The notes beneath the pieces are model-generated. The model worked only from the letters and a program-made list of their open reading frames with translations, was not told where the DNA came from and ran no database searches. 64,000 bases of DNA. It comes from Methanomassiliicoccales archaeon. Its GTDB lineage: Archaea > Thermoplasmatota > Thermoplasmata > SG8-5. The stretch covers positions 1,233 through 65,232 of the forward strand of contig JAUWNU010000001.1 of the NCBI GenBank assembly GCA_030612505.1. Reading direction: 5' to 3'. The position numbers were made by a program, and so were the translations under genes. Numbering within the stretch: position 1 is the first letter of the stretch; every line of letters begins with the position of its first letter. Below, piece by piece: positions 1-64,000 of the stretch.

Positions 1-1
1 C

Positions 2-1579
2 GGCTCGGAGATTGCCACGGCCAGTCCCGCAGAGACCATGACATTTACTTTGAGTCAGCAGCATCTGTCGGAGGGCAATGAGAGATCCTACACCGTCCAG
101 GCAGACATCATTGGCTCGGCCATCGAGGGGCGGACCCTGGGGGCCTGCGTTGTCTCTCCTGAAGACATTGTGCTTACGCAAGGGGTTCTCTGGCAGAATA
201 CCCTCACCTGTCCCTATGACCTTGGGTACATTGTTTCTGTGCCGCCGGGTCTTGTCATTGACGGGGGATTCTCGGACTGGGTCACAAGAGACGAGATTGA
301 TCAAATTAACGAGGGGAGCGTCGGCAAGTCCAGCAGGGTTGACATAGAGGACTTTGGAGCGGTTGATGATGGTTCAGGCATTTTCCTTCATTTCTCCACA
401 GTCAGCAATGTACTGGCTGGCGGCCTTATTCCCCACGCGAACAATATCCGGGCGCCGGGAGAAGATACAAGCACAGAACCTTCTGATCCTTCAAACATTG
501 ATTCTGACAGGGACGGCATTCCAGATGCAGAGGAGCAAGCCGGTTACGAGCATGACTTCAATAATGATGGAATACCAGACCAGGAAAGCAGGGTTGACGG
601 CAGGCCGGATGTTGATGCAGATGGCATTGCAGATTATCCCCATGGAGACGATGAATGGCTGGTGTGGGAAGAGAACGGCCAGGTGCTGGCCGAGATATTT
701 ATAGGAGGGGTTGAGAAGCCCCAAGTAACCGGCGAAGATACCGCCAGAATTTACATTGATTCAGATGGCTTGGTAAATACTGGATATTCAATAGGCGGAA
801 TAGGAGCCGACAGAATGGTGGAATTCATTGGAAAACACGGAAAGGTGAACCAGGCAAGCTACAATATATTCGCCGGCAGCCATTCAGGAGTCTGGAACTG
901 GACATTCCTGGAAGAGCCAGCATACATGAAGGACACCAATGAAATTGAAGCTTATGTGACCATTAACACTGGAGCAAGCCCAACGGTATGGTTCGAGGTG
1001 GTAGCCTGGAATGATGACAGGGATGAATCTGATGAGAATATCAATGCGGTTCTGATCACTTACGGCGTCAGGTCAGGGAGCGGTGATGAACTCATGGCGC
1101 CTTCATGGCCGGTAACGGTATATGGCGTGGTATCAAATACAACCGGACCAGCACCGGACGGAACCTGGGTAACGATTGTGGTCAAGGATGGCGGAGGCAC
1201 GCCTGTCGCTTGGTACAATACAACAACATCGACCACTTACGGGGTCCAAGGAAGATTCGTAAAATCCACTATAACAGTTCAGGACGGGTGGACTATCGAG
1301 CTCAATGTGTCCTATGATTGGGAGGGAACCACCTACACTGGCACAAACAGCACCACAGCATCCAGCGGTACTTATGCCTATAATGTGGATGTGAACACAA
1401 CGTCTGTAGTCATTCCGGAATTTGATGCAATCATAGTTCCAATTTTGATGTTTATTCCAATAATAATCATTACTGGCCGTAGGAAGCGCCAGTTATCTGA
1501 AAGAGCAGGCCAAGGCCCGTACAAACAAATAAGTAATACCAATAACAATGTTATTAAGTTAAAGGAGGAAAGAATATGA
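2..1579 (+). CDS. Surface protein, probably 5'-partial (frame is open to the window start, no signal peptide at Met38). It has Asp-rich thrombospondin-type-3-like Ca-binding motifs and a C-terminal TM anchor followed by basic residues.
   Basis: Repeated DxDxDGxxD motifs (DSDRDGIPDAEE, NNDGIPDQ, DVDADGIADYP). Hydrophobic C-terminal helix IVPILMFIPIIIITG followed by RRKRQ. No in-frame stop between position 2 and 38. Confidence 0.55.
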   Translation, partial: GSEIATASPAETMTFTLSQQHLSEGNERSYTVQADIIGSAIEGRTLGACVVSPEDIVLTQGVLWQNTLTCPYDLGYIVSVPPGLVIDGGFSDWVTRDEIDQINEGSVGKSSRVDIEDFGAVDDGSGIFLHFSTVSNVLAGGLIPHANNIRAPGEDTSTEPSDPSNIDSDRDGIPDAEEQAGYEHDFNNDGIPDQESRVDGRPDVDADGIADYPHGDDEWLVWEENGQVLAEIFIGGVEKPQVTGEDTARIYIDSDGLVNTGYSIGGIGADRMVEFIGKHGKVNQASYNIFAGSHSGVWNWTFLEEPAYMKDTNEIEAYVTINTGASPTVWFEVVAWNDDRDESDENINAVLITYGVRSGSGDELMAPSWPVTVYGVVSNTTGPAPDGTWVTIVVKDGGGTPVAWYNTTTSTTYGVQGRFVKSTITVQDGWTIELNVSYDWEGTTYTGTNSTTASSGTYAYNVDVNTTSVVIPEFDAIIVPILMFIPIIIITGRRKRQLSERAGQGPYKQISNTNNNVIKLKEERI

Positions 1580-1959
1580 AAACAACACCCACAAGTAAGC
1601 CAGTTGGAGGGATGTTACAAGTGGAGACGGGAAAGATGTACACCAAGGCTATTAACCGATTTGTTGAAAACATCAAACATGGAAATCACATCGAGAAAAT
1701 AGTATTGTTTGGCAGTGTGGGGAGAGGGAGTGCGCGCGTGGGAAGTGATGTAGATATTCTTGTAATCGGCAAAGATGCCAAAAGAATAAGAAAAAGTGTG
1801 ATAGGCGCCGCCTCAAAAATCTTATTCGAGGAAGGCATAATCGTTGAATGTATTGTGGTGAACCGACAGGAGTATGAACAGAATAAAAAGTACAACCCTG
1901 CGTTTTATGAAGAAACCAACAAAGGGAGGATATTGTATGAACGAGCACCAGCATCTTAA
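1576..1959 (+). CDS. Minimal nucleotidyltransferase (MNT), antitoxin-type partner of the downstream HEPN gene
   Basis: Motif LFGSVGRGSARVGSDVDILV (GS-x9-13-DxD polymerase-beta-type NT fold). GGAGG RBS at 1564-1568. Overlaps the downstream HEPN gene. Confidence 0.8.
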   Translation: MKTTPTSKPVGGMLQVETGKMYTKAINRFVENIKHGNHIEKIVLFGSVGRGSARVGSDVDILVIGKDAKRIRKSVIGAASKILFEEGIIVECIVVNRQEYEQNKKYNPAFYEETNKGRILYERAPAS

Positions 1960-2320
1960 GAAGGCAAGAGAAAAATTAAGAGCTGCAGAAGTTCTGTTTG
2001 ACAGCGATCTATTAGAGGATGCCGCCTCCCGGGCATATTATGCAATGTTTCATGCAGCAAAGGAATATCTCCTTACAAAAGGAGAAAAACCAAGAACCCA
2101 TAGAGGTGTTATCAGCCTGATGTATGATTGGGCGAAAAAGGATGATAACCTTTCTGAAGATTCAATGAAAAGCCTGATGTCTGGCCTTCAGATAAGACTC
2201 GTTTCAGATTACGATATCAAATCCACCCTGGGCAAAGATGAAGTGGAAGAGCTTTTGGACAGTTCCAGGGAATTTGTAGATTATATATGTACTGTCTTGG
2301 AGGTGAATGGTAATGATTAA
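1937..2320 (+). CDS. HEPN domain protein (toxin-type partner of the MNT); start taken at the internal Met MNEHQHL
   Basis: HEPN-like helical signature AASRAYYAMFHAAKEYLLTKGEKPRTHRGV (R-x-x-x-H region). Tandem with and overlapping the MNT gene. Confidence 0.75.
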   Translation: MNEHQHLKKAREKLRAAEVLFDSDLLEDAASRAYYAMFHAAKEYLLTKGEKPRTHRGVISLMYDWAKKDDNLSEDSMKSLMSGLQIRLVSDYDIKSTLGKDEVEELLDSSREFVDYICTVLEVNGND

Positions 2321-2387
2321 TGTTTCTATTGATGCTACAAATGTCCTCAAAAGATATTTAAAGGGGAGAATACAATATAATAAAACA

Positions 2388-2395
2388 AAAGAGGT
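2388..2395 (+). promoter_or_regulatory. Shine-Dalgarno site GAGGTGAG, 7 nt upstream of the FG-GAP protein start. Similar GGAGG sites precede the starts at 1576, 8392 and 10390.
   Basis: Complementary to the archaeal 16S 3' end CCUCC. Recurs at consistent spacing before several genes. Confidence 0.6.
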
Positions 2396-2401
2396 GAGAA
2401 G

Positions 2402-5400
2402 ATGAAATTCAGCACTGACCGGTGGGCGGTCAAATTAGTGAGCTTTGTTATCGTACTATCCATGGTATGCATGACTGCACTGCCATTGGCAACAGGGGAC
2501 GACCTGTTCGAGATTGCCAGTGGTGAAGGTGACTCTGGAGCCGGCACCACATCAAATTTTGGATGGAATGTATCCAAAGCAGGAGACGTGAATGGTGACG
2601 GCATTGATGATTTCATTGTTGGAGCCCCTAATGCGGATTATCTGGCTGTTACAGACTGCGGTGCCGCTTTTATCTACTTTGGATATGACGGTATTCAGGA
2701 CGCTGATTTGAATGCCAGCAATGCCAATGTTTCAATTTACGGTACAGCAGCCAGCGGTCATTTCGGCTGGGATGTGGCCGATGCAGGAGATGTCAATGGC
2801 GGTAATGTTGACATCATAATCGGTGAGCCAGATAATGGAAATGGCAAGGCTTACATTTACTATGGCTCTGGTGCCATGAGTGCGACCATGACCACGGCAG
2901 ATGCCGATGTGACAATAACAGGGGAGGCCAGTGGCGATGATTTTGGAAAAGCAGGACCAGGGGCGGGGAATACCGACGACTCTGGAAATGCCGATGTGAT
3001 TGTGGGAGCGCCGGAGGCAGATTCTGCCAAGGGAGCGGCCTACATTTTCTATGATAGCTCCATGGCTGCAGCAATTGCTGCCGGGAATGCAGATGTTATC
3101 ATGAATGGAAAACATACAGATGGAAAATTCGGCAGTTCTGTTTCATCTGCTGGTAACACGGATGGAGTTGGCGGCACAGAGGTTGTTATAGGGGAGCCTG
3201 GTAGTGATCGGGCATATGTCTATTATCCACCATCTGACCAGACCGCCAATGCCGATGACCCAGTATTTGGGACAGTGGGCAATGATTATACCTACACCCA
3301 GTCGAGTAATAATGGTTATGAGATAATCGAGGAGGAAGCTGGCGCAGGTGGCAGAGTGGATCTATGGGGAACTCATGATATGACAACAGGAATACCTACC
3401 GGATGGTCAGATTATGATGCTGGTGGTTCGGTCAGTGCAAACACATGGTTCGCTCTGGCAGCCCCAACAACCCCGCCGACACAGGGAGATGCTCCAGTTA
3501 TCTGGATAAACTGGGAATTACCGTATAATAATAGAGCACTGGAAACAGAGGCATTTGACTTCGCCACTTACTCGGGTGTGGAAATGAATTTCGAGCACTT
3601 CATGAACGCTGCCTATTTAGATGACTTGCATCTCGAATGGGACAATACTGGAGGAGGTGCTGGTGGAACATGGAACCTGATACAGACATGGACTGCTGAC
3701 GGTACATGGACTGACTGGACAATTCGAAACGCCATTGACTGCAGTGCAGTTGATGGATTGAGCGATGTGCGATTCAGGTTCAGGTATGAGGCGACAGACG
3801 GTAACAGCAACGGAATAGACTACGTAAAAGTGACTGGCAATGAACCAACCACAAGCAAATTAGAACACAAATGGACAATCCCTGTAACCACAGGCGGCAC
3901 GTTCTACATCGAAGCCAATAGAACAGATAAGCTCGAAGGGGATACATTAAACTTCTATTACTCGCTCACAGGCACTGGCACAGTGGGAGATACTGGTGCA
4001 GGATGGGTATCGATGATGAGCCAAATCACGATTCCCACAAATGGTGACCCGAACAGCTACCAGACTTATTCCGATTCAACCCTGGACACTTTCACTGGCA
4101 CGTTATATATCGGTGTTGTTGACGCAGACAGAACAAGTGGACTAACATTGAAGGATGTGCTCTGTGTGGACCATATGTTTGTTCGGGGAATACCATTCAA
4201 GGAGCTTGTGGGTGAAAGAATAACACAGAACACAGATTATACGGCGACGGCGGATTCTGCGGTATCTGGAACAGTAACTCCCTCGACAGATGGTTACCAG
4301 AAAACCCAGGCCACAGATGATGATTATGAATCAATACAGGAAATATCTGTTGCAGCCACATACGACTATGATTATACCACAGACGAATGGTTTACCCAGT
4401 CTGACTCACACACGAACGACCACACAGCCACGCAGGTGCAGGGTGGCAATACAGAGGATATTGTTGAGCTGAGTGTACCTGGTGCCCCTGTACCTACCAC
4501 TGAAACCAGATATATGAGAGGCGACCAGCACACGATCAATACCTTGACAGCTTACCAGCTCGGGACCACGCAGTCCTCCACAGCCCGATCGAGCCTCCTT
4601 GAGCAAACCGGGGCTGGTGGTGGCACAGTTAACTGGGGAATCAGAGTGTGGGGGATAGATAGCGACGGCACCGAGACGGAAATTACATCGGGAACGCCTG
4701 TTGCTCAAGTGAGCAGGGCGACAGCTGGTGAGGGTATACAGTCCAACACCTGGGCCTGCCCCCAGACAGGTATAACTGACACTGACGCCATCGTTGTCAG
4801 AGTTTACGCTGAACTCTCTGGTGTGATAGCCTGGACTGAGCAAGCCGAATTTATCAGTGAGCAATTGGGAGCAACCTTATTAGAGGATGTCACTTGGACA
4901 GTTTATTACTATACCCAGTATGCCACAGTAAGTGGTGGTGCCCCTGGTGGTAGATATACAAGAGGGTGGTTCCATTGGGGAGATGCCGCACACGACTCCA
5001 GGATAGATAACTTCGTGTGGAGCGTTCCTGGCCCAGCTCACTACAGCCTCGAGCAAAAATGGCAGTTCACTGATACGCCTTTGGCAGCTTCGCAATATGA
5101 ATTCCATGCCTTTGTAGGTTGGGATGGTGCTGGTGCTGGAGATGACACATTTGAATACTGGTATTCAACAACAGGCGCAGATCCTGTGGGGGGTGCAGGC
5201 TGGACCCTTATGTTCACTGACTCAACCTCAGCTGTAAACGAGCAGACCTTCGACCTTGACAATGATGGGTATACTGGAGGAGCCTTATATGTCGGGGTTA
5301 TTGACACCGATAGCTCAGGCGATGGTCAAGACACGCTGATTGTTGATTATTTGTATGTGGAAACAGTAATCACACCAGCTTATTCGTCATTAGAACATAA

Positions 5401-8383
5401 ATGGACCTTCGCAGGTGTCACGGCAGGAACCGATACAACATTCTATCTCGAAGCCTATCGCACCAATCTGGATGCCGAGAACATGGAATTCTATTACTCG
5501 ACTTCAGGAAGCGGAAGTGTAAGCACCTGGACACCGATGTTTGATGTGACAGCTACATCAGATCCAGGCCCCCCTGGCCAAACATTTTCAGATGCAATTC
5601 TGGATGCATATACTGGTACGCTCTATGTCGGTGTAATAGATGCCTCATCTGGAGATACAAATCAGGACACAATTTACATTGACCACATGTATTTCAGGGC
5701 ATCTGGCTCAGCATTACCATCGGATTTCGGATTTGATGTTGCCAACATGGGCAATATAAATGACGATGGCAGTGGCACGCCGGACATAGCGATAACCGAC
5801 CCAACTGGCAATAATGGATATACCTATATTTGGGAAGACGGCAATTTCGAAGGCTCATCATCAAGGGAAGATACAGATTTGGCACATTTCACAGCATCTG
5901 GAAGCAGTCTGGCGGACGGAAGCAATCCGAGTAATAACATATTTGCCACATCTGGTGGGGACTTGAATTTGAGTGCTAATATAATCTTTGAAGATGATTT
6001 TGAGGATGACTTTGCAGGGCAGGACCCAGATGATCCACCATGGGGCATACCCACAGAAGACGCTGGTACGAATGTAGAGATAAGCGGCACTGTGAGTCAA
6101 GGTGGTTCTCAGTCCATGATGCTTGACGATGATGCAAGTGCTGATACAACTGGATGTAGCATCGTATCCGATAATTTTGCAGCTACAACGGCAGGTGTGA
6201 TAGAATTCTGGGCCAGATGCACTGACCAGGTAAGCGCCAGTGAACAGTTTGTCATATCCGCCAGAAGTGGTACAACTGATGCAATCCTGGTTGGATTCAT
6301 GGAAGATAGTTTCTGTTATGAGATCGGTACTACAGTCACAATATTTGGTTCATATACACAAAGCCAGTGGTATCATTTTAAGCTTGTATTCGATGCCGCA
6401 ACAGTTACATATGATTATTACATAGATGATGTTTTGAGGTGGGATGATCTTGATTTTACAAATGCTGTGGCTAGCATCAACAACATTGAGATCACAACAA
6501 AACCTTTCAATTTTGTTCCTGATCGTGGTGCCACTCAAGCACTGGGCTACATAGATGATATAATAATATATGAGCCATATGACACCCCAGGCTATTACAC
6601 ATCGTCAACGACCACAGCACCTGGTTACATAACAGCTGTTAAACCATTTTGGAATCTTACAACCCCCGGCGGAACCACAGCCTGGCTCAACATATCAAGG
6701 GATGGCGGCATAACATGGAATCAAAGTGCTTTGACAAATGGCTATTGGTACACCTTCCCAAGTGAGGGTATTGGCAAGGAGCTGTGCTATAAAATTGAGA
6801 TGTCAACCACCAATACCATCACCCCAGTTTTGCAGGATGTCACTCTCTATTACAAATATTGCACACCCGCGAGTATTACATTCACTGGAACTGGTTCTGG
6901 AGACAAGTTCGGCTTCTCGGCAGCTTCAGCTGGAGACATTGATGGTGATGGCATCGATGATTTACTGGTCGGGGCACCTTATAATGATACTGCCGACGGC
7001 ACCAACCCAAATGGCGGGGGCGTATTCGCCTTCTGCGGCGGAGCCTATTTATCTGGCACGATTAGCGCCAGCAATGCCAATTACACCTTCTATGGCGGTA
7101 CAGCAGGTGATATGCTGGGCTATTCAGTTGGAACGATTGGCAACTTCAACAGCCACGGTAATGATGATGTAATAGTCGGAATACCGTTCAACAATTCCAA
7201 TGCTGGCTCTGCGATTGCGCTTTCCATCGCACTGCCAATGAAGACTGCGGTATCCTTCACAGTCGAAGAGCACGGCCTTGAGCCAGAAGCCAAAGTAAAT
7301 ATATCCTGGACAAAGGTAAACGGAGCCACAAAATACAATATTTACCGCTCCGATACTCCGTGGGGATTTGACTTTGGCACACCCGATGCCACTGTGGACG
7401 CGCCAGCCCTTTCATGGGTGGATACAAATGCTCCCAGGAACACTGCCAACCCTCACAACGCCACTTCGTATTATTATGCGGTAAGGGCGGAGAATGCGCT
7501 GGCCGAGAAAGGTCCGTACAAGATATTTGCCATTCACAGGATGGACCTGGTGGACCAATGGAATTTCATCACCTGGTTGTCCAATGAGACCATGGACATT
7601 GAAACTGAAGCATTTGCCAATTTGGAGGCTGATGATGGAGCCAACCCCACCACATTCATTTACGACAAAGTTGAGAGATGGGACCCGGCTAGCCAGGCTG
7701 ATTGGGAATCTTATACCACAGACGGCGATCTCGGCCCCTTCTCTGACATGGCGCCTGGTTATGCCTATGCCATCAATTGCCGGGTTGACGCGGTCTGGAC
7801 TTACGTTGAGGACTGCGGTGTTCCATCCATCTCCACCGCAGATGATTCAGCTCTGGCCGCACCCGGGAGCTTCACGCTGGCGAGGAACGGTGCGAATCCA
7901 AGCCATGTGGACCTCAGCTGGAATACTGTGGCAACCGCAGACCATTACAATATCTACCGCTCTTTCACAAAGTGGGGCTTTGATTTCAACAACCCGATCC
8001 ACAGCACTGCCGACGGTGCGGTGACCAGCTGGACAGATACCACATCCACCCAGGAGAACGGGGCCTACAATGCATCTGTTTATTACTATATCATAAGAAC
8101 CGTGGATGCCAGTGGAGATATCGAGAAGAACCTGAATGCCGCCGCCATGCACAGAATGGACTTCAGGAACGGAATCAACTACATGAGCTGGACACCACAC
8201 GAGACAGTGTCGGAGGAAACGGCACTGGCAAGCCTTGTTCCCTTTGTCGATTACATCTCGGTGGAGCAATGGGATGAATCGACCCAGGTCTTTAACCCGG
8301 CGGTAGCCAACTTCGAAAGGGGATATGGATACGGGATCAATGCAATACAGGCCTGCACCTGGACATATGTAGAATATGCATGA
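2402..8383 (+). CDS. Giant secreted protein (1993 aa) with FG-GAP/integrin-alpha-like repeats, internal repeated beta-sandwich domains, and FN3-like domains at the C-terminus
   Basis: N-terminal signal/TM (KLVSFVIVLSMVCMTALPLA). At least 6 FG-GAP repeats (FGWNVSKAGDVNGDGIDDFIVGAP, FGWDVADAGDVNGGNVDIIIGEP, FGKAGPGAGNTDDSGNADVIVGAP, FGSSVSSAGNTDGVGGTEVVIGEP, FGFSAASAGDIDGDGIDDLLVGAP, LGYSVGTIGNFNSHGNDDVIVGIP). Two FN3-like modules (NISWTKVNGATKYNIYRS and DLSWNTVATADHYNIYRS). RBS GAGGTGAG at 2388-2395. Confidence 0.85.
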   Translation: MKFSTDRWAVKLVSFVIVLSMVCMTALPLATGDDLFEIASGEGDSGAGTTSNFGWNVSKAGDVNGDGIDDFIVGAPNADYLAVTDCGAAFIYFGYDGIQDADLNASNANVSIYGTAASGHFGWDVADAGDVNGGNVDIIIGEPDNGNGKAYIYYGSGAMSATMTTADADVTITGEASGDDFGKAGPGAGNTDDSGNADVIVGAPEADSAKGAAYIFYDSSMAAAIAAGNADVIMNGKHTDGKFGSSVSSAGNTDGVGGTEVVIGEPGSDRAYVYYPPSDQTANADDPVFGTVGNDYTYTQSSNNGYEIIEEEAGAGGRVDLWGTHDMTTGIPTGWSDYDAGGSVSANTWFALAAPTTPPTQGDAPVIWINWELPYNNRALETEAFDFATYSGVEMNFEHFMNAAYLDDLHLEWDNTGGGAGGTWNLIQTWTADGTWTDWTIRNAIDCSAVDGLSDVRFRFRYEATDGNSNGIDYVKVTGNEPTTSKLEHKWTIPVTTGGTFYIEANRTDKLEGDTLNFYYSLTGTGTVGDTGAGWVSMMSQITIPTNGDPNSYQTYSDSTLDTFTGTLYIGVVDADRTSGLTLKDVLCVDHMFVRGIPFKELVGERITQNTDYTATADSAVSGTVTPSTDGYQKTQATDDDYESIQEISVAATYDYDYTTDEWFTQSDSHTNDHTATQVQGGNTEDIVELSVPGAPVPTTETRYMRGDQHTINTLTAYQLGTTQSSTARSSLLEQTGAGGGTVNWGIRVWGIDSDGTETEITSGTPVAQVSRATAGEGIQSNTWACPQTGITDTDAIVVRVYAELSGVIAWTEQAEFISEQLGATLLEDVTWTVYYYTQYATVSGGAPGGRYTRGWFHWGDAAHDSRIDNFVWSVPGPAHYSLEQKWQFTDTPLAASQYEFHAFVGWDGAGAGDDTFEYWYSTTGADPVGGAGWTLMFTDSTSAVNEQTFDLDNDGYTGGALYVGVIDTDSSGDGQDTLIVDYLYVETVITPAYSSLEHKWTFAGVTAGTDTTFYLEAYRTNLDAENMEFYYSTSGSGSVSTWTPMFDVTATSDPGPPGQTFSDAILDAYTGTLYVGVIDASSGDTNQDTIYIDHMYFRASGSALPSDFGFDVANMGNINDDGSGTPDIAITDPTGNNGYTYIWEDGNFEGSSSREDTDLAHFTASGSSLADGSNPSNNIFATSGGDLNLSANIIFEDDFEDDFAGQDPDDPPWGIPTEDAGTNVEISGTVSQGGSQSMMLDDDASADTTGCSIVSDNFAATTAGVIEFWARCTDQVSASEQFVISARSGTTDAILVGFMEDSFCYEIGTTVTIFGSYTQSQWYHFKLVFDAATVTYDYYIDDVLRWDDLDFTNAVASINNIEITTKPFNFVPDRGATQALGYIDDIIIYEPYDTPGYYTSSTTTAPGYITAVKPFWNLTTPGGTTAWLNISRDGGITWNQSALTNGYWYTFPSEGIGKELCYKIEMSTTNTITPVLQDVTLYYKYCTPASITFTGTGSGDKFGFSAASAGDIDGDGIDDLLVGAPYNDTADGTNPNGGGVFAFCGGAYLSGTISASNANYTFYGGTAGDMLGYSVGTIGNFNSHGNDDVIVGIPFNNSNAGSAIALSIALPMKTAVSFTVEEHGLEPEAKVNISWTKVNGATKYNIYRSDTPWGFDFGTPDATVDAPALSWVDTNAPRNTANPHNATSYYYAVRAENALAEKGPYKIFAIHRMDLVDQWNFITWLSNETMDIETEAFANLEADDGANPTTFIYDKVERWDPASQADWESYTTDGDLGPFSDMAPGYAYAINCRVDAVWTYVEDCGVPSISTADDSALAAPGSFTLARNGANPSHVDLSWNTVATADHYNIYRSFTKWGFDFNNPIHSTADGAVTSWTDTTSTQENGAYNASVYYYIIRTVDASGDIEKNLNAAAMHRMDFRNGINYMSWTPHETVSEETALASLVPFVDYISVEQWDESTQVFNPAVANFERGYGYGINAIQACTWTYVEYA

Positions 8384-8391
8384 GGTGACCG

Positions 8392-10221
8392 ATGAGGCTC
8401 AACAGGCTTCTGTCGTTATTTGTCTTTGCTTCATTGATAGCCAGTATGGTCTTTGCTCATGTTCCGAATAATACCAGAGCAGCCCCCTTTACAATCACTG
8501 TACAGGGCAGCGTATTCAATGCCACTGGAGTGCCTGCACCAATAGGGACCGATGTGAACATCACGATTTATGACGGTGCGGTTCTCAATGGCGTATATCA
8601 AGCCAAAGTACTGGATTCCTTTGGCTTTTACTATAATGATTCGGTGAGCGCAGACAACGGCTTTATTATATCTGTCAATGCCAGCTTTGATTCCTTCTTC
8701 GATTATTCCAATGATACTGTAATGGCTGGCGATGCAAACTATGTGATCCACCTGGGCCAGGTAATTTATGGAGCCAGTATATCGGCCCCGGCAGATGATG
8801 AGGGGCTTCCAGGGACAACCATCACCTACATGTTCACTGTCGAAAACGAGGGCAATGTCAAGGACAAATATGACTTAAGTATTCTTTCACAATCCGGCTG
8901 GCCAGTATCCATAATTGATTCATATCAGACAGGTATTCTGATGCCCGGCGAAAGCGTTTTTGTAAATGTCAGCGTCACCATACCGGCGGAAGAACTGGCC
9001 CATGACACAGACACCATCACTCTGCGGGCCGAATCGGTCCTGGACCCAGGAAATGCCGGCACGGCAACGGCAACCACCACGGTACTGCTGTCTCCGGGGG
9101 TGGAGGTTATCCCGTCCCCAACAGCATCTGGCTATCCTGGCGATGCTGTCACAATGATGTTCCAGGTCAAGAATCTGGGCAACGGTCAGGATTCATTTCA
9201 CCTGACCGCTTCAATCGATGACCCGGGCTGGCAGTTCAATATGGAACCCGCCTCGGACACGGCCTTGCTGGCATCAAATAAAAGGGCATATATCAATATT
9301 ACAGTACAAGTGCCAGTAGATTCACTCTACAACGATTATGCCCTGGTCAATCTGAGGGCCGAATCCAATGCCGATTCTTCGGTCTCGGATGAGGAGGACC
9401 AGATGATAAGCACACTTCATGCCGCTGGCCTGGAATTGACAGGCCCGGACTCGGCAATCAAGGGCCACCCTGGCGGAATTGCGCAAGCCACCCTGTCATT
9501 GAAGAACACTGGCAATGGTCCGGACACCTTCACGTTCATTGTGTCCGCCACCCCCGACTGGGATCTAGATATGGCAACCGGCACCCTGGCGGGAGTCAGA
9601 TACGGTGAAGCCAGGAACTTCACTGTTGATTTAATCATTCCGACATCGGCCAGCATTGGAGAAGAGGTGGAAATCGAGGTGACGGCCAGCTCTGCCTCAG
9701 ATGCATCGAAAACCGACTCTGTCACATATATAATTCAAGTGGTTGCCAACAGGGAGCCGGTCGCCGTGATCTCATCCCCTGAGAACGGTGCAAATTACAC
9801 CACCAATGATACTATAGTCTTCAATGGTTCGGCCAGCCATGACCCGGAACACGATGAGCTGGTATTCAACTGGACATCCAGCATTGATGGAAACCTTGGC
9901 ACTTCAGCCGAATTCACTGCCAAACTCACTGCCGGAACCCACATAATCACATTGACGGTGGATGATGGCTTTGGGGGGCGCGACCAGAAAACCGTGACAA
10001 TCACGGTCACGGTGCCAGATGATTCAGGTACCCCTGGCGGCGATTCTCCGAACAACATCTACTTTTTACTGCTGGCCATAATCATAATTACCATAATTGT
10101 ATTTTTCATTGGATCCAGGTTCAGGAAAAAGCCGGAAACTGATGGCGATTATGTTGAACCGTCGGGCGACGAAGCCGAGAGAGAAAAATGGAGGAGGAAG
10201 AGAAATGCCGCCGGAGAATAA
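8392..10221 (+). CDS. Surface protein with CARDB/DUF11-like beta-sandwich repeats, a PKD-like domain and a C-terminal TM anchor
   Basis: N-terminal signal peptide. Repeats with GTTITYMFTVENEGNVKDKYDL, GDAVTMMFQVKNLGNGQDSFHL and GIAQATLSLKNTGNGPDTFTF. PKD-like FNGSASHDPEHDELVFNWTSSIDGN. C-terminal IYFLLLAIIIITIIVFFIGSRFRKK. Confidence 0.8.
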   Translation: MRLNRLLSLFVFASLIASMVFAHVPNNTRAAPFTITVQGSVFNATGVPAPIGTDVNITIYDGAVLNGVYQAKVLDSFGFYYNDSVSADNGFIISVNASFDSFFDYSNDTVMAGDANYVIHLGQVIYGASISAPADDEGLPGTTITYMFTVENEGNVKDKYDLSILSQSGWPVSIIDSYQTGILMPGESVFVNVSVTIPAEELAHDTDTITLRAESVLDPGNAGTATATTTVLLSPGVEVIPSPTASGYPGDAVTMMFQVKNLGNGQDSFHLTASIDDPGWQFNMEPASDTALLASNKRAYINITVQVPVDSLYNDYALVNLRAESNADSSVSDEEDQMISTLHAAGLELTGPDSAIKGHPGGIAQATLSLKNTGNGPDTFTFIVSATPDWDLDMATGTLAGVRYGEARNFTVDLIIPTSASIGEEVEIEVTASSASDASKTDSVTYIIQVVANREPVAVISSPENGANYTTNDTIVFNGSASHDPEHDELVFNWTSSIDGNLGTSAEFTAKLTAGTHIITLTVDDGFGGRDQKTVTITVTVPDDSGTPGGDSPNNIYFLLLAIIIITIIVFFIGSRFRKKPETDGDYVEPSGDEAEREKWRRKRNAAGE

Positions 10222-10300
10222 GAAATTCATTGAGGAGTTCATGGAATGTTGGAAGCGGTTCGAGGCCAGGGATTCGGGTGCTGGGGCGAAAGATACTTAA
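10205..10300 (+). CDS. Small ORF (31 aa, MPPENKKFIEEFMECWKRFEARDSGAGAKDT). Its 3' end is the left copy of the direct repeat flanking the HepT/MntA cassette, and it has a paralog at 11951-12031.
   Basis: ATG-initiated ORF. A C-terminal copy recurs at 11047-11130 without a start codon. Paralog MPPQGKRMSEEFLRAWLDFSTRKTNH at 11951. Confidence 0.3.
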   Translation: MPPENKKFIEEFMECWKRFEARDSGAGAKDT

Positions 10301-10310
10301 TGATGGAAAG
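10240..10310 (+). repeat. Left copy of a approx. 70-bp direct repeat flanking the mntA-hepT cassette
   Basis: GAGTTCATGGAATGTTGGAAGCGGTTCGAGGCCAGGGATTCGGGTGCTGGGGCGAAAGATACTTAATGATGG versus the 11070-11140 copy, with about 6 mismatches. Confidence 0.8.
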
Positions 10311-10389
10311 GTATATTCAATTAAACCAAATGACAGGAAATGATAAATCGCACTCATAACAATATATTTCAAGTGAAGGAGGAACGAGG

Positions 10390-10683
10390 ATGAAAAGCTT
10401 AGAAAAAATACAATCCATCTTATCTACACACAAAGAGGATATAAGGAAGAAGTATGGAGTTAAAGAGATAGGCATCTTTGGCTCCTTTGTGAGAGGTGAG
10501 CAGAAGGAAACAAGTGATGTTGATGTTCTCGTGGATTTTGAAGAAGTGCCTGATCTATTAAAGTTTATAGAGCTGGAAAGGTATCTTGAGGAACTTCTGG
10601 GCATTAAGGCGGACCTTGTGAGAAAACAGGCGATAAGGAAAGAGTTGAAGGATAGGATATTAGGGGAGGCTGGAATGGTATGA
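10390..10683 (+). CDS. mntA: MntA-type nucleotidyltransferase antitoxin
   Basis: GIFGSFVRGEQKETSDVDVLVDF NT motif. RBS GAAGGAGG at 10374-10381. 4-nt overlap with the downstream HepT gene. Confidence 0.85.
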   Translation: MKSLEKIQSILSTHKEDIRKKYGVKEIGIFGSFVRGEQKETSDVDVLVDFEEVPDLLKFIELERYLEELLGIKADLVRKQAIRKELKDRILGEAGMV

Positions 10684-11036
10684 AAAGAGACAATCGCCTC
10701 TACATACAGGATATTTTAGATGGCATTAATAAAATAGAGGAGTTCGTCGGGGACATGAATCTTGAAGAGTTTGCCGATGACGATAAAACCAGCAGTGCGG
10801 TTGTGAGAAAACTTGAAATCATTGGCGAAGCGACCAAGAACGTCCCTGAGGATATAAGGGAAAAATACAAAGAAATTCCCTGGGTTGATATGGCGAGAAT
10901 GAGAGATAAAATCATCCACTTTTATTTTGGCGTTGACCATGAGATCGTCTGGAAGGTTGTAAAAGAGCGGCTTCCGGAGATTAAACCATGGTTAATTGAA
11001 ATTATAAAAAATTGGGGGAACGAGTTAGATAGCTGA
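10680..11036 (+). CDS. hepT: HepT/DUF86 HEPN-family toxin
   Basis: DUF86 signature RDKIIHFYFGVDHEIVW (R-x4-HxY HEPN motif). Translationally coupled to mntA. Confidence 0.85.
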   Translation: MKRDNRLYIQDILDGINKIEEFVGDMNLEEFADDDKTSSAVVRKLEIIGEATKNVPEDIREKYKEIPWVDMARMRDKIIHFYFGVDHEIVWKVVKERLPEIKPWLIEIIKNWGNELDS

Positions 11037-11069
11037 AAAAGTCGATGATAAACGATTTCCTGAGGATTT

Positions 11070-11140
11070 TCTCGAGTGCTGGAAACGGTTCGAGGCCAGG
11101 AATTCGGATGCTGGGGCGAAAGATACTTAATGATGGGAAA
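11070..11140 (+). repeat. Right copy of the direct repeat flanking the mntA-hepT cassette. It carries the functional start of the DUF5678-like gene.
   Basis: TTTCTCGAGTGCTGGAAACGGTTCGAGGCCAGGAATTCGGATGCTGGGGCGAAAGATACTTAATGATGGGAAAG. Confidence 0.8.
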
Positions 11141-11393
11141 GAATATAGTTATGGAAGTGAATGCGATGAGAATAAACGCGCTGAAGAAAAAATACTCGGG
11201 TGAGTGGATGGCGATAAAGGTCACAAAGACTTCGCCAACCGGAGAGCCTCTTGAGGGAGAATTATTGCTCCGAAACCATGACCATGACAAACTATGGAAG
11301 AACTTGCCAAAACATAAAGGATTCAGAATTTACGTCACTTATGCTGGCAAACCCCTTGAAGAAGGATATGCAGCAGCTTTCCAAGTAAAATAA
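11130..11393 (+). CDS. DUF5678-like small protein (start at MMGKNIV; the ORF-track upstream extension is repeat-derived)
   Basis: SGEWMAIKV...GE.L..GEL resembles the DUF5678 family, which is commonly paired with retropepsin-like proteases in archaea. Its start overlaps the stop of the repeat-derived upstream reading frame. Confidence 0.5.
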   Translation: MMGKNIVMEVNAMRINALKKKYSGEWMAIKVTKTSPTGEPLEGELLLRNHDHDKLWKNLPKHKGFRIYVTYAGKPLEEGYAAAFQVK

Positions 11394-11410
11394 GCGATTA
11401 TCGGGGCATA

Positions 11411-11797
11411 ATGATGGATATACCGATAAATGAAGAAGAGCCAATAATCGTGTTAAAAGTGAATTTGACAGGGAAAACAGGTGAATACACGATAGACATG
11501 GCTCTGGATACCGGTGCCACTTATGTGATGATTCCTTGGTGTGTGGCAGAACATTTGGGCTATGAGCCTGCCGTAAGTCCAGAGAGGATTAACATTACTA
11601 CGGCAAGTACAACGGTCAAAGTGCCGCTGATAACGGTCGGGGCTATTGGCATAGGAGACATGACCGTGAAAAACATCAAAGTTGTGGTTCATGATCTGCC
11701 GCATAAAAGCAGGGTAGATGGCCTATTGGGTCTAAGTTACCTGAGAAACTTCGACGTATTCCTAAAATTTAAGAGCAATAAATTAACAATACTTTAA
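11411..11797 (+). CDS. Retropepsin-like (clan AA) aspartic protease
   Basis: Active-site motif MALDTGATYVMIP (hydrophobic-hydrophobic-D-T-G-A). Size of 128 aa fits a single-lobe retropepsin. Confidence 0.75.
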   Translation: MMDIPINEEEPIIVLKVNLTGKTGEYTIDMALDTGATYVMIPWCVAEHLGYEPAVSPERINITTASTTVKVPLITVGAIGIGDMTVKNIKVVVHDLPHKSRVDGLLGLSYLRNFDVFLKFKSNKLTIL

Positions 11798-11950
11798 TCC
11801 TGTAGTTTGATGTTTTTGAATCATCCTTGAGATAGGGAAAGGCCTGGATAATGAGCTGCTTCTGTCCGATACCAGAGTTCAATGCCGAACTGATTGCCAT
11901 ATTCATACCATTGGGAATGTCAGTAATGATTATTAGGAGGAAGAGAAAAT

Positions 11951-12031
11951 ATGCCACCACAGGGTAAGAGGATGAGTGAGGAATTTTTAAGGGCCTGGCT
12001 TGATTTTAGCACTAGAAAAACGAATCATTGA
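11951..12031 (+). CDS. Small ORF (26 aa) paralogous to the 10205-10300 small ORF, immediately upstream of the HTH regulator gene. Could be a leader peptide or uORF.
   Basis: MPPQGKRMSEEFLRAWLDFSTRKTNH. Preceded by AGGAGG at 11934-11939 and followed by a T-run. Confidence 0.25.
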   Translation: MPPQGKRMSEEFLRAWLDFSTRKTNH

Positions 12032-12067
12032 AGCTTTTTTATTTAACCCAATAACGCAAAATGCTTA

Positions 12068-12553
12068 ATGTATAATCGCATACTTGCTGACATGGATTTC
12101 GAGATTACTGTAAGCCGAAATGCGCCGCTGACCTCCCTGGACGACCTGGAAGAGGTTTGCGCTATTTTTCTTAGTAATATCGGGTACTTGCCAAAGGGTT
12201 ATGGCCCCCGTACTGGGGTATCTGAGATAAGGGAGAGCGTTCCGTTCCGCTTGTTTGTGGACTTTTTTTTACTGCGTCGGGACAAAACCTGGCTGGTGGA
12301 AGAACTGGCCCACGAGCTGAAAACCTCCAAACCCACAATTTACAGGCATATCAAGAAGTTGAAGAGCATGGATTTACTGGAAGAAGCTTATCTCGATACT
12401 GAAGCAGGCACACAGCGTAAGGGCTACAAACTGAGATATGGCAGCCTGGGAGATGCCTGGCATTTTGCCGAGGAACATGTTACAGTGGCAATGGCAAATT
12501 ATCGAAAGACTATTGATCATATTCAAACACTGGCAGAGAAAAAGAGGAAGTGA
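12068..12553 (+). CDS. Winged-helix (ArsR/TrmB-like) transcriptional regulator
   Basis: wHTH-like segment LVEELAHELKTSKPTIYRHIKKLKSMDLLEE. Confidence 0.5.
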   Translation: MYNRILADMDFEITVSRNAPLTSLDDLEEVCAIFLSNIGYLPKGYGPRTGVSEIRESVPFRLFVDFFLLRRDKTWLVEELAHELKTSKPTIYRHIKKLKSMDLLEEAYLDTEAGTQRKGYKLRYGSLGDAWHFAEEHVTVAMANYRKTIDHIQTLAEKKRK

Positions 12554-12557
12554 ATAA

Positions 12558-12848
12558 ATGAAGAAAGATGAAGAGGAAGACAATGGCGTGGTTTTAACAC
12601 CCAACTCAAGATACAGAATAAAATCCCTGGAATCCAGGGATAATCCACTGGTCACCAGCGGCAAGTTCATTGGCTACACCGCAATTGGCCATGACGAAGG
12701 CATGGCAATAGAGCTGGACAGCACCCATGATAAGGACAAGGGAAAGATTCGCATTGTGCCTACCCACACCATCATCTCAATAGACATTATCGAGGCAGTG
12801 GAGAAGGAAGAGAAAAAGCAGCAACGTTCCAGCACAATGTACGGGTGA
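12558..12848 (+). CDS. Hypothetical small acidic protein
   Basis: ORF with AGAGGAAG upstream. Ends ...STMYG, like the 13134 protein. Confidence 0.4.
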   Translation: MKKDEEEDNGVVLTPNSRYRIKSLESRDNPLVTSGKFIGYTAIGHDEGMAIELDSTHDKDKGKIRIVPTHTIISIDIIEAVEKEEKKQQRSSTMYG

Positions 12849-12858
12849 ACAATTGGCA

Positions 12859-12965
12859 TGGTCTATGCTTAGTTATCGTTAACAGAGGGTCTGAGTTTGT
12901 ATACAAAAGTGATAGGGTCTTTGCTTGGTTATTGTTAATTAGGGTCTAGGATATGCTGGCAATAA
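12859..12965 (+). repeat. Tandem 27-bp repeat array (about 4 units, same family as 28962-29115), ending in a terminator-like hairpin ATGCTGGCaataaaGCTGCCAGCAT plus T-run
   Basis: Units start with (A/T)GGGTCT and carry the core TATCGTTAA. Confidence 0.7.
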
Positions 12966-12990
12966 AGCTGCCAGCATCTTTCTGTTTTCC
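12948..12990 (+). terminator. Hairpin ATGCTGGCaataaaGCTGCCAGCAT followed by CTTTCTGTTTTCC, downstream of the 12558-12848 gene
   Basis: Perfect 8-9 bp stem plus T-rich tract. Archaeal terminators are mainly oligo-T, so the hairpin may be incidental. Confidence 0.35.
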
Positions 12991-13078
12991 TAACACCCTG
13001 AACCCAAACATAATCCAAACATGTTGCAAACACCCTAGCCCCTAGACCCTGAACCCTATACCCAAACATATTGTAAAC
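12991..13078 (-). repeat. Inverted-orientation copies of the same 27-bp repeat family (CCCTGAACCC/AGACCCT motifs)
   Basis: The reverse complement gives AGGGTCTAGGGGCTAGGGTG... The block CCCTAGACCCTGAACCCT is shared with 63751-63770. Confidence 0.6.
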
Positions 13079-13133
13079 GTCCAGTATCTAAGCCATGTAA
13101 TATTTATATCATGCAATTCATTAGAGGTATTGC

Positions 13134-13454
13134 ATGTCACACATATTCGACACCTCAAGCCTTGAAGGCAAGATTCTTTTACTACTGGTTGAGGTGTATC
13201 CAGTTACCATGAAGGACATATCCAATTATCTCAATGAATCAATGAAAAGAGTGGAGAGGAGCGTCCAGATACTTGCCAAGAAGGGACTGATAGGCCTGGA
13301 GCCTCTGCCAGATGAAATTTTTGTAACACTCACAAGTGGAGATTTTTCGTTCAAGGGAAAAGAAACCGAGCAACTGAAAAAGGTCCGGGAAAAGCTCAAG
13401 AAACAGCAGGACTGGCATCTGCCAGATGATGAAGATAATGTGATGTATGGATAA
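13134..13454 (+). CDS. Small winged-helix DNA-binding protein
   Basis: KILLLLVEVYPVTMKDISNYLNESMKRVERSVQILAKKGLI resembles a MarR/Lrp-like wHTH. Confidence 0.45.
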   Translation: MSHIFDTSSLEGKILLLLVEVYPVTMKDISNYLNESMKRVERSVQILAKKGLIGLEPLPDEIFVTLTSGDFSFKGKETEQLKKVREKLKKQQDWHLPDDEDNVMYG

Positions 13455-13477
13455 TGCTAAAAAGCAGATAGTTGAAC

Positions 13478-13515
13478 GCACTAGCGAATTAATAGCAAGC
13501 GTTCGACGATGGCAT
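13478..13515 (+). other. Conserved hairpin GTTGAACGC-(20-nt loop)-GCGTTCGAC followed by GATGGCATG. The same stem, with a 3-nt loop, is at 29118-29140 beside the 27-bp array.
   Basis: The 9-bp inverted repeat is conserved between the two loci while the loop length differs. Downstream AATGCC(A/G)TACTG is also shared (13530 and 29172). Confidence 0.5.
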
Positions 13516-13699
13516 GGCAACAATCTATTACTAAATTAAATGCCATACTGCTCATGGCAATCTGTAAGTAATAGGTGAATGCATAACTAAATCCAGCAAT
13601 AAAGAGCATTCGTCATGATTGATCAATGTCCAAGTAATCGCAATCAAAAAATTCCGTAATCTTCGTAACTAACAATCTACAAATAGAGAGATTATGGGT

Positions 13700-14248
13700 T
13701 TAATGCATTGACATTTCCATAAACCGCATTTCCCTCTGCTTTGTTTCTAGAAATCTGTAAACTGCAGAATGTTCAGAGCCTTCCAGTATCATTTCCACTG
13801 CCCGTCTGGACGCGTCCATTGACATGAGATCTCCGATTATTGCCACGGTGTTTCCATATATTGATAGTTCTGATTCAGATAGATCTTCGATAATTCGCCT
13901 GGTCTTGCCATTGGTGCCGATTAGTCTGGCGCGGATTCGTGCAACATGTTTGCGTTCCTTGCCAGCAAAGTCCCGGATGTCCACAATAGATAGATACATG
14001 TCTTCATTGGCCAGCTGCATTGCCCTGTCTGGAGAAAAACCTCTGGCTATGGCCGTGACAACATCCCTGGCAGCGAGACCCACCTGTCCTTCCTGAACTT
14101 TTTTTGCCTTGGGTATGACAGTTACCTCACCGATATTTGAGTCTATCTCTAGTTTCACGCCGCAGCTCCGCTCTATCTGGGTCTTGACTTTCCCGTCTGG
14201 GCCAATGAGCACACCAACGCGCTCCTTTGGGATTTTCACATAGAGCAT
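13700..14248 (-). CDS. KH-domain RNA-binding protein (archaeal Dim2/Krr1-like), downstream partner of RIO1
   Basis: KH motifs (IGPDGKVKTQIE, IGTNGKTRRIIE). Conserved archaeal gene order aIF1A-RIO1-KH. Confidence 0.8.
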   Translation of the reverse strand: MLYVKIPKERVGVLIGPDGKVKTQIERSCGVKLEIDSNIGEVTVIPKAKKVQEGQVGLAARDVVTAIARGFSPDRAMQLANEDMYLSIVDIRDFAGKERKHVARIRARLIGTNGKTRRIIEDLSESELSIYGNTVAIIGDLMSMDASRRAVEMILEGSEHSAVYRFLETKQREMRFMEMSMH

Positions 14249-14309
14249 TATTAATCCTCCAGTTTCACAGAAGGCTTAAAATGAAATTCTGTGTAATTTG
14301 TATTCAATT

Positions 14310-15101
14310 TCATTTTTCTTCCTCCAAGATATCCTTCATCAGGTCTTCTACTTCCACCTGGATATCGAACCGTTTAAAATACCTTGCTAAGTTTTTGATA
14401 TCTCGTTCTAGAAACTCTCTAGCCATTGGATGATTTGTTAAAACTGCCTGGCCAACATCGATTATTGTTGGGCCAGATTCGGTCATTAGGATATTGTACT
14501 CGGAGAAATCCGCATGAACCAGGCCGGCTTTCTTATATATTTTCTTGTAATTGTCATATAGAGTATTATACAATTCATCTGGACTTTCAATTTCAACGCT
14601 TCGTAAATGAGGTGCTGGAGTTTCATCAATGCCAATGAATTCCATTACGATAATATTCTTAACGCATGTAATTGGCTTTGGAACTATGATGCCATTGGTG
14701 TGCATTCTTTCCAGATTTCTGAATTCCTTCTGTGCCCATAGATGAATGGTCCTTCTCTTGTTCTTGCCAACACTGCGAAAACGCATATCGCCAGTAATGT
14801 ATTTTTGAATATTATTGAATGTGGAATTTGACATCCTGTAAATCTTCACAGCAACATAGTCGCCATCAATAGTTGTGGCTCTGAAAACATTCCCTTCCTT
14901 GCCAGTGGCAATTGGAAAGTCCAGAGTATCAAAATAGCCCTTTGTGGTGAGGCCGTAGATGGTCATGAGGGTTTCATGGTCAAATACCTCATCGTAGATT
15001 TTTCTGTCCTCTAAATTCTTCTCACGAAAACGATAGGCAAGCACCTTTTTTTCAAGCTCCCTGAGCTTTTTGTCATCAATCTTCATATGACCTTCCAGCA
15101 C
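14310..15101 (-). CDS. rio1: RIO-type serine/threonine protein kinase (Rio1)
   Basis: RIO signature LVHADFSEYNILM, flexible loop and ATP-binding lysine region. Adjacent to aIF-1A. Confidence 0.85.
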   Translation of the reverse strand: MLEGHMKIDDKKLRELEKKVLAYRFREKNLEDRKIYDEVFDHETLMTIYGLTTKGYFDTLDFPIATGKEGNVFRATTIDGDYVAVKIYRMSNSTFNNIQKYITGDMRFRSVGKNKRRTIHLWAQKEFRNLERMHTNGIIVPKPITCVKNIIVMEFIGIDETPAPHLRSVEIESPDELYNTLYDNYKKIYKKAGLVHADFSEYNILMTESGPTIIDVGQAVLTNHPMAREFLERDIKNLARYFKRFDIQVEVEDLMKDILEEEK

Positions 15102-15431
15102 CTAGAAAATATTTATTTCTTCGGGAATGACTCCGCGTCTGGCCAAATTGGATGCCTGTGTCCTTGTGTACCTGTAAATTATATCGGATTTTTCATCCTG
15201 GAATTCCCATGGCCGGATTATGAGCAAATCACCCTCACGAATCCACATTCGTTTCTTCAGCTTACCACGTATTCGGCCCATTCTGGACTTGCCATCAGCG
15301 CATATCACCTTTATTTTGGAAGCACCCATGAGCTGGTCAGCTATGGCGAACATTTCTCGTTTGATCTCCTTGGGCATTGGCGATCTTACCTGTTCGTCAG
15401 GTGTTCCGGGTTTCTTACCTTTATATACCAT
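15102..15431 (-). CDS. eif1a: Translation initiation factor aIF-1A
   Basis: S1-like OB fold RMGRIRGKLKKRMWIREGDLLIIRPWEFQDEKSDIIYRY. Probably leaderless, with the TATA box 24-33 nt upstream. Confidence 0.9.
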   Translation of the reverse strand: MVYKGKKPGTPDEQVRSPMPKEIKREMFAIADQLMGASKIKVICADGKSRMGRIRGKLKKRMWIREGDLLIIRPWEFQDEKSDIIYRYTRTQASNLARRGVIPEEINIF

Positions 15432-15454
15432 TCAGACCCACATAAGACTGGTCT

Positions 15455-15464
15455 AATATAAAAG
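15455..15464 (-). promoter_or_regulatory. TATA box (TTTATATT on the minus strand) for the aIF1A-RIO1-KH operon
   Basis: AT-rich octamer 24-33 nt upstream of the aIF1A start codon, consistent with leaderless archaeal transcription. Confidence 0.5.
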
Positions 15465-15748
15465 ATGTACTGGAGTATTTTTGTGAAATTATCTGCGCTG
15501 GCTCACTGAACATGTCCGAGCAGGATGCGCGAATTCTTTCGGAATTCAAGCCAGTAACACCCATGCGATTTGTGAGTGTTACTGTCGAACCTTCAGGTTT
15601 GCGGATGAAGCGAGGAATGGTTCAGTATCAGGGCTTCTCTGGGTTTTAACCCAGAGAAGTGCTTCCCACTCTAAGAATTCCGTTAGACATCCCTGAATAT
15701 CATTGATGACAGTATAACCAATTTTCATATGTCATTCAATGTAAAACT

Positions 15749-15818
15749 GATAGGGATGCCGCTGCTTTCGGGCGTTAACCCGAAAGCAGACCACCCTTTA
15801 GGGTTGGGGAGCCCTCAC
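15749..15818 (+). repeat. Copy 1 of a approx. 70-nt GC-rich hairpin element (GATAGGGATGCC-GCTGCTTTCGGG-cgttaa-CCCGAAAGCAGACC-ACCCTTTAGGGTTGGGGAGCCCTCA)
   Basis: Near-identical to 27855-27921. The linked motif GAACCTTCAGGTTTGCGGAT at 15586-15606 also recurs at 27761-27781. Confidence 0.7.
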
Positions 15819-16222
15819 CTTTCGCAAAAAGAAATATTCGGTAAAGAAAAACTCCAGGTGAGTCCTGCTCGATAATTTGAATGGCCAGAAAGGTTATTTC
15901 ATTGAAAGAAATATCTTGACTGGGGAAAGAGAATGCGCGGGAAGAAGATACGGGCTCCTGCATCGGGGAAGGCCAGTGTCTGCTATTGTCTTCAGCATAA
16001 CCTCCCTGGGCGCTTTGATGGCATTCGGGTGAAGTGAGAGTTAATTGACCCGAAAATTAATTACGGCACAAAGAAATCTCCTGGTCGAGGAAAGGGCCTC
16101 CAGGTGAGTTTTTGGAAACTTTCAAGATCTCTCTCCAGCCCAGGGGCTCCCTCAAAAACTCGGGGAAAAGGTTTTATTCGTTCCGGCAATGTCTGACCTT
16201 CAATAACTTGGAGTTGACTTGA

Positions 16223-17419
16223 ATGGCAAGGAACATAGTCGTAGAACTACTAAGCGCAAAATACATCGAGACGCAGGATGTGGAGATAGTAGAGAGAAAG
16301 GGTATCGGCCACCCGGACAGTATAGCAGATGGACTGGCTGAGTCTGTATCACGATCATTATGTAAGATGTACATCAAGAAGTACGGTCACATTTTGCATC
16401 ACAATACCGATGAATGTCAGATTGTCGGAGGCCAGAGTGCTCCAAAATTCGGCGCTGGAGTGATTCTTGAGCCAGCCCAGATAATTCTGGTAGGCAGGGC
16501 AACAACCGAGGTTGACGGAGAGCGTCTTCCTTACAGGGCAGTGGCATTAAAGGCAGCCAGGGACTATCTGAAGAAGCATATGACTCACCTGGACGTTGAT
16601 ATTGACGTTACTCTGGAATGCCGTATTGGTCAGGGTTCTGTGGACTTGAGGGGTGTTTATGACACAGGCAAGTTCCTTTCCAATGATACCTCATTCGGCT
16701 GCGGATTCGCCCCTCTCAGCGAGACTGAGCGCATAGTTCTGGAGACAGAGCAGTTTATTAATGGTAGGCTGAAAAAATCCATGCCAGAAGTTGGTGAGGA
16801 TGTCAAAGTCATGGCCTCCAGGATGAAGGATAAAATCAGCATAACAATTGCAGCAGCAATGGTTAGCTCTGAAATTCCGGACAAGAGCCATTACAAGAGC
16901 GTGGTAAAGGAGCTTAATGAGAAGGCACTGGCTCATGCATCACATTTTACAGAAAGAGATTTGCATGTTGATGTCAACACAGCTGACGATTACAAGAAGG
17001 GAAATTATTACCTCACCGTGACCGGTCTTTCAATGGAGAACGGTGATGATGGTTCAGTAGGTCGTGGAAACCGCGCTAATGGTCTAATAACACCATACAG
17101 GCCAATGAGCATGGAAGCCACAGCCGGAAAGAATCCAGTTACCCATGTTGGAAAGATGTACAATATTCTGGCCAATAAGATAGCCGAGGACATTATAAAG
17201 GAGACTAAGGGTGACGTTTTGGAAGTTCATGTGCGCCTGCTTTCACAGATTGGCGCGCCAATCGATAATCCACAGATGGCCAGTGTACAGGTTGTTCTGG
17301 CAGATGGCGTGAAAATGGACAAGGTCAAGAAGGATATGACTGGTGTTGTAGACAATAGCCTGGAAAATATCTCCAATATCACCGACCTTATCGTGAAGGG
17401 CAAAGTCACAACCTTCTGA
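16223..17419 (+). CDS. mat: Archaeal-type S-adenosylmethionine synthetase (methionine adenosyltransferase)
   Basis: N-terminal [21 protein letters not shown] and overall architecture typical of archaeal MAT. About 400 aa. Confidence 0.9.
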
Positions 17420-18018
17420 TGCCCATGTTTGAATTAGAGCTGGCCAGCAGAGGCGGCGCCCCGCTGTTCCAGCCCTTTCACATACTCAAGGCACTGTGGA
17501 TAATTCGGCAGGCTGAAATTATAGGCAGGAAAGAACTATCAGCGAAGCTGGCCATCGGAGAGGGCAGCACTCGCAAACTTATCGCTTACCTTGAAGAAAA
17601 GGACTGGGCCAGTTCAACCAGGCAGGGCATTTCTCTCACATCTTCCGCTAATAAATTGCTTGATGATATTGGCATACTGGCCAGCGAGGTCCATACAGGC
17701 GACCTCACAGTGGATGAACATGATTTTGCAGTACGCCTGAAGAATACCTCTAAGCTAGTAGGAAAAGGCATTGAGCAAAGGGACGAGGCCATGAAGGCTG
17801 GAGCAACCGGCGCAACAACTTTGGTTTACAGGGATAAGCTTGTTCTGTCAGATGACCCCGATACTGATTGCGGCATGCCTGAACTATGTCACAAACTCAC
17901 TGAGATGTTCGAATTGACATCAGGGGATGTGTTGATAGTTGGCTCTGGCCCAACACTGGCATCTGCAGAGGACGGGGCCTTTGCTGCAACAGTATTAACA
18001 CTAATCAATAAAAAATGA
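17419..18018 (+). CDS. Conserved hypothetical protein with an N-terminal wHTH-like region, start-stop overlapped with mat
   Basis: TGATG coupling to mat. ILKALWIIRQAEIIGRKELSAKLAIGEGSTRKLIAYLEE is HTH-like. Confidence 0.5.
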   Translation: MPMFELELASRGGAPLFQPFHILKALWIIRQAEIIGRKELSAKLAIGEGSTRKLIAYLEEKDWASSTRQGISLTSSANKLLDDIGILASEVHTGDLTVDEHDFAVRLKNTSKLVGKGIEQRDEAMKAGATGATTLVYRDKLVLSDDPDTDCGMPELCHKLTEMFELTSGDVLIVGSGPTLASAEDGAFAATVLTLINKK

Positions 18019-18060
18019 AAACAAGAAAAGGTTGCGATTTCTCGCATTATTTGTTCAATA

Positions 18061-18459
18061 TTAGAAAAGGCCACCGACGCCCATTCTTATAGACCATGCT
18101 AGCACATAAAGTCCAAATCCAAATCCTGCTGCTCTAAGCATATGTGAACTTGTACTCTCTGCCAGGTCGGTTCTTGTTATTCCACCTATTATCAACAGAG
18201 TAAGAATGGCTATTATCCCCAAGTCTACTAGTAGTGTTCCCAGGAATCGAATAGCATCTATGTCACCAGTCAGCATTCCAGAAAAGCACATATCCAGAAT
18301 CAAAGCTCCCAATGCTAGCATTCCTGCACTGAGCAAAAGGAACAATCCTAGCTTACCCGGTCCAACAAAATGGTCATGAATATTTGTCGTTTGGCTCTGT
18401 TGTACTGGTTGCTGATACTGTGGCTGGGGTGGTGGTTGTTGATATGTTTGGTCAGTCAT
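18061..18459 (-). CDS. Membrane protein with an N-terminal Q/P-rich tail (QQPPPQPQYQQPVQQ) and 3 TM helices
   Basis: Low-complexity N-terminus plus hydrophobic helices. Paralogous N-terminal style to the 19535 gene. Confidence 0.5.
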   Translation of the reverse strand: MTDQTYQQPPPQPQYQQPVQQSQTTNIHDHFVGPGKLGLFLLLSAGMLALGALILDMCFSGMLTGDIDAIRFLGTLLVDLGIIAILTLLIIGGITRTDLAESTSSHMLRAAGFGFGLYVLAWSIRMGVGGLF

Positions 18460-18642
18460 AATTATCTCTCCATTTTTTACCTTTCATATTCAGATTAAGG
18501 TAATACTTGTAATAAGTTCTAGATATATTAATATTTCTATTGACTAAATAAAAATCAAAAATAATTCCCGTTTTCACTAATCAATAAAAAAATTTAAAAG
18601 TAAGAAGTGCGGAATGTTCCGCATTCATGTCAGTAATTTAAC

Positions 18643-18960
18643 TTACTGGACATTCTTTCCACAGTGTGGGCAGTTGTTGAAGTTCACCGGAATTTGCTGT
18701 CCGCATCCCATGCAGGTCCTCTGTTGTCCCTGTGCTGGTGGTGGCGGTGGTGCTGCTCCTGGTGGTGGTGGCGGCGGTTGCTGATAATACTGTGGGGCCC
18801 TTTCTTCATACTTCACAAAGAAGTAAATTAGAGCGCCTGGCCAACAGAAAATAAGCAGGATAACGAATAATACCCAACTACCTGTAAATTCTTTTCCCAT
18901 ATGTTCACATCTCCTATTTTTTGTGTTTTTACTTGTTTTGGATTTCACAAAAGATTGCAC
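18643..18960 (-). CDS. Single-pass membrane protein with a poly-proline linker and a C-terminal zinc ribbon
   Basis: TM FTGSWVLFVILLIFCWPGALIYFFV, then QQPPPPPPGAAPPPPPAQGQQ, then CMGCGQQIPVNFNNCPHCGK. Confidence 0.65.
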   Translation of the reverse strand: MQSFVKSKTSKNTKNRRCEHMGKEFTGSWVLFVILLIFCWPGALIYFFVKYEERAPQYYQQPPPPPPGAAPPPPPAQGQQRTCMGCGQQIPVNFNNCPHCGKNVQ

Positions 18961-18984
18961 TGATGCTATTAATAACTATCACCT

Positions 18985-19485
18985 TCATTTTATATTGTTC
19001 AGGCCTTCACATTTTGGAAAATTTGGATACTGATTGCATTCTTTGCATGTCTTGAGCATTTTTTTACTATTGAACAGGTTGTAGCCAATAGCAATTGCCA
19101 GGAACATGCCAATCAGTATATATTGCTCTGGTTGTGGGGCCAGCCATATGGAATACAGAATAGATGCCAATGAAATTCCTAAAATAACCCTGGACACAAT
19201 CTGCATGCTTTTTGGAAGTTTGTCCTTATAAACTATCTTTCTTATGGAATTAATCAGGAACATGGCCAGTGCTATGTAGAAAGCCATGAGATACTCAATT
19301 GAATGCAAGTCTGAAAGAAAAAATAGCAAAGCTAGAGCAATTACTGCCGAGGGGTAGATGACAAAACATCCTAGACATAGCCTCCAGCCCCGTATATTCA
19401 AGGTATGACTGGAAAAAATATCACATGAAGGATGATGGGCCAGCAGAAAAGGATTGTTTTTGAAATATTCCTTCAATCGACCCAT
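18985..19485 (-). CDS. Integral membrane protein (4-5 TM), function unknown
   Basis: Hydrophobicity pattern. Lies inside the zinc-ribbon membrane protein cluster. Confidence 0.45.
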   Translation of the reverse strand: MGRLKEYFKNNPFLLAHHPSCDIFSSHTLNIRGWRLCLGCFVIYPSAVIALALLFFLSDLHSIEYLMAFYIALAMFLINSIRKIVYKDKLPKSMQIVSRVILGISLASILYSIWLAPQPEQYILIGMFLAIAIGYNLFNSKKMLKTCKECNQYPNFPKCEGLNNIK

Positions 19486-19534
19486 ATTAGCACTCCGAAC
19501 ATGTTTATATATTCGCCGAATAAGCTATATTCAG

Positions 19535-20170
19535 CTACTGTGCAACCTGCTTGCCGCAGTGTGGACAATTATTGTAACTTGCCGGTATCTGCTGTCCGCA
19601 TCCTGTGCACACCCGGGAACCACTATTTTGCTGATCATGCCCAACCGATGCTTTGCCACAGTGGGGACAGTTGTGGTAATTTGCCAGTATCTGCTGTCCG
19701 CATCCAGTGCATATTCTCTGTGGTGGCGGTGGTGTACCATACCCTGGCGGTGGCGCTCCATATCCTGGCGGTGGTGGCATATAACCTGCCCCTCTTGTTG
19801 CGTTTATCAAATCATCAAATTTCATGTAGGCAATTAAAAGAATAATACCGGGAATCATGTTTATAAATATAAGGCCTACAATCATCCAGATAAGTGTCTT
19901 TGATTTTGCCTGCTCATATTGACCCTGGTCTATCATTTCATTTATCTTAGTGCAATTAATATAGAATAGGAATCCAAGAATCACCGGAATAATACCAACT
20001 ATCAGGAGAGGCCAAAAGATAAGCGCTAGCCAGATCATTATAATCATTCCAATTATAGCCATGATTATTCCAAATATGCCAGCAATATTAACAAGGCTCT
20101 TGATAGAATCCACTTCTGGCGGTGTCATACCATAGGGCATTGGCGGCTGTTGATAGTACTGTCCAGTCAT
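19535..20170 (-). CDS. Membrane protein with a Q/P-rich N-terminus, TM helices, a PPPGYG repeat linker and two tandem C-terminal zinc ribbons. Ends with a TAG stop.
   Basis: CTGCGQQILANYHNCPHCGK and CTGCGQQIPASYNNCPHCGK. The DNA-level duplication is visible at 19561-19620 and 19660-19720. Confidence 0.65.
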   Translation of the reverse strand: MTGQYYQQPPMPYGMTPPEVDSIKSLVNIAGIFGIIMAIIGMIIMIWLALIFWPLLIVGIIPVILGFLFYINCTKINEMIDQGQYEQAKSKTLIWMIVGLIFINMIPGIILLIAYMKFDDLINATRGAGYMPPPPGYGAPPPGYGTPPPPQRICTGCGQQILANYHNCPHCGKASVGHDQQNSGSRVCTGCGQQIPASYNNCPHCGKQVAQ

Positions 20171-20252
20171 TTTATTACCTTCCTAATTTAATCATTATGA
20201 GTTTAAACACATTATATTACAGATATATCAAACTTGCGAAAGCAGGCAATTC

Positions 20253-21011
20253 TTACTTACCCTGTATCTTCTGCAGATTATTTGCCCGTCTATTGTAGTT
20301 CAGGGCTTCTGCTTCATGGTTCTTGCTGCGTTCCAGTAATGCCTTTGCCTTCTGGCGTTTGGCTGCTGCCTTCTGTGTGTTCTTGGCAGAATTTGACATC
20401 CAGCTGCTGGATTTGCTCTTCATCCTTGCTGCTTTGGTCTTGAGTTTCGCAACCCTCACCCTGGTGCGCTCTGCCTTTCCGTCCTCAAGATATTCCAGAT
20501 CTGCCTGTTTATCATCGGCCTTGGCCATTGCATTCTTGCCTTTTTCGATGTATCTTTCGGCTTTACGCCTGGCCTTATTAGAATTTTCCTGGTACTTGAT
20601 CATGGCAGCTTCCTCTGTCATGTATTTTTTGAAAAGCTTTGCTTCCTCCGCACTGTGTTTGGCTGCCCTCTGCCTGAGAATTGTAACATCATGATATTCA
20701 GCAGCCCGCATCTTGTCATGTCTGGTATGGGCAATTTCAGCCTCAATATCTTTTTCCTGTTTTGGCTCTTCAGTCAATTCTTCTGATTCTGATGTGCTGG
20801 GTGTTTCATCTGCCGGCATCAAATAATCATGGGAATATGCTGCTTTCGAGTCATCATTCGAAAGCAGAGCCGCACTCTCCTTTTTCACTGGAGGAAGTTC
20901 TTCTTTCATCTGCGATTGCGAAGTTTCCTCTTCTTTCTTCTTACTGATGGCCTTTCCACCGCCATAGAATATCTCATCTTCCTCTTCCAAATCTGAGCTC
21001 ATAATTATCAA
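20253..21011 (-). CDS. Highly charged K/E/A-rich low-complexity protein (coiled-coil-like), hypothetical
   Basis: Long ORF with biased composition and an acidic N-terminal segment. Confidence 0.4.
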   Translation of the reverse strand: MIIMSSDLEEEDEIFYGGGKAISKKKEEETSQSQMKEELPPVKKESAALLSNDDSKAAYSHDYLMPADETPSTSESEELTEEPKQEKDIEAEIAHTRHDKMRAAEYHDVTILRQRAAKHSAEEAKLFKKYMTEEAAMIKYQENSNKARRKAERYIEKGKNAMAKADDKQADLEYLEDGKAERTRVRVAKLKTKAARMKSKSSSWMSNSAKNTQKAAAKRQKAKALLERSKNHEAEALNYNRRANNLQKIQGK

Positions 21012-21115
21012 GCCTTAATCATGATACCGGATTAAAGCTTTTCCTTTTTCCTCACTTTGATAATTGAAGCTTATAGGTATCAAAGTTAGGAAAAGCGTAA
21101 ATTTGACAACTATAA

Positions 21116-22495
21116 TTATGGATTAATTGTCAAATTTCTGCTTTTTCCTACAACCATGACAGATGCCTCAGCATCGTTAATGATTCTGAGTAATATATCC
21201 CGGCGTATGAAAGGGCTGTTCCAGTTGATGACCACAAGTTGATTGGATTTTGCCCTGACCTTCTGAACGAATTCTATTGTTGGGTCGCCGCGTACAATGT
21301 CTTCAACAACTTCAATACCATATATTCTGGCCATACGCCTGGTGTGTCCTCTAACAATGTCATATTCCACGCTTCCAGAATCATGAATGCACATTGCATA
21401 GAGTTTTGCTCCAGTATCCAGTGCCAGGCTAACTGCGCATCTGGTGCAGCGCTCACCTATCATGCTACTGTCCAGCAAATGAATAACTCGCTCATATTTT
21501 CTGCCCATAGCTATTAAAATTGAGACATCTGTGTCTGCTATTAAGCGCTTAACAAACTTCATTGGCAGTGAGTGGCCAAACATGCCTTGTTTGGCCTGAT
21601 GGACCGCAACAAGGACCCCATCATCCTTTCCAAAGGTTTTCACAAGGGCCATGAATTCTTCCAGCAAGTTGCCGATTATTGGCTTGTATTCGCCTTGAAC
21701 TCTTGCCTTTTCAAGAATTGTCCGGGCCTTGTTCAGCAAGTCATTATCTTCATGGCGATAGACCAGCTGGCAAGCCACTTTGAACCTGGTGCAGAGGAAA
21801 GCAACCTCTTTCAGCCCCTTAATGTCATCTGCAGATTGCAGAAGGTAAACTACCTTGGTTCTGGGGATGTACTGGCTTGAACTACCAGCCAGGGTTTCAA
21901 ATATCTCCACATCAATCTCACCCATAGATACCATGGAAAGAATATCTCCTTCCTTCAGAACCAATGAAGGATTTGGTTTTTGCAAATTTTGACCTTTTCT
22001 CACGGCTGCAATTATGCAATTAGGTGGCAAATTAATGTCCTTGATGCGAGTGCCCAGCACCGGAGACTCTTTGGTTATGACAATATCGGTGATGGTCTCC
22101 ATTGTTGGAAACACCTCTTCGTGAATCGCATTGATAGTTTCATTCACTGGTGAAATTAAGTGTGTAACGCCGGCTTCTTTCAATTTCTGACGATAGCTTT
22201 CATCATGTATTTTTGCTACAATCTTTTTGACTCCAAACTCGCTGGCTACCAATGCTGCCTTCCAATTTACATAGTCCTTGCTTGTAACGAGAATCAGAGC
22301 TTCTGCGGTTTCAATTCCTGCCTTCATGAGTACCTCTGGCTGCTTGCCATCTCCGCCAATGACCTGCCAGTCCGGGTGCTCTCTCCGTATGATAGTGCAT
22401 TTTGCCGGGTCTGCCTCCACCAGAATTGTATTGTCCAGCCTATCCATGAGCTCCATGCCAACTGTGCCAGCTCCCAGGATTATGATATTATTCAT
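21116..22495 (-). CDS. TrkA-N/TrkA-C (RCK) regulatory protein with C-terminal USP-like domains
   Basis: Rossmann IIILGAGTVGMELMDRL (GxGxxG). TrkA-C-like RIKDINLPPNCIIAAVRKGQ. 4-nt overlap with the upstream antiporter gene. Confidence 0.7.
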   Translation of the reverse strand: MNNIIILGAGTVGMELMDRLDNTILVEADPAKCTIIRREHPDWQVIGGDGKQPEVLMKAGIETAEALILVTSKDYVNWKAALVASEFGVKKIVAKIHDESYRQKLKEAGVTHLISPVNETINAIHEEVFPTMETITDIVITKESPVLGTRIKDINLPPNCIIAAVRKGQNLQKPNPSLVLKEGDILSMVSMGEIDVEIFETLAGSSSQYIPRTKVVYLLQSADDIKGLKEVAFLCTRFKVACQLVYRHEDNDLLNKARTILEKARVQGEYKPIIGNLLEEFMALVKTFGKDDGVLVAVHQAKQGMFGHSLPMKFVKRLIADTDVSILIAMGRKYERVIHLLDSSMIGERCTRCAVSLALDTGAKLYAMCIHDSGSVEYDIVRGHTRRMARIYGIEVVEDIVRGDPTIEFVQKVRAKSNQLVVINWNSPFIRRDILLRIINDAEASVMVVGKSRNLTINP

Positions 22496-23712
22496 TGAGC
22501 ATCAGCCCCTGGGAAAGTCTTGCGGAATAGAATTGGCGAGACAATGCTGGTAATAACACCTACCAGAATGATGACACTTTTAAGAGACTGATCAATGAGT
22601 CCCATTTCTTCACCTACTTGTGCGGCTGCGATTATTAGGCTGAGCCTGGCTGCTAGCAAAATACCTATTCCAAGGGCTTTTCTTCTGCCGTATTGAGGGA
22701 TATAAATCATGCTTGGCAATATCTTGACCAGATAGGCAACAATCAATAGCACGGGAATGAACAGAAGTGACTGAGATTCTAATATGCTCTTGAAATCGAA
22801 TGTCAACCCTAAATGAATGAAAAAGAATGGAATAAAGAAGCCGAATCCCAATCCAGAAAGCTGTTTTTCAAGTAACTCGCGCTTTTGAAATATTAAAGTG
22901 AGAACAACGCCTGCCAGGAAAGCCCCCAGTATGGCAATGGATTCTGAACCTTCCTCTCCTAACATGCCGGATATTGCCACAAATATGAACAATATGGCAA
23001 TTGAAGCACGGACTCCTATCTCTGTTGGGTCGTCCATACGGAAAAAGCGAGCCAGCATATTGGGAAATCGCCAGATTGCAGCCCTTCCAACAAGGTAAAT
23101 CGCTATGAATAAGGCAAGCAAGAAGGCCAGGAAAAGCATTGGCAATACTGTTACATTGGCACTGTCACTTCCAAAGCTAAATCCTATGGTGTAAAGCATC
23201 AGCAAGGTCATGGTTGCGAAATCCGCAAAAATAGCAGCCAGTAATATGGCCTGGCCTTCATCTGTTTTGGAAGACCTTCGTTCCCTGAGTGTTGGTACTA
23301 CAACCCCTACGGATGTTGTGCTGAGCACCAGGGCCAGGAAGAATGTATCCACACCAGCCAGTTCTACAAATACTCCTGAAAGAAAGCTGATGGCAAGATA
23401 TGATAGAATAAGAGTTGCCTCAAATAGCATTGCTGCCTTGAGTAGAGTTTTCGGGCCTTGGGAGAATATGATATTCAGGTCGATTTCCAGACCAGCCAGG
23501 AACATCAGGAATATCAGACCAATTAATGAAAGAAATTTAAGAGATTCGCCGAATTCCACAGGCCCATCACCAACAAGCCAACTATACAGTGCCACGCCTA
23601 TTCCCACAATAAGTCCGAAAATTATCTCTCCCACTACTATGGGTATGCCTATGCGCTCGCATACCAGAGGCGCTATGAAGGCCAGCAGGGCAACAATAAC
23701 CAAAATTATCAA
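22492..23712 (-). CDS. Monovalent cation:proton antiporter (CPA/Kef-type Na+/H+ or K+/H+ exchanger)
   Basis: About 12 predicted TM helices. Typical Na_H_exchanger composition. Operon with the TrkA-domain protein. Confidence 0.7.
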   Translation of the reverse strand: MIILVIVALLAFIAPLVCERIGIPIVVGEIIFGLIVGIGVALYSWLVGDGPVEFGESLKFLSLIGLIFLMFLAGLEIDLNIIFSQGPKTLLKAAMLFEATLILSYLAISFLSGVFVELAGVDTFFLALVLSTTSVGVVVPTLRERRSSKTDEGQAILLAAIFADFATMTLLMLYTIGFSFGSDSANVTVLPMLFLAFLLALFIAIYLVGRAAIWRFPNMLARFFRMDDPTEIGVRASIAILFIFVAISGMLGEEGSESIAILGAFLAGVVLTLIFQKRELLEKQLSGLGFGFFIPFFFIHLGLTFDFKSILESQSLLFIPVLLIVAYLVKILPSMIYIPQYGRRKALGIGILLAARLSLIIAAAQVGEEMGLIDQSLKSVIILVGVITSIVSPILFRKTFPGADAQ

Positions 23713-23856
23713 TGGTTCGATATAACTTCCTCCTCACTAAACATGCCAGACATTGTAATGCATTACAGAATATATATTGATTATTACATTATACAAAATG
23801 ACAATTTTGGGAATATACTTATAAACTCATACTGGCTAATGAATATTAGGTATGAT

Positions 23857-24102
23857 ATGAACGAAGAAGCATTAATTAAAATTAAACAGGCATTGGATAA
23901 TTCCATATGCCCCCATGGCTGCAAATGCTATCGAATTAAGCCGGATGAGATATGCAAGGCCAGGGTAACCGATCTAGAAAATCTATTGGAATGCCTTGAG
24001 GATGAACCAGAACACTGCACATTCTCAATGGCCTTCGGCGGCATATATTATTGCAAGTGTCAGGTGAGAATCGAATTGGCAAAAATTTTGAATGAATCAT
24101 GA
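23857..24102 (+). CDS. Small Cys-rich protein (8 Cys; possible metal-binding), start uncertain
   Basis: CPHGCKCY...C..C...CKCQ pattern. The ORF track gives a longer AT-rich N-terminal extension that is probably non-coding. Confidence 0.3.
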   Translation: MNEEALIKIKQALDNSICPHGCKCYRIKPDEICKARVTDLENLLECLEDEPEHCTFSMAFGGIYYCKCQVRIELAKILNES

Positions 24103-24339
24103 TTTAGAAATAATTTCTTCGCTAGCCTTTTTCAGACCGCCAGGGCCTTTAGCCAGTACAAAATTCAACCCAACTTTTTCTGCAACCAGTCTATCGCTTT
24201 CAAAGTCCCCTACAAACCAGGATTTTGCATAGTCAATGTCATACTTATCATTGACCTTGTCGAACATGAAGATTATGGCATGGATGCCTTTTTTGAACGG
24301 TTCTTTTCTTTTAATCATGAGAATACCGAATTTAGCCAA
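24097..24339 (-). pseudogene. Chimeric remnant: 5' end similar to the adjacent membrane-protein gene (MIKRKEPFKKGIHAIIF) fused to a 3' fragment of a gmhB paralog
   Basis: C-terminal FDKVNDKYDIDYAKSWFVGDFESDRLVAEKVGLNFVLAKGPGGLKKASEEI versus GmhB FDQVNEKYDVDYANSWFVGDFESDREIAERMGLRFKLARGDGGLRKAVEEI. About 75 percent nucleotide identity. The HAD catalytic DxD N-terminus is missing. Confidence 0.7.
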
Positions 24340-24766
24340 TTTCTATGCAATCATGGTCATCTGTTTTCACCAAGTCCAATATGAACAAAACGAGATTCAA
24401 TACCTGTATTGCTACGATAATCGTAACCAGGGCGTAAAGCAGCCTTTCATTCTCTATGGTAGCGATGGTAAAAATAAATGCAAATACAAAAGGAATGGCA
24501 AAAGTAGCCCCCGCAAGCCTCACCACTAATTCATATTTCTGGATTTTTTCTTTATCCCGGTTCTTGATATCCAATTTGTAGGCGTAATAAAAACACAGAC
24601 CCATCAGGAAGAGAGAGATAAATACCAATATTACCCAGAACACCTGATTAAAAGAATTGTCTGGGCCAAGCCGAATAAATAAAAAGAGGATACCCAATAA
24701 AACAACACCGTACATGATGATTATGGCATGGATGGCTCTTTTAAAGGGTTCTTTTCTTTCGAACAT
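24332..24766 (-). CDS. Small membrane protein (4 TM), hypothetical
   Basis: N-terminus MFERKEPFKRAIHAIII shared with the chimeric remnant. Hydrophobic helices. Confidence 0.5.
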   Translation of the reverse strand: MFERKEPFKRAIHAIIIMYGVVLLGILFLFIRLGPDNSFNQVFWVILVFISLFLMGLCFYYAYKLDIKNRDKEKIQKYELVVRLAGATFAIPFVFAFIFTIATIENERLLYALVTIIVAIQVLNLVLFILDLVKTDDHDCIEIG

Positions 24767-24802
24767 GGAAATCCTACCTTTGACTTTCTAACCTCGCAAC
24801 TA

Positions 24803-25300
24803 TCAACCTATAATGTTTTTCAGTATTTCTTCAACCGCCTTCCTCAACCCGCCGTCGCCCCTTGCCAGCTTGAACCTCAATCCCATTCTCTCCGCTATCT
24901 CCCGGTCGCTTTCAAAGTCCCCCACAAACCATGAATTTGCATAGTCCACGTCATACTTCTCATTGACCTGGTCGAATAATCCAGTTTCAGGCTTTCTGCA
25001 TTTGCAATTGTCCTCTGGAGCATGGGGACAGTAAAACACTTCCTCCACAATTCCGCCGCCTTCCTCTATCTCGAAAAGCATATTGTTGTGAATGACCTCA
25101 AGTCCCTCTTCTGTCAAGAGTCCCCGGCCAATTGGTGACTGATTGGTAATAATAATAATCTTGTAGCCAGCTCCAGATATTTCTGCTATGGCCTTTATTG
25201 CGCCTTCCAGGAACTCAAATTCTGGCCATGAAAGTACATACTTCCCAAGCTCGAGACGGTTAATGACTCCATCACGGTCCAGAAAGACAAATTTATCCAC
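24803..25300 (-). CDS. gmhB: D-glycero-D-manno-heptose 1,7-bisphosphate phosphatase (HAD-IIIA, GmhB)
   Basis: FLDRDGVIN motif I. HAD-IIIA size (165 aa). Operon with gmhA, hddA and hddC. Confidence 0.8.
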   Translation of the reverse strand: MDKFVFLDRDGVINRLELGKYVLSWPEFEFLEGAIKAIAEISGAGYKIIIITNQSPIGRGLLTEEGLEVIHNNMLFEIEEGGGIVEEVFYCPHAPEDNCKCRKPETGLFDQVNEKYDVDYANSWFVGDFESDREIAERMGLRFKLARGDGGLRKAVEEILKNIIG

Positions 25301-25886
25301 GCCTGGCCAACTCCTCTTCCTTGAGCATTAGAGTTGTCAAATGGTCAACAAGCATGTGTATGTCTTCGGTTTTCTGCATATTGTGAACTGGCACAATGAG
25401 GCATAAATCTACCATATCCTTAATCTTGCCGCCGTCAAAGCCAGTTATTCCCACAGTGGTCCCATCATTCTCGTTTGCATAGCTTATTGCCCGCAGCACA
25501 TTCTCGGAATTTCCGGAGCCAGAGATTCCAACAACAATATCCCCCGGTTCCATGAGATTCTTCAATTGCTCTATGAAAATGTCCTCATAACATGAATCAT
25601 TACCCCATGCCAGCATCTGTGGAATATTATCCGCAAGACTCAGTACCTTAAAACGAGGTACCCCTTCAACAATTGTGCCTTTGGCCAGGTCGCTGGTGAA
25701 GTGAGAAGCTGTTGAAGCACTTCCACCATTGCCGCAAAAAAATATTTTGCGATTATCTGCCCTGGCTTCCATGAAAATGGTGGCCAGTTGGTCAAAAAAA
25801 TCTGCATTATTCACCTTGATATCCTCAAGTATCCGGATAATATCGTTCAGGTAGTCGTTTATAAATTTTTCACGGAATTCATTCAT
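25293..25886 (-). CDS. gmhA: Phosphoheptose (sedoheptulose-7-phosphate) isomerase GmhA (SIS domain)
   Basis: SIS motif FFCGNGGSASTASHFTSDL. About 195 aa. Confidence 0.85.
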   Translation of the reverse strand: MNEFREKFINDYLNDIIRILEDIKVNNADFFDQLATIFMEARADNRKIFFCGNGGSASTASHFTSDLAKGTIVEGVPRFKVLSLADNIPQMLAWGNDSCYEDIFIEQLKNLMEPGDIVVGISGSGNSENVLRAISYANENDGTTVGITGFDGGKIKDMVDLCLIVPVHNMQKTEDIHMLVDHLTTLMLKEEELARRG

Positions 25887-25890
25887 TTTA

Positions 25891-26901
25891 TCAATCTCCG
25901 TTGATTATTGTGGCGCCTTTTTTATCGAAATGGAAGTCCAGCGGGCTTAAACCTTCCTTCACCATGGCCTTGGTAACTGCTTTCTGATGCGGTTTATCAC
26001 AATACACCATGAAGTAACCTCCGCCACCTGCACCTGTGAGCTTACCGCCAAGTGCGCCGTTCTTCTTGGCCAGTTCATACATCTTATCGATTCTGGGATT
26101 AGAAATACCCTTGGCTAGATTTTTCTTGAACTGCCATGATTCGTCCAGAAGTCGCCCGAACTCATTCAGGTCTCCAGACTCTAGAGCCTTCTTAACCTCA
26201 AAAGCTATCTCTTTAATTTTATGAAGTGACTCAACAACTTCTCCCTTATCATCTCTTGTAGATTTATCCTGGCTCTTGAGAATCTTTGAGGACTCGCGGG
26301 TTCTGCCAGTGAAGAAGAGCATGATATCATCCTCCATGCGAACACGAACTTCCCTGGCTATATTGAGAGGTTCAACTTCCACAGTTCCATCTTTATTAAA
26401 TTGCATGAAATTTACACCGCCAAAGGCAGCAGCATACTCATCTTGCTTGCCAATTGGCATCTTCAGTTCATTGTATCCAATATCATATGCCAGTTCAGCT
26501 ATTTCCTGCTTTGTGAGTTTTAATCTCTCAAGCTCATTAATGATATTGATTATATTTACTGTCACAGTGCCAGATGAACCTAATCCAGTGCCCGGCGGAA
26601 TCTCACTTGCCATGAATATATTAAGGCCGCGCTGAACATTAAAATGCTTTAGAACAGCAACTGGAATATCAAGCCCTTTTCCCAGCTTCAGGTCATAAAA
26701 ATCCTTCACAGTATGATGAACCTGCAAATCCGAAGAAATGAGCTGAATTCGGTCATCCAGTCTTATCTCTAGAATGGTGTAAAAATACTTGTTTATGGCT
26801 GCGCTTACAACAACTCCACCATACTTCTCGTAGTATGATGCTAGGTCTGTCCCGCCTCCGCCAAAGCTTATTCTTACTGGTGAACGACTAATCAGTGTCA
26901 T
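25891..26901 (-). CDS. hddA: GHMP kinase, D-glycero-D-manno-heptose 7-phosphate kinase (HddA-type)
   Basis: GHMP motif PPGTGLGSSGTVTV. Context between gmhA and a nucleotidyltransferase. Confidence 0.75.
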   Translation of the reverse strand: MTLISRSPVRISFGGGGTDLASYYEKYGGVVVSAAINKYFYTILEIRLDDRIQLISSDLQVHHTVKDFYDLKLGKGLDIPVAVLKHFNVQRGLNIFMASEIPPGTGLGSSGTVTVNIINIINELERLKLTKQEIAELAYDIGYNELKMPIGKQDEYAAAFGGVNFMQFNKDGTVEVEPLNIAREVRVRMEDDIMLFFTGRTRESSKILKSQDKSTRDDKGEVVESLHKIKEIAFEVKKALESGDLNEFGRLLDESWQFKKNLAKGISNPRIDKMYELAKKNGALGGKLTGAGGGGYFMVYCDKPHQKAVTKAMVKEGLSPLDFHFDKKGATIINGD

Positions 26902-27589
26902 TTATTTCCCTTCTGGCCAGTTCCAGTCCTTCTGGGGTTCCTATATCATAGAACCTCTGGCTGGTCAATAGTCCAAAAAGGCGACCTGTATTTATTAATT
27001 TTGGGAATATGGATTCCTCCAGGGAAAATATACGTCCAGGCGCATAATCCAGTATATCTCTGCTGAAAAGTGAAAGTCCGGCTTCCAGGCCGTTCATTGA
27101 GTCCGGCGAATTCTTCTTGATATAGTCCATTATTCGCCCATCTGGCATTATGCGAGTATTGTTTGGCGCGATATTGTCATTGTTCAGATAAATTGAAATT
27201 ACACCCTGGGCATCATTCTCCTCCTGAACTCTTGCCAGATGCCTTAATTCCAGCGGTAAATAACTATCTCCAAATGCAAAGAAGAATTTTTCGTCAAGCA
27301 AATGCCTGGCATTCAGCAGAGCGCCTCCGGTTCCCAGAGGTTCAAGCTCCACAGAATGAACTATTTCAACACCATGCTGGCTGCCGTCTCCAAAATGCTC
27401 TTCAATATGCTCATGAAGATGGCCGGTGCAGAACACGAATTTCTGAATGCCTTGGGCTTTGAAATATTCAACCAGTATCTCCAGAAAAGGACGCTGGCCG
27501 AAGGGAATCATTGACTTGGGAATGTCATATGTTAATGGATGAAGCCTTGTTCCCAGGCCACCGCAAAGAAATACTGCCTGCTTTACCAT
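26888..27589 (-). CDS. hddC: Sugar-1-phosphate nucleotidyltransferase, D-glycero-D-manno-heptose 1-phosphate guanylyltransferase (HddC-type). Start set at MVKQAVFLCGG; the longer ORF-track N-terminus runs into the repeat element.
   Basis: AVFLCGGLGTRLHPLTYDIPKSMIPF (GGxGTRL signature). About 230 aa. Confidence 0.75.
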   Translation of the reverse strand: MVKQAVFLCGGLGTRLHPLTYDIPKSMIPFGQRPFLEILVEYFKAQGIQKFVFCTGHLHEHIEEHFGDGSQHGVEIVHSVELEPLGTGGALLNARHLLDEKFFFAFGDSYLPLELRHLARVQEENDAQGVISIYLNNDNIAPNNTRIMPDGRIMDYIKKNSPDSMNGLEAGLSLFSRDILDYAPGRIFSLEESIFPKLINTGRLFGLLTSQRFYDIGTPEGLELARREINDTD

Positions 27590-27721
27590 AATATCACTTG
27601 TAAACCACCAGGCCTTAAAATATTTGGCGTTCTTATTCATGCCTGTATGTTTCCAAAAGGCCAGTCGCACACCTAACTTCTCGGAACTATCGGTTCCGAG
27701 TTTATTAAACACGCGCCACAC

Positions 27722-27785
27722 CCTAATACCGCTGCTTTCGGGTATGGCCCGAAAGCAGAGCAACCTTCAGGTTTGCGGATACAGG
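27722..27785 (+). repeat. Partial copy of the hairpin element (GCTGCTTTCGGGtatggCCCGAAAGCAGAG) fused to the GAACCTTCAGGTTTGCGGAT motif
   Basis: Shares both sub-motifs with the 15586-15818 region. Confidence 0.65.
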
Positions 27786-27838
27786 GTGCTCATCAAAATG
27801 ATATATTTCATTTTATTGGATTGGCGTGTTTTTAATAA

Positions 27839-27921
27839 GGGCTCCCAGGTATCCGATAGGGATACCGCTGCTTTCGGGCGTTAACCCGAAAGCAGACCAT
27901 CCTTTAGGGTGGGGAGCCCTC
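27839..27921 (+). repeat. Copy 2 of the approx. 70-nt hairpin element, here embedded in an outer inverted repeat GGGCTCCC...GGGAGCCC
   Basis: GATAGGGATACCGCTGCTTTCGGGCGTTAACCCGAAAGCAGACCATCCTTTAGGGTGGGGAGCCCTCA, more than 90 percent identical to 15749-15818. Confidence 0.7.
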
Positions 27922-27965
27922 ATTTGATTAGAAATGTACGGTATGCGACGATCATTCACGCGTTA

Positions 27966-28916
27966 TTATTTGGAATATACATAGGGATTTTCCAATAGCC
28001 AGCGCACTGTTCTGCGAATCGTTTCCTCAATATTAACCTGTGGTTTCCAGCCATATGCCATAAGCTTCGAAACGTCCAGATGAACAAGGGGAGAATCACC
28101 AATCCAGCCACGCTCTCCTCCAGTGAACTTGTACTCAACATTATTCAGACCTAGCTCATCAGTAATAATGTCTGCCACGCTCTTCACTTCTATGAACTCG
28201 GTCTGGCCGATATTGAATAGCTCGGCATTGCCAGGGGTATTTTCATACCCAGTGAAGAAGCCGTCAATGCAATCGCCGATATAACAATAAGATTTTCTTG
28301 CTGTTCCATCGCCCAGTATTTCCAGCTGGGCAGGGTTAGCTTTCAGCTTTTTCACGAAATCATAGGTCACACCATGGGGGTGCCGCTCTCCCTGAATTGA
28401 AACAAAGCGATACATCCAGCTTTTGATTCCATATGCCTCGGTGAATGCTTCAATAAAGCCCTCGCAGGCCATTTTTGATGCACCATAGAATGAGGTTTGC
28501 CTTGGGTGATAAGTTTCAGGTGTTGGAAATACATCCGGCTCCCCATAAGTTGCCGCTGTTGAACTGAAAATTATCTGTTTCACATCATTGAGCCGCATTG
28601 CCTCCAGAATATTGTAAGTGACTATGATATTCCTGTCTATATCTCGAAAGGTGTCCTCAAGTCCATGACGCACATCAGCATTTGCAGCCAGATGGAATAC
28701 CGCATCAGCATCTTTCAGCGCATCCTTGGTCTTCTCCATGTCTCCCAGGTCGAAATTTAGAAGCTTGACAGCATCTTTGTCCAGGTGATGTTGAATATTT
28801 TCTATATAGCCAGTGCTCATATTATCTATAATTGTAACATCATGCCCCTGCTTGACCAGACGGTCAACAACATGGCTGGCAATGAACCCGCATCCTCCTG
28901 TGACTATTGCTTTCAT
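27966..28916 (-). CDS. NAD-dependent epimerase/dehydratase (extended SDR; UDP-glucose 4-epimerase-like or heptose epimerase)
   Basis: N-terminal MKAIVTGGCGFIASHVVDRL (GxxGxxG), the YxxxK catalytic region, and ITGYENTPGNAELFNIGQ. Confidence 0.8.
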   Translation of the reverse strand: MKAIVTGGCGFIASHVVDRLVKQGHDVTIIDNMSTGYIENIQHHLDKDAVKLLNFDLGDMEKTKDALKDADAVFHLAANADVRHGLEDTFRDIDRNIIVTYNILEAMRLNDVKQIIFSSTAATYGEPDVFPTPETYHPRQTSFYGASKMACEGFIEAFTEAYGIKSWMYRFVSIQGERHPHGVTYDFVKKLKANPAQLEILGDGTARKSYCYIGDCIDGFFTGYENTPGNAELFNIGQTEFIEVKSVADIITDELGLNNVEYKFTGGERGWIGDSPLVHLDVSKLMAYGWKPQVNIEETIRRTVRWLLENPYVYSK

Positions 28917-28961
28917 AATATCATGGGTGAGTAGTTGTTGTGGTTATTATGGATTTCGATG

Positions 28962-29115
28962 TTTAGGGTCTAGCTTAATTAACTCTGATAATGGGTCTAG
29001 GGTCTGCGTTTAGTCATCGTTATTAAGGGTCTGTGCTTAATTATCGTTAGTTAGGGTCTTTGTTTAATTATCGTTAGTAAGGGCCTATGCTTGGCTATCG
29101 TTAGAGAGGGGCTAG
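28962..29115 (+). repeat. Tandem array of about 5 copies of a 27-bp repeat (consensus AGGGTCTNTGNTTAATTATCGTTAGTT) followed by hairpin GTTGAACGCaagGCGTTCGAC
   Basis: Head-to-tail units with no spacers, visible directly in the sequence. The same family occurs at 12859-13078 and 63751-63895. Confidence 0.8.
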
Positions 29116-29378
29116 TTCGTTGAACGCAAGGCGTTCGACAATGGCATGAGAACGCATTCAAAATAAATGGAATGCCGTACTGTTAAAAGTGTTCTGAAAG
29201 CAATTGTTGGGTTCGATGGCTAAATAAAAACAAATGCAGAACCCGACCTGATATGGCTTAAAGCAATCTGCCAGCATAATATCAGAAGGCCCGCAATCAC
29301 ACTTGCGTTAAAAAAACGATTGCGGTGGTGCACAAGTTGGTCTTTTATCCGAAACATATATAATCACGTATATTCGTA

Positions 29379-31697
29379 TTGAATAATACAAGAGGGGAAG
29401 CCATGAGGCAATCTACTTTGCAATTCAAGTGGGCAGTGATATTGACCAGTATTCTAATGATAAGCAGCACACTGGCTGCTGCCATGATAGTTGGTTCCAC
29501 CTCACCAGATGGAGGATTGGAAACCCTAAATGCTGGAGAACCGAACATCTTCTGGATTGGATTCAATGACACTGCAGGAACATCCAGGCTTGACCAGATG
29601 GTTGATGTTGAGAACTGGTATAATTTCACATGTGGATTCAATTACAGCTAGGGCTTTTTCAATTGCGAGATTATTGTAGAGGCCTGGTATGACTGTGGGC
29701 TGGCAGGAAACAGTTCTGCTTACCCACCAGAAACAGAGGACAACCGGAGTCTGGCCTTCAGCCTTCTATACGATGTTGCGACAGTCTCTTACACCATACA
29801 GTACCCGGGAGCAACACCAGGTACCATGGAGATAGCTATAAACGATTCCTGGGACACTGCTGTCATTGACTGGGTGCACCCAACCAACTCCCCAATGGAG
29901 GACATACTTGCACTGACAATACCAATTTACCTGGGACCGCAGATAAGAAATGCAGATGGCAATGGCTTTGGCTCTGGAGATTTAGATTATAATTCAGACC
30001 CAAATAATGCCTTACTGGACATAAACAGCTGGGACTTCGAGATCACTGTAAGGGACTCTGCAAATACTTCACTGGCTTCTTCCAGCTACGGAGAGTTCGG
30101 AATCAACCCGCATTGTGATATTTCTGTTACTGGAAATCCTGTTGGGGAAGCACCACCTGGCACTGCCGCTACTCTCCTGGCAAATCCAACTCATATCACC
30201 TATTCAGCTAACAATGATTATTGGGTCAATGTTTCTGTGACTAATCTTCTGGAAAATGGTGTAGGGCCAGCTTCTATTTCTGCAACCGATGTAGAAGTTC
30301 AAAATTCTGACCCATATGCAACTACTGGTAACTCAGATATATCCGCACAAACATATTTCCCTGGCCCAGGTATTGATATGCAAGTCTGGGGACAGCCAGG
30401 TATTCCAATGAATGCCCCAGGAAATGGAACAATAGCTACTGGCCCCTGGGTATCTGATTACAATGCAGCAATGTATGGGCTAAATGACTATACCCAGCTT
30501 GATTGGTGGATCACGGTTAGTGCAGCTACGCCAGAAGGGGTTTATTATGGAGATATCACAATTACAATAGAAGATTCTAATGGAAACACAGTAATGGACC
30601 AGACTACTCAGATAATTGTCAATGTTGTTTTCCCTCATTTATATTGGATTGGATTCAATGGAACAGGCATGAACTCAAAACTTGACCAGGTTGTAGATAC
30701 TGATAACTGGTACAATTTTACAGTGACTGGCAATTATTCACAGGGTTGGAACGGCCTCCAGGTGGAGATAAGGGCATGGTATGATAATGGTAATATTGGC
30801 TTTATGTCAACATATCCTCCTGTAACTCCTGAAAATAAAAACCTGGCATTCAGTATTACATATGAAGTTTTCAGTGGAATTTGCACTGTATATTATCCAA
30901 TAGGGCCGCAGGTTCAGGTAGGAACAGTCAGTGATGTGATCACATGGATAAATCCAATAAACATAGGAGAAGACTGGCATACTGTCAACATTCCAGTTTA
31001 CCTTGGAAATTCATTGATTTCCGCTGATGGTATGGGCTTCGCCAGTGGTGACCTTGCCTATCACTCTGACCCTAATTTGGCCTTGCAGGATGCTTTCAGC
31101 TGGGACTTTGAGGTCATTCTCAGGGATGCAATCAACCCAACAGCCTTGGACTTAAGCTATGCAGAATTCGGCCTTGACAACTCAACGCCCAGCTTTCCAA
31201 TATCTCTAGACGCTGGCTGGAATCTTATTTCGCTGCCGCTTGAACAGGCAGATGAATATTTGCCATCTGTTCTGAGTTCCATTGACGGCCAGTATGATAT
31301 TGTGAAATACTATGATGCCACTGACCAAAATGACCCATGGAAAACCTACAGAATAGGCGCATCAACCAATGATTTATTTTCAATTGATAGGACAATGGGT
31401 TTCTGGATTCATCTTACAGCAAATAATGGCGACCAGACATTGACGACAGGTATTGAAGGCACTTTCCCACCAGCCGCAGTAACTCTATACGCTGGCTGGA
31501 ATCTTGTTAGTTATCCTTCCATATCCCCGGATACTGTCGCAAATGCCTTATGGGGCACAGGAGCCGATATAGTCGAAGTATTTGACCCTGCAGAGCCTTA
31601 TTTGATAAGAGAGGTAAATGCGGATTATATGATGCAGCCTGGAGAAGGTTATTGGGTTCATGTTCCTGCGGACACAATATGGATGGTTGATTGGTAA
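29379..31697 (+). pseudogene. Secreted protein gene with two approx. 330-aa tandem repeats and a C-terminal GWNL domain, interrupted by a single in-frame TAG at 29649-29651. Either a pseudogene, a sequencing error, or split into ORFs 29379-29651 and 29826-31697.
   Basis: Both ORFs are in the same frame. The N-terminal signal peptide is in ORF1. The repeat motif NIFWIGFNDTAGTSRLDQMVDVENWYNFT (ORF1) matches LYWIGFNGTGMNSKLDQVVDTDNWYNFT (ORF2), and the alignment continues across the stop. Confidence 0.65.
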
Positions 31698-31774
31698 GAT
31701 TATAAGAAATATTTATATAACACCAATCGCAACAGTTAAATACAATACAAAATGGCGCACGTACATACTTATAT

Positions 31775-34700
31775 GTGATTATACATATTATGTCCAATAC
31801 AAAGTTAAAGGTGTTCATAATGGAGAGGAAAGATGTTTTTGTGCGCGGCCTTTCGATTGTTCTTGTAATATCAATGGTTTTTGGTTCAATACCATATTTC
31901 ACAATGGCCTCGGAGACCGTAGGCCAGATTGATATTGAAGTGACTAATCAAGAATTGGCAACCTATAATCTGGCTGTTTCCGAAATAGAGCTCAAGGAGA
32001 TTATTCCTGTTGAGGAAAATCAGGGTTCGCCGGCGCCAAGCCCATTTGCCACATTTGAGATTATGTATGCGGATTCGGCTATTGATCAGGGTGCTGGAGC
32101 AGTGCCCGAGGCAACTGGCACTCCTGATGATGTTCGCTTTTCATTCGGTGGAAATGCAAATTATGTAAGAGCTAGCGGCTCTACCTGGGGAGCTGGAGCA
32201 GGCTCAATCCTGTCAGTGGAAATCGCAGCAGAATGGTCATCTAGTGGTCTGACTGATGATGGTGCAATTATCCAGTATTATGATTCTGGAATTGGCGGCG
32301 TGGGAGCCACAAAGACAGCTGTGGATGCAAACAACTATGCTGTTGATAACACACTCTATCTGGACATAACCGCAGACAAGGCTAGCTGGACCTGGACTGA
32401 TGTGGGTAATGTCAACCCTGAGATATATTACCTCAAAGCCGGAGGCCCGGACGGCGGAACTCTAAGCATTGATGCACTCTGGATACGGGTACAATATGAA
32501 TCCATTTCAATTGACTATGATATCCCTGTGACCGTTGGCTGGAACCTTATAAGCGTTCCTTCGGTACAGGGAAACACCGACATTCTCACAGTACTGGATG
32601 ATGCTGGCGGCGATACTACCTGGGAGAGAGCTTCACATTACAATCCCCTGATAGCTGATAATCTATGGCAGTCCTATTCTATTTTCAAACCACCTACCCT
32701 GAATGAGCTGAACGATGTGAACAATAAGCTTGGCATCTGGGTGGACATAACAGATGTGGGAAGCGATGGCCTTCTCACAGTAAGCGGCAGCCCGCCTTCC
32801 ATGACTGCAATCAATCTCTATGCAGGCTGGAACCTTGTTGGGTATCCCTGCTTGGAAAGCCAGATGGCTATGAATTCACTGGCTGGCGTACCATACGATG
32901 CTCTGGAATGCCATGATGGTGGAGCACCATACCTACTCAGAACAATGCTGAACACAGAAATGATGGTTCCCGGTATTGGTTACTGGATAAAGGTAACCAG
33001 CGATTGTGTATGGAATGTGGGAGACATTACACCACCTACATTTGCAGGTCTTGTTTCTGCCCTGGATGCTGGAACCGGAGGAAGCGTTCTGCTGAACTGG
33101 AATCCGGCAACAGACCCCTCATACCCCATTACCTACAATATTTACATGGCCACAACATCTGGCGGCCAGGACTTTGGAACTCCGGATTATATTACAGACC
33201 TGACAGATTTCCAGGTTGATGGTTTGACAGACAATCAGGACTATTATTTCGTGGTAAGGGCAAAGGACTCTGCTGGCAATGAGGATTCAAACCTGGTTGA
33301 GAAAACAGCAATTCCAACAACACCAGATGCTACAAGCCCCTGGATAACAGCAACTGTTCCTGCAGATGCAGCAACAGGAATCGGCATTGCCCAGTCAATT
33401 ATAATTACCTTTTCAGAATCAATCAATACAGGTACATTCGTTTATTCCTGCGCACCCAACCCAGGCGGTTGGATAGAAACATGGGATACATTTGTGGAAA
33501 CAAATGATAGAGTAACCCTGACCCGCAATGACCTGGCTTTCGACACATTGTACACATTCCAGGTAACAGCAGCGGATGACCTGGCAGGCAATCCCCTGGT
33601 TGCCGGACCGGCACTGAACCCATGGACATTCACGACTATTGCAGCCCCAGACCTTACAGGACCAGTAACTTCTGGAGTATCAGCAACACCCAATCCCACC
33701 GATGGTGCTGGCACAGTCACATTAACAGCAACTGTTGATGATTCAACCACTGGCGGCTCTAATATTGCAGAGGCAGAGTACTTCGTGGATTCAGTAGGCG
33801 CTGACGGAAGTGGAACACTAATGGTAGCCAGTGATGGAAATTTCAACTCTGTGACAGAGGGCGTAACCGCTTCAATTGATGTTTCTGGATGGGCGCTGGG
33901 AACCTACACCTTGTATGTGCACGGACGGGATGCTTCAGGAAACTGGGGTGCTACAGACAGTACAATACTAGATGTCACCAATACACCTGATATCACAAGC
34001 CCCTGGATTGTAATAACAGCACCGGTGGACGGAGCAACTGGCGTATTAATTGGCCAGTCAATTGTAATTACTTTCTCGGAATCAATTAACACAGGCACAT
34101 TCGCCTACACCTGCACACCGAACCCAGGTGGCTGGGGCGAATCCTGGGACGCTGCAGTCGAGACCAATGACAGAGTAACATTAACCCACAGTGACTTTGC
34201 ATTTGACACATTATATGATTTCCAGGTAACAGCGGCAGACGACCTTGCTGGAAATCCCCTGGCAGCCGGACCAGTTCCGAACCCCTGGACATTCACAACC
34301 GAGCTGGAACCGACACCACCACAGGTTGTAGAGCCAACTTCACCTGCAAACGGAGCAATAGATGTGCCAGCCACATCAAACATCCAGATAACTTTCACAG
34401 AGGCCATGAACGAGGCATCTGTGGAATCCTGGTTCAATATTAATCCGGCAACAGCAGGAACATTCTCATGGAATCCAGGCAGTACAATTCTCACTTTCAC
34501 ACCCACAGGAGACCTTGCATTTGACCAGGTATACACCGTGACGATTGACGGTCTGGTGGAGGACCAGGAAGCCGAGACACTGGACGGCGATTATGACGGC
34601 GTTTCCGAGGGAAGCCCGACAGATGATTATGCCTTCTCGTTCACAACGGAAGCGGCACCCACGCCGCCCCAGGTGGTAGAACCGACGAATCCGGCAAACG

Positions 34701-37483
34701 GGGATGTAAACGTTCTAGTTACAGCAGCCATCCAGATACCGTTCACCGAGGCCATGAATGAGGCAAGCACCGAGGCGGCGTTCTCCATCGGCCCGGTTGT
34801 CGCAGGTGCATTCTCCTGGAATGTGGCAAGCGATATAATGACGTTCACGCCGTCCGCCGACCTATCGTATGAAACCACCTACACGGTCACCATTGATGGA
34901 ACCGCCCAGGACCAGCAGGCCGAGACACTGGACGGTGATTATGATGGTGTTTCCGAGGGCTCGCCGACGGACGATTATTCATTCTCATTCACCACGGAGG
35001 CAGCGGTCACACTCCCACAGGTCACGTCCACCATTCCGGTAAACGGTGCCGCGGGCGTTCTGGTGACCGACCCGATAATAATAAACTTCAACATGGCAAT
35101 GTGCGAGGATGGAAACGGCAAGGCACCCTGGGACGCGGGTTGTGTAGAAGGGGCGTTCACGGTAACCTATGGCGCGACCACATTGACCGCAGGAGACTTC
35201 ACGATATCCTGGAACGCAGCAAATGACCAGATCACCTTCATTCCCGTTACTTCCTACCCCTACGGAACAGTGATGAGCGTGACAGTTGACGGCACGGCCT
35301 TGGAAACCACGGAAACGTACACCCTGGACGGGAATTACAATTCAGTATCCGAAGGCTCCCCGATAGATGACTATTCGTGGAGCTTCACCACAGAGCCAGC
35401 ACCCACACCGCCGCAGGTTGTGGAACCGACATCCCCGCCGAATGGAGCGGTTGATGTCTTGATCACATTGGTCATACAGGTAACCTTCACGGAGGCCATG
35501 AACGAGGCAAGCACCGAGGCAGCGTTCTCCATCGGCCCGGTTATCGCAGGCACGTTCTCCTGGAACCCCAGCAGCACTATTCTGACGTTCACGCCATCGG
35601 CCGACCTCGCGTACGATACTGTATATTCGATAATCATCGCTGGAACCGCGCAGGACCAGGAGGCCGAAACACTGGACGGCGATTATGACGGCGTTTCCGA
35701 GGGAAGCCCGACAGATGACTATTCATTCTCGTTCACCACCCAGGCAGCACCCACGCCACCCCAGGTAATCTCCACATCACCCACCGACGGAGCCATTGGC
35801 ATCTCTTTATCCACGACAATCCAGATTACCTTCTCCGAGGCCATGAACGAGGCAAGCACCGAGGCAGCGTTCTCCATCGGCCCGGTTGTGGCCGGTGTGT
35901 TCTCCTGGAACCCAGGCAGCACAATTCTCACGTTCACACCATCCGCCGATCTATCGTATGGAACCACCTACACGGTCACCATCGATGGCACTGCCCAGGA
36001 CCAGCAGGGCGAGACACTGGACGGCGATTATGACGGTGTTTCCGAGGGCGCGCCGACGGACGATTACACATTCGGTTTCACCACCGAGCTTCCGCCGCCC
36101 CCGCAGGTCACCAGCCACTCGCCAACCGATGGGCAGAGCAATGTCCCGCTGAGCGAACCGATCGTGATCAACTTCAACATGGCAATGAGCGAGGATGGCA
36201 ATGGCAAGGCACCCTGGGACGCGGGTTGTGTAGAAGGAGCCTTTAGCATGACCGGCGGACTGACCGCAGGTGACTTCACGATATCCTGGAACGCTGGTGT
36301 CGATCAACTTACTTTGACACCGGAAACCCCATACCCGAGCGGCACGGTCCTGACGGTCACCATAGATGGTACGGCGGAGGAATCCACAGGCACCCAGACA
36401 TTGGACGGTGACTATGACGGCACAAGCGAGGGCAGCCCCACTGACGATTACTCCTGGAGTTTCACCACGGATTCCGGCCCATCAACACCGCCACAGGTCG
36501 TCGAGCCGACCGCACCGTTCAACGGCGAAACCAATGTTGTAGCGAGCACCAACATCGTGATTACATTCACCGAGGCCATGAACGAAGCGTCAGTAGAATC
36601 CTATTTCTCCATCTCGCCAGCAGCAGCAGGGGCATTCTCATGGAACCCCGGAAGCACTATTCTCACCTTCAACCCGAATCCGGACCTGTCCACGACCACC
36701 ACATACACCGTGACCATTGACGGACTGGCAGAGGACCAGGAAGCGGAGACACTGGACGGCGATTATGATGGAACCAGCGAAGGCAGTCCGACAGATGATT
36801 ATTCATTCTCGTTCACAACCGAGGCTGGCTCGGTCAACAGATATGCGGTTTGTGTGGGGATAGACAAGCACGATGACGGCACAACCACTTGTATATACGC
36901 TGACAACGATGGCCAGGATTGGGGGAATGAACTTAATTCCCAGGGGTATTCCGTAAGCTCGCGCCTGAATACCGCTGCTGATAAGGCGGTCATACTGGGA
37001 GATATTGCAGACATGGACACTTCTGAAAATGCTGGTGACTATTGTGCCTTCACATTCGCTGGCCATGGTGGTGTCTCTGGTGGAACCCATTACATCATTT
37101 GTGCGGACTGGGATGGAACATGGGGAACGGTGATCAGCGACAGCGAGTTTGAAGCGGCCTTCTCTGGTTTCAGCAGCATGCATATATTCATATTCTTTGA
37201 CAGCTGCAACAGCGGTGGAATGAGCGAAGTTGCCGCGGCTGGCAGACTCCTGATTACGGCCTGTACGGCCGTCCAGAGCTCCTATGGCGGGGATGCCGCC
37301 ATGCAAAATGGTGTCTGGACCTGGTACTTCGTCGAGGACGGTATCCAGACACAGGGATACACCATAATGGAGGACTGTTTCAACTACGCCGCACCCGAGG
37401 CAAAGAGTTGGTTAACCACCAATTACGGAGTCACCATGGACCCCCAGATATTTGACCAGTACACAGGGGATTTCTATCTTTGA
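31775..37483 (+). CDS. Giant secreted protein (1902 aa): signal/TM, GWNL domain, FN3 domain, about 9 tandem Big_5 (SbsA-type Ig-like) repeats, and a C-terminal caspase-like (clan CD) peptidase domain
   Basis: FN3 at SVLLNWNPATDPSYPITYNIYMA. The Big_5 consensus PTPPQVVEPTSPANGAxDV...IQITFTEAMNEAS...FSWNPGSTILTFTP...YTVTIDG...ETLDGDYDGVSEGSPTDDY repeats about 9 times. The C-terminal region has FAGHGG (His) and FFDSCNSGG (Cys), in caspase-fold dyad order. Confidence 0.85.
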   Translation: MIIHIMSNTKLKVFIMERKDVFVRGLSIVLVISMVFGSIPYFTMASETVGQIDIEVTNQELATYNLAVSEIELKEIIPVEENQGSPAPSPFATFEIMYADSAIDQGAGAVPEATGTPDDVRFSFGGNANYVRASGSTWGAGAGSILSVEIAAEWSSSGLTDDGAIIQYYDSGIGGVGATKTAVDANNYAVDNTLYLDITADKASWTWTDVGNVNPEIYYLKAGGPDGGTLSIDALWIRVQYESISIDYDIPVTVGWNLISVPSVQGNTDILTVLDDAGGDTTWERASHYNPLIADNLWQSYSIFKPPTLNELNDVNNKLGIWVDITDVGSDGLLTVSGSPPSMTAINLYAGWNLVGYPCLESQMAMNSLAGVPYDALECHDGGAPYLLRTMLNTEMMVPGIGYWIKVTSDCVWNVGDITPPTFAGLVSALDAGTGGSVLLNWNPATDPSYPITYNIYMATTSGGQDFGTPDYITDLTDFQVDGLTDNQDYYFVVRAKDSAGNEDSNLVEKTAIPTTPDATSPWITATVPADAATGIGIAQSIIITFSESINTGTFVYSCAPNPGGWIETWDTFVETNDRVTLTRNDLAFDTLYTFQVTAADDLAGNPLVAGPALNPWTFTTIAAPDLTGPVTSGVSATPNPTDGAGTVTLTATVDDSTTGGSNIAEAEYFVDSVGADGSGTLMVASDGNFNSVTEGVTASIDVSGWALGTYTLYVHGRDASGNWGATDSTILDVTNTPDITSPWIVITAPVDGATGVLIGQSIVITFSESINTGTFAYTCTPNPGGWGESWDAAVETNDRVTLTHSDFAFDTLYDFQVTAADDLAGNPLAAGPVPNPWTFTTELEPTPPQVVEPTSPANGAIDVPATSNIQITFTEAMNEASVESWFNINPATAGTFSWNPGSTILTFTPTGDLAFDQVYTVTIDGLVEDQEAETLDGDYDGVSEGSPTDDYAFSFTTEAAPTPPQVVEPTNPANGDVNVLVTAAIQIPFTEAMNEASTEAAFSIGPVVAGAFSWNVASDIMTFTPSADLSYETTYTVTIDGTAQDQQAETLDGDYDGVSEGSPTDDYSFSFTTEAAVTLPQVTSTIPVNGAAGVLVTDPIIINFNMAMCEDGNGKAPWDAGCVEGAFTVTYGATTLTAGDFTISWNAANDQITFIPVTSYPYGTVMSVTVDGTALETTETYTLDGNYNSVSEGSPIDDYSWSFTTEPAPTPPQVVEPTSPPNGAVDVLITLVIQVTFTEAMNEASTEAAFSIGPVIAGTFSWNPSSTILTFTPSADLAYDTVYSIIIAGTAQDQEAETLDGDYDGVSEGSPTDDYSFSFTTQAAPTPPQVISTSPTDGAIGISLSTTIQITFSEAMNEASTEAAFSIGPVVAGVFSWNPGSTILTFTPSADLSYGTTYTVTIDGTAQDQQGETLDGDYDGVSEGAPTDDYTFGFTTELPPPPQVTSHSPTDGQSNVPLSEPIVINFNMAMSEDGNGKAPWDAGCVEGAFSMTGGLTAGDFTISWNAGVDQLTLTPETPYPSGTVLTVTIDGTAEESTGTQTLDGDYDGTSEGSPTDDYSWSFTTDSGPSTPPQVVEPTAPFNGETNVVASTNIVITFTEAMNEASVESYFSISPAAAGAFSWNPGSTILTFNPNPDLSTTTTYTVTIDGLAEDQEAETLDGDYDGTSEGSPTDDYSFSFTTEAGSVNRYAVCVGIDKHDDGTTTCIYADNDGQDWGNELNSQGYSVSSRLNTAADKAVILGDIADMDTSENAGDYCAFTFAGHGGVSGGTHYIICADWDGTWGTVISDSEFEAAFSGFSSMHIFIFFDSCNSGGMSEVAAAGRLLITACTAVQSSYGGDAAMQNGVWTWYFVEDGIQTQGYTIMEDCFNYAAPEAKSWLTTNYGVTMDPQIFDQYTGDFYL

Positions 37484-38824
37484 TCATGAACTAGGCTTGC
37501 GTCTGACAGCGATGAGGATACAAGATATAATGACAATTCCAATGAGGGCTGCCCATAACACCCGGTTGTCAGATCGATTTACACCTTCCGGTCCAATGGT
37601 CCTGTAGACGAGCCAGGTATTATCTGTTGGTTCGGGAAATTGCTCGGCAGTGTTGGTCTCCCAGATAATCATCAAATCGGTATCTAGAGGAAGTAACGCT
37701 GGGCCGCCGAGTAACAATCCCCCTCCATCTCGCCTGTCACCATCCCCGGTTGTGAGTTCGATGGTGCCGCTCCATTCACCATCAACTAATATGCGTATCA
37801 CAATATCAGAATCAGCACCCGTGGTGATGGCCGGGTCATGGGATTGCCAGCAGATATAAAGGGCATCGTCGAACACAGTCATTGTGGGTTTGAAATCGTC
37901 GCCAGAATCGTCCGTCGTGAGTTCGACCAGTGAAGAATTCCAGTGGGAGCCGTCGTAGGCCGCCACGACTATGTCCCAGTCATCACCCGAACTAATAATC
38001 GGATCATTCGTTCTCCATGCCACGCGAAGTTTATCGTCGTGGGTGCATATGGCGGTGTCCGAGTTGTCCTCTGTGCTGGTTGATGTGATATCAGAGATAT
38101 TCTGGCTCCACGAAAAACCATCGAAGGACCGCACGAGAATGTCGCTTCCCTCGTCATTCCCAAAGTTAGTCGTGTAACTCTGCCAGGCCGCATAGGCATT
38201 TCCCTGGAACGTTGTGATGGAAGGGGACCAGTTGTTGCCATTGGTGCCCTCTGACACTACAATCAGTTGCCCCCATTCTCTATTCTCATCCAAACACCTG
38301 GAAACAATGTCATATTGTGAGCCAGTCCACCTCTGCCAGACCACCAGAAGCTTCGAGCCTAGGCTTACGGCCACCGGCATTCTGTCGTTCTGGTCATCGT
38401 TCTCTGGACTCACGAGAATAAGGGTATCGTTATGGCTATTGACCTGTTTCATCACTATCTCGTCGTCTATTCCCGGGTCAACCAATTCAGAATCGCTCTG
38501 CCAGAGTACATAAATCTCACCACAATGTCTTACAAGTTTTGGCATCCCACTGTACCCATCGTCCCAAATAACCAATGGCGGTGACCATTGGCTAGAATAT
38601 TCAGAATACATTATGCATTCTGTGCTGTGACAGTAAGCCGGATCATTGGTGCTCCAAACAAGGTGTCCAGTATTTCCATCATTCAATGCAAAGGGGTCCC
38701 TGTCCATGCCGAGGGCACCGGGCAGGGTGAACTCTGTGACGCCAGTACCACCCACAAAACCAGAACCAATAAACAGCGGACCGGAAATGACCAAAACAAT
38801 GAACAGAAGGACTCGGTACTTCAT
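37484..38824 (-). CDS. Surface-anchored 7-bladed beta-propeller protein (distant BNR/sialidase-fold relative) with a signal peptide and C-terminal TM anchor
   Basis: Seven repeats of W-x-(S/T)-x-D-x5-9-D-x-D-I-V-x10-15-W. C-terminal VLWAALIGIVIISCILIAVRRKPSS. Confidence 0.65.
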   Translation of the reverse strand: MKYRVLLFIVLVISGPLFIGSGFVGGTGVTEFTLPGALGMDRDPFALNDGNTGHLVWSTNDPAYCHSTECIMYSEYSSQWSPPLVIWDDGYSGMPKLVRHCGEIYVLWQSDSELVDPGIDDEIVMKQVNSHNDTLILVSPENDDQNDRMPVAVSLGSKLLVVWQRWTGSQYDIVSRCLDENREWGQLIVVSEGTNGNNWSPSITTFQGNAYAAWQSYTTNFGNDEGSDILVRSFDGFSWSQNISDITSTSTEDNSDTAICTHDDKLRVAWRTNDPIISSGDDWDIVVAAYDGSHWNSSLVELTTDDSGDDFKPTMTVFDDALYICWQSHDPAITTGADSDIVIRILVDGEWSGTIELTTGDGDRRDGGGLLLGGPALLPLDTDLMIIWETNTAEQFPEPTDNTWLVYRTIGPEGVNRSDNRVLWAALIGIVIISCILIAVRRKPSS

Positions 38825-38835
38825 ACGAATACCAC

Positions 38836-39366
38836 CTAGGGAACTCTCTGTTGGCCAGCCAGCTCTTTCAGCTTATCAATACTGGCCAGTGAAATCAATT
38901 CAACATCAATACCGGCAAGTGCTTCTCTTGCTCCTTCTTCCCGGTCAACAATAACAATAGCCTTGTCCACCAGGCCCCTATGTTCTCGGACAGCGGCAAT
39001 GGCCCTTATCAGGCTTCCGGCAGTTGTCACCGTATCCTCAACAAAAAGCACTTTTTCACCGGCTGCCAGTCCCCCTTCAACAATGTTTCCTATGCCATGG
39101 CCTTTTCTATGTTTACGGATCATGAGATAGGGTATGTCAATCTCCAAGGATAGTGCTGCGGCAATTGGCACCGCACCGAGCTCCACGCCTGCTATCTTCT
39201 CAGCATCCCCTATGTATGAACTCATTGCCCTGGCCACCTTTTTCAGAAATTTGGGCTGAGTAATAACTACTCTCAAATCAACATAATAATCACTTTTTCT
39301 GCCTGAAGCCAGAGTAAAATCTCCAAGTTTGAAGGCTCCGGCATCTACAATTTCTTCTTCCAGCAT
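38836..39366 (-). CDS. pyrE: Orotate phosphoribosyltransferase
   Basis: PRPP-binding motif VLFVEDTVTTAGSL. 176 aa of type-I PRTase. Ends with a TAG stop. Confidence 0.85.
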   Translation of the reverse strand: MLEEEIVDAGAFKLGDFTLASGRKSDYYVDLRVVITQPKFLKKVARAMSSYIGDAEKIAGVELGAVPIAAALSLEIDIPYLMIRKHRKGHGIGNIVEGGLAAGEKVLFVEDTVTTAGSLIRAIAAVREHRGLVDKAIVIVDREEGAREALAGIDVELISLASIDKLKELAGQQRVP

Positions 39367-39414
39367 TTATTCACCTACCAGGGCACATCATTTCCCCTTA
39401 TTATAAATTATATA

Positions 39415-39996
39415 TTACCAGGGGACGTCTTTCTTCCCCATTTTAAAACCTATGATGTTCACAACCCTGTGCATTACTGGGATAAGAATTATCAATCCAA
39501 TGAAGCCAGCCAGATAAACGCCGTCAATAAAATTATCATAGAACCAGGTCCACTGAAGCGGCACAATTAAAATCATTGCGCCAATAAAGAAATCATATTG
39601 GTCCATTATTGGGAACTTGGCCCCGCGTTTCTTGCCAATACGGCGCTTTATGAAGCTTCCCAGCATGTCCCCGAACATTGAGCCGAAGGCCAGCAGAAAT
39701 AGAATTGGCAAGGCACAGGTGATGCAGGGATTTATTGTCCAGTTTGGCTGATTCAAAAAGCCCATTATGATTATCTGGATTACTCCCAGAATAACACCGC
39801 TGAGGGTTCCGCCTATAAGTCCATTCCAGGTCTTTCCATCGCCCAGTATTCTGGTGCCGTTCTTCATTGTCTTGCCGAAGTCTACAGGTGTTCCACCACC
39901 GAATAGCACCGCTGCTGAATTGGGTATCAGCATTGGAACCATTAGCCAGACCGCTCTCAGAATTGCCATGACAATTTCCAGAATGTCCATGAGCAT
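39415..39996 (-). CDS. carS: CDP-archaeol synthase (CarS, DUF46 family)
   Basis: Conserved PNSAAVLFGGGTPVDFGK...RILGDGKTWNG motif. 5 TM helices. About 190 aa. Confidence 0.8.
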   Translation of the reverse strand: MLMDILEIVMAILRAVWLMVPMLIPNSAAVLFGGGTPVDFGKTMKNGTRILGDGKTWNGLIGGTLSGVILGVIQIIIMGFLNQPNWTINPCITCALPILFLLAFGSMFGDMLGSFIKRRIGKKRGAKFPIMDQYDFFIGAMILIVPLQWTWFYDNFIDGVYLAGFIGLIILIPVMHRVVNIIGFKMGKKDVPW

Positions 39997-40068
39997 GGTA
40001 ATGTTGAGCCAATTAAAAATAGTTGGGGAATGAAATGTTTAATAGTAGCCAGCGCATTAGGGTCTTAC

Positions 40069-40770
40069 ATGGAGAAAATTCAGACTTACATAGAGGGCTT
40101 TGATGAGGTATTGGACGGCGGAATTCCCCAGGGGCATGTTGTTCTAGTTTGCGGGACCCCTGGTACAATGAAGACCTCAGTGACATACAGCATCATGTAT
40201 GAAAATGCCAAGCAGGCTGGAAAAAAAGGCCTTTATATTTCACTGGAAGAGAGCTATGAGGGTCTGAAAGGGGCAATGCTGGACCTGGGAATGGAAGGCA
40301 TTGACGAACTTCCGGTATTCATGATAGATGTGGGAAAGATCAGGCATGCCCATGTAGGCCAGGAAATGAACAAGAACTGGATAGACATACTCCAGAAATA
40401 TATCAAAAAGAGAGTGGAAGAAAATGACTTTGACATCATAGTTATTGATTCGCTGGCTGCGCTTTATTCCCTTGCGCCACTGAGTAATCCCCGTGCCGAA
40501 TTATTTCATTTTGTACGGTTCCTGAAAGAACTAAGGGCATCGGTCTTCCTTATCTCGGAAATATCCTATGGCTCAACATCCCTGGTATCCCATGACGAGG
40601 ACTTCCTGGTTGACGGAATTATTCATCTTAAAATGCATGAGGTTGGGGAAAGTGACTTCCAGCTGAGAATTAATTGTATTAAGATGAGAAGGACGCAGCA
40701 TACAAGAGGCTGGCATCGTTTGATGCATACTGGTAAAGGGTTTAATGCAACGCCAATTATTTCTGATTGA
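40069..40770 (+). CDS. KaiC-like/RecA-superfamily ATPase (single domain). Start taken at MEKIQTY; the ORF track begins 13 codons upstream.
   Basis: Walker A VLVCGTPGTMKTS. Walker B DIIVIDSLAALY. About 230 aa, like archaeal KaiC/RadA-like paralogs. Confidence 0.75.
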   Translation: MEKIQTYIEGFDEVLDGGIPQGHVVLVCGTPGTMKTSVTYSIMYENAKQAGKKGLYISLEESYEGLKGAMLDLGMEGIDELPVFMIDVGKIRHAHVGQEMNKNWIDILQKYIKKRVEENDFDIIVIDSLAALYSLAPLSNPRAELFHFVRFLKELRASVFLISEISYGSTSLVSHDEDFLVDGIIHLKMHEVGESDFQLRINCIKMRRTQHTRGWHRLMHTGKGFNATPIISD

Positions 40771-40990
40771 AGTTGGTGTAATTTGTATTTAATTGTTATC
40801 CATTTTGCTTGGAGATTGTTTGAATAATGTAAATAAGTCTTACAACCTTAACTATTATCCAGCTATTATCCGGTGCAAGACGATGGCGGCTATGCAAGAG
40901 CTTGAAATGTTTCAACTGTGCCAGAACGTGAACTGTGCTGATAAGACAAAGAATGGTGCCAGTGCAAATCCTCTTGCGGGATTTGTTTTA

Positions 40991-43900
40991 TCAGGGTGGA
41001 ACAGTGAACTCCCATGTATAGTCTAATACATTACCATAAATGTCCTCTGCAACTATTTGACAGACCACAGTAGTTCCAGGAGCAAAACCTGCTTCGTGAT
41101 AGTATGAAACATTGTAACCGTCTGTGATGGGATCTAAATCGTAGAAAACAGAGAATGCGCTGACGTAAAGCCGGATAGTGCTTACTTCCACTCCAAACAT
41201 GTCTGTTATATGAATTGAAATTACAGGTGTTGTATTGGTCGATGCTCCATCTGGTGGAGGATATTCATTTGAATGCTGAGGTGGAATTGTATCGCTTATC
41301 ACAGTCCAAGTGCAGTTGTCTGTGACTTTCACCCAATAACCTTCACCGGCAGTCATTGTGACTGTGGTCAGATCGTAAACATCTCTTATGAGCATTGGTG
41401 CTGTGGAATCATAAACAGCTATACTTCCTACAGGTAATCCAGATAATGCGTCAGAAGCTAGTCTGTCATTGTATGAAGGATAGCCCACAAGGTTATAACC
41501 ATAGTACAAAGGTATCTCAGTAATTATAGGTTTACTTCCCATTACTGCCAATGTAGTATTAGCCGTTGCATGTATCCAAATACCCATTGTATGGTTAATG
41601 TATAGCAGGTTATTTTGATATTCTGGCTTATAGATGTTATAAGATTTCCAATAATCTAATCTTGTATCAAACCACCTTGCACGATCCCACTCGCCTTCTA
41701 TAGTGTAGAATGCAGACCGGATGTATGGATCGAATTGTATATTAGGCAGGGAAATCAGGTTCCAGCCTTCGTGCAATGGTAATAGGAAAGGTTCACTTAA
41801 TATGATTATTACTTCCTTGCTTTGGTTCATATATGCGTTTGGTGTGGCATAACCTATAAGGTTCTCATACGTTGCAGTTGCATAGTGGGGTGTGCTGAGT
41901 GTTCTAGTAATTGAATTCTCCACATATTCTGTACAGATAACCCAGTTAGTTCTTCCATTAATATTCGTGGTTCGTAATTCAACTAAATTGTGAGATGTAT
42001 CATTCACCCAAACGGTTGCATTAGAAGTGGGCTCAAGAGACTCATAGAGAACTTTTACATGGAGGAACCATTGGACTGTAAGATTTGATGAAGCATCCCA
42101 GTATATTGTATTGGTCTTATTGAAGGTTGTATTTAGAGAAACTGGGTGGGAGTCACCACCAATGCTGAAGTCATAACCGGTACTATTTGTAATAGTGGAA
42201 TTTACTATCAGGAAAGAGGAATCATAACAATAGATTGCATCGTTTACAGTGTCTGAAATAATGTTGTTTCTGAGTTCGGTTCTCAGAACGTATTTTATAT
42301 TAATATTCTCCAATACGATTTTTCCCTGCTCGTCAACACTGACATTCAGAGGTATAGTGACATCCCCTAAACCTGTACCTGATACTCTACTGTTCAACAA
42401 GCTTACTAATCCATTGTCTGTTTCATTGATGAAAACGATTTCATTAAATTCACCACTATACACCCAATCCTCAACACCATCATCTCCAATGTCAAGCTTA
42501 ACATTGCTTGAGAAAATGTCATCTCCAAATATTCTCATGTCAACAAAATGAATGTGTGTTGTTTGTTCTTCTTCACACATTTCTTGCCAGGCTACTATGT
42601 TTCCATGAATTGATTGACTAGGATTTGGGCTAATACCTGCTGTCAAAGAAAGAATGGTTGTATTACCATCAGATATGTCATATATGGCAACTCCAAATGG
42701 TCCAGGAACTGCATTGATTATCTGGTAAACTACTTTATCGCCCCAGATTTCCGGTTGCACATTATTATGAGCATTCGTAATCTTAACAGTCTCATTGTTG
42801 GAAAGATTGAACACATAGATATTCCACCAGTTATCCGATGTGACACCATCTTTGTCGCTTTGCCAAGCTATAAAATTATTATGGATACTTGGGGATGTGT
42901 TGATGGTTCCACTGCCAAGTGGGGTAATCCATTTTTCACTGTCATCTCCTCCACCATCTTCAAACACACCATTTAGTCCAAGGTCATATAAGTATATTGC
43001 ATATTCCCAACCTAGATATTTGTGCCATACAATCTTATTCCCAAAGATACAAGGAGCATCATCAATTTCAAGATTATTTGTTATTCTAGTCTCTTCGTTT
43101 GATGTCAGATTATACATATAAATTTCATAATTTCCGTCGCGAGAATCACGCCACACAACTTTATCGTTATGTATACTAGTAGAATAACCTCTGGAAACCT
43201 TGTTGGATAGTTCGGTTACAATATCTGCCGAGATATTATAAGAATATAGGTGATTTTCATATATCCAAACATATTGATCATCCCAAAGAGCACCTTGTAT
43301 TGCCATAATGTTACTTCCCACATCCACTAGATACTCCTCTTCCATAGTTGAAATATTGTAAGTAAAGAGGCTATAAACTCCTTCCCGTTTATCTAACCAG
43401 TATACTCGGTCTTCCCAAACATGTGCATAATGTTGACCCATTCCCGCTGGATTAGAAACTACTTCTACACTAGTTCCTAATGATTCTCCTGAAATCACGA
43501 AAGTTGACTCATCCAAAATAATGGCCCTGTTTGGAACAGTGAGTGTTGGTAGGGGATTAAGATACGACTCTGGATTGAAAAAGCCGAAATCTCTTTTTCT
43601 ACTCCCATCAGAAAGGCAATTTATTGAAAGTTCTGGAGAATAACTAGAATTTTCAAAATATACACCATAACCATTGATTGAAATGATATTATTTGCTATA
43701 TAAGGACCTGATGAACGGGAATATATTCCGTATGCTATGTTCTGGGAGATATTGTTGTTCATAATCGATGGATGTGAGCTATCACAAAATATACCATAGT
43801 TGTTCAATCTTATATTGTTCCCTGTTATATTCATTGGTTCTTCGTTTGAGTTTATGTAGATACCATAACTAAACAAAGATATTGTATTGTTCTCTATGGT

Positions 43901-46900
43901 AGTTTTTGCTGTTCCGTATATGCCTATTCCTCTTTGGGTTCCGGTTCCAGTGATGTTGTTCTCTTGAATTACAGGATAACATGTATAGGTGGTTGAGGTG
44001 GATCCATAAGCATACACTACATGCCCTGTTCCAGATTGTATGAAAGTATTGTTCTTAATGTTCGCTAAGCTATCGTAGCAGTAAATGAGGTTGGATGAGC
44101 TTCCAGAGATATTATTATGGGAAATAGTTGTTGGTCGTTTACCTCCATACATATAGATACCATAGGTGTTGCTTGAGAATATATTGTTGTAACTTATTGA
44201 CGGCCAAGAAGCAAAGAGATAGATGCCATAGGTGTTGCTTGAGGAAATATTGTTTCTTATTACCTCAGTACTAGAAGACCATACCATATAGCAACCATAT
44301 CTGTTTAGGAGTATATTGTTGTCTTCAACGATGGCATGACTACCTTGATCTCTTATACCAGCACCGGATGTATAACCGTATCCATTTGAAGTTATGTTAT
44401 TACCAGCGATTGTTGCACCAGAAGATTGTATATATATCCCACAATTATCATTTGAAGTTATGTTGTTTCCGCTAATTAATGACGTGTCGGATGAAGTACT
44501 CTTAATGCCAACCAGATTTAACTGAATTGTATTGTCGGTTATTGTGCTCTGAGACCACCATCCAGTAAGTATCCCGATGCCATCGTTGGAATTTATATGG
44601 TTCCGTGTTATAATCGCCATTGAACGTATCACAAATATTCCTTGATAATTCAGGGAGATTGTATTGTTATCGACTGTTGAAAGTCCACCTCCCTCTAAAT
44701 ATATTCCACGCACATTGTTTAAAGATATGTTATTGCCATCTCTTAAGACAGGGGACGCCGAGTTGCTATATACTCCATAATTAGTGTTTGAAATAATTGT
44801 ATTACCGATTATACTTGGGCTGGCTAAGATAGCCACAGATATACCGATAGTGTTCCAACCTATGTCATTGTTCTCTATAGTAGGGGCACTGTTATTTACA
44901 TAAATACCTCGTGGGTTTGAGCTTATATTGTTATTGTTGGCGATAATCAATGATGTGGCTGCCTCATTTATTTGTATTCCGTCATTCCAGTTATAATTGA
45001 TATTGTTTGCTTCAATATTTGAGGAACTATCTTTTCCAACCACGATGCCATGATAATTGTCTGTAAGGTTGTTTTTTGTAATATGGGGCGAAGAGTCACC
45101 AATAACAACTATCCCTGACCCTACATCGAAATCAAACATTACAACGAATTTGAAATATTCACCGGAATTATCATCGATAGCAATATTATCAGCAACATCT
45201 TTTGACTGAACCGCAAAATAGTATGTTACACCATGAAGCAAATTCGTAAGAAATACAATGTGGGCTGTGGTCTTTCTCGGGTTCGAAGCTGTTGTTAAGG
45301 GAGGTACATTGTCACCCCAAATTACCGTGCTGTCACTACTTTCGTCAGTGTCCCAGGTGATTGCCACAGTGCCATATGATAATCTTGTGACTGCAATATT
45401 GGAAATAATGGGCATCGTATCGTCGATAATAGCTGTGTCAATAGCTGTTGCCGGACTGCCTGTTCCATCATCTGCATCTTCATATTCAACAGTTATTGTG
45501 TCACCTGATTTTACCTGTAATATATTGTCTGGAGGATTTGAATCTCCATACTCCAATGTCGCACTGCCAGTAAAGTAACTGGAGCCTGAGACCGTCTCTG
45601 TCAAAGTGGACTGTAATAAATCTCCGGTTGGACTGCTCGCGAGGTTAATCATTATGTTTGGTATTGCTGTCAAGTCCGCATCGACCAAGTTTATTCCTGC
45701 TGTTGAGTTTGACTGATATGCCGTTTTATCAAATTCAACAATGCCTTTGCTTGTAGGTGTCCCGTGATAGTTCAGAACAATGGCATAATCCTGGTCAATC
45801 GCAGATGTGGCAGAAATACTATCCTCTAACAAACTTACGGCAATTACTCTTACTATGTAAGTTCCCACCAAAAGCTCCGAAGGATTGATGTACACACATT
45901 CTATATTGTTTATATCATCGTTTTGAATCAGAGATGAATCTGACCAACCGTTTGAAAATTGATTGCCATAATATACCGTACCATCAGGTGCAATCACATC
46001 AAGATCCAGGTTGTTTACCAAGGTCTTAGCTGCATTCGGCGAGCCTGGAGGATCTGTCCAGGCCATTGTGATCTTGAGCGGCTGGGTTGTATCTGTTACT
46101 GTGACCTTATACTCTTGCCATTGTCCGTTTTCCAATAACTGATGGTCATCATGTGTTATTGTGCCTACTGGCTCAAGGGCATTTGTCAGATTCATTCTAC
46201 CCCATCCCTCATTTCCGTTTGGTATATCTGGAGTGCCAATATCATCTGCACTGTTTATCAATACTGCCTTTATCATAGCCGGGCTCGGATCTACTCCGTA
46301 GAGATTTCTGTAGTATTCAATAAACAACGCGGCTCCGCCTGCGACATGTGGACATGCCTGGCTAGTACCTGAACACCACTGATAATCATCATCTATGTTT
46401 TGGTATCCTGCTGCAACCAGGCTTGGGCTTCCATCATGAGTTTGTAAAGAAGCAATCCATGTTCCAGGTGCGACAATGTCTGGTTTAATTCTTCCATCAT
46501 CAGTAAGCCCTCTGCTACTGAAGTAGGCAATTTCATCTGGGTTATCTGCTGCACTGCTCCCCTCTAGTCTGTAATTTTCTGATGCACCCACAGTGATTAC
46601 GTTTTTTGCATTCCCAGGGCTTCCTGTAGAACCTGCACCAGCACTACCTTCATTTCCTGCAGCAAATATCATAGTGTATTCTTGATCTCCAGCAGTATCA
46701 TTGTCAGCGTCTCTAACAAGGGCATCGAATTCAGCATCGTCTAGAGTGTACGCCCCATAACTCCTACTTCCCCAACTGTTACTACCTAGCACTGCTCCAC
46801 GAATAAAAGCATCTTTCACTAATTCTTGATTTGATGGGCCTTCCCAGGAATCTGAATCGCCAAATATCCTCTGAGCCAATATTTTGGCATTTGGTGCAAC

Positions 46901-49900
46901 ACCTAATCCATACAGATAGCTGTTGGTGTCTGTTGTTCCAATTGAAGCGTTACCAGCTACAATCCCTGTACAATGTGTTCCATGTCCATTGATATCTTCA
47001 GCAACACCATCTGTATCATCATCTTCTGTATAGTCAATATATCCTAATACTCTGCCTCGCAGATCTTCATGCATTGTTCCATTTACACCTGTATCGAGAC
47101 CTGTATCAACAATAGAGATATTCACGCCAGTTCCATTGTATCCTAGGCTATTTACATAAGAGCCATAACCTGGGAAAGAGCCGCCAACTATTTCATCAGA
47201 AACTTCGTCAAATATCTCAGGAACCATATAAGGCTCAATCCAATATACCTCCGGAATATGTGCAACTTTTGATACAATATCAGAGTTAATCTGGATTCTC
47301 ATATTGTAATAATCTCTAAATTGCCATTCCTTTAGAACCACGTTGCTCAAAGAAGTGACTTCTGCGACTATATCAGATACAGCATCAGTATTCATTATCA
47401 TAACAGTGACATTTGTAGAATTTTGGAGGTTTCTATTGATTTTTGAGCTGATTTTGTAAGCTGGTTGATATAGGCCGCACCACTGAATGAAAGGCAGATT
47501 TTCCACGCTGGTTTTCGTTGTCTCGTCCATCATTACACCAAATGCATTACTTGGTACAGAGTCATAGACTGTCGCACCTAACCCCTCAATCTGCTCTATC
47601 ATTTCATTTGTAAGAGGTTCGGAGAACTGGACAAGATACAACCCATCAACCCCCGGCGGATAAGCTTCGATTTTAAGATCACTTGAAATTAACGGTTCAC
47701 CTTCAATTGTATCAAATGAGATGGAATCCAGTGATATTTGAGTTTGAGATTGCGGTCTTCTATTGAGTAATTGAAGAAGTGCTGGTGAAGAAAAGATGCT
47801 ACCGCCTGAACCGGGCAATCCTTTTCCACTGTATGTTGTAGCAGAAACAAAGTTATCCGAGATGTATGGCGATCCACCAGAGACAACAATTCCTGCTTGC
47901 CCATTGAAAGTTATTGTGTTTCCAATAATCGGTACGTTAGACAGAATCGAGCTTACTCCAAACCCGGTATTAAATGAGATGTTATTATTGGCAATTTTCG
48001 TGTATTCTGAGAGTAAAAATGGAACTGAAACAGGATTTGCTTTTGAGGATCCTACGAAGATTGTGAATGTTTGGTACGCATCGTTCAGCCACAGATCGAA
48101 AGTCACCGTGCCACCAGTTATGTTAAAGTCCAATGAATCCTCACCGCTTCCTTCATTCATGTTAAAAGATGTCGGATTGCCTATTCCTGCAGTATCGCCT
48201 TCTCCTGTCTCAAAGTCGAAGTAGTTCAAATTCGTAAAGCTCTCGCTTGCAGTTATTGTTCCGTTGAAGTAATCTGTACCTCCGTCGCCACTCATTCTCA
48301 AATGCCAACCAGCATTGTCATGCCAGATGAAATAGCCCACATCTGTTCCGGGAATGTATGTCGGCTCACCATAGGGACTGATCATATTATGGACGCTGGT
48401 GCCATTTCCCTGATTATATTGAATTGTATTGTTTACAATCCTTCCGATGGACGAATCCAGGTATATTCCTTCACCAACATTGTCTTCTATCAGACAATTT
48501 TCGATTATGGGGCTGCTCATGCCCTCGACAAAGATACCGTGCCCGAGGTCTGCCTTGGTCACATTGCTGTTCATGATTGTTGGAGAGGAATCTTTGACGT
48601 AGATGTTGTGTGTGGTTCCTTCCATGATTTTACTGCCAGCGATATTTACTTTACTTCCTTCAAGTGCCTGGATGCCTCCTGGTTTGCTGAGGTCTGAAAT
48701 ATCGCCCCACATCCACCGAACAGAACTGTTATCCGTGACGTTGAGCCACGAATTAGTGAAAAACTTGTATGAAAGAGATTCTTGTTTTGCAACGATAATA
48801 GACCGATCTAAGATATCAAAACTTCCACCATGATTGAGTTTTATCTTGAGCGGTGATTCTAATGGGTCAATCCTGTCTATTCTCAATGTGACATTATCTT
48901 CGAATATCAGTCGTCCGGTAGAATTGATTATCAAATCTCCGCCAAGACCGTATCTGTCCTGCAATCTTATCTCCACATTATTGTATCTCTCTTCTGTGTC
49001 CACGTAATGCGTCGAGTTCCACCAGATAGTTCCACCAATCACCCACACACCTTCCCTGATGACATTATCGCCTTCATTTGCCTCGCCGATTTTGTTCTCG
49101 GGGTCTATGTGAATGTTCAGATAATGGGGGCCTCTGGTCTCGGGAGTCCATTCAAATGTAACAAAATCTTCGGAACCGCTCTCTATCTTGCTGATGGTGG
49201 ATGAGGATAAAAGCGTCTTATCTCCGTTCTCTAATTCATCGTATATATCTACTTGAACATCCTTGGCAGATACTATTCCAGCATTGCTCACGGGAATTTT
49301 TATCCAGCTTGGTTCGCCCTTGATCAAATCGCCTTCTATCTCAATGTATTGTGGTATCGCTGTAAGGTCTGGTGGAAATATCAATCTGGTTTCATCTATC
49401 TTCACAATCGCCCACGTGCCAAATATCTCCGGCAATCTTCCCTTTATCACATAATCTCCTATCTCATCTTTTGTTTCGAGAAGAAGTTCTTCACCAGCTT
49501 CTAAGAAAGCTTGTATATCTTTGTCTTCTGCCAGATTCTTCATTGCAGTTTGATATTTGTTGAGAGCAAGTGAAAATTTATTGTCGATAATTCCCCACCA
49601 ATTATCTCTGCCGAGTTGAATTGTACCTGTAACTCTTATCTCGGCAATGCTTTTCTCCGCATTTGCGATATCTTCAGACATAGGATTATCGACCATTACA
49701 TCTGTAGTTTCAATCAAGTTGTTAATCATAGACCAGACTTCCAGTATCAACATATCTGCGTCTGCCTCGTTGATTGTTCCCTGCTTCTCAAGCAAGGATA
49801 TCTTGTCTACTACCAAAAAGGCAGAATCAACCGCGTGATTTAATGTATTAACTGCCTGTGCTGTCTTCCCATTGTCATAGAAATTATCAGCGAGATTCAA

Positions 49901-50917
49901 TTTACGTTCGATAACATCGAGCAAAGAATTGATTCCTCTTGAGTGTGGTTCTCCCACCTTTTCATCAACAAGGTCTCTGAGATTGATAACTTGCTCTTTT
50001 ACTGATTCTATCATAAATGGAACCGTGACAACAACAATCTCACTGTGCGCGATGTTATTGGTCTCATCTGCTTCATAGAATGTCTCATCTGGGTCAACCA
50101 CTGCAAAAATCATGTATTCTCCTTCAAAGCCAGTAGTATTCCAATTCAGAGAGGCGGTCATCGGCTGAGAAAGTCCGTGAAATGAGGACATACGAGTTCC
50201 GATTTTATTGTCTTCGTCTACAAAATTCAAATAGAAAGAAACATTGACATCCGGGGCACCCTGGGCGGCCGTTATCACAGCAGTAACAGTAATAATTTCA
50301 CCTGCTTCGGGTCTGATATTTGAAAAGCTGACACCCCTCACTGATAAATCCTGTTCAATTCCCAATTCATCAAATTCTTCTTCCGGTGGCGGGGCATCTT
50401 CTGCAAATTCATCAATAGGCATGGAAAATTCTGATAAAGTATCTGGAGAACCCTCGGTAGACAAAAGACTATCAGCTGACGCTATTTTAGAATCCTGGCT
50501 GTTGAAATATAAATCTAATTTCTTCCCGAATCCTATGTGTTCAATAACAAACGTTTCATAAATCGTGCTGCCGTCACTGACCGCAGTAATCTGGATAGTA
50601 TCTCCAACTTCATAACCGCTTGGCAATTCTTCCAATATACATTCATACGCACAAGTTTCGTATACCTCTGCCTTAATGGATTCACCTGTTCTCAGATTTT
50701 CAATAGTAATGTCCACATTGCTTATCAAATTGCCATTCCCATCATAGACAAAACCATAAACATCAAAAGGTGGTATTGGAGCACCATTGTTTCCAGTCAT
50801 TCCTTGTGCCTGAGCTGTTGAGAACGCACTGAATATGAACAACATTACAACCAAACTCGCAAAAATCTTTGTCTTACTACCCACTTCCACACCGTTTCTC
50901 TTCACTTCTGTATTCAT
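40991..50917 (-). CDS. Giant secreted multidomain protein (3308 aa): signal peptide, CarboxypepD_reg-like and CARDB N-terminal module, PbH1 beta-helix repeats, S8 subtilase domain (about 46250-47200), a second long PbH1 repeat block, a PD40-like beta-propeller repeat block, and a C-terminal GWNL domain (about 41270-41800)
   Basis: Subtilase triad motifs VNISIVDTGLD (Asp, about 47100), HGTHCTGIVAGN (His, about 46960) and WCSGTSQACPHVAGGAALF (Ser, about 46350). Dozens of NNISxNxxGIY beta-helix repeats. Propeller repeats such as DKVVWRDSRDGNYEIYMYNL. Confidence 0.85.
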   Translation of the reverse strand: MNTEVKRNGVEVGSKTKIFASLVVMLFIFSAFSTAQAQGMTGNNGAPIPPFDVYGFVYDGNGNLISNVDITIENLRTGESIKAEVYETCAYECILEELPSGYEVGDTIQITAVSDGSTIYETFVIEHIGFGKKLDLYFNSQDSKIASADSLLSTEGSPDTLSEFSMPIDEFAEDAPPPEEEFDELGIEQDLSVRGVSFSNIRPEAGEIITVTAVITAAQGAPDVNVSFYLNFVDEDNKIGTRMSSFHGLSQPMTASLNWNTTGFEGEYMIFAVVDPDETFYEADETNNIAHSEIVVVTVPFMIESVKEQVINLRDLVDEKVGEPHSRGINSLLDVIERKLNLADNFYDNGKTAQAVNTLNHAVDSAFLVVDKISLLEKQGTINEADADMLILEVWSMINNLIETTDVMVDNPMSEDIANAEKSIAEIRVTGTIQLGRDNWWGIIDNKFSLALNKYQTAMKNLAEDKDIQAFLEAGEELLLETKDEIGDYVIKGRLPEIFGTWAIVKIDETRLIFPPDLTAIPQYIEIEGDLIKGEPSWIKIPVSNAGIVSAKDVQVDIYDELENGDKTLLSSSTISKIESGSEDFVTFEWTPETRGPHYLNIHIDPENKIGEANEGDNVIREGVWVIGGTIWWNSTHYVDTEERYNNVEIRLQDRYGLGGDLIINSTGRLIFEDNVTLRIDRIDPLESPLKIKLNHGGSFDILDRSIIVAKQESLSYKFFTNSWLNVTDNSSVRWMWGDISDLSKPGGIQALEGSKVNIAGSKIMEGTTHNIYVKDSSPTIMNSNVTKADLGHGIFVEGMSSPIIENCLIEDNVGEGIYLDSSIGRIVNNTIQYNQGNGTSVHNMISPYGEPTYIPGTDVGYFIWHDNAGWHLRMSGDGGTDYFNGTITASESFTNLNYFDFETGEGDTAGIGNPTSFNMNEGSGEDSLDFNITGGTVTFDLWLNDAYQTFTIFVGSSKANPVSVPFLLSEYTKIANNNISFNTGFGVSSILSNVPIIGNTITFNGQAGIVVSGGSPYISDNFVSATTYSGKGLPGSGGSIFSSPALLQLLNRRPQSQTQISLDSISFDTIEGEPLISSDLKIEAYPPGVDGLYLVQFSEPLTNEMIEQIEGLGATVYDSVPSNAFGVMMDETTKTSVENLPFIQWCGLYQPAYKISSKINRNLQNSTNVTVMIMNTDAVSDIVAEVTSLSNVVLKEWQFRDYYNMRIQINSDIVSKVAHIPEVYWIEPYMVPEIFDEVSDEIVGGSFPGYGSYVNSLGYNGTGVNISIVDTGLDTGVNGTMHEDLRGRVLGYIDYTEDDDTDGVAEDINGHGTHCTGIVAGNASIGTTDTNSYLYGLGVAPNAKILAQRIFGDSDSWEGPSNQELVKDAFIRGAVLGSNSWGSRSYGAYTLDDAEFDALVRDADNDTAGDQEYTMIFAAGNEGSAGAGSTGSPGNAKNVITVGASENYRLEGSSAADNPDEIAYFSSRGLTDDGRIKPDIVAPGTWIASLQTHDGSPSLVAAGYQNIDDDYQWCSGTSQACPHVAGGAALFIEYYRNLYGVDPSPAMIKAVLINSADDIGTPDIPNGNEGWGRMNLTNALEPVGTITHDDHQLLENGQWQEYKVTVTDTTQPLKITMAWTDPPGSPNAAKTLVNNLDLDVIAPDGTVYYGNQFSNGWSDSSLIQNDDINNIECVYINPSELLVGTYIVRVIAVSLLEDSISATSAIDQDYAIVLNYHGTPTSKGIVEFDKTAYQSNSTAGINLVDADLTAIPNIMINLASSPTGDLLQSTLTETVSGSSYFTGSATLEYGDSNPPDNILQVKSGDTITVEYEDADDGTGSPATAIDTAIIDDTMPIISNIAVTRLSYGTVAITWDTDESSDSTVIWGDNVPPLTTASNPRKTTAHIVFLTNLLHGVTYYFAVQSKDVADNIAIDDNSGEYFKFVVMFDFDVGSGIVVIGDSSPHITKNNLTDNYHGIVVGKDSSSNIEANNINYNWNDGIQINEAATSLIIANNNNISSNPRGIYVNNSAPTIENNDIGWNTIGISVAILASPSIIGNTIISNTNYGVYSNSASPVLRDGNNISLNNVRGIYLEGGGLSTVDNNTISLNYQGIFVIRSMAIITRNHINSNDGIGILTGWWSQSTITDNTIQLNLVGIKSTSSDTSLISGNNITSNDNCGIYIQSSGATIAGNNITSNGYGYTSGAGIRDQGSHAIVEDNNILLNRYGCYMVWSSSTEVIRNNISSSNTYGIYLFASWPSISYNNIFSSNTYGIYMYGGKRPTTISHNNISGSSSNLIYCYDSLANIKNNTFIQSGTGHVVYAYGSTSTTYTCYPVIQENNITGTGTQRGIGIYGTAKTTIENNTISLFSYGIYINSNEEPMNITGNNIRLNNYGIFCDSSHPSIMNNNISQNIAYGIYSRSSGPYIANNIISINGYGVYFENSSYSPELSINCLSDGSRKRDFGFFNPESYLNPLPTLTVPNRAIILDESTFVISGESLGTSVEVVSNPAGMGQHYAHVWEDRVYWLDKREGVYSLFTYNISTMEEEYLVDVGSNIMAIQGALWDDQYVWIYENHLYSYNISADIVTELSNKVSRGYSTSIHNDKVVWRDSRDGNYEIYMYNLTSNEETRITNNLEIDDAPCIFGNKIVWHKYLGWEYAIYLYDLGLNGVFEDGGGDDSEKWITPLGSGTINTSPSIHNNFIAWQSDKDGVTSDNWWNIYVFNLSNNETVKITNAHNNVQPEIWGDKVVYQIINAVPGPFGVAIYDISDGNTTILSLTAGISPNPSQSIHGNIVAWQEMCEEEQTTHIHFVDMRIFGDDIFSSNVKLDIGDDGVEDWVYSGEFNEIVFINETDNGLVSLLNSRVSGTGLGDVTIPLNVSVDEQGKIVLENINIKYVLRTELRNNIISDTVNDAIYCYDSSFLIVNSTITNSTGYDFSIGGDSHPVSLNTTFNKTNTIYWDASSNLTVQWFLHVKVLYESLEPTSNATVWVNDTSHNLVELRTTNINGRTNWVICTEYVENSITRTLSTPHYATATYENLIGYATPNAYMNQSKEVIIILSEPFLLPLHEGWNLISLPNIQFDPYIRSAFYTIEGEWDRARWFDTRLDYWKSYNIYKPEYQNNLLYINHTMGIWIHATANTTLAVMGSKPIITEIPLYYGYNLVGYPSYNDRLASDALSGLPVGSIAVYDSTAPMLIRDVYDLTTVTMTAGEGYWVKVTDNCTWTVISDTIPPQHSNEYPPPDGASTNTTPVISIHITDMFGVEVSTIRLYVSAFSVFYDLDPITDGYNVSYYHEAGFAPGTTVVCQIVAEDIYGNVLDYTWEFTVPP

Positions 50918-51062
50918 CTAAATTCCTCCCGACAACAAGATGACTAAAAAACGCCCCCTAACCTGACCCTGATGATGTTATACATGCAAAAAACTTTCTA
51001 TGAAAAAACAGCATGTTAAAAAGTAATATACTGGAAACGATAGAAAATCTAATTAAGAAGTT

Positions 51063-54000
51063 ATGAGTTATATTCATTACATGTGCGGGAAAAGAGTGTC
51101 AGTAATTCTTTCGATTATTCTTGTTATCATTCTTATTTTACCTGTTGTGAATCTTTCAGCAAACAAGCCAGAGCAAAAACCAACTCCTAAAATGAATCCA
51201 GTAAATAATGAAGCTTTCGGTTTTCCACCTGGCTGGTCTGACGACATTCAATTGACTTTCATACCTGGGTTGGGGTCGAATGTACGGGCTTCCATGATAA
51301 CAAATAGGGATGTCATCCACATTGTTTGGGAGAATATGACAGATGGCCATATCGGATACTGCCGTAGCGAGGATGCTGGAAGGACGTGGACAGAGCCTAG
51401 AATCATAACCTCTGGAAATGTGGCAGGGAACCCAAGGATTGCCATAAACGGTTCCCATATACACGTTGTATATGAGAAGGATACTGGCTTCACATCTGAA
51501 ATCATGTATCAGAACAGCACTGACAATGGTGAGACATGGAGTTTACCTGTGATGTTGTCCCTCAATGACGGAGTTTGGTGCGCAATACCAGACATTGCCG
51601 TTGATGGCGATAACATTCATGCGGTATGGGAAGATGAAGATGCAAGCGGACCCGGAATTTATGAGATTATATATCGCAACAGCACAGATGGAGGAAAAAC
51701 TTGGAATTCACAGGTTCAACTAACCAATTATCCAGGAGGTTCTGATGCATCAGCAAAAATCGCCATTAATGAGTCTGTAGTTCATGTGGTCTGGGGAAGG
51801 TTCGTTACTGCCACAGGCAGTTTTGAAACAATGTACCGCCGCAGCCTGGACGGAGGCTCAATCTGGGAAGCTGAAATGCAGATAACAAAACCAGGTTCTG
51901 GACATTCCTATGCCCCTGATCTGGCAGTGAACGGCTCCAATGTTTATGCAATCTGGATGGACAGCAGGGATGGTTCATGGGAAACGTATATCAACACCAG
52001 CTTCGATGATGGCCAGACTTGGAATGGAGAAATAAGGTTGACCGATGTTGATGGCCGCAACTCATTTGGGGCTCATGTAGGTGTCTGGAATGAGACTGTT
52101 TACGTTGTCTGGGGAGACCCGAGGGACGATTACCCATACCCGGAAGCGCATGAAGCCTACATGAATTATAGTTTTGATGGCGGTGTTACCTGGCAGAGTT
52201 CGAATGAGAGATTACAATTTGCTCTGAATAACTCCGGGCCAAATGATATTGCGCTGACAGAGAACTATATACATGTAGTCATGAAAGACAATAGGACAGG
52301 AAAACGAGAAATATATTACAAACGCTACCCCGACTTCCAAACAGATACCACAGCTCCTTCAATAGTTCATACTCCAATCCCAAACACACCTATTGGCCAG
52401 CTGATCAATATAACAGCAAAGGTTTCTGACAATGTGGCACTCTCAGAAGTATGGCTTAACTATACTGGCATTAATGGAACCAATTACAATGTTTCGATGA
52501 CCGGCTGGGATCAGAAAAAGGTCATGGTTTCTGGATTGGGGCAAACACTCTATGCCCAGGATGGTAATTATTCATTTGAGATTCCTGCGCAGAATGGTGT
52601 TGGTGTGGTTAGCTATTACATTTGGGCTGAAGACGTGGAAGGAAATTTTAAAAATTCTCCTTGGGGCGGTAGTTATTTCGTACAGGTAACAGGGCCGCCG
52701 AGCATTGAAGTTACAAATCCCGTAGGTGGAGAAATTTGGACTGGCGGGAGCAATCACCAGATTGAGTTCACCGCTTCAGATTCAGAGGACGACCCTGCCA
52801 ATTTGACCGTCTTCCTGAATTATACCTCCGGTGCTGGCGGAGCGATTGCCATACTTCAAGGGAATCAGACACCTTATTCCTGGACATTGCCTACTATAAA
52901 TGCGATTGATGTGAAGGTCAACGCCACTGTGGTTGACAGAGATGGAAACAAAGCCTACGGTGATTCTGAAATGTTCGAGATTGATACTTCCTTGCCAGAG
53001 GCCGTCTCGACAATGCCAGCCAATGGCACAACAGGAGTTTTCATCTATCAGTCTGTTGTCATCCAGTTTAACGAACCAATGAACACCTCCACCGTTACAG
53101 CGGCACAAACAGGCGGGATCGACCCAGGCAGTTGGTCATGGTTCTGGAATGTGGATAAGGACACGATTACTGGCATACATGATGCGTGGTCTAGGGGAGA
53201 TATTATTGAGATAACTGTTCAACCAAATTATAAAGATGATTCTGATCAGGGAAATGCTAACAGCACATCCTGTGTTTTTTCGTTCACAACCGAAACCAAT
53301 CCGTCACCTGAGATAGTCCACACAAATATTTCAAGTCCGCAGGAACTGGGGGATGAGATTAGAATAAACGCTACAATCACAGATGACAGTACAGTGATGA
53401 ACGCTGTTCTATGGTGGCAAGATATTGATGGTGTTTGGCATGAAAATTATATGAGCAAAAATGGCGATGATTGGGAGTATTGGATTCCTGGCCAGATGGC
53501 AGAAGGAAAAATAAGTTATCAAATCAATGCAACAGACGATTTACAGCAGAAAAATACCACGATAATCTATGAATTTAATGTTGAAGATACAACGCCACCA
53601 GTTATTGTTCATACACCTGTTGAGAGTGTATTAATTAATGAATCAATTAACATCACTTGCCAGGTTAGTGATTTAGGCGGGGCGAATGCTTCAGCGGTGT
53701 ATCTCTTTTACAAATGTGCAGGCGAGACTGATTATACCCAAGTAACGATGAATCCAGGATTTTGGTATGAAATACCAGCACAATCAATTCCAACCACAAT
53801 TGAATATTATCTTCTGGCTTCTGATTTCTATGGTAATAATGCTTCTACCTCTCTTTACTCTTTTGATGTAATTGATACATCCATACCAGATACTACACCG
53901 CCAGTAATTGCCCATACACCTGTTGAAAGCGCTGTTATTGGCGAATCGATAAACATCAGTTGCCAGGTTATTGACCTGGATGGAGTGGATATTGTCTATC

Positions 54001-54605
54001 TGAATTACAAAAATGAAAGTGATGTAAATTTCATCCAAGTAACAATGAATCCTGGCTATTGGTTTGAATTGCCCGCTCATTTTCTGCCAACAATAATCGA
54101 GTATTATATTCAGGCTTTTGACATATCTGGCAACGAGGCAGCAACACAAACTTACAGCTTGGAAATAATTGACCCATCTGTTCCAGATACAATGCCACCA
54201 GAAGTATTGCTAGCAACTCCGACAGGAGATAATTTTCCCATCTCAACGAGTATTTCAGTTGTGTTTAGCGAATATATGAATACGACCTCTGTGGAAGGTG
54301 CAATATCGATTTCGCTAGACATTTCCTTTAGCAGTTCATGGGCTAATAATCAAACTTTAGTTCTATCATTCACTGGCAACCTTTCTTACGACACTACTTA
54401 CACAGTTACAATAGATTCGGGAGCAAAAGACCTGGCAGGAAATACTTTGGCAAGCGATTATTCGTGGCAGTTTACGACATTAGGTGAACCAGAGGTAGTA
54501 CAACCCACAGCATCTAATGATTGGGGCTGGATTGGGATTATAATCTTTCTGATTTCGTTTATTGCTTTAATTCTAATTCATGGAGTTTACAAAGAGGAAT
54601 TGTGA
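51063..54605 (+). CDS. Surface protein paralog 1 (1180 aa): signal peptide, 7 Asp-box (BNR) propeller blades, Ig-like domains, Big_5 domain, C-terminal TM anchor
   Basis: Asp-boxes SEDAGRTWTE, STDNGETWS, STDGGKTWNS, SLDGGSIWEA, SFDDGQTWNG and SFDGGVTWQS. Big_5 segment PPEVLLATPTGDNFPISTSISVVFSEYMNTTSV. Ends GWIGIIIFLISFIALILIHGVYKEEL. Confidence 0.85.
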   Translation: MSYIHYMCGKRVSVILSIILVIILILPVVNLSANKPEQKPTPKMNPVNNEAFGFPPGWSDDIQLTFIPGLGSNVRASMITNRDVIHIVWENMTDGHIGYCRSEDAGRTWTEPRIITSGNVAGNPRIAINGSHIHVVYEKDTGFTSEIMYQNSTDNGETWSLPVMLSLNDGVWCAIPDIAVDGDNIHAVWEDEDASGPGIYEIIYRNSTDGGKTWNSQVQLTNYPGGSDASAKIAINESVVHVVWGRFVTATGSFETMYRRSLDGGSIWEAEMQITKPGSGHSYAPDLAVNGSNVYAIWMDSRDGSWETYINTSFDDGQTWNGEIRLTDVDGRNSFGAHVGVWNETVYVVWGDPRDDYPYPEAHEAYMNYSFDGGVTWQSSNERLQFALNNSGPNDIALTENYIHVVMKDNRTGKREIYYKRYPDFQTDTTAPSIVHTPIPNTPIGQLINITAKVSDNVALSEVWLNYTGINGTNYNVSMTGWDQKKVMVSGLGQTLYAQDGNYSFEIPAQNGVGVVSYYIWAEDVEGNFKNSPWGGSYFVQVTGPPSIEVTNPVGGEIWTGGSNHQIEFTASDSEDDPANLTVFLNYTSGAGGAIAILQGNQTPYSWTLPTINAIDVKVNATVVDRDGNKAYGDSEMFEIDTSLPEAVSTMPANGTTGVFIYQSVVIQFNEPMNTSTVTAAQTGGIDPGSWSWFWNVDKDTITGIHDAWSRGDIIEITVQPNYKDDSDQGNANSTSCVFSFTTETNPSPEIVHTNISSPQELGDEIRINATITDDSTVMNAVLWWQDIDGVWHENYMSKNGDDWEYWIPGQMAEGKISYQINATDDLQQKNTTIIYEFNVEDTTPPVIVHTPVESVLINESINITCQVSDLGGANASAVYLFYKCAGETDYTQVTMNPGFWYEIPAQSIPTTIEYYLLASDFYGNNASTSLYSFDVIDTSIPDTTPPVIAHTPVESAVIGESINISCQVIDLDGVDIVYLNYKNESDVNFIQVTMNPGYWFELPAHFLPTIIEYYIQAFDISGNEAATQTYSLEIIDPSVPDTMPPEVLLATPTGDNFPISTSISVVFSEYMNTTSVEGAISISLDISFSSSWANNQTLVLSFTGNLSYDTTYTVTIDSGAKDLAGNTLASDYSWQFTTLGEPEVVQPTASNDWGWIGIIIFLISFIALILIHGVYKEEL

Positions 54606-54674
54606 GTTAGTCTCTTTTCAATCATTAGTGAATCCGAGCGGATTCGCATTCGGCGGTAAGAACGCTTACTACTT

Positions 54675-55229
54675 TCATCCAAATTCATCCAATTCTTCTT
54701 CCGGTGGCGGGACATCTTCTGCAAATTCATCAATGGGCGCGGAGAATTCCGATAAATTATCTGGAGTGCCCTCGGTAGACAAAAGACTCTCAGTTGATGT
54801 TATTTTAGAGTCCTGGCTGTTGAAATGTAAATCCAATTTAGTCCCGAATCCTATACGTTCAACAATAAATGTTTCATAAATTGTGGTGTCATCATTAACC
54901 GCAGTAATCTGGATAGTGTCTCCAATTTCATAGCCGCTCGGCAATTCTTCTAAATCACATTCATATGCACAAGTCTCATAGACATTTGCCTCAAGCGTCT
55001 CAGTGGTTCTAAGGTTTTCAATTGCAATCTCAACATCGTAAACAGGATTGCCGTTCTCGTCATAGATTTGCCCATAAAGCACATAAGGCGGTGTCGGCAC
55101 TCCTTCATTTTCTGCCACTCCCTGCGCCTGAGCGGTTGAGAATGCACTGAATATGAACAGTGCCACAATTAAGCTCGCAATAGTCTTTGTTCTAGCCCCC
55201 ATGATATTTGATTTTGTATTTTTCGTCAT
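54675..55229 (-). CDS. Secreted CarboxypepD_reg-like domain protein (184 aa), a truncated paralog of the giant protein's N-terminal module
   Basis: Signal ASLIVALFIFSAFSTAQAQG. YGQIYDENGNPVYDVEIAIENLRTTETLEANVYETCAYECDLEELPSGYEIGDTIQITAV aligns with the first 180 residues of the 40991-50917 protein. Terminates after the acidic linker PPPEEELDEFG. Confidence 0.75.
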   Translation of the reverse strand: MTKNTKSNIMGARTKTIASLIVALFIFSAFSTAQAQGVAENEGVPTPPYVLYGQIYDENGNPVYDVEIAIENLRTTETLEANVYETCAYECDLEELPSGYEIGDTIQITAVNDDTTIYETFIVERIGFGTKLDLHFNSQDSKITSTESLLSTEGTPDNLSEFSAPIDEFAEDVPPPEEELDEFG

Positions 55230-55405
55230 TTTCCTACCCCCTGATATGATGGTTAATATTGCAAGGGCAATCGCATTGGTGAGATATAAAATCTTGTGAA
55301 TGCACGATAATATTGTGTAAAGAAAAAGGATGTTTTTATGACGAAAACCTATAGTTTGTAGTTAAAGAGACAAAAGTATTTTAGGAATGATGCGAATGGA
55401 GATTT

Positions 55406-58400
55406 GTGTTGAAAAAATCGATAGGAAGAAAACGGCAGATCTTTCTAGTATCTGCAACTACATTCGTAATCATTACCTTGTTATTGAGTTCTATGGTAGT
55501 TATAATTTTCCCTCAAAATACTGCCAAACAGATTGATAATGTGATTAATACATTTCCACCGGGTTGGACAGATGACATTCAAATGACCCTCTTAACAGAA
55601 TTGGGCTCTCAAATAAGACCCGCTCTTGCATCTGAAGGAGAGGTTATTCATTTAATCTGGGAAAATAGGTCAAGTATCCATAAATTGGAATATAGACGAA
55701 GCAATGATGCGGGAAGGACATGGACAGAAACTAGAATGATTACTTCGGGGGAAGTGGGTAATCAGAAAATAGCCATTAATGGATCTCAGATTCATGTCGT
55801 TTATGAAAAGGACTTTGGTATCGGTTTAGAAATAGTATATCAAAATAGTACGGACAACGGGGATACCTGGAATGCTCCTGTGATGTTAACTCCCAATGAT
55901 GGAATTTGGACCCAGCTCCCTGATATTGCGGTTATCAATGACACGATTCATATAGTCTGGGAAGATGAAGGCACAAGTGCTCCTGGAAGTTGTGAAATAT
56001 TCTATCGCAACAGCACAGATGGAGGAATATCTTGGAATCCAACGATTCAACTCACAAATTACCCTGGGGGGTCAGATACCGAGGCAAAAATCGCTGTTAA
56101 CGGCTCTATAGTTCATATAACCTGGGGTAGATTTGTTACGGGGACGGGGACGTTTGAAGCAATGTATCGACGAAGCCTAGATGGAGGTTCAACCTGGGAG
56201 GCAGAAAAGCAGATAAGCCTACCAGGATCTGGACATTCTGAGCCTAGCGACCTCGCCGTGAATGGCTCCAGCGTTTACACAATATGGATGGACAGCAGGG
56301 ATGGATCGTGGGAGACATATATTAACTCCAGCTTTGATAACGGCCAGACTTGGAATGGCGAAATGAGACTGACCGATGCCGATGGTCGGAACTCATTTGG
56401 CGCACATGTTGGTACATGGGATCAAACTGTTTATGTTGTCTGGGGAGACCCAAGAGACGATTATCCGTACCCAGAAGCGCACGAAGCGTACATGAACTAC
56501 AGTTTTGACGGCGGTGTAACCTGGCAGAGTTCGAATGAAAGATTACAATTTGCCCTGAATAATTCCGGGCCTGGTGACATTGCCCTAACAGAAAACTCTG
56601 TACATGTAGTCATGACAGATAATAGAACAGGAAAAAAGGAAATTTATTACAAACGTTATCCTGATTTCCCAGCAGATATTGCGTCACCATCTATAATCCA
56701 TACACCCACCTCAAGCACACCTATAGGCCAATCAATCAATATCACAGCCAAAGTTACTGATAATGTGGCCCTCGCAGATGTCTGGTTGAATTATACCAGC
56801 GTGAATGGGACAAATAACAATGTTTCTATGACTGGCTGGAATCAGAAAGAAGTCATGGTCTCGGGGTTGGGACAAACACTCTATGCCCAGGATGGTAATT
56901 ATTCGTTTGAGATTCCTGCTCAGCAAAGTGCTGGTGTCATGAATTATTATATTTGGACAAATGATACCAGTGGAAATGAAAACTGGATTGGGACTTATCA
57001 GGTTCAAATTTTTGACATGACCAAGCCAATAATCAATCATGTTCCTGTAGCTTCTTCAAAAATAAACGAGCCGATTGATATAGGTGTAAATGTGACTGAT
57101 AACGGCGAGGTTGCGAATGTAACTCTATACTATGAAAATGTGGGCGTTACGACCTATACAGCCGTTGACATGACTCCCGTATCCGGCAATTGGGCTGCAA
57201 CAATCCCAGCACAAAATGAAACTGGCTTGGCTCATTACTTCATATGGGCGAACGATACGTCTGGGAATAATGTAACTGATCCATTAATGGGAAGCCATGC
57301 GGTTCAGATAACTGGGCCCCCGAGCATTGGGGTTACAAATCCAGTAGGTGGTGAGGATTGGACTGGCGGGAGCAAGCATTTGATAGAGTTTGTTGCGTCT
57401 GATACTGAGGATAATTCCGAGAATTTGACGGTGTTCCTGAATTATACATTTACTACTGGCCAAGGTGATATTGCCATCTCGATAAAAGGGGATGAATCTC
57501 CATATCTTTGGACGTTGCCAAATATCGATGCGACTGATGTTGTTGTAAATGCCACAGTTGTTGATTCTGATGGGAATAAAACCTATGATGATTCGCCAAT
57601 ATTTACGATAGATTCTTCACCGCCAGAAGTAATTTCGACTAATCCAGTAAATAATACAACAGGTATTTCTATTTTCCAGCCGATAGTAATTCAGTTCAAT
57701 GAAAAAATGAATATATCTTCGGCTGTTGTAAATCAAACGAATGGTACTGACCCTGGTGGTTGGTTTTGGTTCTGGAATCAGGACAAGGATACAATTACAG
57801 GGATTCATGATGCCTGGCTCAGAGGAGATAATGTAGAGATAACAGTCCAGATAGGATACAAGGATGATTCTGAACCTGGAAACATCAATAACACTGCTTA
57901 TGTTTTTTCATTCACAACTGAAACAAACCCTTCGCCTGAGATAAACCATATGAATATTTCAGTCCCACAGGAATTGGGTGATGCAATAAGAATTAATGCA
58001 ACAATCACAGATGATGGCACAGTGATGAACGGTGTTCTTTGGTGGCAGGATGTTGATGACATCTGGCATGAGAATTATATGGATAAAGATGGTGATGATT
58101 GGGAGTACACCATACATGCTCAAATGGCTGTGGGTAAAGTCAAATATCAAATCAATGCAACCGATGACTTTGAGCAGAAAAATTCAACTATTATTTACGA
58201 GTTCGATATTAGAGATTCAACGCCTCCAGTTATTATCCATACGCCTGTTGAAAGTGCAGTTATTGGTGAGGCGATAAACATCACCTGTGAGATTATTGAT
58301 TTAAGCGAGGTGAATATAGCATACATGACATCTGGGGTGTTTTTTGTTTACAGATACGAAGGCGACACTGGCTTCACATATGGAGTGATGAACCCGGGTT

Positions 58401-58957
58401 ATTGGTATGAATTACCAGAACATTCTGCGCCAGCCACAATCGAGTATTACATCCAGGCATCTGACATTTATGGCAACGTTGCTTCAACACAACTTTACAC
58501 TTTAGAAATAATCGCCCCATCTTTCCCAGATACTATACCGCCAGAGATATTGCTCGCAACTCCAACTGGTGATAATATTCCAATATCAACGGAGATTTCA
58601 ATAGTGTTTAACGAAGCTATGAATCAATCTTCCGTGGAAAACGCAATCTCGATTTCACCGACAATAACTGGTATCAGTTACACGTGGCTGAACAATCAGA
58701 CATTAGTTATTGATATTTCAGGTATTCTTTCATACAATTCAACTTACACAGTTATGATAGATACAGGAACAAAAGACCTGGCTGGAAATACTTTGGAGAA
58801 CGATTATTCATGGCAATTTACGACGGTTGAAGAACCGGAGATTATTCAACAACCAGCGTCAAATAATTGGGGGTGGATTGGGATTATTATATTTTTGGCT
58901 ACAATAATAATGTTGATGTTGTTCTATCAGTTTAACAAGGAAAAAGAGCTGGAATAA
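55406..58957 (+). CDS. Surface protein paralog 2 (1183 aa), same architecture as 51063-54605
   Basis: Asp-boxes SNDAGRTWTE, STDNGDTWN, STDGGISWNP, SLDGGSTWEA, SFDNGQTWNG and SFDGGVTWQS. C-terminal GWIGIIIFLATIIMLMLFYQF anchor. Confidence 0.85.
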   Translation: MLKKSIGRKRQIFLVSATTFVIITLLLSSMVVIIFPQNTAKQIDNVINTFPPGWTDDIQMTLLTELGSQIRPALASEGEVIHLIWENRSSIHKLEYRRSNDAGRTWTETRMITSGEVGNQKIAINGSQIHVVYEKDFGIGLEIVYQNSTDNGDTWNAPVMLTPNDGIWTQLPDIAVINDTIHIVWEDEGTSAPGSCEIFYRNSTDGGISWNPTIQLTNYPGGSDTEAKIAVNGSIVHITWGRFVTGTGTFEAMYRRSLDGGSTWEAEKQISLPGSGHSEPSDLAVNGSSVYTIWMDSRDGSWETYINSSFDNGQTWNGEMRLTDADGRNSFGAHVGTWDQTVYVVWGDPRDDYPYPEAHEAYMNYSFDGGVTWQSSNERLQFALNNSGPGDIALTENSVHVVMTDNRTGKKEIYYKRYPDFPADIASPSIIHTPTSSTPIGQSINITAKVTDNVALADVWLNYTSVNGTNNNVSMTGWNQKEVMVSGLGQTLYAQDGNYSFEIPAQQSAGVMNYYIWTNDTSGNENWIGTYQVQIFDMTKPIINHVPVASSKINEPIDIGVNVTDNGEVANVTLYYENVGVTTYTAVDMTPVSGNWAATIPAQNETGLAHYFIWANDTSGNNVTDPLMGSHAVQITGPPSIGVTNPVGGEDWTGGSKHLIEFVASDTEDNSENLTVFLNYTFTTGQGDIAISIKGDESPYLWTLPNIDATDVVVNATVVDSDGNKTYDDSPIFTIDSSPPEVISTNPVNNTTGISIFQPIVIQFNEKMNISSAVVNQTNGTDPGGWFWFWNQDKDTITGIHDAWLRGDNVEITVQIGYKDDSEPGNINNTAYVFSFTTETNPSPEINHMNISVPQELGDAIRINATITDDGTVMNGVLWWQDVDDIWHENYMDKDGDDWEYTIHAQMAVGKVKYQINATDDFEQKNSTIIYEFDIRDSTPPVIIHTPVESAVIGEAINITCEIIDLSEVNIAYMTSGVFFVYRYEGDTGFTYGVMNPGYWYELPEHSAPATIEYYIQASDIYGNVASTQLYTLEIIAPSFPDTIPPEILLATPTGDNIPISTEISIVFNEAMNQSSVENAISISPTITGISYTWLNNQTLVIDISGILSYNSTYTVMIDTGTKDLAGNTLENDYSWQFTTVEEPEIIQQPASNNWGWIGIIIFLATIIMLMLFYQFNKEKELE

Positions 58958-58996
58958 GCTATCCCCAGATATTCCATCAACGCTTTCTCTCGTTCT

Positions 58997-59932
58997 TTAA
59001 TATTTCTGGCAAGTTATCTTGTCTATTAGAAATGGAACTGTTAATACCACGATTTCACTGTGCGCGATGTTGTTGGTTTCATCTGCCTCATAAAATATCT
59101 CATCTGGGTCAACCACTGCAAAGATTATATGTTCTCCTTCAAAACCAGTGCTGTTCCAGTTCAAAGAGGCGGCCATTGGTTGAGAAAGTCCGTGGAATGA
59201 AGACATACAAGTTCCGATATGATTGGCTTCGCCTACGAGATTCAAATAGAAAGAAACATTGACATCAGGAGTACCCCGATTGGCGGTTATCACAGCAGTG
59301 ACAGTAACTATTTCACCTTCTTCTGGTCTGATATTTGAAAAACTGACACCTCTTACAGACAGGTCTTGTTCAATTCCAATATTATCTAACTCTTCTTCCG
59401 ATGGCTGGGCATCTTCTGGATATTCATCAATAGGCATGGAGAATTCTGATAAAGAATCTGGAGAACCCTCGGTAGACAAAATGCTATTCGATGCTGCTAT
59501 TTTAGACTCCTGGCTGTTGAAATATAAATCCAATTTCTTCCCGAATCCTATGTGTTCAACAACAAACGTTTCATAAATTGTGCTGCCGTCACTAACCGCG
59601 GTAATCTGGATAGTGTCACCGAGTTCATAACCGCTAGGCAATTCTTCCAATATACATTCATACGCACACGTTTCATAGACCTCTGCTTCAAGCGTCTCAG
59701 CGGTTCTCAGATTTTCAATAGTAATGTCCACGTTGCATATCAAATAGCCATCTCCATCATGGATAAAACCATAAACATCAAAAGGTGGTATCGGAGCACC
59801 ATTGTTTCCAGTCATTCCTTGTGCCTGAGCTGTCGAGAACGCACTGAATATGAACAGTGCCACAATCATACTCGCAAAAATCTTTGTCTTATTACCCACT
59901 TCCACACCGTTTCTCTCTATTTCTGTTGTCAT
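58997..59932 (-). CDS. Secreted CarboxypepD_reg-like plus CARDB protein (311 aa), a paralog of the giant protein's N-terminal 300 residues
   Basis: About 85 percent identical to residues 1-300 of the 40991-50917 protein, including the CARDB motif FAVVDPDEIFYEADETNNIAHSEIVV. Ends 39 bp from the convergent neighbour. Confidence 0.8.
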   Translation of the reverse strand: MTTEIERNGVEVGNKTKIFASMIVALFIFSAFSTAQAQGMTGNNGAPIPPFDVYGFIHDGDGYLICNVDITIENLRTAETLEAEVYETCAYECILEELPSGYELGDTIQITAVSDGSTIYETFVVEHIGFGKKLDLYFNSQESKIAASNSILSTEGSPDSLSEFSMPIDEYPEDAQPSEEELDNIGIEQDLSVRGVSFSNIRPEEGEIVTVTAVITANRGTPDVNVSFYLNLVGEANHIGTCMSSFHGLSQPMAASLNWNSTGFEGEHIIFAVVDPDEIFYEADETNNIAHSEIVVLTVPFLIDKITCQKY

Positions 59933-60098
59933 TTGAAATCCTCCTAACCTTATGGTGACTAAAAATCCGTCCCCCGACCTGACTGAGATATTGTCATAAG
60001 TTTAAAAAACTATCTTATAGAAAAACAACATGTTAAAAAATATTATGCTTGAAAGATAGAAAACATAATTATAGAAGTTACGAGTTATATTCGTTAAC

Positions 60099-63000
60099 AT
60101 GTATGGGAAAGGAAGAGTGCCGGCTATTCTATCGCTTATTCTTGTTATCATCCTTACTTTACCTGTTCTGAATCTTTCGGCTAGTGATTCAGAACCAAAT
60201 CCAATTCCAACGGCAGAACTAGTAAATAACGAATCTTTAGGTTTTCCTTCAGGTTGGACTGACGACATTCAAATGACACTCTTACCTGGATTGGGAACCC
60301 ATGTATGGCCTGTTATTGCAACAAATGGAGATACAATCCATCTCGTATGGGAAAATAGGACTAGTACTCATAGTATAGGATATAGACGTAGTGAAGATGC
60401 AGGAAGGACTTGGACAGAATCTAAAATAATAACTTCTGGAGAAGTAGGTAATCCAAGAATAGCTATTAATGGCTCTAATATCCATCTTGTGTATATGCAA
60501 GACACCGGCATCACATCTGAAATCATGTATCAGAATAGCACTGATAATGGTGAGACATGGAGTTTACCTGTGATGTTGTCCCTCGATGACGGAGTCTGGT
60601 GTGCGATACCAGACATTGCTGTTGATGGCGATAACATCCATGTTGTTTGGGAGGATGAAGATGCAAGTGGACCCGGAAGTTATGAGATTATATATCGCAA
60701 CAGCACGAACGGAGGAATATCATGGAACCCGACAATCCAACTCACAAATTATCCTGGGGGGTCTGATGCATCCGCAAAAATCGCCGTTAATGGGTCTTTA
60801 GTTCATGTGGTCTGGGGAAGGTTCGTTACTGCTTCAGGCAGTTTTGAAACGATGTATCGCCGCAGCCTAGACGGAGGTTCAACCTGGGAGGCTGAAATGC
60901 AGATAACAAAACCAGGCTCAGGACATTCCTATGCTCCTGATCTCGCCGTGAACGGCTCCAGCATTTATGCAATCTGGATGGACAGCAGGAATGGAGCATG
61001 GGAGACTTATATCAACATTAGTTACGATGATGGTGTTTCATGGAATGGTGGTATTGCTTTGAGCGACATAGACGGAGAGTTTTCGTGGGTTCCAATAGTA
61101 GATGTCTGGAATCAAACAGTTTATGTCATGTGGACAGATCGAAGGGATGACTACCCTTATACCGATGCACAAGAAATCTACATGAACTACAGTTTTGACA
61201 GCGGCGTTACCTGGCAGGATGAAAATAAAAGATTGACATTAGCTCTAAACAATTCTGCTGTAAACGACATTGTGGTTACCGAAGACTATATACATGTAGT
61301 TTCTGTCGATAATAAAACAGGAAAACGGGAAATTTATTACAAACGGTATCCCGATTTCCCAGCAGACACCACACCTCCGACAATCATTCACACACCCATA
61401 ACTGGCACACCTATAGGCCAATCAATTAACATATCATGTCAGGTTTCCGATAATGTAGCGCTTTCTGAAGTATGGCTGAATTATACTGGTGTGAACGGAA
61501 CGAATTACAATGTATCAATGACTGGCTGGAACCTGAAAAAAGTCATGGTATCTGGGCTGGGGCAAACACTCTATGCCCAGGATGGTAATTATTCGCTTGA
61601 GATTCCCGCCCAAAATGGTGTGGGTGTGCTTAGTTATTTTATCTGGACAAATGACACAAGCGATAATGATAACTGGACTGTGACATATCAGGTTCAAATA
61701 TTTGACATAACCAAACCAACAATCAATCATGTTCCTGTAGCTTCTTCAAAAATAAACGAACCAATTGATATTGTTGTAAATGTGACCGATAACGGCGAGG
61801 TTGCAAATGTAACTCTATACTACGAAAATGTGGGTGATATAACTTACACAGCAGTTGATATGACTCTGATTTCTGGTGACTGGACTGCAACAATCCCTGC
61901 ACAAACTGTGACAGGCTTAGCCCATTATTTCATATGGGCGAATGACACATCTGGAAATAATATTACATCGCCAGTAATGGGAGATTATGCGATACAGATA
62001 ACGGGGCCTCCGAGCATTGATATTACTAATCTAATTGGAGACGAGGATTGGACTGGCGGTAGCAATCATCAGATTGAGTTTAGTGCAACAGATACGGAAG
62101 ATTCGCCTGCTGTTTTAGATGTGTTTTTGAACTATACTTCGAGTGCTGGCAACGGTGTTATCGCATCGATAAAAGGTAATGATTCACCTTATGATTGGAC
62201 GTTGCCAACTATTAACGCAACTGATGTTATAGTCAATGCTACTGTTATTGATTTGGATGGGAATAAATCATACGACGATTCACTGGAATTTATGATTGAT
62301 TCTTCACCGCCAAAAGTAATCTCCACCAATCCTGTTAACAACACAACAGGCAATTCTATCTTCCAGCCTATTGTTATTCAGTTCAATGAACCTATGAATA
62401 TTTCTTCGGTTACTGTCAATCAGACAAATGGTACTGACCCAGGGGGTTGGAATTGGTACTGGAATGAGGATAAAGATGTGATTACAGGCATTCACAATCC
62501 TTGGGAAAGGGGAAGATACATTGAAATGACCGCCCAGCCAAATTATTCTGATAATTCCAATCCTGGAAATTCTAACAACACAACCTATGTTTTCTCATTC
62601 ACAACCGAAACCAATCCTTCGCCTGAGATAATCCATACGAACATTTCAAGCCCGCAGGAATTGGGTGATGAAATGAGAATCAATACGACAATCACAGACG
62701 ATGGAGAAGTGATGAATGCTGTTCTTTGGTGGCAGGGTGTTGATGATGTCTGGCATGAGAATTTTATGGACAAAAATGGTGATGATTGGGAATATTTCAT
62801 ACCTGGCCAGGTGACAGAAGGAAAAGTAAAGTATCAGATAAATGCGACAGATGATTTACAACAGAAGAATACGACAATAATTTATGAGTTTGATATTGAG
62901 GATACGACACCGCCAGTTATTGTTCACACACCTGTTGAGAGTGCTGTTGTTGGTGAGGCGATAAACATAACTTGCCAGATTACTGATTTGGGTGGTGTGG

Positions 63001-63623
63001 ATGTTGTAAATCTATATTACAAAAATGAGAGTGCTTCAAATTTCACACAGGTAACTATGAATCAGGGTTATTGGTTTGAATTATCTGCTCAGACCGTGCC
63101 GAATACAATCGAGTATTACATACACGCTTTCGACATCTATGGCAATGATGTTGCAACACAAACTTACACTTTGGAAATAATTGATACATTTGTTCCAGAT
63201 ACCACACCGCCAAAGGTTTTGTTTGTTTCACCAACTGGCAATAATGTACCAATTTCTACGAGCATTTCAATCGTGTTTAACGAAGCTATGAATCAAACTT
63301 CTGTGGAAAATGCAATATCAGTTTCACCAACAATAACCGGTATCGGTTACACATGGCTGAATAATCAAACATTAACTATTGAAATATCAGGCAATCTAAG
63401 TTACAATACTACTTATACAGTTTCGATTGGCACAGGAGCAAAAGACCTATGTAGAAATACTTTGGAGAACGATTATTCATGGCAATTCACGACAGCAGAG
63501 GAACCTGAAATAGTACAAACGCCAGCGTCTAATGATTGGGGATGGATTGGAATTATTATCTTTCTGATTACGATAATAGTATTGTTAGTCCTGTCCCCAC
63601 AAATGCAAGATAAACCGAAATAG
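60099..63623 (+). CDS. Surface protein paralog 3 (1174 aa), same architecture as 51063-54605
   Basis: Asp-boxes SEDAGRTWTE, STDNGETWS, STNGGISWNP, SLDGGSTWEA, SYDDGVSWNG and SFDSGVTWQD. Big_5 segment. C-terminal GWIGIIIFLITIIVLLVL anchor. Confidence 0.85.
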   Translation: MYGKGRVPAILSLILVIILTLPVLNLSASDSEPNPIPTAELVNNESLGFPSGWTDDIQMTLLPGLGTHVWPVIATNGDTIHLVWENRTSTHSIGYRRSEDAGRTWTESKIITSGEVGNPRIAINGSNIHLVYMQDTGITSEIMYQNSTDNGETWSLPVMLSLDDGVWCAIPDIAVDGDNIHVVWEDEDASGPGSYEIIYRNSTNGGISWNPTIQLTNYPGGSDASAKIAVNGSLVHVVWGRFVTASGSFETMYRRSLDGGSTWEAEMQITKPGSGHSYAPDLAVNGSSIYAIWMDSRNGAWETYINISYDDGVSWNGGIALSDIDGEFSWVPIVDVWNQTVYVMWTDRRDDYPYTDAQEIYMNYSFDSGVTWQDENKRLTLALNNSAVNDIVVTEDYIHVVSVDNKTGKREIYYKRYPDFPADTTPPTIIHTPITGTPIGQSINISCQVSDNVALSEVWLNYTGVNGTNYNVSMTGWNLKKVMVSGLGQTLYAQDGNYSLEIPAQNGVGVLSYFIWTNDTSDNDNWTVTYQVQIFDITKPTINHVPVASSKINEPIDIVVNVTDNGEVANVTLYYENVGDITYTAVDMTLISGDWTATIPAQTVTGLAHYFIWANDTSGNNITSPVMGDYAIQITGPPSIDITNLIGDEDWTGGSNHQIEFSATDTEDSPAVLDVFLNYTSSAGNGVIASIKGNDSPYDWTLPTINATDVIVNATVIDLDGNKSYDDSLEFMIDSSPPKVISTNPVNNTTGNSIFQPIVIQFNEPMNISSVTVNQTNGTDPGGWNWYWNEDKDVITGIHNPWERGRYIEMTAQPNYSDNSNPGNSNNTTYVFSFTTETNPSPEIIHTNISSPQELGDEMRINTTITDDGEVMNAVLWWQGVDDVWHENFMDKNGDDWEYFIPGQVTEGKVKYQINATDDLQQKNTTIIYEFDIEDTTPPVIVHTPVESAVVGEAINITCQITDLGGVDVVNLYYKNESASNFTQVTMNQGYWFELSAQTVPNTIEYYIHAFDIYGNDVATQTYTLEIIDTFVPDTTPPKVLFVSPTGNNVPISTSISIVFNEAMNQTSVENAISVSPTITGIGYTWLNNQTLTIEISGNLSYNTTYTVSIGTGAKDLCRNTLENDYSWQFTTAEEPEIVQTPASNDWGWIGIIIFLITIIVLLVLSPQMQDKPK

Positions 63624-63750
63624 GTTCATGCGCCCCGACCAGGGTTTTGTCGAAGAAGCTTGCTTCGAGATGTAGATCAATCATTGGATGGGTTTGAAAG
63701 AATGAGGGGGCTGATTGGTGCAAGAAACCGGATGCAGGCAGGCCGTCCTG

Positions 63751-63895
63751 GACCCTGAACCCTAGACCCTCTCTAACGATAACCAAACACAGACCCTCAA
63801 TAACAATAACCAAACACAGACCCTTACTAACGATAATTAAACGCAGCCCCTTACTAACAACAATTAATCATAGCCCCTATATTAGAGCATAAAAT
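63751..63895 (-). repeat. Tandem array of about 4-5 copies of the 27-bp repeat family in reverse orientation (CTCTAACGATAACCAAACACAGACCCT units)
   Basis: The reverse complement matches the 28962-29115 consensus AGGGTCTGTGTTTGGTTATCGTTAGAG. Confidence 0.75.
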
Positions 63896-63907
63896 AATTG
63901 TAAAAGT

Positions 63908-64000
63908 TATTTCTTGGCTGGCGGCTTCTTCTTGGTGGACTTCTTAGCCTGTGTCTTGGACTCTGTCAGGCCTGCCTTGTATTTTTCATACTTTTCCCTT
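63908..64000 (-). CDS. 3' end (Lys-rich C-terminal tail ...TESKTQAKKSTKKKPPAKK) of a minus-strand gene that continues beyond the window
   Basis: Open reading frame running to the window edge with a TAA stop (TTA at 63908-63910 on the plus strand). Function cannot be assigned from 30 residues. Confidence 0.3.

Follow-up and report, generated by a model that had tools for sequence, protein, structure and literature searches.

An imperfect, two-layered direct repeat brackets a HepT/MntA toxin–antitoxin module beside a surface-protein gene of a Methanomassiliicoccales archaeon

In a genome of a Methanomassiliicoccales archaeon, the toxin–antitoxin (TA) module mntA-hepT is bracketed by an imperfect direct repeat of about 100 nt, in which a strongly diverged old layer is joined to a nearly identical young one. 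The locus resembles a commonplace scar of recombination within a small island of selfish gene modules, with no new type of mobile element, and the reading we tentatively favour, at a probability of roughly 45%, is that shuffling by host recombination took place among small-ORF paralogs within a lineage-specific island made up of TA/defence-type modules. The analysed window comprises 64,000 nt (contig JAUWNU010000001.1, positions 1,233–65,232, forward strand) of the metagenome-assembled genome (MAG) GCA_030612505.1; the features of the locus all lie on its plus strand. The small-ORF units, of which three copies occur within 1.8 kb and on one strand, lie in a lineage-specific island of ~3.4 kb that adjoins a surface-protein operon of this Thermoplasmata-like archaeon on its 3' side, and mntA-hepT is located between two of them.

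Judged by its sequence, mntA-hepT is an ordinary, complete Class I HepT/MntA (type VII) toxin–antitoxin pair. The upstream gene, mntA (10390–10683), encodes a minimal nucleotidyltransferase antitoxin of 97 aa (PF01909, 2.5e-17; PADLOC PDC-S09, 3.8e-31), and hepT (10680–11036) encodes a HEPN RNase toxin of 118 aa (PF01934, 4.5e-29, 101 bits vs a cutoff of 23.5); the two genes are intact and overlap via ATGA. By regular-expression search, GSX10DXD was found in mntA as GSFVRGEQKETSDVD and RX4HXY in hepT as RDKIIHFY, which are the antitoxin and toxin motifs, respectively, of Class I HepT/MntA systems (PMC7641770). The narrow NCBIfam equivalog models MntA_antitoxin and HepT_toxin scored 42.3 and 38 bits, below their cutoffs of 60, and the pair is, therefore, a divergent member of HepT/MntA. 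Gene order, overlap, the PF01909/PF01934 domains and motifs are as in the Class I pairs of Shewanella oneidensis (SO_3166/SO_3165) and Thermococcus cleftensis (CL1_0071/CL1_0070) (PMC7641770); the small size of the proteins and the archaeal host are also in line with known Class I systems, and the module itself shows no differences from them. MntA is predicted to neutralise the HepT RNase via oligo-AMPylation of the tyrosine in RX4HXY. The 73-nt TA leader (10317–10389) carries an AT-rich AATATATTT box and an SD sequence, GGAGGA, 7 nt upstream of the ATG of mntA, and three sources of transcription are conceivable: read-through out of the surface-protein operon, the duplicated TATA-like box that the left repeat contains, and the AT-rich box of the module itself.

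Base-by-base comparison of the two flanks revealed homology between 10214–10316 and 11044–11146 (103 nt, 81% identity), the repeat search of the window returned almost the same segments (10218–10316 vs 11048–11146; 99 nt, 82%), and blastn found a core of 86 nt at 86% identity (E=1e-24) and, elsewhere in the 64-kb window, nothing that scored comparably. The direct repeat of ~70 bp described in the first-pass annotation is, thus, real, but its length is ~100 nt, the earlier value corresponding roughly to a 61-nt core of 92% identity; likewise, the two flanks are homologous, but they are not a uniform duplicate, being built of layers of 64% and 92% identity. Outside the repeat, 0/9 positions are identical in the 9 nt before it (11035–11043 on the right) and no homology follows it, and the ends of the TA module fall at its boundaries, with 727 bp separating the two copies. 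The left copy is 5'-complete and 3'-truncated, while the right one is 5'-truncated and 3'-complete, and the joints at 10316/10317 on the left and at ~11043/11044 on the right, 7 nt past the hepT stop, are illegitimate.

Each copy of the repeat holds the 3' part of a small ORF together with TAATGATGG. Small ORF 1 (10205–10300; 31 codons, MPPENKKFIEEFMECWKRFEARDSGAGAKDT, stop 10298–10300), which is presumably translated, overlaps the end of the upstream surface-protein gene by 17 nt, and its stop codon overlaps the next ATG (TAATG). Its ATG at 10205 stands behind a strong SD, GGAGGAGGAAGAG, so that the left copy does retain the small-ORF start; in the frame of the upstream gene, the preceding SD-like stretch GGAGGAGGAAGAGAA (10189–10204) reads RRKR. 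Searched against Pfam, small ORF 1 gave only a weak, sub-threshold match to DUF3330 (E=0.019), and against NCBIfam none. What had been read as a 7-codon stump (MMERYIQ and stop) behind it is actually a 19-codon ORF, MMERYIQLNQMTGNDKSHS (10300–10359), which has only its first 17 nt inside the left repeat and continues into the TA leader. Small ORF 2 (11029–11130), ending in IAEKVDDKRFPEDFLECWKRFEARNSDAGAKDT, is 5'-truncated: its frame opens at 11029 after a TAG (11026–28), and inspection of the sequence and a six-frame scan detected neither an ATG/GTG/TTG start nor an SD, which agrees with the earlier description of the right copy as lacking a small-ORF start.

The third paralog that had been noticed at 11951 was also recovered. 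When the small-ORF peptide is compared with 2396 six-frame segments, small ORF 3 (11951–12031; 26 codons, MPPQGKRMSEEFLRAWLDFSTRKTNH) scores highest apart from self-matches (62; next 43); it represents an older paralog, whose codons 4–17 are 50–52% identical at the DNA level to those of copies 1 and 2, and has a different C-terminus. It has SD and start in common with copy 1, and the 13-mer GGAGGAAGAGAAA from the SD region of small ORF 1 precedes it as well, according to both the repeat search and a three-way comparison. Just before it, and overlapping it, lies the relic 3' end of a surface-protein gene (11836–11967) with the C-terminal sorting-signal-like sequence GKAWIMSCFCPIPEFNAELIAIFIPLGMSVMIIRRKRKYATTG, which gives weak matches to Loki-CTERM (E=0.011) and Heimdall-CTERM (E=0.026) and resembles the C-terminus of gene 38-1579, IPEFDAIIVPILMFIPIIIITGRRKRQ. 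That a paralog with this SD and start occurs behind a relic sorting signal means that multiplication of the small-ORF units did not depend on the TA module. Small ORF 3 is followed by another module, whose first gene encodes an HTH (ArsR/Lrs14-like) regulator (12068–12553; Pfam HTH_20, HTH_11 and HTH_5; NCBIfam).

On the right-hand side, the repeat leads to a gene termed X here (11166–11393; 75 aa, DUF5678-related, with a conserved C-terminal EGYAAAF). The first-pass annotation let each repeat copy end in the ATGATGG start of the next gene, and the right copy initiate this one; while the small-ORF part with TAATGATGG stands and the ATGATGG at 11130 is indeed in frame with X, the N-termini of its 81 homologs (E<=1e-3, mostly 71–85 aa) align to the conserved ATG at 11166; gene callers place the start at GTG 11076. 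The family label is tentative: the 87-aa and 76-aa readings of X have no Pfam match even at E<=10 and the 75-aa reading has none at E<=0.01, but 5/49 members of its family match PF18929 (DUF5678; best E=2e-4), the sole Pfam family matched by any member. X did not match any PADLOC model, and its AF2 model (pLDDT 93) did not match a PDB fold. Given that the repeat ends at 11146, 20 nt short of the X start, the left copy carries a probable leader stump and does not contain a gene start.

The conserved partner of X is a retropepsin-like clan AA aspartic protease (11411–11797; 128 aa; PF13650, 4.4e-16; TIGR02281, 2.8e-15, just under its cutoff; PADLOC PDC-M08B, 2.5e-8). X lies directly upstream of the protease in 7/7 other loci that extend that far (L004, L005, L017, L019, L020, L022 and L023), a partial X precedes it in L003, and natural X-protease fusions exist (P0108, P0123); the pair is, thus, a two-gene module consisting of an X of ~72–78 aa immediately 5' of a clan AA protease of ~128 aa. 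Compared with the PADLOC candidate PDC-M08, it is the protease that matches component B, X having no counterpart among the PADLOC models. Elsewhere, neighbours of X-protease modules include other TA genes, and in L004, L017 and L019 the module lies between direct repeats of 100–350 nt with 74–82% identity. These repeats are unrelated in sequence to the one described here and are possibly just abundant intergenic repeats.

The 3' end of the repeat is probably the promoter/leader of this X-protease module rather than the start of its coding sequence. The putative leader (11116–11165) includes a TATA-like GAAAGATACTTAAT at 11118–11131 (−48 to −35), a candidate promoter, and an SD-like GGAAGTGA before ATG 11166. 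The assignment is based on one related locus, L004, which harbours the closest X homolog and is identical at the same offset in 25/50 ungapped positions (shuffle P=0.003), including a 13/14 block, with the GAAAGATACTTAAT box at the offset it has here; for five more distant X loci, positional identity was non-significant or marginal (P=0.015–0.30). In the left copy of the repeat, a truncated copy of the TATA-like GAAAGATACTTAAT is found at 10288–10301.

The unequal divergence within the repeat speaks for shuffling. In the old layer (10214–10255, corresponding to small-ORF codons 4–17, vs 11044–11085), 27/42 positions are identical (64%) and only 5/14 third codon positions agree; in the young layer (10256–10316 vs 11086–11146), which covers codons 18–31, TAATGATGG and 10 further nt, 56/61 positions (92%) and 14/14 third positions are identical, with identical runs of 15 and 28 nt. 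The contrast is significant by Fisher's test both for all differences (15/42 vs 5/61, P=8e-4) and for third positions (9/14 vs 0/14, P=6e-4). Read in the small-ORF frame, copies 1 and 2 differ in 6 synonymous and 8 replacement codons, with 5/8 replacements having positive BLOSUM values, and the peptides score 117/153 (P=0.001 vs random placement of the same 17 substitutions), whereas the other two frames across the repeat contain stops or show 2 synonymous vs 11 replacement codons.

Two assemblies of the locus are 99.97% identical over 9551 aligned bases, with an identical arrangement. Their only three differences (11101, 11104 and 11108) span 8 nt and are all located inside the right repeat; 2/3 switch to the state of the left copy, and the remaining one matches the state of neither copy. 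Exchange between the units may still be ongoing, but the cluster could instead reflect strain mixing or consensus errors within the repeat.

Upstream of small ORF 1, a gene for a membrane-anchored surface protein of 609 aa (8392–10221; choice-of-anchor T, PKD and Ig-like domains by Pfam and NCBIfam) ends in ~13 codons (REKWRRKRNAAGE) that are missing from its orthologs, which are 63% and 59% identical and terminate in acidic tails (DDGEA and EPADE, respectively). In the related Thermoplasmata MAGs, the loci 3' of these orthologs contain no small ORF, no TA module and no X-protease pair. Degenerate scans of GTDB genomes, JGI metagenomes and IMG/VR with the small-ORF core ECWKRFEA returned chance matches only; the uninterrupted small-ORF/DUF5678 arrangement that the earlier annotation suggested looking for in other genomes, as well as any comparative genome with the small ORF, was absent from the data searched. 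Hallmarks of autonomous mobility were likewise not observed: the repeat search gave no terminal inverted repeats at the TA module ends, no transposase, integrase or recombinase was present among the island ORFs and the other window ORFs scanned, the window contains no tRNA gene, and the repeat folded no better than shuffles on either strand (z-scores +0.3 to +1.6), without attC-like structure or Rfam match. Transposition with target-site duplication is rejected in view of the two-layer mosaic of 81% identity, the missing inverted repeats and the lack of a transposase in the scanned ORFs. An integron gene cassette is rejected, too, as there is no attC-type hairpin on either strand and no tyrosine recombinase/IntI among the ORFs scanned.

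As the small-ORF/leader junction is present on both sides of the TA module, some recombination must have placed it in or beside a duplicated junction; to this extent the proposed insertion or recombination is supported, but the mosaic copies are no simple target duplication. The course of events outlined here is a reconstruction from sequence comparison. The old layer would reflect paralogy or xenology between two small-ORF copies, both of which had long evolved as coding sequence. Since the young layer crosses a shared derived small-ORF/X-leader junction, one unit would then have been transferred onto the other in the fairly recent past, either through unequal recombination or through presumed gene conversion. 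The TA module would have become attached to the units by the two illegitimate joints, and small ORF 2 would have lost its SD and first three codons at the right one. The two-layer repeat together with two illegitimate joints argues for host-recombination shuffling of small selfish modules and against transposition or site-specific integration with target-site duplication. A conversion tract that stops abruptly at 10316, with homology absent beyond, is no textbook conversion and requires an illegitimate joint at that position.

The reading implied by the first-pass annotation, which we consider possible but doubtful, is a single old insertion of the TA module ~20 nt upstream of X that duplicated the ~103-nt small-ORF/X-leader junction, e.g., through template switching during replication or through a one-sided exchange between sister chromosomes that combined homologous with illegitimate recombination; thereafter, the dead right 5' part would have drifted, with the 3' part being held by gene conversion and/or promoter or overlapping-frame constraint. 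It needs the fewest events, explains the A-B-insert-B'-C structure with both homology boundaries at the TA module ends, and is in line with a common small-ORF/X-leader junction, from which both 3' zones derive, and with an SNP cluster compatible with ongoing conversion. A model of neutral decay of the truncated right copy after one old duplication gave a likelihood-ratio P of 0.11, which suits this reading, next to a Monte-Carlo P of 0.04 and P=0.06 for conservative replacements; the numbers are small, and such decay is only weakly disfavoured. It is harder to reconcile with 36% vs 8% divergence inside one 103-nt duplicate (P=8e-4), its third positions saturated in one part and untouched in the other, and with conservative replacements in a right copy that has been untranslatable since the event. 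Moreover, a uniform 92% over 61 nt exceeds the promoter conservation in other X loci, the dual-coding zone would need an N-terminal extension of X that is absent in homologs, and, as the third paralog demonstrates, no TA module is needed for the units to multiply. An assembly artefact, whether by chimeric joining or by collapse of a repeat in the metagenomic contig, is scarcely credible: the source is a MAG and differences between the two assemblies are confined to the repeat, but they agree in arrangement over the 9551 bases, the genes across the joints are all intact, and 19% divergence plus unique flanks mean that an assembler cannot collapse or confuse the copies over their whole length.

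It is improbable that the small-ORF unit has a function as a reusable element, either as a leader/upstream ORF with promoter or as a homology "landing pad" without dedicated recombinase. Three same-strand copies, each before a different module (TA, X-protease and HTH pair), the SD and start conserved between copies 1 and 3, the TAATG stop/start overlap after copies 1 and 2, the protein-level conservation and the local direct repeats around the L004, L017 and L019 modules would all fit such a role. Yet copy 2 has no start codon and, therefore, cannot serve as a translated leader, copy 3 has neither the common C-terminal half nor the TATA-like box, there is no RNA structure signal or Rfam match, the ECWKRFEA core occurs in no other genome or metagenome searched, and the repeats at the other X-protease loci are of unrelated sequence. 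Still less probable are attL/attR-like scars of a site-specific integrative element that targeted the small-ORF 3' part, carried a partial copy of it and, comparable to a cis-mobilisable remnant, decayed until only its addictive TA module was left. When mobile elements decay, TA modules typically persist; the flanks here, one with an intact target and the other with a 5'-truncated copy, resemble tRNA-gene integration sites; and the 28-nt identical run could act as a crossover core. Against this, there is no integrase in the ORFs scanned and no tRNA gene, a mere 727 bp lie between the repeats, and third-position-biased, protein-conservative divergence is unexpected for a non-coding attP mimic.

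Host-recombination shuffling remains the preferred reading, and the locus shares features with several known systems. As in islands that accumulate in tandem at duplicated attachment sites (attL/attR at the 3' ends of tRNA or small genes, including cis-mobilisable remnants), an intact target copy on one side faces a 5'-truncated copy on the other and serial modules are separated by copies of one short sequence, but here neither an integrase among the ORFs scanned nor a tRNA gene was found, the copies, only 727 bp apart, are 19% diverged, and the substitutions are of the coding type. With integron cassette arrays, in which TA cassettes are common, the locus has in common same-strand small modules, ~100-nt repeats of ~80% identity and TA-type cargo, while the local repeat encodes a small ORF and has no palindromic attC structure, and no IntI-like gene is among the ORFs scanned. 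In homology-facilitated illegitimate recombination and the "minimal mobile elements" of Neisseria, cassettes are exchanged via flank homology and the anchor is usually replaced, not duplicated. There, too, own mobility genes are lacking, homology on one side is combined with an abrupt illegitimate joint on the other, and a variable region adjoins conserved genes; here, in contrast, there are two copies of the anchor, and neither a donor nor an alternative allele is known.

A more far-reaching view, and a distinctly improbable one, is that the small-ORF unit, as a short coding sequence, serves as a recombinase-independent "landing pad" at the 3' ends of surface-protein genes, enabling an integron-like cassette array in an archaeon. 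If true, host homologous recombination would capture, duplicate and reshuffle HepT/MntA, X-protease and HTH pairs via the paralogous copies, each capture would provide the incoming module with a copy of its neighbour's promoter, and L004, L017 and L019 would represent the same process with different local repeats.

The mntA-hepT module is bracketed by a direct repeat, as the first-pass annotation had proposed, and a repeat search placed the two copies at 10218–10316 and 11048–11146 (99 nt, 82% identity). Across the whole 64-kb window, blastn recovered an 86-nt core at 86% identity (E = 1e-24); no other copy scored comparably. According to a base-by-base comparison, homology runs from 10214/11044 to 10316/11146, with none of the preceding nine bases identical and no likeness beyond the end; the repeat is about 100 nt long, rather than approx. 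70 bp as initially estimated. The left copy does retain the start of a small ORF (small ORF 1; 31 codons, MPPENKKFIEEFMECWKRFEARDSGAGAKDT, 10205–10300), which is preceded by a strong SD motif (GGAGGAGGAAGAG), shares 17 nt with the end of a 609-aa surface-protein gene and has a stop codon that overlaps an ATG (TAATG). The ORF after the left copy, previously described as a 7-codon stump, comprises 19 codons (MMERYIQLNQMTGNDKSHS) and reaches 10359. The right copy, likewise as described, carries no start for its small ORF (small ORF 2; 11029–11130): the frame opens only at 11029 and includes no ATG, GTG or TTG. This copy lacks the SD and small-ORF codons 1–3, and homology begins 7 nt past the hepT stop. 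Entry into small ORF 2 by frameshifting from hepT was rejected on reading the sequence, the AGC-TGA-A context offering no slippery re-pairing; an origin of the small ORF as an IS3-type transposase N-terminus, considered for its ...KR.SEEF... motif, was also discarded, with no HTH_Tnp_1 or other transposase match at E ≤ 10.

The two copies have diverged unevenly along their length. In the 5' zone (small-ORF codons 4–17; left copy 10214–10255), 15 of 42 positions differ, as do 9 of 14 third positions, versus 5 of 61 positions in the 3' zone (left copy 10256–10316), where the third positions of small-ORF codons 18–31 are identical throughout (0/14; Fisher P = 8e-4 over all positions, 6e-4 over third positions). 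When the coding part is translated as the small ORF, its 17 differences amount to eight replacement codons, of which five have positive BLOSUM62 scores, and six synonymous ones. A peptide this well conserved arises with P = 0.001 if the same substitutions are placed at random; the two remaining frames are interrupted by stops or give two synonymous versus 11 replacement codons. Given this pattern and the unequal divergence, the two copies of the 5' zone appear to be coding sequences that have diverged under purifying selection to the point of saturated silent sites; the 3' zone, spanning the junction between the small ORF and the leader of the downstream gene X, is young or being homogenised. 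The repeat is a mosaic, for which an identity averaged over its whole length would mislead on age; more generally, a "flanking duplication" can mix old paralogy and recent exchange. A truncated copy drifting neutrally after one old duplication is only weakly disfavoured (P = 0.11 by likelihood ratio, 0.04 by Monte-Carlo and 0.06 for conservative replacements) and is, therefore, kept as the main rival.

A second, independent assembly (ENA ERZ4219663, NODE_2017) has an identical arrangement; a mere artefact of assembly is highly improbable. Over 9551 aligned bases, the two assemblies differ at three positions only, namely 11101, 11104 and 11108 (6422, 6425 and 6429 in locus L001), which cluster within 8 nt in the young zone of the right repeat. 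Two are switches to the base found in the left copy; the third agrees with neither. Such clustering fits exchange between the copies in the population, and strain mixing or a consensus error within a repeat could also produce it.

Between the repeats, mntA (10390–10683; PF01909, 2.5e-17) and hepT (10680–11036; PF01934, 4.5e-29), both on the forward strand, are joined by an ATGA overlap. A motif search of both proteins found GSX10DXD in MntA (GSFVRGEQKETSDVD) and RX4HXY in HepT (RDKIIHFY), which together are the signature motif pair of Class I HepT/MntA; in such pairs, the motif tyrosine is AMPylated by MntA, neutralising the HEPN RNase (PMC7641770). Since both motifs are present, the toxin-antitoxin (TA) annotation is sound despite scores below the cutoffs of the narrow NCBIfam equivalog models. 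Judged from its sequence, the pair is predicted to work as a standard type VII system under every version of its history. A chain of closely spaced, partly overlapping ORFs links the surface-protein operon to the TA module via the left repeat, which possibly provides an upstream promoter copy for it. The window's other MNT/HEPN pair (PF01909 and PF05168; 1576–1959 and 1874–2320) is of the Class II type and begins by ATGA overlap on the stop of a membrane-anchored surface-protein gene with a PEF-CTERM-like tail (38–1579); hence, both MNT/HEPN modules of the window lie directly 3' of surface-protein genes.

The gene following the right repeat, here termed X (11166–11393, forward strand), was originally given a start at the ATGATGG within the repeat. 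Read from ATG 11130, the 87-aa product was without a match in Pfam and NCBIfam at thresholds as loose as E ≤ 10, and a word-index search with the downstream protein returned the self-match alone. An exhaustive HMMER search, however, retrieved 81 relatives at E ≤ 1e-3, mostly of 71–85 aa, whose N-termini align to query residues 12–15. Alignment of 49 relatives moves the conserved start to ATG 11166 (MRINALKKKYSGEW..., 75 aa), the repeat end at 11146 falling 20 nt short of it. Five of the 49 family members reach PF18929 (DUF5678) and no other Pfam family was matched; as the window protein itself does not score, "DUF5678-like" is usable as a family label only. The 50 nt upstream of X agree with those of its nearest homolog (locus L004) at 25/50 positions, ungapped and at equal offset (shuffle P = 0.003), with a 13/14 block at −48 to −35, GAAA(G/A)ATACTTAAT, and the similarity vanishes upstream of −50; leader identity with five more distant X loci is marginal at most (P = 0.015–0.30), with no zero-offset peak. 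From the comparison with this one related locus, we infer that this upstream region is the BRE/TATA-type promoter plus leader of the X-protease module. If so, the small ORF would enter the X leader and stop inside its TATA-like box, and the left repeat would be a truncated leader copy, not a coding-sequence stump. Dual coding of the young layer through an N-terminal extension of X, as in the 105-aa protein of the gene callers (GTG 11076), is a minor possibility, the N-terminal extensions of homologs being unrelated to that of the 105-aa protein.

X is followed after 17 nt by a gene for a retropepsin-like aspartic protease (11411–11797, forward strand; PF13650, 4.4e-16), which matches the PADLOC defence candidate PDC-M08B. 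In all seven other loci reaching upstream (L004, L005, L017, L019, L020, L022 and L023), X lies beside the protease, as does a partial X in the cut-off locus L003; two library proteins (P0108 and P0123) are natural X-protease fusions in a single polypeptide and a third (P0105) is a tandem double X. Elsewhere, these modules stand among HEPN/NTase, PIN, DUF2283 and MazE-type genes. X-protease is a conserved, widespread, sometimes fused two-gene module of archaeal and apparently also bacterial contigs, often found in TA islands. X itself (75 aa, conserved C-terminal EGYAAAF; AF2 model pLDDT 93) has no significant PDB match by sequence or fold (best fold E = 1), and may be an inhibitor or a substrate-like partner of the protease. 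Our literature searches found nothing relevant on DUF5678 and nothing linking retropepsin-like proteins with TA systems in archaea. In three loci the module lies between local direct repeats of 100–350 nt and 74–82% identity: L004 (340–515 vs 1425–1598), L017 (526–685 vs 1876–2036, plus 337–385/1587–1635/1743–1791) and L019 (842–1041, 2500–2699 and 4613–4812). In L004, the upstream copy is what remains of the 3' end of a MazE-like gene, which is intact downstream on the opposite strand. The repeats of these three loci have no sequence relationship to the window's unit and show no hairpin signal; they may be a general signature of module shuffling, or merely abundant intergenic repeats. L005, on Thermoplasmata chromosome CP070672, carries three tandem units of ~164 nt (198–623; 77–85% identical) upstream of a 543-aa gene.

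The third small-ORF paralog reported earlier was recovered at 11951–12031 (MPPQGKRMSEEFLRAWLDFSTRKTNH). Compared with 2396 six-frame window segments, the small-ORF peptide matched this one best after itself (score 62, next 43). The paralog has the 13-nt SD motif in common and shows 50–52% DNA identity to both other copies over codons 4–17; its C-terminal half differs from theirs. The 44-codon open stretch ahead of it (...PIPEFNAELIAIFIPLGMSVMIIRRKRKYATTG) is like a C-terminal sorting signal (Loki-CTERM, sub-cutoff E = 0.011) and resembles the C-terminus of the surface-protein gene at 38–1579. The 609-aa surface protein ends in ...GDEAEREKWRRKRNAAGE, with an extra basic tail, REKWRRKRNAAGE. Two orthologs from related assemblies, 63% and 59% identical to it, lack this tail and have plain acidic ones instead (window 10180–10221 vs L012 11780–11833 and L016 1990–2036). 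The basic tail falls where the SD and start of small ORF 1 lie, and it corresponds to the RRKRKYATTG terminus of the relic sorting signal at 11836–11967. The 63% ortholog, annotated as from a Thermoplasmata archaeon, is syntenic with the window in the upstream giant FG-GAP protein. The uninterrupted small-ORF/X arrangement sought in relatives did not appear: unrelated DNA follows both orthologs, in L012 a mechanosensitive channel gene without small ORF, TA module or X-protease. The region from ~10186 to ~13600 is, therefore, a lineage-specific island, whose left edge is itself a junction in the 3'-terminal part of the surface-protein gene. Across the island, GC content falls from ~0.50 to 0.36–0.45, and each of its three small-ORF units is followed by its own small module, i.e., HepT/MntA, X-protease, and an HTH regulator with a 96-aa protein. 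Scans for a degenerate ECWKRFEA(R) motif gave one chance match in GTDB representative genomes (an Acidobacteriota MAG), six in JGI metagenomes with dissimilar flanks and none in IMG/VR, in collections excluding the window's own genome. The 31-codon ORF appears lineage-specific, and the comparison of its copies points to conservation at the protein level.

The 96-aa protein (12558–12848; no known family matched) and the 106-aa HTH protein (13134–13454) both end in ...MYG, and a third GGAGAAGGAAGAGAAA motif copy lies near the 3' end of the 96-aa gene (12799–12815). The intergenic stretch 12849–13133 contains three GGGTCT motifs (~12885–12950) facing three copies of AGACCC-containing, ACCCTGAACCCAAACATA-like repeats (12995–13078). 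It also has a perfect 7-bp hairpin (GCTGGCA...TGCCAGC) with a T-rich run behind it, and together these elements could represent an operator and terminator before the HTH gene.

How the TA module came to lie between the repeats is best explained, with a probability of roughly 45%, by host-recombination shuffling among paralogous small-ORF units. Two such units, both coding, would have existed at the start; the TA module would have joined them through two illegitimate joints, the right one beheading small ORF 2, and the 61-nt zone across the small-ORF/X-leader junction would have been copied between units recently, possibly repeatedly. The insertion or recombination with target duplication proposed in the first-pass annotation is supported in part. 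As a single old event, later altered by conversion or constraint, it would produce the same structure from fewer steps, but it fits the substitution pattern more poorly and is rather unlikely.

Signatures of mobile elements were sought without success: no tRNA gene within the window, no inverted repeats at the module ends in a repeat search, and no integrase or transposase among the ORFs of the island and ~25 other window ORFs, which include archaeal housekeeping genes (AdoMet synthetase, RIO kinase, KH-domain protein, CDP-archaeol synthase). A structured RNA or attC-like site was rejected, as neither strand of the repeats folded better than shuffled sequence under RNA or DNA parameters, and Rfam gave no match within 9500–14000. 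Given the lack of inverted repeats, recombinase genes and fold, transposon-type duplication and an integron attC were dismissed, and an att-site scar left behind by an integrative element that has since decayed is unlikely. That the small-ORF unit is a functional leader or landing pad is doubtful, and a role as a recombinase-free cassette-capture pad is improbable. The locus belongs to a known kind, a TA module within an island of selfish modules scarred by recombination.

If shuffling among small-ORF units is correct, the island is a clean small case of how archaeal chromosomes accumulate TA and defence-candidate modules that themselves lack mobility genes, through host recombination at short repeated units, where the newcomer can acquire its neighbour's promoter as a copy. 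None of these results overturns current understanding; the by-products, the X-protease module and the conserved 31-codon ORF, may outweigh the repeat in usefulness. Rapidly duplicating surface-protein genes dominate the window, as seen at 33300–36850 and 50000–63650. They include three tandem paralogous units of ~4.3–4.7 kb (64–90% DNA identity between copies), each with a ~1180-aa surface-protein gene (51063–54605, 55406–58957 and 60099–63623), and a 1902-aa gene with internal repeats of 270–350 nt.

Follow-up and report, generated by a model that had tools for sequence, protein, structure and literature searches.

What are the GC-rich hairpin clusters that recur at about 15.7, 27.7 and 27.9 kb in this genome? 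The DNA analysed, called the window below, is a 64,000-nucleotide stretch of one contig. A first-pass annotation had described a unit of about 70 nt, and offered a small RNA family, a MITE-like element or protein-binding sites as explanations. In ISfinder usage, a palindrome-associated transposable element (PATE) is a gene-less derivative of an IS200/IS605 element, and the clusters are very probably pieces of two such non-autonomous derivatives in a Thermoplasmata archaeon. Read like this, they are a fresh case of familiar selfish DNA, and neither a novel RNA nor a regulatory system. The conserved GC-rich stems are transposon ends with accreted hairpins, and do not mark an RNA class, a riboswitch or the boundary of an island.

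Structure of the repeated clusters

Repeated GC-rich clusters do exist, as three copies (15749-15818, 27722-27785 and 27839-27921) that share a hairpin called H2, a second hairpin and a tail. The H2 stem, CTGCTTTCGGG/CCCGAAAGCAG, is found at 15762-15789, 27732-27758 and 27868-27895, and has 11 bp where 12 had been counted, because the twelfth G lies opposite an A. An alignment of copies A (15756-15818) and C (27862-27923) has 4 differing columns out of 63, and BLAST aligns 15722-15843 with 27830-27943 (79.5% over 122 columns, E 2e-21). The 20-nt motif GAACCTTCAGGTTTGCGGAT has a perfect occurrence at 15587-15606 and another, one mismatch away, at 27761-27780, with 0.01 matches expected by chance; it is the homologue of the CCACCCTTTAGGGTTGG hairpin and no separate piece. 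The units are larger than 70 nt (Table 1). Copy A is not truncated at its 5' side; nested inserts interrupt its outer stem and first hairpin. The surrounding genome had been called AT-rich, and at about 44% GC the window is so only moderately.

Both elements have a left-end and a right-end domain. The left ends align from the first base after TTTAT (TAAACACGCG in element 2 against TGAACATGTC in element 1 and in a related copy, L055). The left domain of element 1 contains two extra nested hairpins (15532-15548 and 15553-15584), neither of them present in L055. The perfect hairpin at 15634-15659, nested in the right domain, is missing both from L055 and from copy C. Element 2 lies inside a composite insert that is preceded by TAAAC (27601-27605) and terminates in TATAC (27976-27980); the portions of this insert outside 27706-27923 contain no clear right-end hairpin.

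The folds are very stable. Copy C (27839-27923) is predicted to form a four-way junction at -54.8 kcal/mol (z = -6.8), the unit around copy B (27702-27838) reaches z = -8.0, and the two whole inserts z = -6.8 and -11.2. Comparison of nine end hairpins gives four stem positions with two or three Watson-Crick pair types.

Table 1. Features of the two probable elements and of their surroundings in the window
Feature	Position	Strand	Description
CTCAC, TAM-like target pentanucleotide	15502..15506	+	directly 5' of element 1; present once in the relatives' empty site
Element 1, probable A-type PATE, 312 nt	15507..15818	+	TGAACATGTC... to ...GGGGAGCCCTCAC; fold z = -6.8
Left-end domain, element 1	15507..15624	+	closing stem TGAAC/GTTCA, two nested hairpins, left subterminal hairpin
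Left subterminal hairpin (IP_L), element 1	15586..15609	+	CGAACC-TTCA-GGTTTG, then CGGATGAA; reported earlier as GAACCTTCAGGTTTGCGGAT at 15586
Right-end domain, element 1	15630..15818	+	interrupted cloverleaf: outer stem, H1, H2, right hairpin, CTCAC
Perfect 12-bp hairpin	15634..15659	+	CTTCTCTGGGTT/AACCCAGAGAAG; nested in right-domain outer stem
H1, element 1	15687-15693 / 15754-15760	+	AT-rich loop of roughly 60 nt
Right-domain parts, element 1	H2 15762-15789; right subterminal hairpin 15791-15807; terminal CTCAC 15814-15818	+	
30-nt in-frame insertion	20844..20873	+	in gene 20253-21011 (- strand); absent from L003 and L004
Composite insert, 375 nt	27606..27980	+	between epimerase and nucleotidyltransferase genes
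TTTAT, TAM-like pentanucleotide	27701..27705	+	directly 5' of element 2; read from sequence
Element 2, probable BC-type PATE, 218 nt	27706..27923	+	TAAACACGCG... to ...GGGGAGCCCTCAT; inside the composite insert
Left-end domain, element 2	27706..27838	+	copy B and surroundings
Left-domain stems, element 2	closing stem 27702-27719 / 27822-27838	+	inner stem CACCCT/AGGGTG
Left-domain hairpins, element 2	H2 27732-27758; left subterminal 27760-27776; AT hairpin 27795-27814	+	left subterminal hairpin GCAACC-TTCA-GGTTTGC
Right-end domain, element 2	27839..27923	+	copy C; intact cloverleaf
Right-domain stems, element 2	outer 27839-27846 / 27912-27919; H1 27848-27866; H2 27868-27895	+	
Right subterminal hairpin and terminus, element 2	27897-27912; terminal CTCAT 27919-27923	+	CCATCC-TTTA-GGGTGG

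Empty sites and other copies

Related genomes show what these loci look like without the elements. In two relatives with a 98% identical SAM synthetase (L052 and L053), exactly 15507-15818 is missing and a single CTCAC is kept: the relatives read GCGCTGG-CTCAC-CTTCCGC, and the window GCGCTGG-CTCAC-[312 nt ending CTCAC]-CTTTCGC. Element 1 is missing from all relatives examined, which also include L057, L058, L059 and L061. At the second locus, the empty site of L050 reads TGTAAAC|ATAGGG, compared to TGTAAAC|375 nt|ATAGGG in the window. The epimerase and nucleotidyltransferase genes overlap or abut in L050 and L056, and L056 has no spacer between them. Since the empty site retains the motif once at both loci, insertion took place 3' of a short motif and without target duplication. 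The MITE-like suggestion was thus right about mobility, both loci being insertions compared to close relatives, and wrong about the class, as inverted termini and clean target duplications are lacking.

The same empty sites bear on the idea that the two clusters are attL/attR repeats around an integrated island holding the block of genes from MAT to the heptose gene. The copies at 15.7 and 27.9 kb do have the same orientation, but relatives possess this block and neither copy, and an integrase is absent. A separate local empty site exists for each copy, which refutes the idea. The first-pass annotation had already rejected such an island, correctly, and we consider it next to impossible.

Further copies exist at other loci. 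Positions 4-232 of L055 hold a homologous element of the first type, between different flanks (84.7% identity over 163 columns). A second copy of element 2 lies on a 13.6-kb contig at NCBI, where it appears as a spurious ORF (P0027) whose homology to element 2 begins at LLNTRH (27702-27719) and stops at GSPHL (27912-27926). A diverged copy on L051, which ends in CTCAT, is a candidate member only (covariance model E 0.6). The order of the two domains is identical in four copies. A covariance model (R1), run on the window and 15 related loci, found no further copies, only hairpins resembling H2 and the weak candidate on L051. Scans for the exact hairpins in genome and metagenome contig collections gave unrelated bacterial hairpin families and no homologous copy, and such a scan of a viral contig collection gave no match. 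A match to the left hairpin on L066 and a spacer-tolerant match to the right end on L072 were set aside as apparent chance matches within coding sequence.

The elements do not code for proteins: peptide searches across them revealed no coding capacity, their only matches being spurious ORFs in other copies. When the six frames were concatenated into one peptide query, none of 8000 candidates was significant, and a minus-strand peptide query had no match. Three database entries (P0028-P0030) that a representative search brought up are unrelated tandem-repeat 'proteins'. Masking such elements in Thermoplasmata MAGs would keep false ORFs, among them the 48-aa and 57-aa 'genes' here, out of annotations, and would also correct over-extended N-termini, for example the 291-aa reading of the nucleotidyltransferase.

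The polymorphism among strains that are 85-98% identical, the nesting, and the splitting of a translationally coupled gene pair all point to active single-strand transposition in this lineage. The elements are also usable as strain-level markers.

Element ends and the link to a Y1 transposase

The two ends of the elements differ from each other. Element 1, element 2 and L055 all lack terminal inverted repeats, as TGAACATGTC.../...GAGCCCTCAC are not inverted copies. The right end, ...GGGGAGCC, has a terminus CTCAY that is kept at all these loci, as CTCAC in copy A and L055 and as CTCAT in copy C. As the left flank of L055 is ..TAC and not CAC, CTCAC is part of the element and no target duplication. 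The pentanucleotides of the left flanks vary (CTCAC, ..TAC, TTTAT and TAAAC) and do not support a single strict target. In L055 the left hairpin begins 21-23 nt inside the left end, and the right hairpin stops 10 nt before the right end; the spacing in the window elements is equivalent apart from the nested inserts. The left hairpins (GAACC-TTCA-GGTTTG) and the right ones (CCAYCC-TTTA-GGGT(T)GG) are alike, and lie on the same strand. Ends arranged in this way are those of the 'peel-and-paste' IS200/IS605 elements.

These ends are difficult to reconcile with a classical MITE, that is, a deletion derivative of an IS with a DDE transposase that makes 5-bp target-site duplications. At first sight, CTCAC on each side of element 1 and the 375-nt insert between TAAAC and TATAC look like such duplications. 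No copy has terminal inverted repeats, however, CTCAY is conserved across loci at the right end, and the left ..TAC of L055 is unlike its right CTCAC. The remaining 'duplications' are imperfect (TAAAC/TATAC and TTTAT/CTCAT). Checking the copies for target-site duplications, as had been proposed, thus yields none that are consistent, CTCAY belonging to the element. The right end, moreover, matches an element with a Y1 transposase and not one with a DDE transposase. We therefore regard a classical MITE as very unlikely.

The match to a Y1 element came from a scan for the right-end motif, which picked out three IMG/VR contigs (L063, L064 and L065) with AACAGCCTACTGGAAGCC-CCATCCTTTAGGGTGG-GGAGCCCTCAATTCAC. 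Over 26 nt, 27897-27922 is identical to the block in these contigs, which diverge immediately past TTCAC. In L063 and L064 the block begins right after the stop codon of a protein of 142-143 aa with a Y1_Tnp domain (PF01797, Pfam E 1.6e-39). This protein matches the TnpA structures of ISDra2 and IS608 at E about 1e-26, and is 45% identical to the tnpA product of ISH1.8/ISH12. At its left end (L067 908-1092, with conservation in L068) the transposon begins with TTTTAT, and TTTAT also precedes its conserved left-end block in both contigs, as it precedes element 2. This left end folds into a closing stem, a spacer, the hairpin CCCCGNNN-TTTA-NNNCGGGG, ATGAA and the other side of the closing stem. 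The left domain of L055 and the window module X-CGGATGAA have the same layout, and the hairpin-plus-ATGAA module at 15586..15609 matches the left end of this transposase-carrying element.

The correspondence is not complete. The hairpins of the elements have 6-bp stems, some with a bulged T, compared to 8 bp in the transposon, and on the right the transposon has a linker longer by 5 nt. The transposase-linked contigs have 51-57% GC and come from IMG/VR, outside this lineage. Guide pairing, judged by eye as an index-wise complement, fits 3/3 positions in L055 (GAATG/..TAC) and 4/5 in element 2 (TAATA/TTTAT); the right ends do not fit, and in three ends H2 occupies the position where a guide is expected. 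What these comparisons show is recent insertion, the architecture of the ends, and a transposase-carrying element to which each type of end is linked. From known Y1 systems we infer that a TnpA of this kind would be present in this genome and would act on these copies.

Proposed transposition and closest known systems

By analogy with IS608, ISDra2 and ISGst, a Y1 (HUH) transposase TnpA, encoded elsewhere, would bind both hairpins on single-stranded DNA. Its left cut would fall behind the flanking pentanucleotide and its right cut behind the terminal CTCAY. The excised strand would then be circularised and pasted 3' of a further YTYAY-like pentanucleotide, without duplicating the target. Everything else that folds, namely H1 and H2 together with the outer stems and nested hairpins, would be passenger or accreted structure that is dispensable for transposition. 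Of the earlier suggestion of protein-binding sites, what survives is that two hairpins are presumably bound by the transposase.

The closest known systems are the PATEs. Like these, the elements are gene-less, have no inverted termini, carry hairpins inside both ends on one strand and leave scar-free empty sites; they are inserted 3' of a short motif that resembles their own right terminus, and would depend on a Y1 transposase in trans. As an example, gene-less PATE-like copies of ISGst occur in Geobacillus stearothermophilus, where the TEM is TTCAC and differs from the TAM at positions 3 and 5 only (PMC10055086). The terminal motif here is CTCAY, unlike the TTCAC of the ISGst PATEs. Other differences from known PATEs are the uncultured Thermoplasmata host and the elaborate interior of nested hairpins, with a cloverleaf and a second junction. 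In addition, Pfam detected neither tnpA nor tnpB in the scanned window ORFs (10 ORFs outside 13-28 kb, plus the genes between 15.7 and about 27.4 kb), and the related autonomous element has no tnpB or guide RNA. A TnpB guide-RNA (omega RNA) scaffold was set aside as the nature of the folds, since that element has tnpA and a small variable ORF only.

IS608 is cleaved on the 5' side of its left hairpin, at a distance of 19 nt, and on the 3' side of its right hairpin, at 10 nt (PMC3201880). The elements share with IS608 and ISDra2 the asymmetric ends, with the left site about 19-23 nt 5' of the hairpin and the right site about 10 nt 3' (PMC3201880), and also the resemblance between left and right hairpins; in sequence, neither their hairpins nor their targets are related to those of IS608 (TTAC/TCAA). 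With classical MITEs they have in common that they are short, non-coding, intergenic and insertion-polymorphic between strains, while terminal inverted repeats and a consistent target-site duplication set those apart.

The case against an RNA

Very stable folds could also indicate a structured non-coding or cis-regulatory RNA family, for example a degenerate SAM-I-like riboswitch beside the SAM synthetase gene. There are compensatory changes in H1 and in the end hairpins, and G-T wobbles lean slightly to the + strand. However, the ends of single-stranded-DNA transposons predict equally stable hairpins. The Rfam covariance search that had been proposed as a check returned 0 matches at gathering score. 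Copy B matches SAM-I (RF00162) below threshold, scoring 26.8 bits (E 5e-4 for 351 nt) where 44.4 bits are required; in this match P1 is mispaired, the AGA core of J1/2 is missing, and copies A and C have no match in the SAM-I search. This match lies on the + strand between two sugar-nucleotide genes on the - strand.

The genomic context is also unfavourable. Both genes next to copies B and C run antisense to them. At 27.7-27.9 kb no same-strand gene lies downstream, and the next 2 kb hold no + strand gene. The copy 400 nt upstream of the SAM synthetase gene is absent in strains with a 98% identical enzyme, and no conserved promoter or terminator lies beside the copies. We find an RNA family most improbable, and the small-RNA option of the first-pass annotation is not upheld.

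Several more specific RNAs were considered. A tRNA-like cloverleaf was rejected, as ARAGORN finds none and the arms have 7, 11 and 5-6 bp with loops of 5, 6 and 4 nt. A C/D-box sRNA was also dropped as a reading of the AT-rich H1 loop: L055 has CCGA in place of the D box CTGA, and the snoRNA match in Rfam has E 1.5. Hammerhead and other ribozymes give no signal in Rfam.

H2 as a possible mobile hairpin

It is worth noting that H2 varies independently of the elements that contain it. It is found in the left domain of element 2 and in that of neither element 1 nor L055, and the P0027 copy lacks it in its right domain. Within the outer stem of element 1, a 26-nt hairpin similar to H2 is nested (15634-15659), whose apex GGGTTTTAACCC resembles the H2 apex GGGCGTTAACCC (covariance model 12.8 bits, E 0.16). 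The 30-nt insertion inside a gene at 20844-20873 likewise forms an H2-like hairpin, CTGCTTTCGA/TCGAAAGCAG (20840-20867; covariance model 25.0 bits, E 3e-5). Local fold-back repair was considered as its source and rejected, the arms not being copied from flanking sequence. H2 may insert beside the end hairpins of the transposon, and may have done so at least once in frame in a gene.

One could take this further and regard the 30-nt H2 and its relatives as the mobile units, like REP/BIME or GC clusters, with the larger elements as nested pile-ups. Such a family would have analogues in REPs, in the palindromic elements (RPEs) of Rickettsia and in the GC clusters of yeast mitochondria. REP/BIME and Rickettsia palindromic elements share with our elements the GC-rich hairpins, mosaic clusters, nesting in palindromes and occasional in-frame insertion, and REPs are mobilised by IS200-like tyrosine transposases, the RAYTs (PMC3733652, PMC3116915). 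However, the two-domain elements move as a whole, as seen from their constant order in four copies and a precise empty site, and are units of 218-312 nt with distinct ends, unlike a palindrome of 20-40 nt. The GTAG/CGTC tag of the family definition (PMC3733652) is lacking in H2 and its relatives, and no RAYT was seen in the window. The H2 sites show no common flank or duplication, and the known hairpins of H2 type number just five or six. As a reading of the whole this is rather unlikely, and any REP-like behaviour of H2 would supplement the PATE explanation without taking its place. It is conceivable, if doubtful, that H2 and its relatives (such as 15634-15659) form a second, independently mobile family of mini-palindromes in this archaeon, perhaps mobilised by the very Y1 transposase that would move the elements. 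What is modestly new in this locus is the independently varying 30-nt hairpin with an in-frame copy inside a gene, and nothing else; in bacteria, REPs inserted in palindromes and in-frame RPEs have been described (PMC3733652).

Insertion at two loci

Both elements are recent insertions relative to related strains, one in the spacer between the eIF-1A and SAM synthetase genes and the other at the junction of the epimerase and nucleotidyltransferase genes. The relatives compared (L003, L004, L050-L054 and L056-L062) were retrieved via near-identical proteins; an ENA contig, L001, is identical to the window. In the first spacer, GCGCTGG-CTCAC-CTTCCGC of L052 and L053 corresponds to GCGCTGG-CTCAC-[312 nt ending in CTCAC]-CTTTCGC in the window. 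Element 1 is also absent from L058, L061, L057 and L059. The epimerase and nucleotidyltransferase genes overlap in L050 and abut in L056, and in the window they are separated by an additional 375 nt (27606-27980). On the window's strand this junction is TGTAAAC/ATAGGG in L050 and TGTAAAC/insert ending in TATAC/ATAGGG in the window. The gene block from MAT to heptose is found in relatives that have neither copy, and the copies are therefore no island boundaries; the first-pass annotation, too, had called an integrated element not supported.

The eIF-1A/SAM synthetase spacer is a rearrangement hot spot, its length going strain by strain from 173 to 300, 381 and 791 nt. In L004 (4259-8608) and L057 it holds a pilus/archaellum-like operon of three genes, encoding a protein of 190 aa, an ATPase (T2SSE) and a membrane protein (T2SSF); the window (15464-15972), L052, L058 and L061 are without it. 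At 16029-16134 about 106 window-specific nt stand in place of the ATAG of L052 and L058; they repeat CTCCAGGTGAG, a motif of 15852-15862, and fold ordinarily (z = -0.25).

Architecture of the elements

Read directly from the window, the GC-rich hairpins lie where the first-pass annotation had placed them, and its repeated units of about 70 nt are genuine repeats, but they belong to larger two-domain elements. Hairpin H2 is shared by three sites as claimed, with a stem one pair shorter than the 12 bp reported since the twelfth G stands opposite an A. Copies A and C, described as more than 90% identical, differ at 4 of 63 aligned columns, and their similarity reaches further (15722-15843 versus 27830-27943). 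The 20-nt motif noted there as well is exact at 15587-15606 and recurs with one mismatch at 27761-27780, where 0.01 matches would be expected by chance. In an alignment of the three copies it sits in the same columns as the CCACCC-TTTA-GGGTTGG hairpin, and the two are therefore homologous, with compensatory differences. The fold of copy C is a clean four-way junction (-54.8 kcal/mol, z = -6.8).

Features of the two elements in window coordinates
Feature	Position	Fold or size	Contents
Element 1	15507-15818	312 nt	copy A (15756-15818)
Element 2	27706-27923	218 nt	copies B (27722-27785) and C (27839-27923)
Left domain		stem-closed junction	X-type (left subterminal) hairpin, then CGGATGAA
Right domain		cloverleaf, outer stem GGGCTCCC/GGGAGCCC	H1, H2, CCAYCC-TTTA-GGGT(T)GG hairpin, end CCCTCAY
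H2 stem	15762-15789, 27732-27758, 27868-27895	11 bp	CTGCTTTCGGG/CCCGAAAGCAG

Two more copies were recovered by searching protein databases with spurious ORFs that cross the elements. One lies at 4-232 of L055, a low-coverage contig from the same sample, with different flanks; the other is seen as the 95-aa ORF P0027 of an NCBI contig of 13.6 kb, with homology exactly from 27702 to 27926. A left domain followed by a right domain is common to all four copies, and copy A thus shows no truncation. A 26-nt hairpin (15634-15659) breaks its outer stem, its H1 loop holds an AT-rich insert of about 55 nt, and the left domain of element 1 has two additional hairpins that are absent in L055.

H2 varies independently of the rest. 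The left domain of element 2 contains it (in the window and in P0027), those of element 1 and L055 do not, and the right domain in P0027 has none either. The gene at 20253-21011 carries an in-frame 30-nt H2-like insertion (covariance model 25 bits, E 3e-5) that is found in neither L003 nor L004. Two origins are possible for H2: a second mobile hairpin similar to REPs, or templated repair. A REP identity for the elements themselves was rejected. Only the independent behaviour of this 30-nt hairpin might lead beyond what is already known.

Known RNA families

The Rfam search proposed in the first-pass annotation assigned no known RNA, with no match at gathering thresholds in the 64 kb, and ARAGORN found no tRNA in the same sequence. 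A permissive scan gave one notable sub-threshold match, SAM-I on copy B (26.8 bits against a threshold of 44.4). It was rejected: the P1 helix and J1/2 core are missing, the match is antisense to both adjacent genes, copies A and C have no match, and strains with a 98% identical SAM synthetase lack the copy near that gene. The elements are neither SAM-I riboswitches nor tRNA-like genes.

Element ends and the link to a transposase

The first-pass suggestion of a MITE-like element holds as far as mobility goes. A classical MITE was rejected, as no copy has terminal inverted repeats and the CTCAC pair of element 1 is not a target duplication: the terminal CTCAY is kept in copies at different loci, and the left flank in L055 (..TAC) differs from its right CTCAC. 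The pair is a target motif together with an element terminus of similar sequence. Counted from the base that follows the motif, the left boundaries line up (CTCAC/TGAACATGTC in the window, ..TAC/TGAACATGTC in L055, TTTAT/TAAACACGCG in element 2). In L055 the left hairpin starts 21-23 nt inside the left end and the right hairpin stops 10 nt before the right end; the corresponding distances in IS608, which inserts 3' of a tetranucleotide and excises without a scar, are 19 and 10 nt (PMC3201880). In Geobacillus ISGst, of which gene-less PATE-like copies exist, the terminal motif likewise resembles the target, being TTCAC rather than CTCAY and departing from the target motif at positions 3 and 5 alone (PMC10055086). 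Absent inverted repeats, end motifs and hairpin spacing are hallmarks of the IS200/IS605 single-strand transposons.

This prediction of IS200/IS605 identity was tested by scanning IMG/VR with the right-end motif. Three contigs carry AACAGCCTACTGGAAGCC-CCATCCTTTAGGGTGG-GGAGCCCTCAATTCAC, of which 26 nt are identical to window 27897-27922, and diverge directly past TTCAC. In L063 and L064 the block starts just 3' of the stop codon of a gene for a 142-143-aa protein. Pfam assigns this protein to Y1_Tnp, "Transposase IS200 like" (E 1.6e-39); among solved structures it matches the TnpA of ISDra2 and that of IS608 (E about 1e-26), and it has 45% identity to tnpA of ISH1.8/ISH12 from Halobacterium phage phiH. 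L067 and L068 have only two blocks in common. One is tnpA with the right end; the other, of 185 nt, lies about 400 nt upstream, begins with TTTTAT and folds into a closing stem, a spacer, the hairpin CCCCGNNN-TTTA-NNNCGGGG, ATGAA and the closing stem. The left domain of L055 is laid out in this way too, and the X hairpin with CGGATGAA in the window matches it. Among nine end hairpins, four stem positions show two or three Watson-Crick pair types. The window elements thus have, at both ends, counterparts in an IS200-type element of about 1.07 kb that carries a transposase. The transposase-linked copies are on IMG/VR contigs of higher GC, not on contigs of this lineage, and no tnpA was seen among the window ORFs scanned.

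The elements probably work like PATEs (gene-less derivatives) of the IS200/IS605 family, and their lack of inverted repeats and genes, end hairpins, insertion sites, terminal motif and transposase-linked ends agree with this. They belong to a known kind, here in an uncultured archaeal lineage and with an interior of unusually ornate hairpins.

In the IS200-type element of the IMG/VR contigs, the segment that separates the left end from tnpA (L067 1093-1499, L068 414-918) encodes a small Cys-rich ORF and cannot be aligned as DNA between the two copies; the tnpA protein is 96% identical, and the block of tnpA plus right end has 83% DNA identity. This segment is a variable passenger gene.

Proposed mechanism

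A TnpA encoded elsewhere in the genome would bind both hairpins on the + strand of single-stranded DNA, cleave after the left-flank pentanucleotide and after CTCAY, circularise the strand and reinsert it 3' of a similar pentanucleotide. As the element terminus resembles the target, head-to-tail pile-ups in a single orientation would be expected. In our reading, the layered insert at 27606-27980 (TAAAC/...TTTAT/element 2...CTCAT/...TATAC/) may be such a pile-up, and the similar sequences a short way 3' of each element (AGAAATATTCGGTA at 15831-15844, AGAAATGTACGGTA at 27930-27943) would also fit. Fitting less well, target motifs vary between insertions, and the flanking parts of the 375-nt insert hold no convincing right-end hairpin. 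As for pairing of guide bases with the cleavage sites, a comparison by eye gives agreement at 3 of 3 positions for the left end of L055 (GAATG with ..TAC) and at 4 of 5 for that of element 2 (TAATA with TTTAT), and none for the right ends; H2 stands where the guide would be expected.

Other regions

The heptose/sugar-nucleotide operon at 24087-29326 (phosphatase, SIS isomerase, GHMP kinase, nucleotidyltransferase, epimerase) is variable among relatives: L003 lacks the last two genes and L004 diverges after 24086. Mechanical ORF calling extends the nucleotidyltransferase too far, through element 2, to 291 aa (26888-27763, - strand); with the conserved start, an ATG at 27589, the protein has 233 aa. 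About 25 nt upstream of this ATG, within the insert, lies a TATA-like A/T-rich stretch, AAATATTTTAAGG (- strand, about 27615-27627), which could be a new promoter for this gene, formerly translationally coupled to the epimerase gene.

Relative to L050 there is a further insertion, of about 360 nt (28965-29326), upstream of the epimerase gene. It holds a 27-28-nt repeat four times in tandem (CTAACGATAATTAARCAMAGACCCTWA on the - strand) and ends in the hairpin CCGCAATC...GATTGCGG. Over its final 48 nt (29279-29326) it matches the end of L004 (16511-16558), at a different locus, with 100% identity, and the surrounding genes are only 82-88% identical. It is probably a second mobile element family. 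In L051, a possible diverged member of the present family (6917-6990, - strand; covariance model E only 0.6) directly follows the stop codon of a DUF4443 gene. It has a perfect hairpin of 12 bp with another sequence, GCAAATTTGACA/TGTCAAATTTGC, followed by the hairpin GCGCT-GTTT-AGCGC and by GGGGTGCCCTCAT.

Two giant ORFs (31775-37483, 1902 aa; 40991-50917, 3308 aa) probably encode surface proteins with repeated domains; the first has at least seven copies of a repeat of about 348 nt (34.3-36.8 kb, locally 54-55% GC). Within 50000-64000, three paralogous units of 4.3-4.7 kb stand in tandem, with 64-90% identity, each encoding a protein of about 1180 aa (51063-54605, 55406-58957 and 60099-63623), with small - strand ORFs between them.

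Follow-up and report, generated by a model that had tools for sequence, protein, structure and literature searches.

Four enzymes, of the GmhA, HddA, GmhB and HddC types, make up by themselves the complete, characterized GDP-heptose pathway of Aneurinibacillus thermoaerophilus. A GHMP kinase together with an RmlA-fold transferase is the architecture of the α/GDP route; the ADP/β route relies on a kinase of the PfkB family and a transferase of the cytidylyltransferase fold. In Campylobacter jejuni, the tailoring of capsule GDP-heptose is divided among separate enzymes, namely a C4 dehydrogenase, cupin epimerases and C4 reductases. HddC carries the motif EXEPLGTGGA, in which guanine is bound by Glu80.

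The archaeal route to NDP-β-heptoses employs HldE/HldA-type kinases and cytidylyltransferase-fold transferases and yields β-anomers with ADP, CDP or UDP. According to a commentary on Tang et al. (2024), archaeal NDP-β-D-manno-heptose enzymes start from sedoheptulose 7-phosphate and make heptose nucleotides. The N-glycan of Thermoplasma acidophilum contains D-glycero-D-galacto-heptose, a heptose to which no biosynthetic genes have been assigned in the literature we covered, and an N-glycan of this type has also been modelled on Cuniculiplasma pili and Oxyplasma archaella. PhGal4E_1 of Pyrococcus horikoshii (8RDG/8RDH) is a biochemically and structurally characterized, GDP-preferring 4-epimerase that acts on GDP-hexoses, and the paper characterizing it gives the enzyme no physiological substrate.

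The five-gene module and its surroundings

Among the genes of the window, a stretch of 64,000 nucleotides, are those for archaeal AdoMet synthetase, CDP-archaeol synthase and RIO1. MAGs of Thermoplasmata/Thermoplasmatota are the closest relatives that bear a name. These markers and relatives bear out the archaeal host assumed in an earlier note on this DNA. That note also described contiguous gmhA-, hddA-, gmhB- and hddC-type genes with an extended-SDR gene, and we found them where it had placed them, as five intact, co-oriented ORFs on the minus strand (24803-28916) encoding an SDR, a nucleotidyltransferase, a GHMP kinase, an SIS isomerase and an HAD-IIIA phosphatase. The features of the region are as follows.

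24097..24339, minus strand: remnant of a second gmhB 3' end, 80-aa ORF, probably a pseudogene fragment (direct repeat; alignment to relatives L007 and L008)
24332..24766, minus strand: predicted membrane ORF, 144 aa, outside the conserved module (inside a lineage-specific insertion)
24803..25300, minus strand: HAD-IIIA phosphatase, GmhB-like (heptose 1,7-bisphosphate 7-phosphatase), 165 aa (TIGR models, PDB, motifs)
25293..25886, minus strand: SIS-fold sugar-phosphate isomerase, GmhA-like, 197 aa (TIGR00441, PDB, active-site residues)
25891..26901, minus strand: GHMP-family sugar kinase, HddA-like, 336 aa (HddA best in NCBIfam; heptose kinases in PDB)
26888..27589, minus strand: short single-domain sugar-1-phosphate nucleotidyltransferase, HddC-like, 233 aa (NCBIfam, PDB, guanine motif)
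27590..27965, no strand: intergenic stretch between the SDR and transferase genes, 376 nt, mostly an insertion with hairpin repeats
27966..28916, minus strand: extended-SDR NDP-sugar epimerase, first gene of the module, 316 aa (PDB matches, pocket residues, synteny)

The transferase ORF extends from 26888 to 27763; its homology begins at Met59, where we set the gene start, and its relatives are 233 to 238 aa long. Thus delimited, the transferase gene overlaps the kinase gene by 14 nt, a 4-nt spacer separates the kinase and SIS genes, and the SIS gene shares 8 nt with the HAD gene. Such overlaps and tight spacing of four genes fit an operon. Together with the conserved gene order, they fit a sugar-nucleotide supply operon of five genes in which the four pathway genes would be cotranscribed.

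We looked across 21 archaeal species-representative loci (L007 to L027, from species-level Thermoplasmatota genomes) and, as far as each contig reaches, the order SDR-transferase-kinase-SIS-HAD recurred in all of them, with unrelated flanks. The recurrence of this order among differing neighbors argues for a functional module and against a chance arrangement. The SDR gene was directly upstream of the transferase gene in 18 of the 20 assessable archaeal loci; L023 kept the other four genes and lacked it, and L016 had a transposase in its place. SDR and kinase identities dropped in step across the archaeal loci, from 91% and 94% down to 56% and 67%. Gene content, order and intactness and the conservation of the module are direct observations, as are the family resemblances and diagnostic motifs described below.

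The gap between the SDR and transferase genes is 1 to 23 nt in those relatives' loci with called genes, versus 376 nt here. About 370 bp (27606-27975) constitutes an insertion specific to this lineage and absent from L007 and L008, in which the two genes abut. It holds two copies of a hairpin repeat, CTGCTTTCGGG-N6-CCCGAAAGCAG, a third copy of which lies at 15749-15817, and the element at 27825-27925 (minus strand) gave a folding energy of −55.7 kcal/mol (z = −8.2).

The opposite end of the region, 24097-24802, had been counted as part of the pathway cluster, a placement that we do not retain because an insertion and a duplicated gmhB fragment lie there. This insertion, of about 712 bp and absent from the closest relatives, contains both the fragment and the membrane ORF. 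A 152-nt direct repeat (24113-24264 versus 24825-24976) is 74% identical between its copies, the 24097-24339 segment can be aligned with L007 and L008 over the 3' end of gmhB and the DNA that follows it, and its ORF matches HAD C-terminal profiles weakly. The 144-aa ORF is flanked by 64-nt direct repeats (24261-24324 and 24709-24772; 83% identical); it had no tblastn match among 86 related loci and no blastn match.

The four pathway-type enzymes

Judged by their sequences, the four enzyme types of the GDP/α heptose route are all present, intact and contiguous, with HddC, HddA, GmhA and GmhB as the best family matches of the transferase, kinase, SIS protein and HAD protein, respectively. These assignments agree with those proposed earlier, and the HAD phosphatase passed TIGR01656 (125.8 bits; cut-off, 84) and TIGR01662 (103 bits; cut-off, 44.6), but the equivalog cut-offs for HddA, HddC and GmhA were missed, and all four enzymes fell below these and every GmhB-specific cut-off.

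The kinase scored 235 bits against the NCBIfam HddA model (cut-off, 600), the next family being fucokinase at 122 bits. Heptose kinases account for all four of its top PDB sequences (E = 3.9e-62 to 8e-55), and its best structures, 3k85, WcbL 4usk and 4n3o, are without exception heptose-7-phosphate kinases. It resembles a heptose 7-phosphate 1-kinase, which would form the α-anomer. The phosphatase scored 157.9 bits against the GmhB model PRK08942 (cut-off, 178), and its best PDB matches are the GmhB structures 3l8h and 4pnh (E of about 4e-29). It has the zinc-binding loop of the GmhB type (CPH-x6-CKC) and the motifs DRDG, TNQS, RKP and GDFESD. The anomer preference of the phosphatase cannot be read from its sequence.

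Among NCBIfam models, the transferase matched mannose-1-phosphate guanylyltransferase (134 bits) and HddC (106 bits) best, both below cut-off; the HddC alignment covered model positions 1 to 214 of 221, at a cut-off of 300 bits. PDB searches returned 7whr, 8x7s and YpHddC (5xhw/6jq8), with E of about 1e-24. Annotation pipelines label it merely NDP-sugar pyrophosphorylase. It is a short single-domain protein with the HddC-type motif, since ELEPLGTGGA, starting at E81, aligns with E80 to A89 of YpHddC; the guanine-binding Glu, a residue also common to GDP-mannose enzymes, is invariant in all archaeal copies. The transferase is therefore probably a guanylyltransferase of the HddC-like kind.

The SIS protein departs from canonical GmhA in its active site. 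It scored 111 bits against TIGR00441 (gmhA; cut-off, 209), and phosphoheptose isomerases make up 13 of its 15 PDB matches, with the GmhA paralogue DiaA accounting for the remaining 2. Residues H61, D94, S119, S121, S124 and H180 are kept, and E65D, R69T, T120G, D169Q and Q172E are changes, so that of the canonical set of metal-binding and catalytic residues (H61/E65/Q172/H180/T120) only the two histidines remain. The GmhA attributed to the Burkholderia pseudomallei capsule cluster likewise has the canonical E, Q and T. H61, D65, E172 and H180 are invariant in all of the approximately 59 archaeal and bacterial kinase-linked SIS copies; the bacterial ones vary at positions 120 (G/A/C), 69 (T/A/S), 169 (Q/G) and 119 (S/T). 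By these residues, the SIS protein belongs to a distinct GmhA subfamily with three active-site substitutions (E65D, Q172E and T120G). It probably works in a GmhA-like manner, but the three changes make the C2 configuration of the heptose uncertain, and substrate or stereochemistry could differ.

Like the bacterial GDP-heptose operon, the module comprises an SIS isomerase, a GHMP kinase, a zinc-loop HAD-IIIA phosphatase and a transferase of the RmlA fold that is short and bears the guanine-binding Glu motif. It differs in its archaeal host, in the position of every enzyme below equivalog cut-offs, in having D65, E172 and G120 in place of E, Q and T, and in its conserved fifth gene, which encodes a GalE-type epimerase. 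The GHMP kinase and RmlA-fold transferase mark the α/GDP pathway type, unlike the archaeal NDP-β-heptose enzymes.

The epimerase, the proposed route and its alternatives

The SDR matched 3ehe (Archaeoglobus fulgidus; E = 1.2e-87) and PhGal4E_1 (8rdg; E = 2.5e-85; 43% identity) over its full length. It shares with both the catalytic triad (Y145 and K149 in PhGal4E_1 numbering, plus the Ser/Thr), R83, H182 and the loop-G tryptophan (W277), and the alignment showed no dehydratase-type Asp/Glu after the Ser/Thr. On triad and full-length similarity, it is assigned to the archaeal GDP-sugar 4-epimerase (GDP-Gal4E) subgroup. Its predicted preference for GDP-sugars and epimerization at C4 rely on this homology and on the adjoining GTP-type transferase. 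Five pocket substitutions, P80A, N174S, K178E, S180H and N181P, are fixed in all archaeal cluster copies, whereas the enzymes of Pyrococcus, Archaeoglobus and Pyrobaculum lack them. Since two of the four residues highlighted in PhGal4E_1 (P80, R83, N174 and H182) are among them, the chemistry of the SDR could differ; these clade-fixed changes in the substrate-wall loops would fit a match to a different physiological substrate. The gene also lies inside a heptose operon, unlike its Pyrococcus homologues. In Pyrococcus abyssi, the homologous epimerase adjoins a GDP-hexose-type transferase, so a transferase and a GDP 4-epimerase also occur as a pair where the sugar is a different one.

Rather than an extra beside the pathway, the SDR is a conserved fifth member of GDP-sugar 4-epimerase type, and the end product is therefore probably something other than the manno-heptose nucleotide. 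Of the full GDP-D-glycero-D-manno-heptose pathway claimed earlier, the four enzyme types stand; the subthreshold scores, the variant GmhA and this fifth gene call for its revision.

As a whole, we consider the locus best explained, with moderate confidence, as a GDP-heptose supply route ending in C4 epimerization, most likely the bacterial-type pathway with one added step. For this route we infer every substrate and product, the stereochemistry at C2 and C4 and the glycan destination. The SIS isomerase would convert sedoheptulose 7-phosphate to an aldoheptose 7-phosphate, the GHMP kinase would add the anomeric (α) phosphate, the HAD-IIIA phosphatase would remove the 7-phosphate, and the short nucleotidyltransferase would use GTP to give GDP-heptose. 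The SDR, as a specialized GDP-sugar 4-epimerase branch of the GalE type, would then interconvert GDP-heptose and its C4 epimer. Thus, one enzyme would oxidize, rotate and reduce at C4, in contrast to C. jejuni tailoring, and the locus has neither cupin genes nor separate genes for a reductase. A manno-forming isomerase would lead to a D-glycero-D-talo-heptose product and a gluco-forming one to a D-glycero-D-galacto-heptose product. Glycosyltransferases encoded elsewhere would place the product in surface glycans, and the operon would have been inherited vertically within the Thermoplasmatota clade. The end product is likely to be a C4-epimerized GDP-heptose and not plain GDP-D-glycero-α-D-manno-heptose; that this is the true product, and the SDR a GalE-type 4-epimerase dedicated to GDP-heptose, we put at slightly short of an even chance.

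The earlier note's version, in which the SDR acts on hexose nucleotides in general as a 4-epimerase and merely shares the transcription unit, is unlikely but keeps some weight, since the four-enzyme set is already complete as a characterized pathway, Pyrococcus homologues of the SDR lie outside heptose clusters, L023 does without it and the insertion uncouples it from the other four genes in this window. Against this, the SDR stays adjacent in 18 of 20 loci while all other neighbors change, and it forms a subclade whose invariant pocket substitutions set it apart from the Pyrococcus, Archaeoglobus and Pyrobaculum enzymes. The whole module might also handle a six-carbon sugar as a mutase bypass, from fructose 6-phosphate through hexose 6-phosphate, 1,6-bisphosphate and 1-phosphate to GDP-hexose and its 4-epimer. 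The noncanonical catalytic positions of the isomerase, the slightly higher mannose-1-phosphate guanylyltransferase score and the GDP-hexose substrates of PhGal4E_1 agree with such a scheme. We nevertheless regard it as very unlikely, given the phosphoheptose isomerases among the SIS matches (13 of 15), the four heptose kinases and two GmhB structures that lead the kinase and phosphatase matches, the wide HddA margin over the next family and the HddC length, architecture and motif of the transferase.

We give hardly any credence to activation of the heptose by UDP, CDP or ADP, or to a product destined for a small molecule instead of a surface glycan. Among the structures closest to the transferase, 8x7s carries a UTP-dependent annotation, the β-route enzymes of archaea are reported to make ADP-, CDP- and UDP-heptoses, and the window ORFs scanned include no glycosyltransferase; however, at the position of the Gln of uridylyltransferases every archaeal copy has the guanine-binding Glu, and the partner SDR falls in a GDP-preferring subgroup. 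Within the preferred route of GDP-heptose supply and C4 epimerization, the D65/E172 isomerase could set the gluco configuration at C2, in which case the operon would make GDP-D-glycero-α-D-galacto-heptose, the T. acidophilum N-glycan isomer. That heptose comes from the same phylum and is the C4 epimer of D-glycero-D-gluco-heptose, within reach of a 4-epimerase, whereas a change from manno to galacto would need inversion at C2 too; no close Thermoplasma kinase homologue was found among the best 80 kinase loci (all with at least 49% identity), and we think this outcome rather improbable.

Surface proteins and significance

The neighboring giant surface proteins had been read as plausible glycosylation targets, an idea that needs qualification. 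Their adjacency is lineage specific, the ancestral neighbors of the module being KaiC, CarS and a phosphoribosyltransferase, and where 18.3 N-x-S/T sequons would be expected in the nearest giant protein there are 0, making it a poor N-glycosylation target. The scan of window ORFs turned up no AglB. Heptose is indeed rare in archaeal glycans, as the note had stated, but the T. acidophilum N-glycan had already shown its presence in this phylum.

The locus offers a candidate, conserved and easily cloned gene set for heptose synthesis in Thermoplasmatota, a phylum with heptose N-glycans. It also points to a large D65/E172 subfamily of GmhA-like proteins, linked to HddA-type kinases in archaea and bacteria, of which the SIS protein here falls below every NCBIfam phosphoheptose-isomerase cut-off tried. 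Work on archaeal GDP-sugar 4-epimerases has until now mostly treated them as promiscuous biocatalysts. If the SDR is a dedicated GDP-heptose 4-epimerase, it would supply, in this clade, a natural substrate for the so far orphan and promiscuous archaeal GDP-Gal4E subgroup and would indicate that rare GDP-heptose epimers can be reached with one enzyme.

The five-gene module and its conservation

An earlier note had described a GDP-D-glycero-D-manno-heptose cluster at 24097-28916. We found all five genes present and intact on the minus strand:

27966-28916, minus strand: extended-SDR epimerase gene (SDR), intact
26888-27589, minus strand: nucleotidyltransferase gene, intact, 233 aa
25891-26901, minus strand: GHMP kinase gene, intact
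25293-25886, minus strand: SIS-domain protein gene, intact
24803-25300, minus strand: HAD phosphatase gene (gmhB), intact

The transferase, kinase, SIS, and HAD genes either overlap their neighbors or are separated from them by 4 nt. The transferase reading frame extends to 27763, with homology from Met59 on; a start at Met59 gives a protein of 233 aa, similar to its relatives of 233 to 238 aa. The left boundary drawn for the cluster did not hold and is explained by an insertion of ~712 bp downstream of gmhB, within 24097-24824. Within this insertion, 152 nt duplicate the 3′ end of gmhB at 74% identity, and direct repeats of 64 nt match each other at 83%; the insertion also contains a membrane ORF of 144 aa that had a homologue in none of 86 related loci.

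Judging from its gene content, the window is archaeal in origin. It encodes an archaeal-type AdoMet synthetase, CDP-archaeol synthase, RIO1, and KaiC-like proteins, and the close kinase relatives that carry a name come from MAGs assigned to Thermoplasmata or Thermoplasmatota.

We compared the module with relatives at 4 loci obtained by exact protein look-up and at 21 archaeal species-representative loci obtained by genome scan. The order SDR-transferase-kinase-SIS-HAD was common to all relatives compared, and the flanking genes varied. Where genes were called (four loci), 1 to 23 nt separate the end of the SDR from the transferase. The two genes adjoin in 18 of the 20 assessable loci; this count includes L008, where a 37-nt remnant of the SDR begins the contig. 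The exceptions were L023, which has no SDR, and L016, where a gene for a 456-aa transposase (3531-4901, minus strand) takes its place. Across the clade, SDR identity falls in step with kinase identity. In L008, like L016 a close relative, the operon is broken between the transferase and the kinase by a gene for a sequon-rich 1,111-aa surface protein (794-4129, minus strand), with ~93 bp duplicated at the insertion junctions.

Assignment of the enzymes

Profile assignment of the enzymes upheld the earlier note in part: apart from the transferase, the best specific models and structures were heptose type, but the HddA-, HddC-, GmhA-, and GmhB-specific cut-offs were not reached. The kinase matched the HddA family at 235 bits (cut-off, 600; next family, 122) and the heptose kinases 3k85, 4usk/4usm, and 4n3o in the PDB with E values of 4e-62 to 8e-55, and its relatives are annotated by JGI as heptose-7-phosphate kinases. 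The phosphatase scored above the cut-off for HAD-IIIA and histidinol-phosphatase-type domain models and at 157.9 bits with the GmhB model (cut-off, 178). Its best structures were GmhB (3l8h and 4pnh), and the zinc loop and HAD motifs are found in the sequence.

For the transferase, the mannose-1-P guanylyltransferase model gave 134 bits and the HddC model 106 bits, neither reaching its cut-off, and the structures of GDP-mannose enzymes and of Yersinia HddC were about equally close; the annotation pipelines queried returned generic names only. The protein resembles HddC in length and in its single-domain architecture, and it has the HddC signature as ELEPLGTGGA. The first Glu of this signature aligns with Glu80 of Yersinia HddC, which binds guanine, as shown by crystallography and mutagenesis; uridylyltransferases have Gln at that position. 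The same Glu is found in every archaeal copy of the transferase. We rejected the ADP/beta heptose route on the basis of the enzyme folds.

The SIS protein matched the gmhA model TIGR00441 at 111 bits (cut-off, 209), and its structure matches were 13 phosphoheptose isomerases and 2 DiaA entries. It keeps H61, D94, S119, S121, S124, and H180 (E. coli GmhA numbering) but differs from E. coli GmhA by E65D, Q172E, T120G, R69T, and D169Q. H61, D65, E172, and H180 were invariant in 20 of 20 archaeal and ~40 bacterial kinase-adjacent SIS genes, and positions 120, 69, 169, and 119 varied in the bacterial kinase-linked copies. Burkholderia pseudomallei GmhA, which we take to be the capsule-cluster enzyme, has the canonical residues. 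These patterns mark the SIS protein as a member of a separate, noncanonical GmhA-like subfamily. Its His/Asp/Glu/His set could bind metal, which makes isomerase activity plausible, and neither the substrate nor the C2 stereochemistry of this putative isomerase can be taken for granted.

The best structure for the SDR was Archaeoglobus GalE-1 (3ehe; E = 1e-87), followed closely by PhGal4E_1 of Pyrococcus horikoshii (8rdg/8rdh; E = 2.5e-85, 43% identity). PhGal4E_1 is the founder of a 4-epimerase subgroup with a preference for GDP-sugars and unusual promiscuity. The SDR retains the catalytic Tyr and Lys, R83, H182, and the loop-G Trp. It is changed at two of the four residues highlighted for PhGal4E_1 (P80A and N174S) and, in the substrate-wall loop, by K178E, S180H, and N181P. 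All five changes were invariant in the cluster-linked archaeal SDRs, which are 56% to 91% identical to that of the window, and were present in none of the Pyrococcus, Archaeoglobus, and Pyrobaculum enzymes compared. A 4,6-dehydratase was ruled out: the catalytic Ser/Thr of the SDR is not followed by an Asp/Glu pair, and the protein is close to a proven epimerase.

A general linkage between this archaeal subgroup (GDP-Gal4E) and heptose genes was ruled out by gene context in P. furiosus and P. abyssi, where no heptose cluster surrounds the SDR homologues; the subgroup is thus not heptose specific. The P. abyssi homologue adjoins a GDP-hexose-type transferase, so the subgroup pairs with whatever GDP-sugar transferase lies beside it. 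Bacterial relatives of the kinase, ~50 to 54% identical, occur in Acidobacteriota, Scalindua, Elusimicrobia, and others. They do not have the SDR in common, since the SDRs near them are ~25% identical and without the subgroup residues. In the archaeal module, the SDR is best read as an integral GDP-sugar 4-epimerase.

Insertions and surface proteins around the operon

The SDR and transferase genes of the window are separated by 376 nt (27590-27965), most of it made up by an insertion of ~370 bp (27606-27975) with two copies of a hairpin repeat. The repeat is intergenic, with the core CTGCTTTCGGG-N6-CCCGAAAGCAG, and occurs at these sites:

27590-27965, window: SDR-transferase gap
15749-15817, window: hairpin repeat
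15588-15606, window: hairpin repeat
4126-4296, relative's locus L024: hairpin repeat
5910-5958, relative's locus L001: hairpin repeat

A copy upstream of the AdoMet synthetase gene shows 95.7% identity across 69 nt. For the minus-strand copy at 27825-27925, a closed multistem fold was predicted (−55.7 kcal/mol; z = −8.2). Candidate identities for the repeat are a MITE-like element and a small RNA. An Rfam search of the insertion returned nothing besides a full-length SAM-I riboswitch match at 27721-27826 (plus strand), which scored 26.8 bits against a gathering score of 44.4 (E = 4e-4 for a search of 301 nt) and is composed partly of the repeat. We rejected a riboswitch here because the match is subthreshold and antisense to the operon, has no gene downstream, and has no counterpart in front of the AdoMet synthetase gene; chance is its probable explanation.

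KaiC-like, CarS, and phosphoribosyltransferase genes lie directly upstream of the module in L001 and L023 and are its ancestral neighbors. The window has them at 38836-40770, separated from the SDR by a block of surface-protein genes (29826-38824). The adjacency of giant proteins pointed out in the earlier note is therefore real in the window but lineage specific, not ancestral. Other loci also have surface-protein genes close to the operon (L016) or inside it (L008); because such genes abound in these genomes, this recurrence has no base rate, and the linkage of the operon to surface proteins is weak.

The suggestion that the giant proteins are glycosylation targets fared poorly for the nearest one (31775-37483, plus strand; 1,902 aa). 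This surface protein, which carries Big_5 repeats together with fn3 and caspase-like domains, has 93 Asn residues and 21% Ser plus Thr but no N-x(not P)-S/T sequon, against 18.3 ± 3.7 (minimum, 7) in 5,000 shuffles. A homologous 748-aa fragment in L016 (1239-3482, minus strand) also lacks sequons. Selection appears to have acted against N-glycosylation of the protein. The window ORFs scanned included no glycosyltransferase or oligosaccharyltransferase, enzymes for which the note had advised a search.

Farther from the operon, three BNR/Big_5 paralogues of ~1,180 aa each (51063-54605, 55406-58957, and 60099-63623, plus strand) are sequon rich, with 3.1 to 4.1 per 100 residues versus 0 to 1 per 100 in cytoplasmic proteins of the window. 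A 3,308-aa protein with subtilase, beta-helix/NosD, and CARDB domains (40991-50917, minus strand) and a 311-aa CARDB protein (58997-59932, minus strand) have nearly identical 40-residue N termini, M.TE..RNGVEVG.KTKIFAS....LFIFSAFSTAQAQGM, which suggests a common leader or a duplicated 5′ end. In a 211-aa ORF (19535-20170, minus strand), the N terminus is rich in Pro, Gly, and Tyr, and the C terminus carries a tandem pair of zinc-ribbon motifs, CTGCGQQI...NCPHCGK; the ORF also has PPPGYG repeats and two segments that resemble transmembrane segments.

Proposed pathway and heptose in archaea

In the proposed pathway, the isomerase would convert sedoheptulose 7-phosphate to an aldoheptose 7-phosphate, the kinase would phosphorylate C1, and the phosphatase would take off the C7 phosphate. 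The transferase would then activate the sugar with GTP, and the SDR would epimerize the GDP-heptose at C4. A manno product of the isomerase would lead to the epimer D-glycero-D-talo-heptose and a gluco product to D-glycero-D-galacto-heptose. We infer every substrate and product. Homology, sequence motifs, and conserved synteny together give the predicted heptose-nucleotide pathway good support.

The earlier note had called heptose rarely described in archaeal glycans, which needs qualifying for Thermoplasmatota. D-glycero-D-galacto-heptose is present in the N-glycan of Thermoplasma acidophilum, and this glycan fits the cryoEM density of Cuniculiplasma pili and Oxyplasma archaella, so heptose is established in glycans of the phylum. 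Thermoplasmatales were absent from the best 80 of 548 kinase relatives in the genome scan, all at least 49% identical. Archaeal enzymes are reported for the beta route, which makes ADP-, CDP-, and UDP-heptoses; our literature search found no account of the alpha/GDP heptose route or its cluster in archaea. The operon is a variant of the known pathway, with the SDR as an integral predicted 4-epimerase and a noncanonical putative isomerase.
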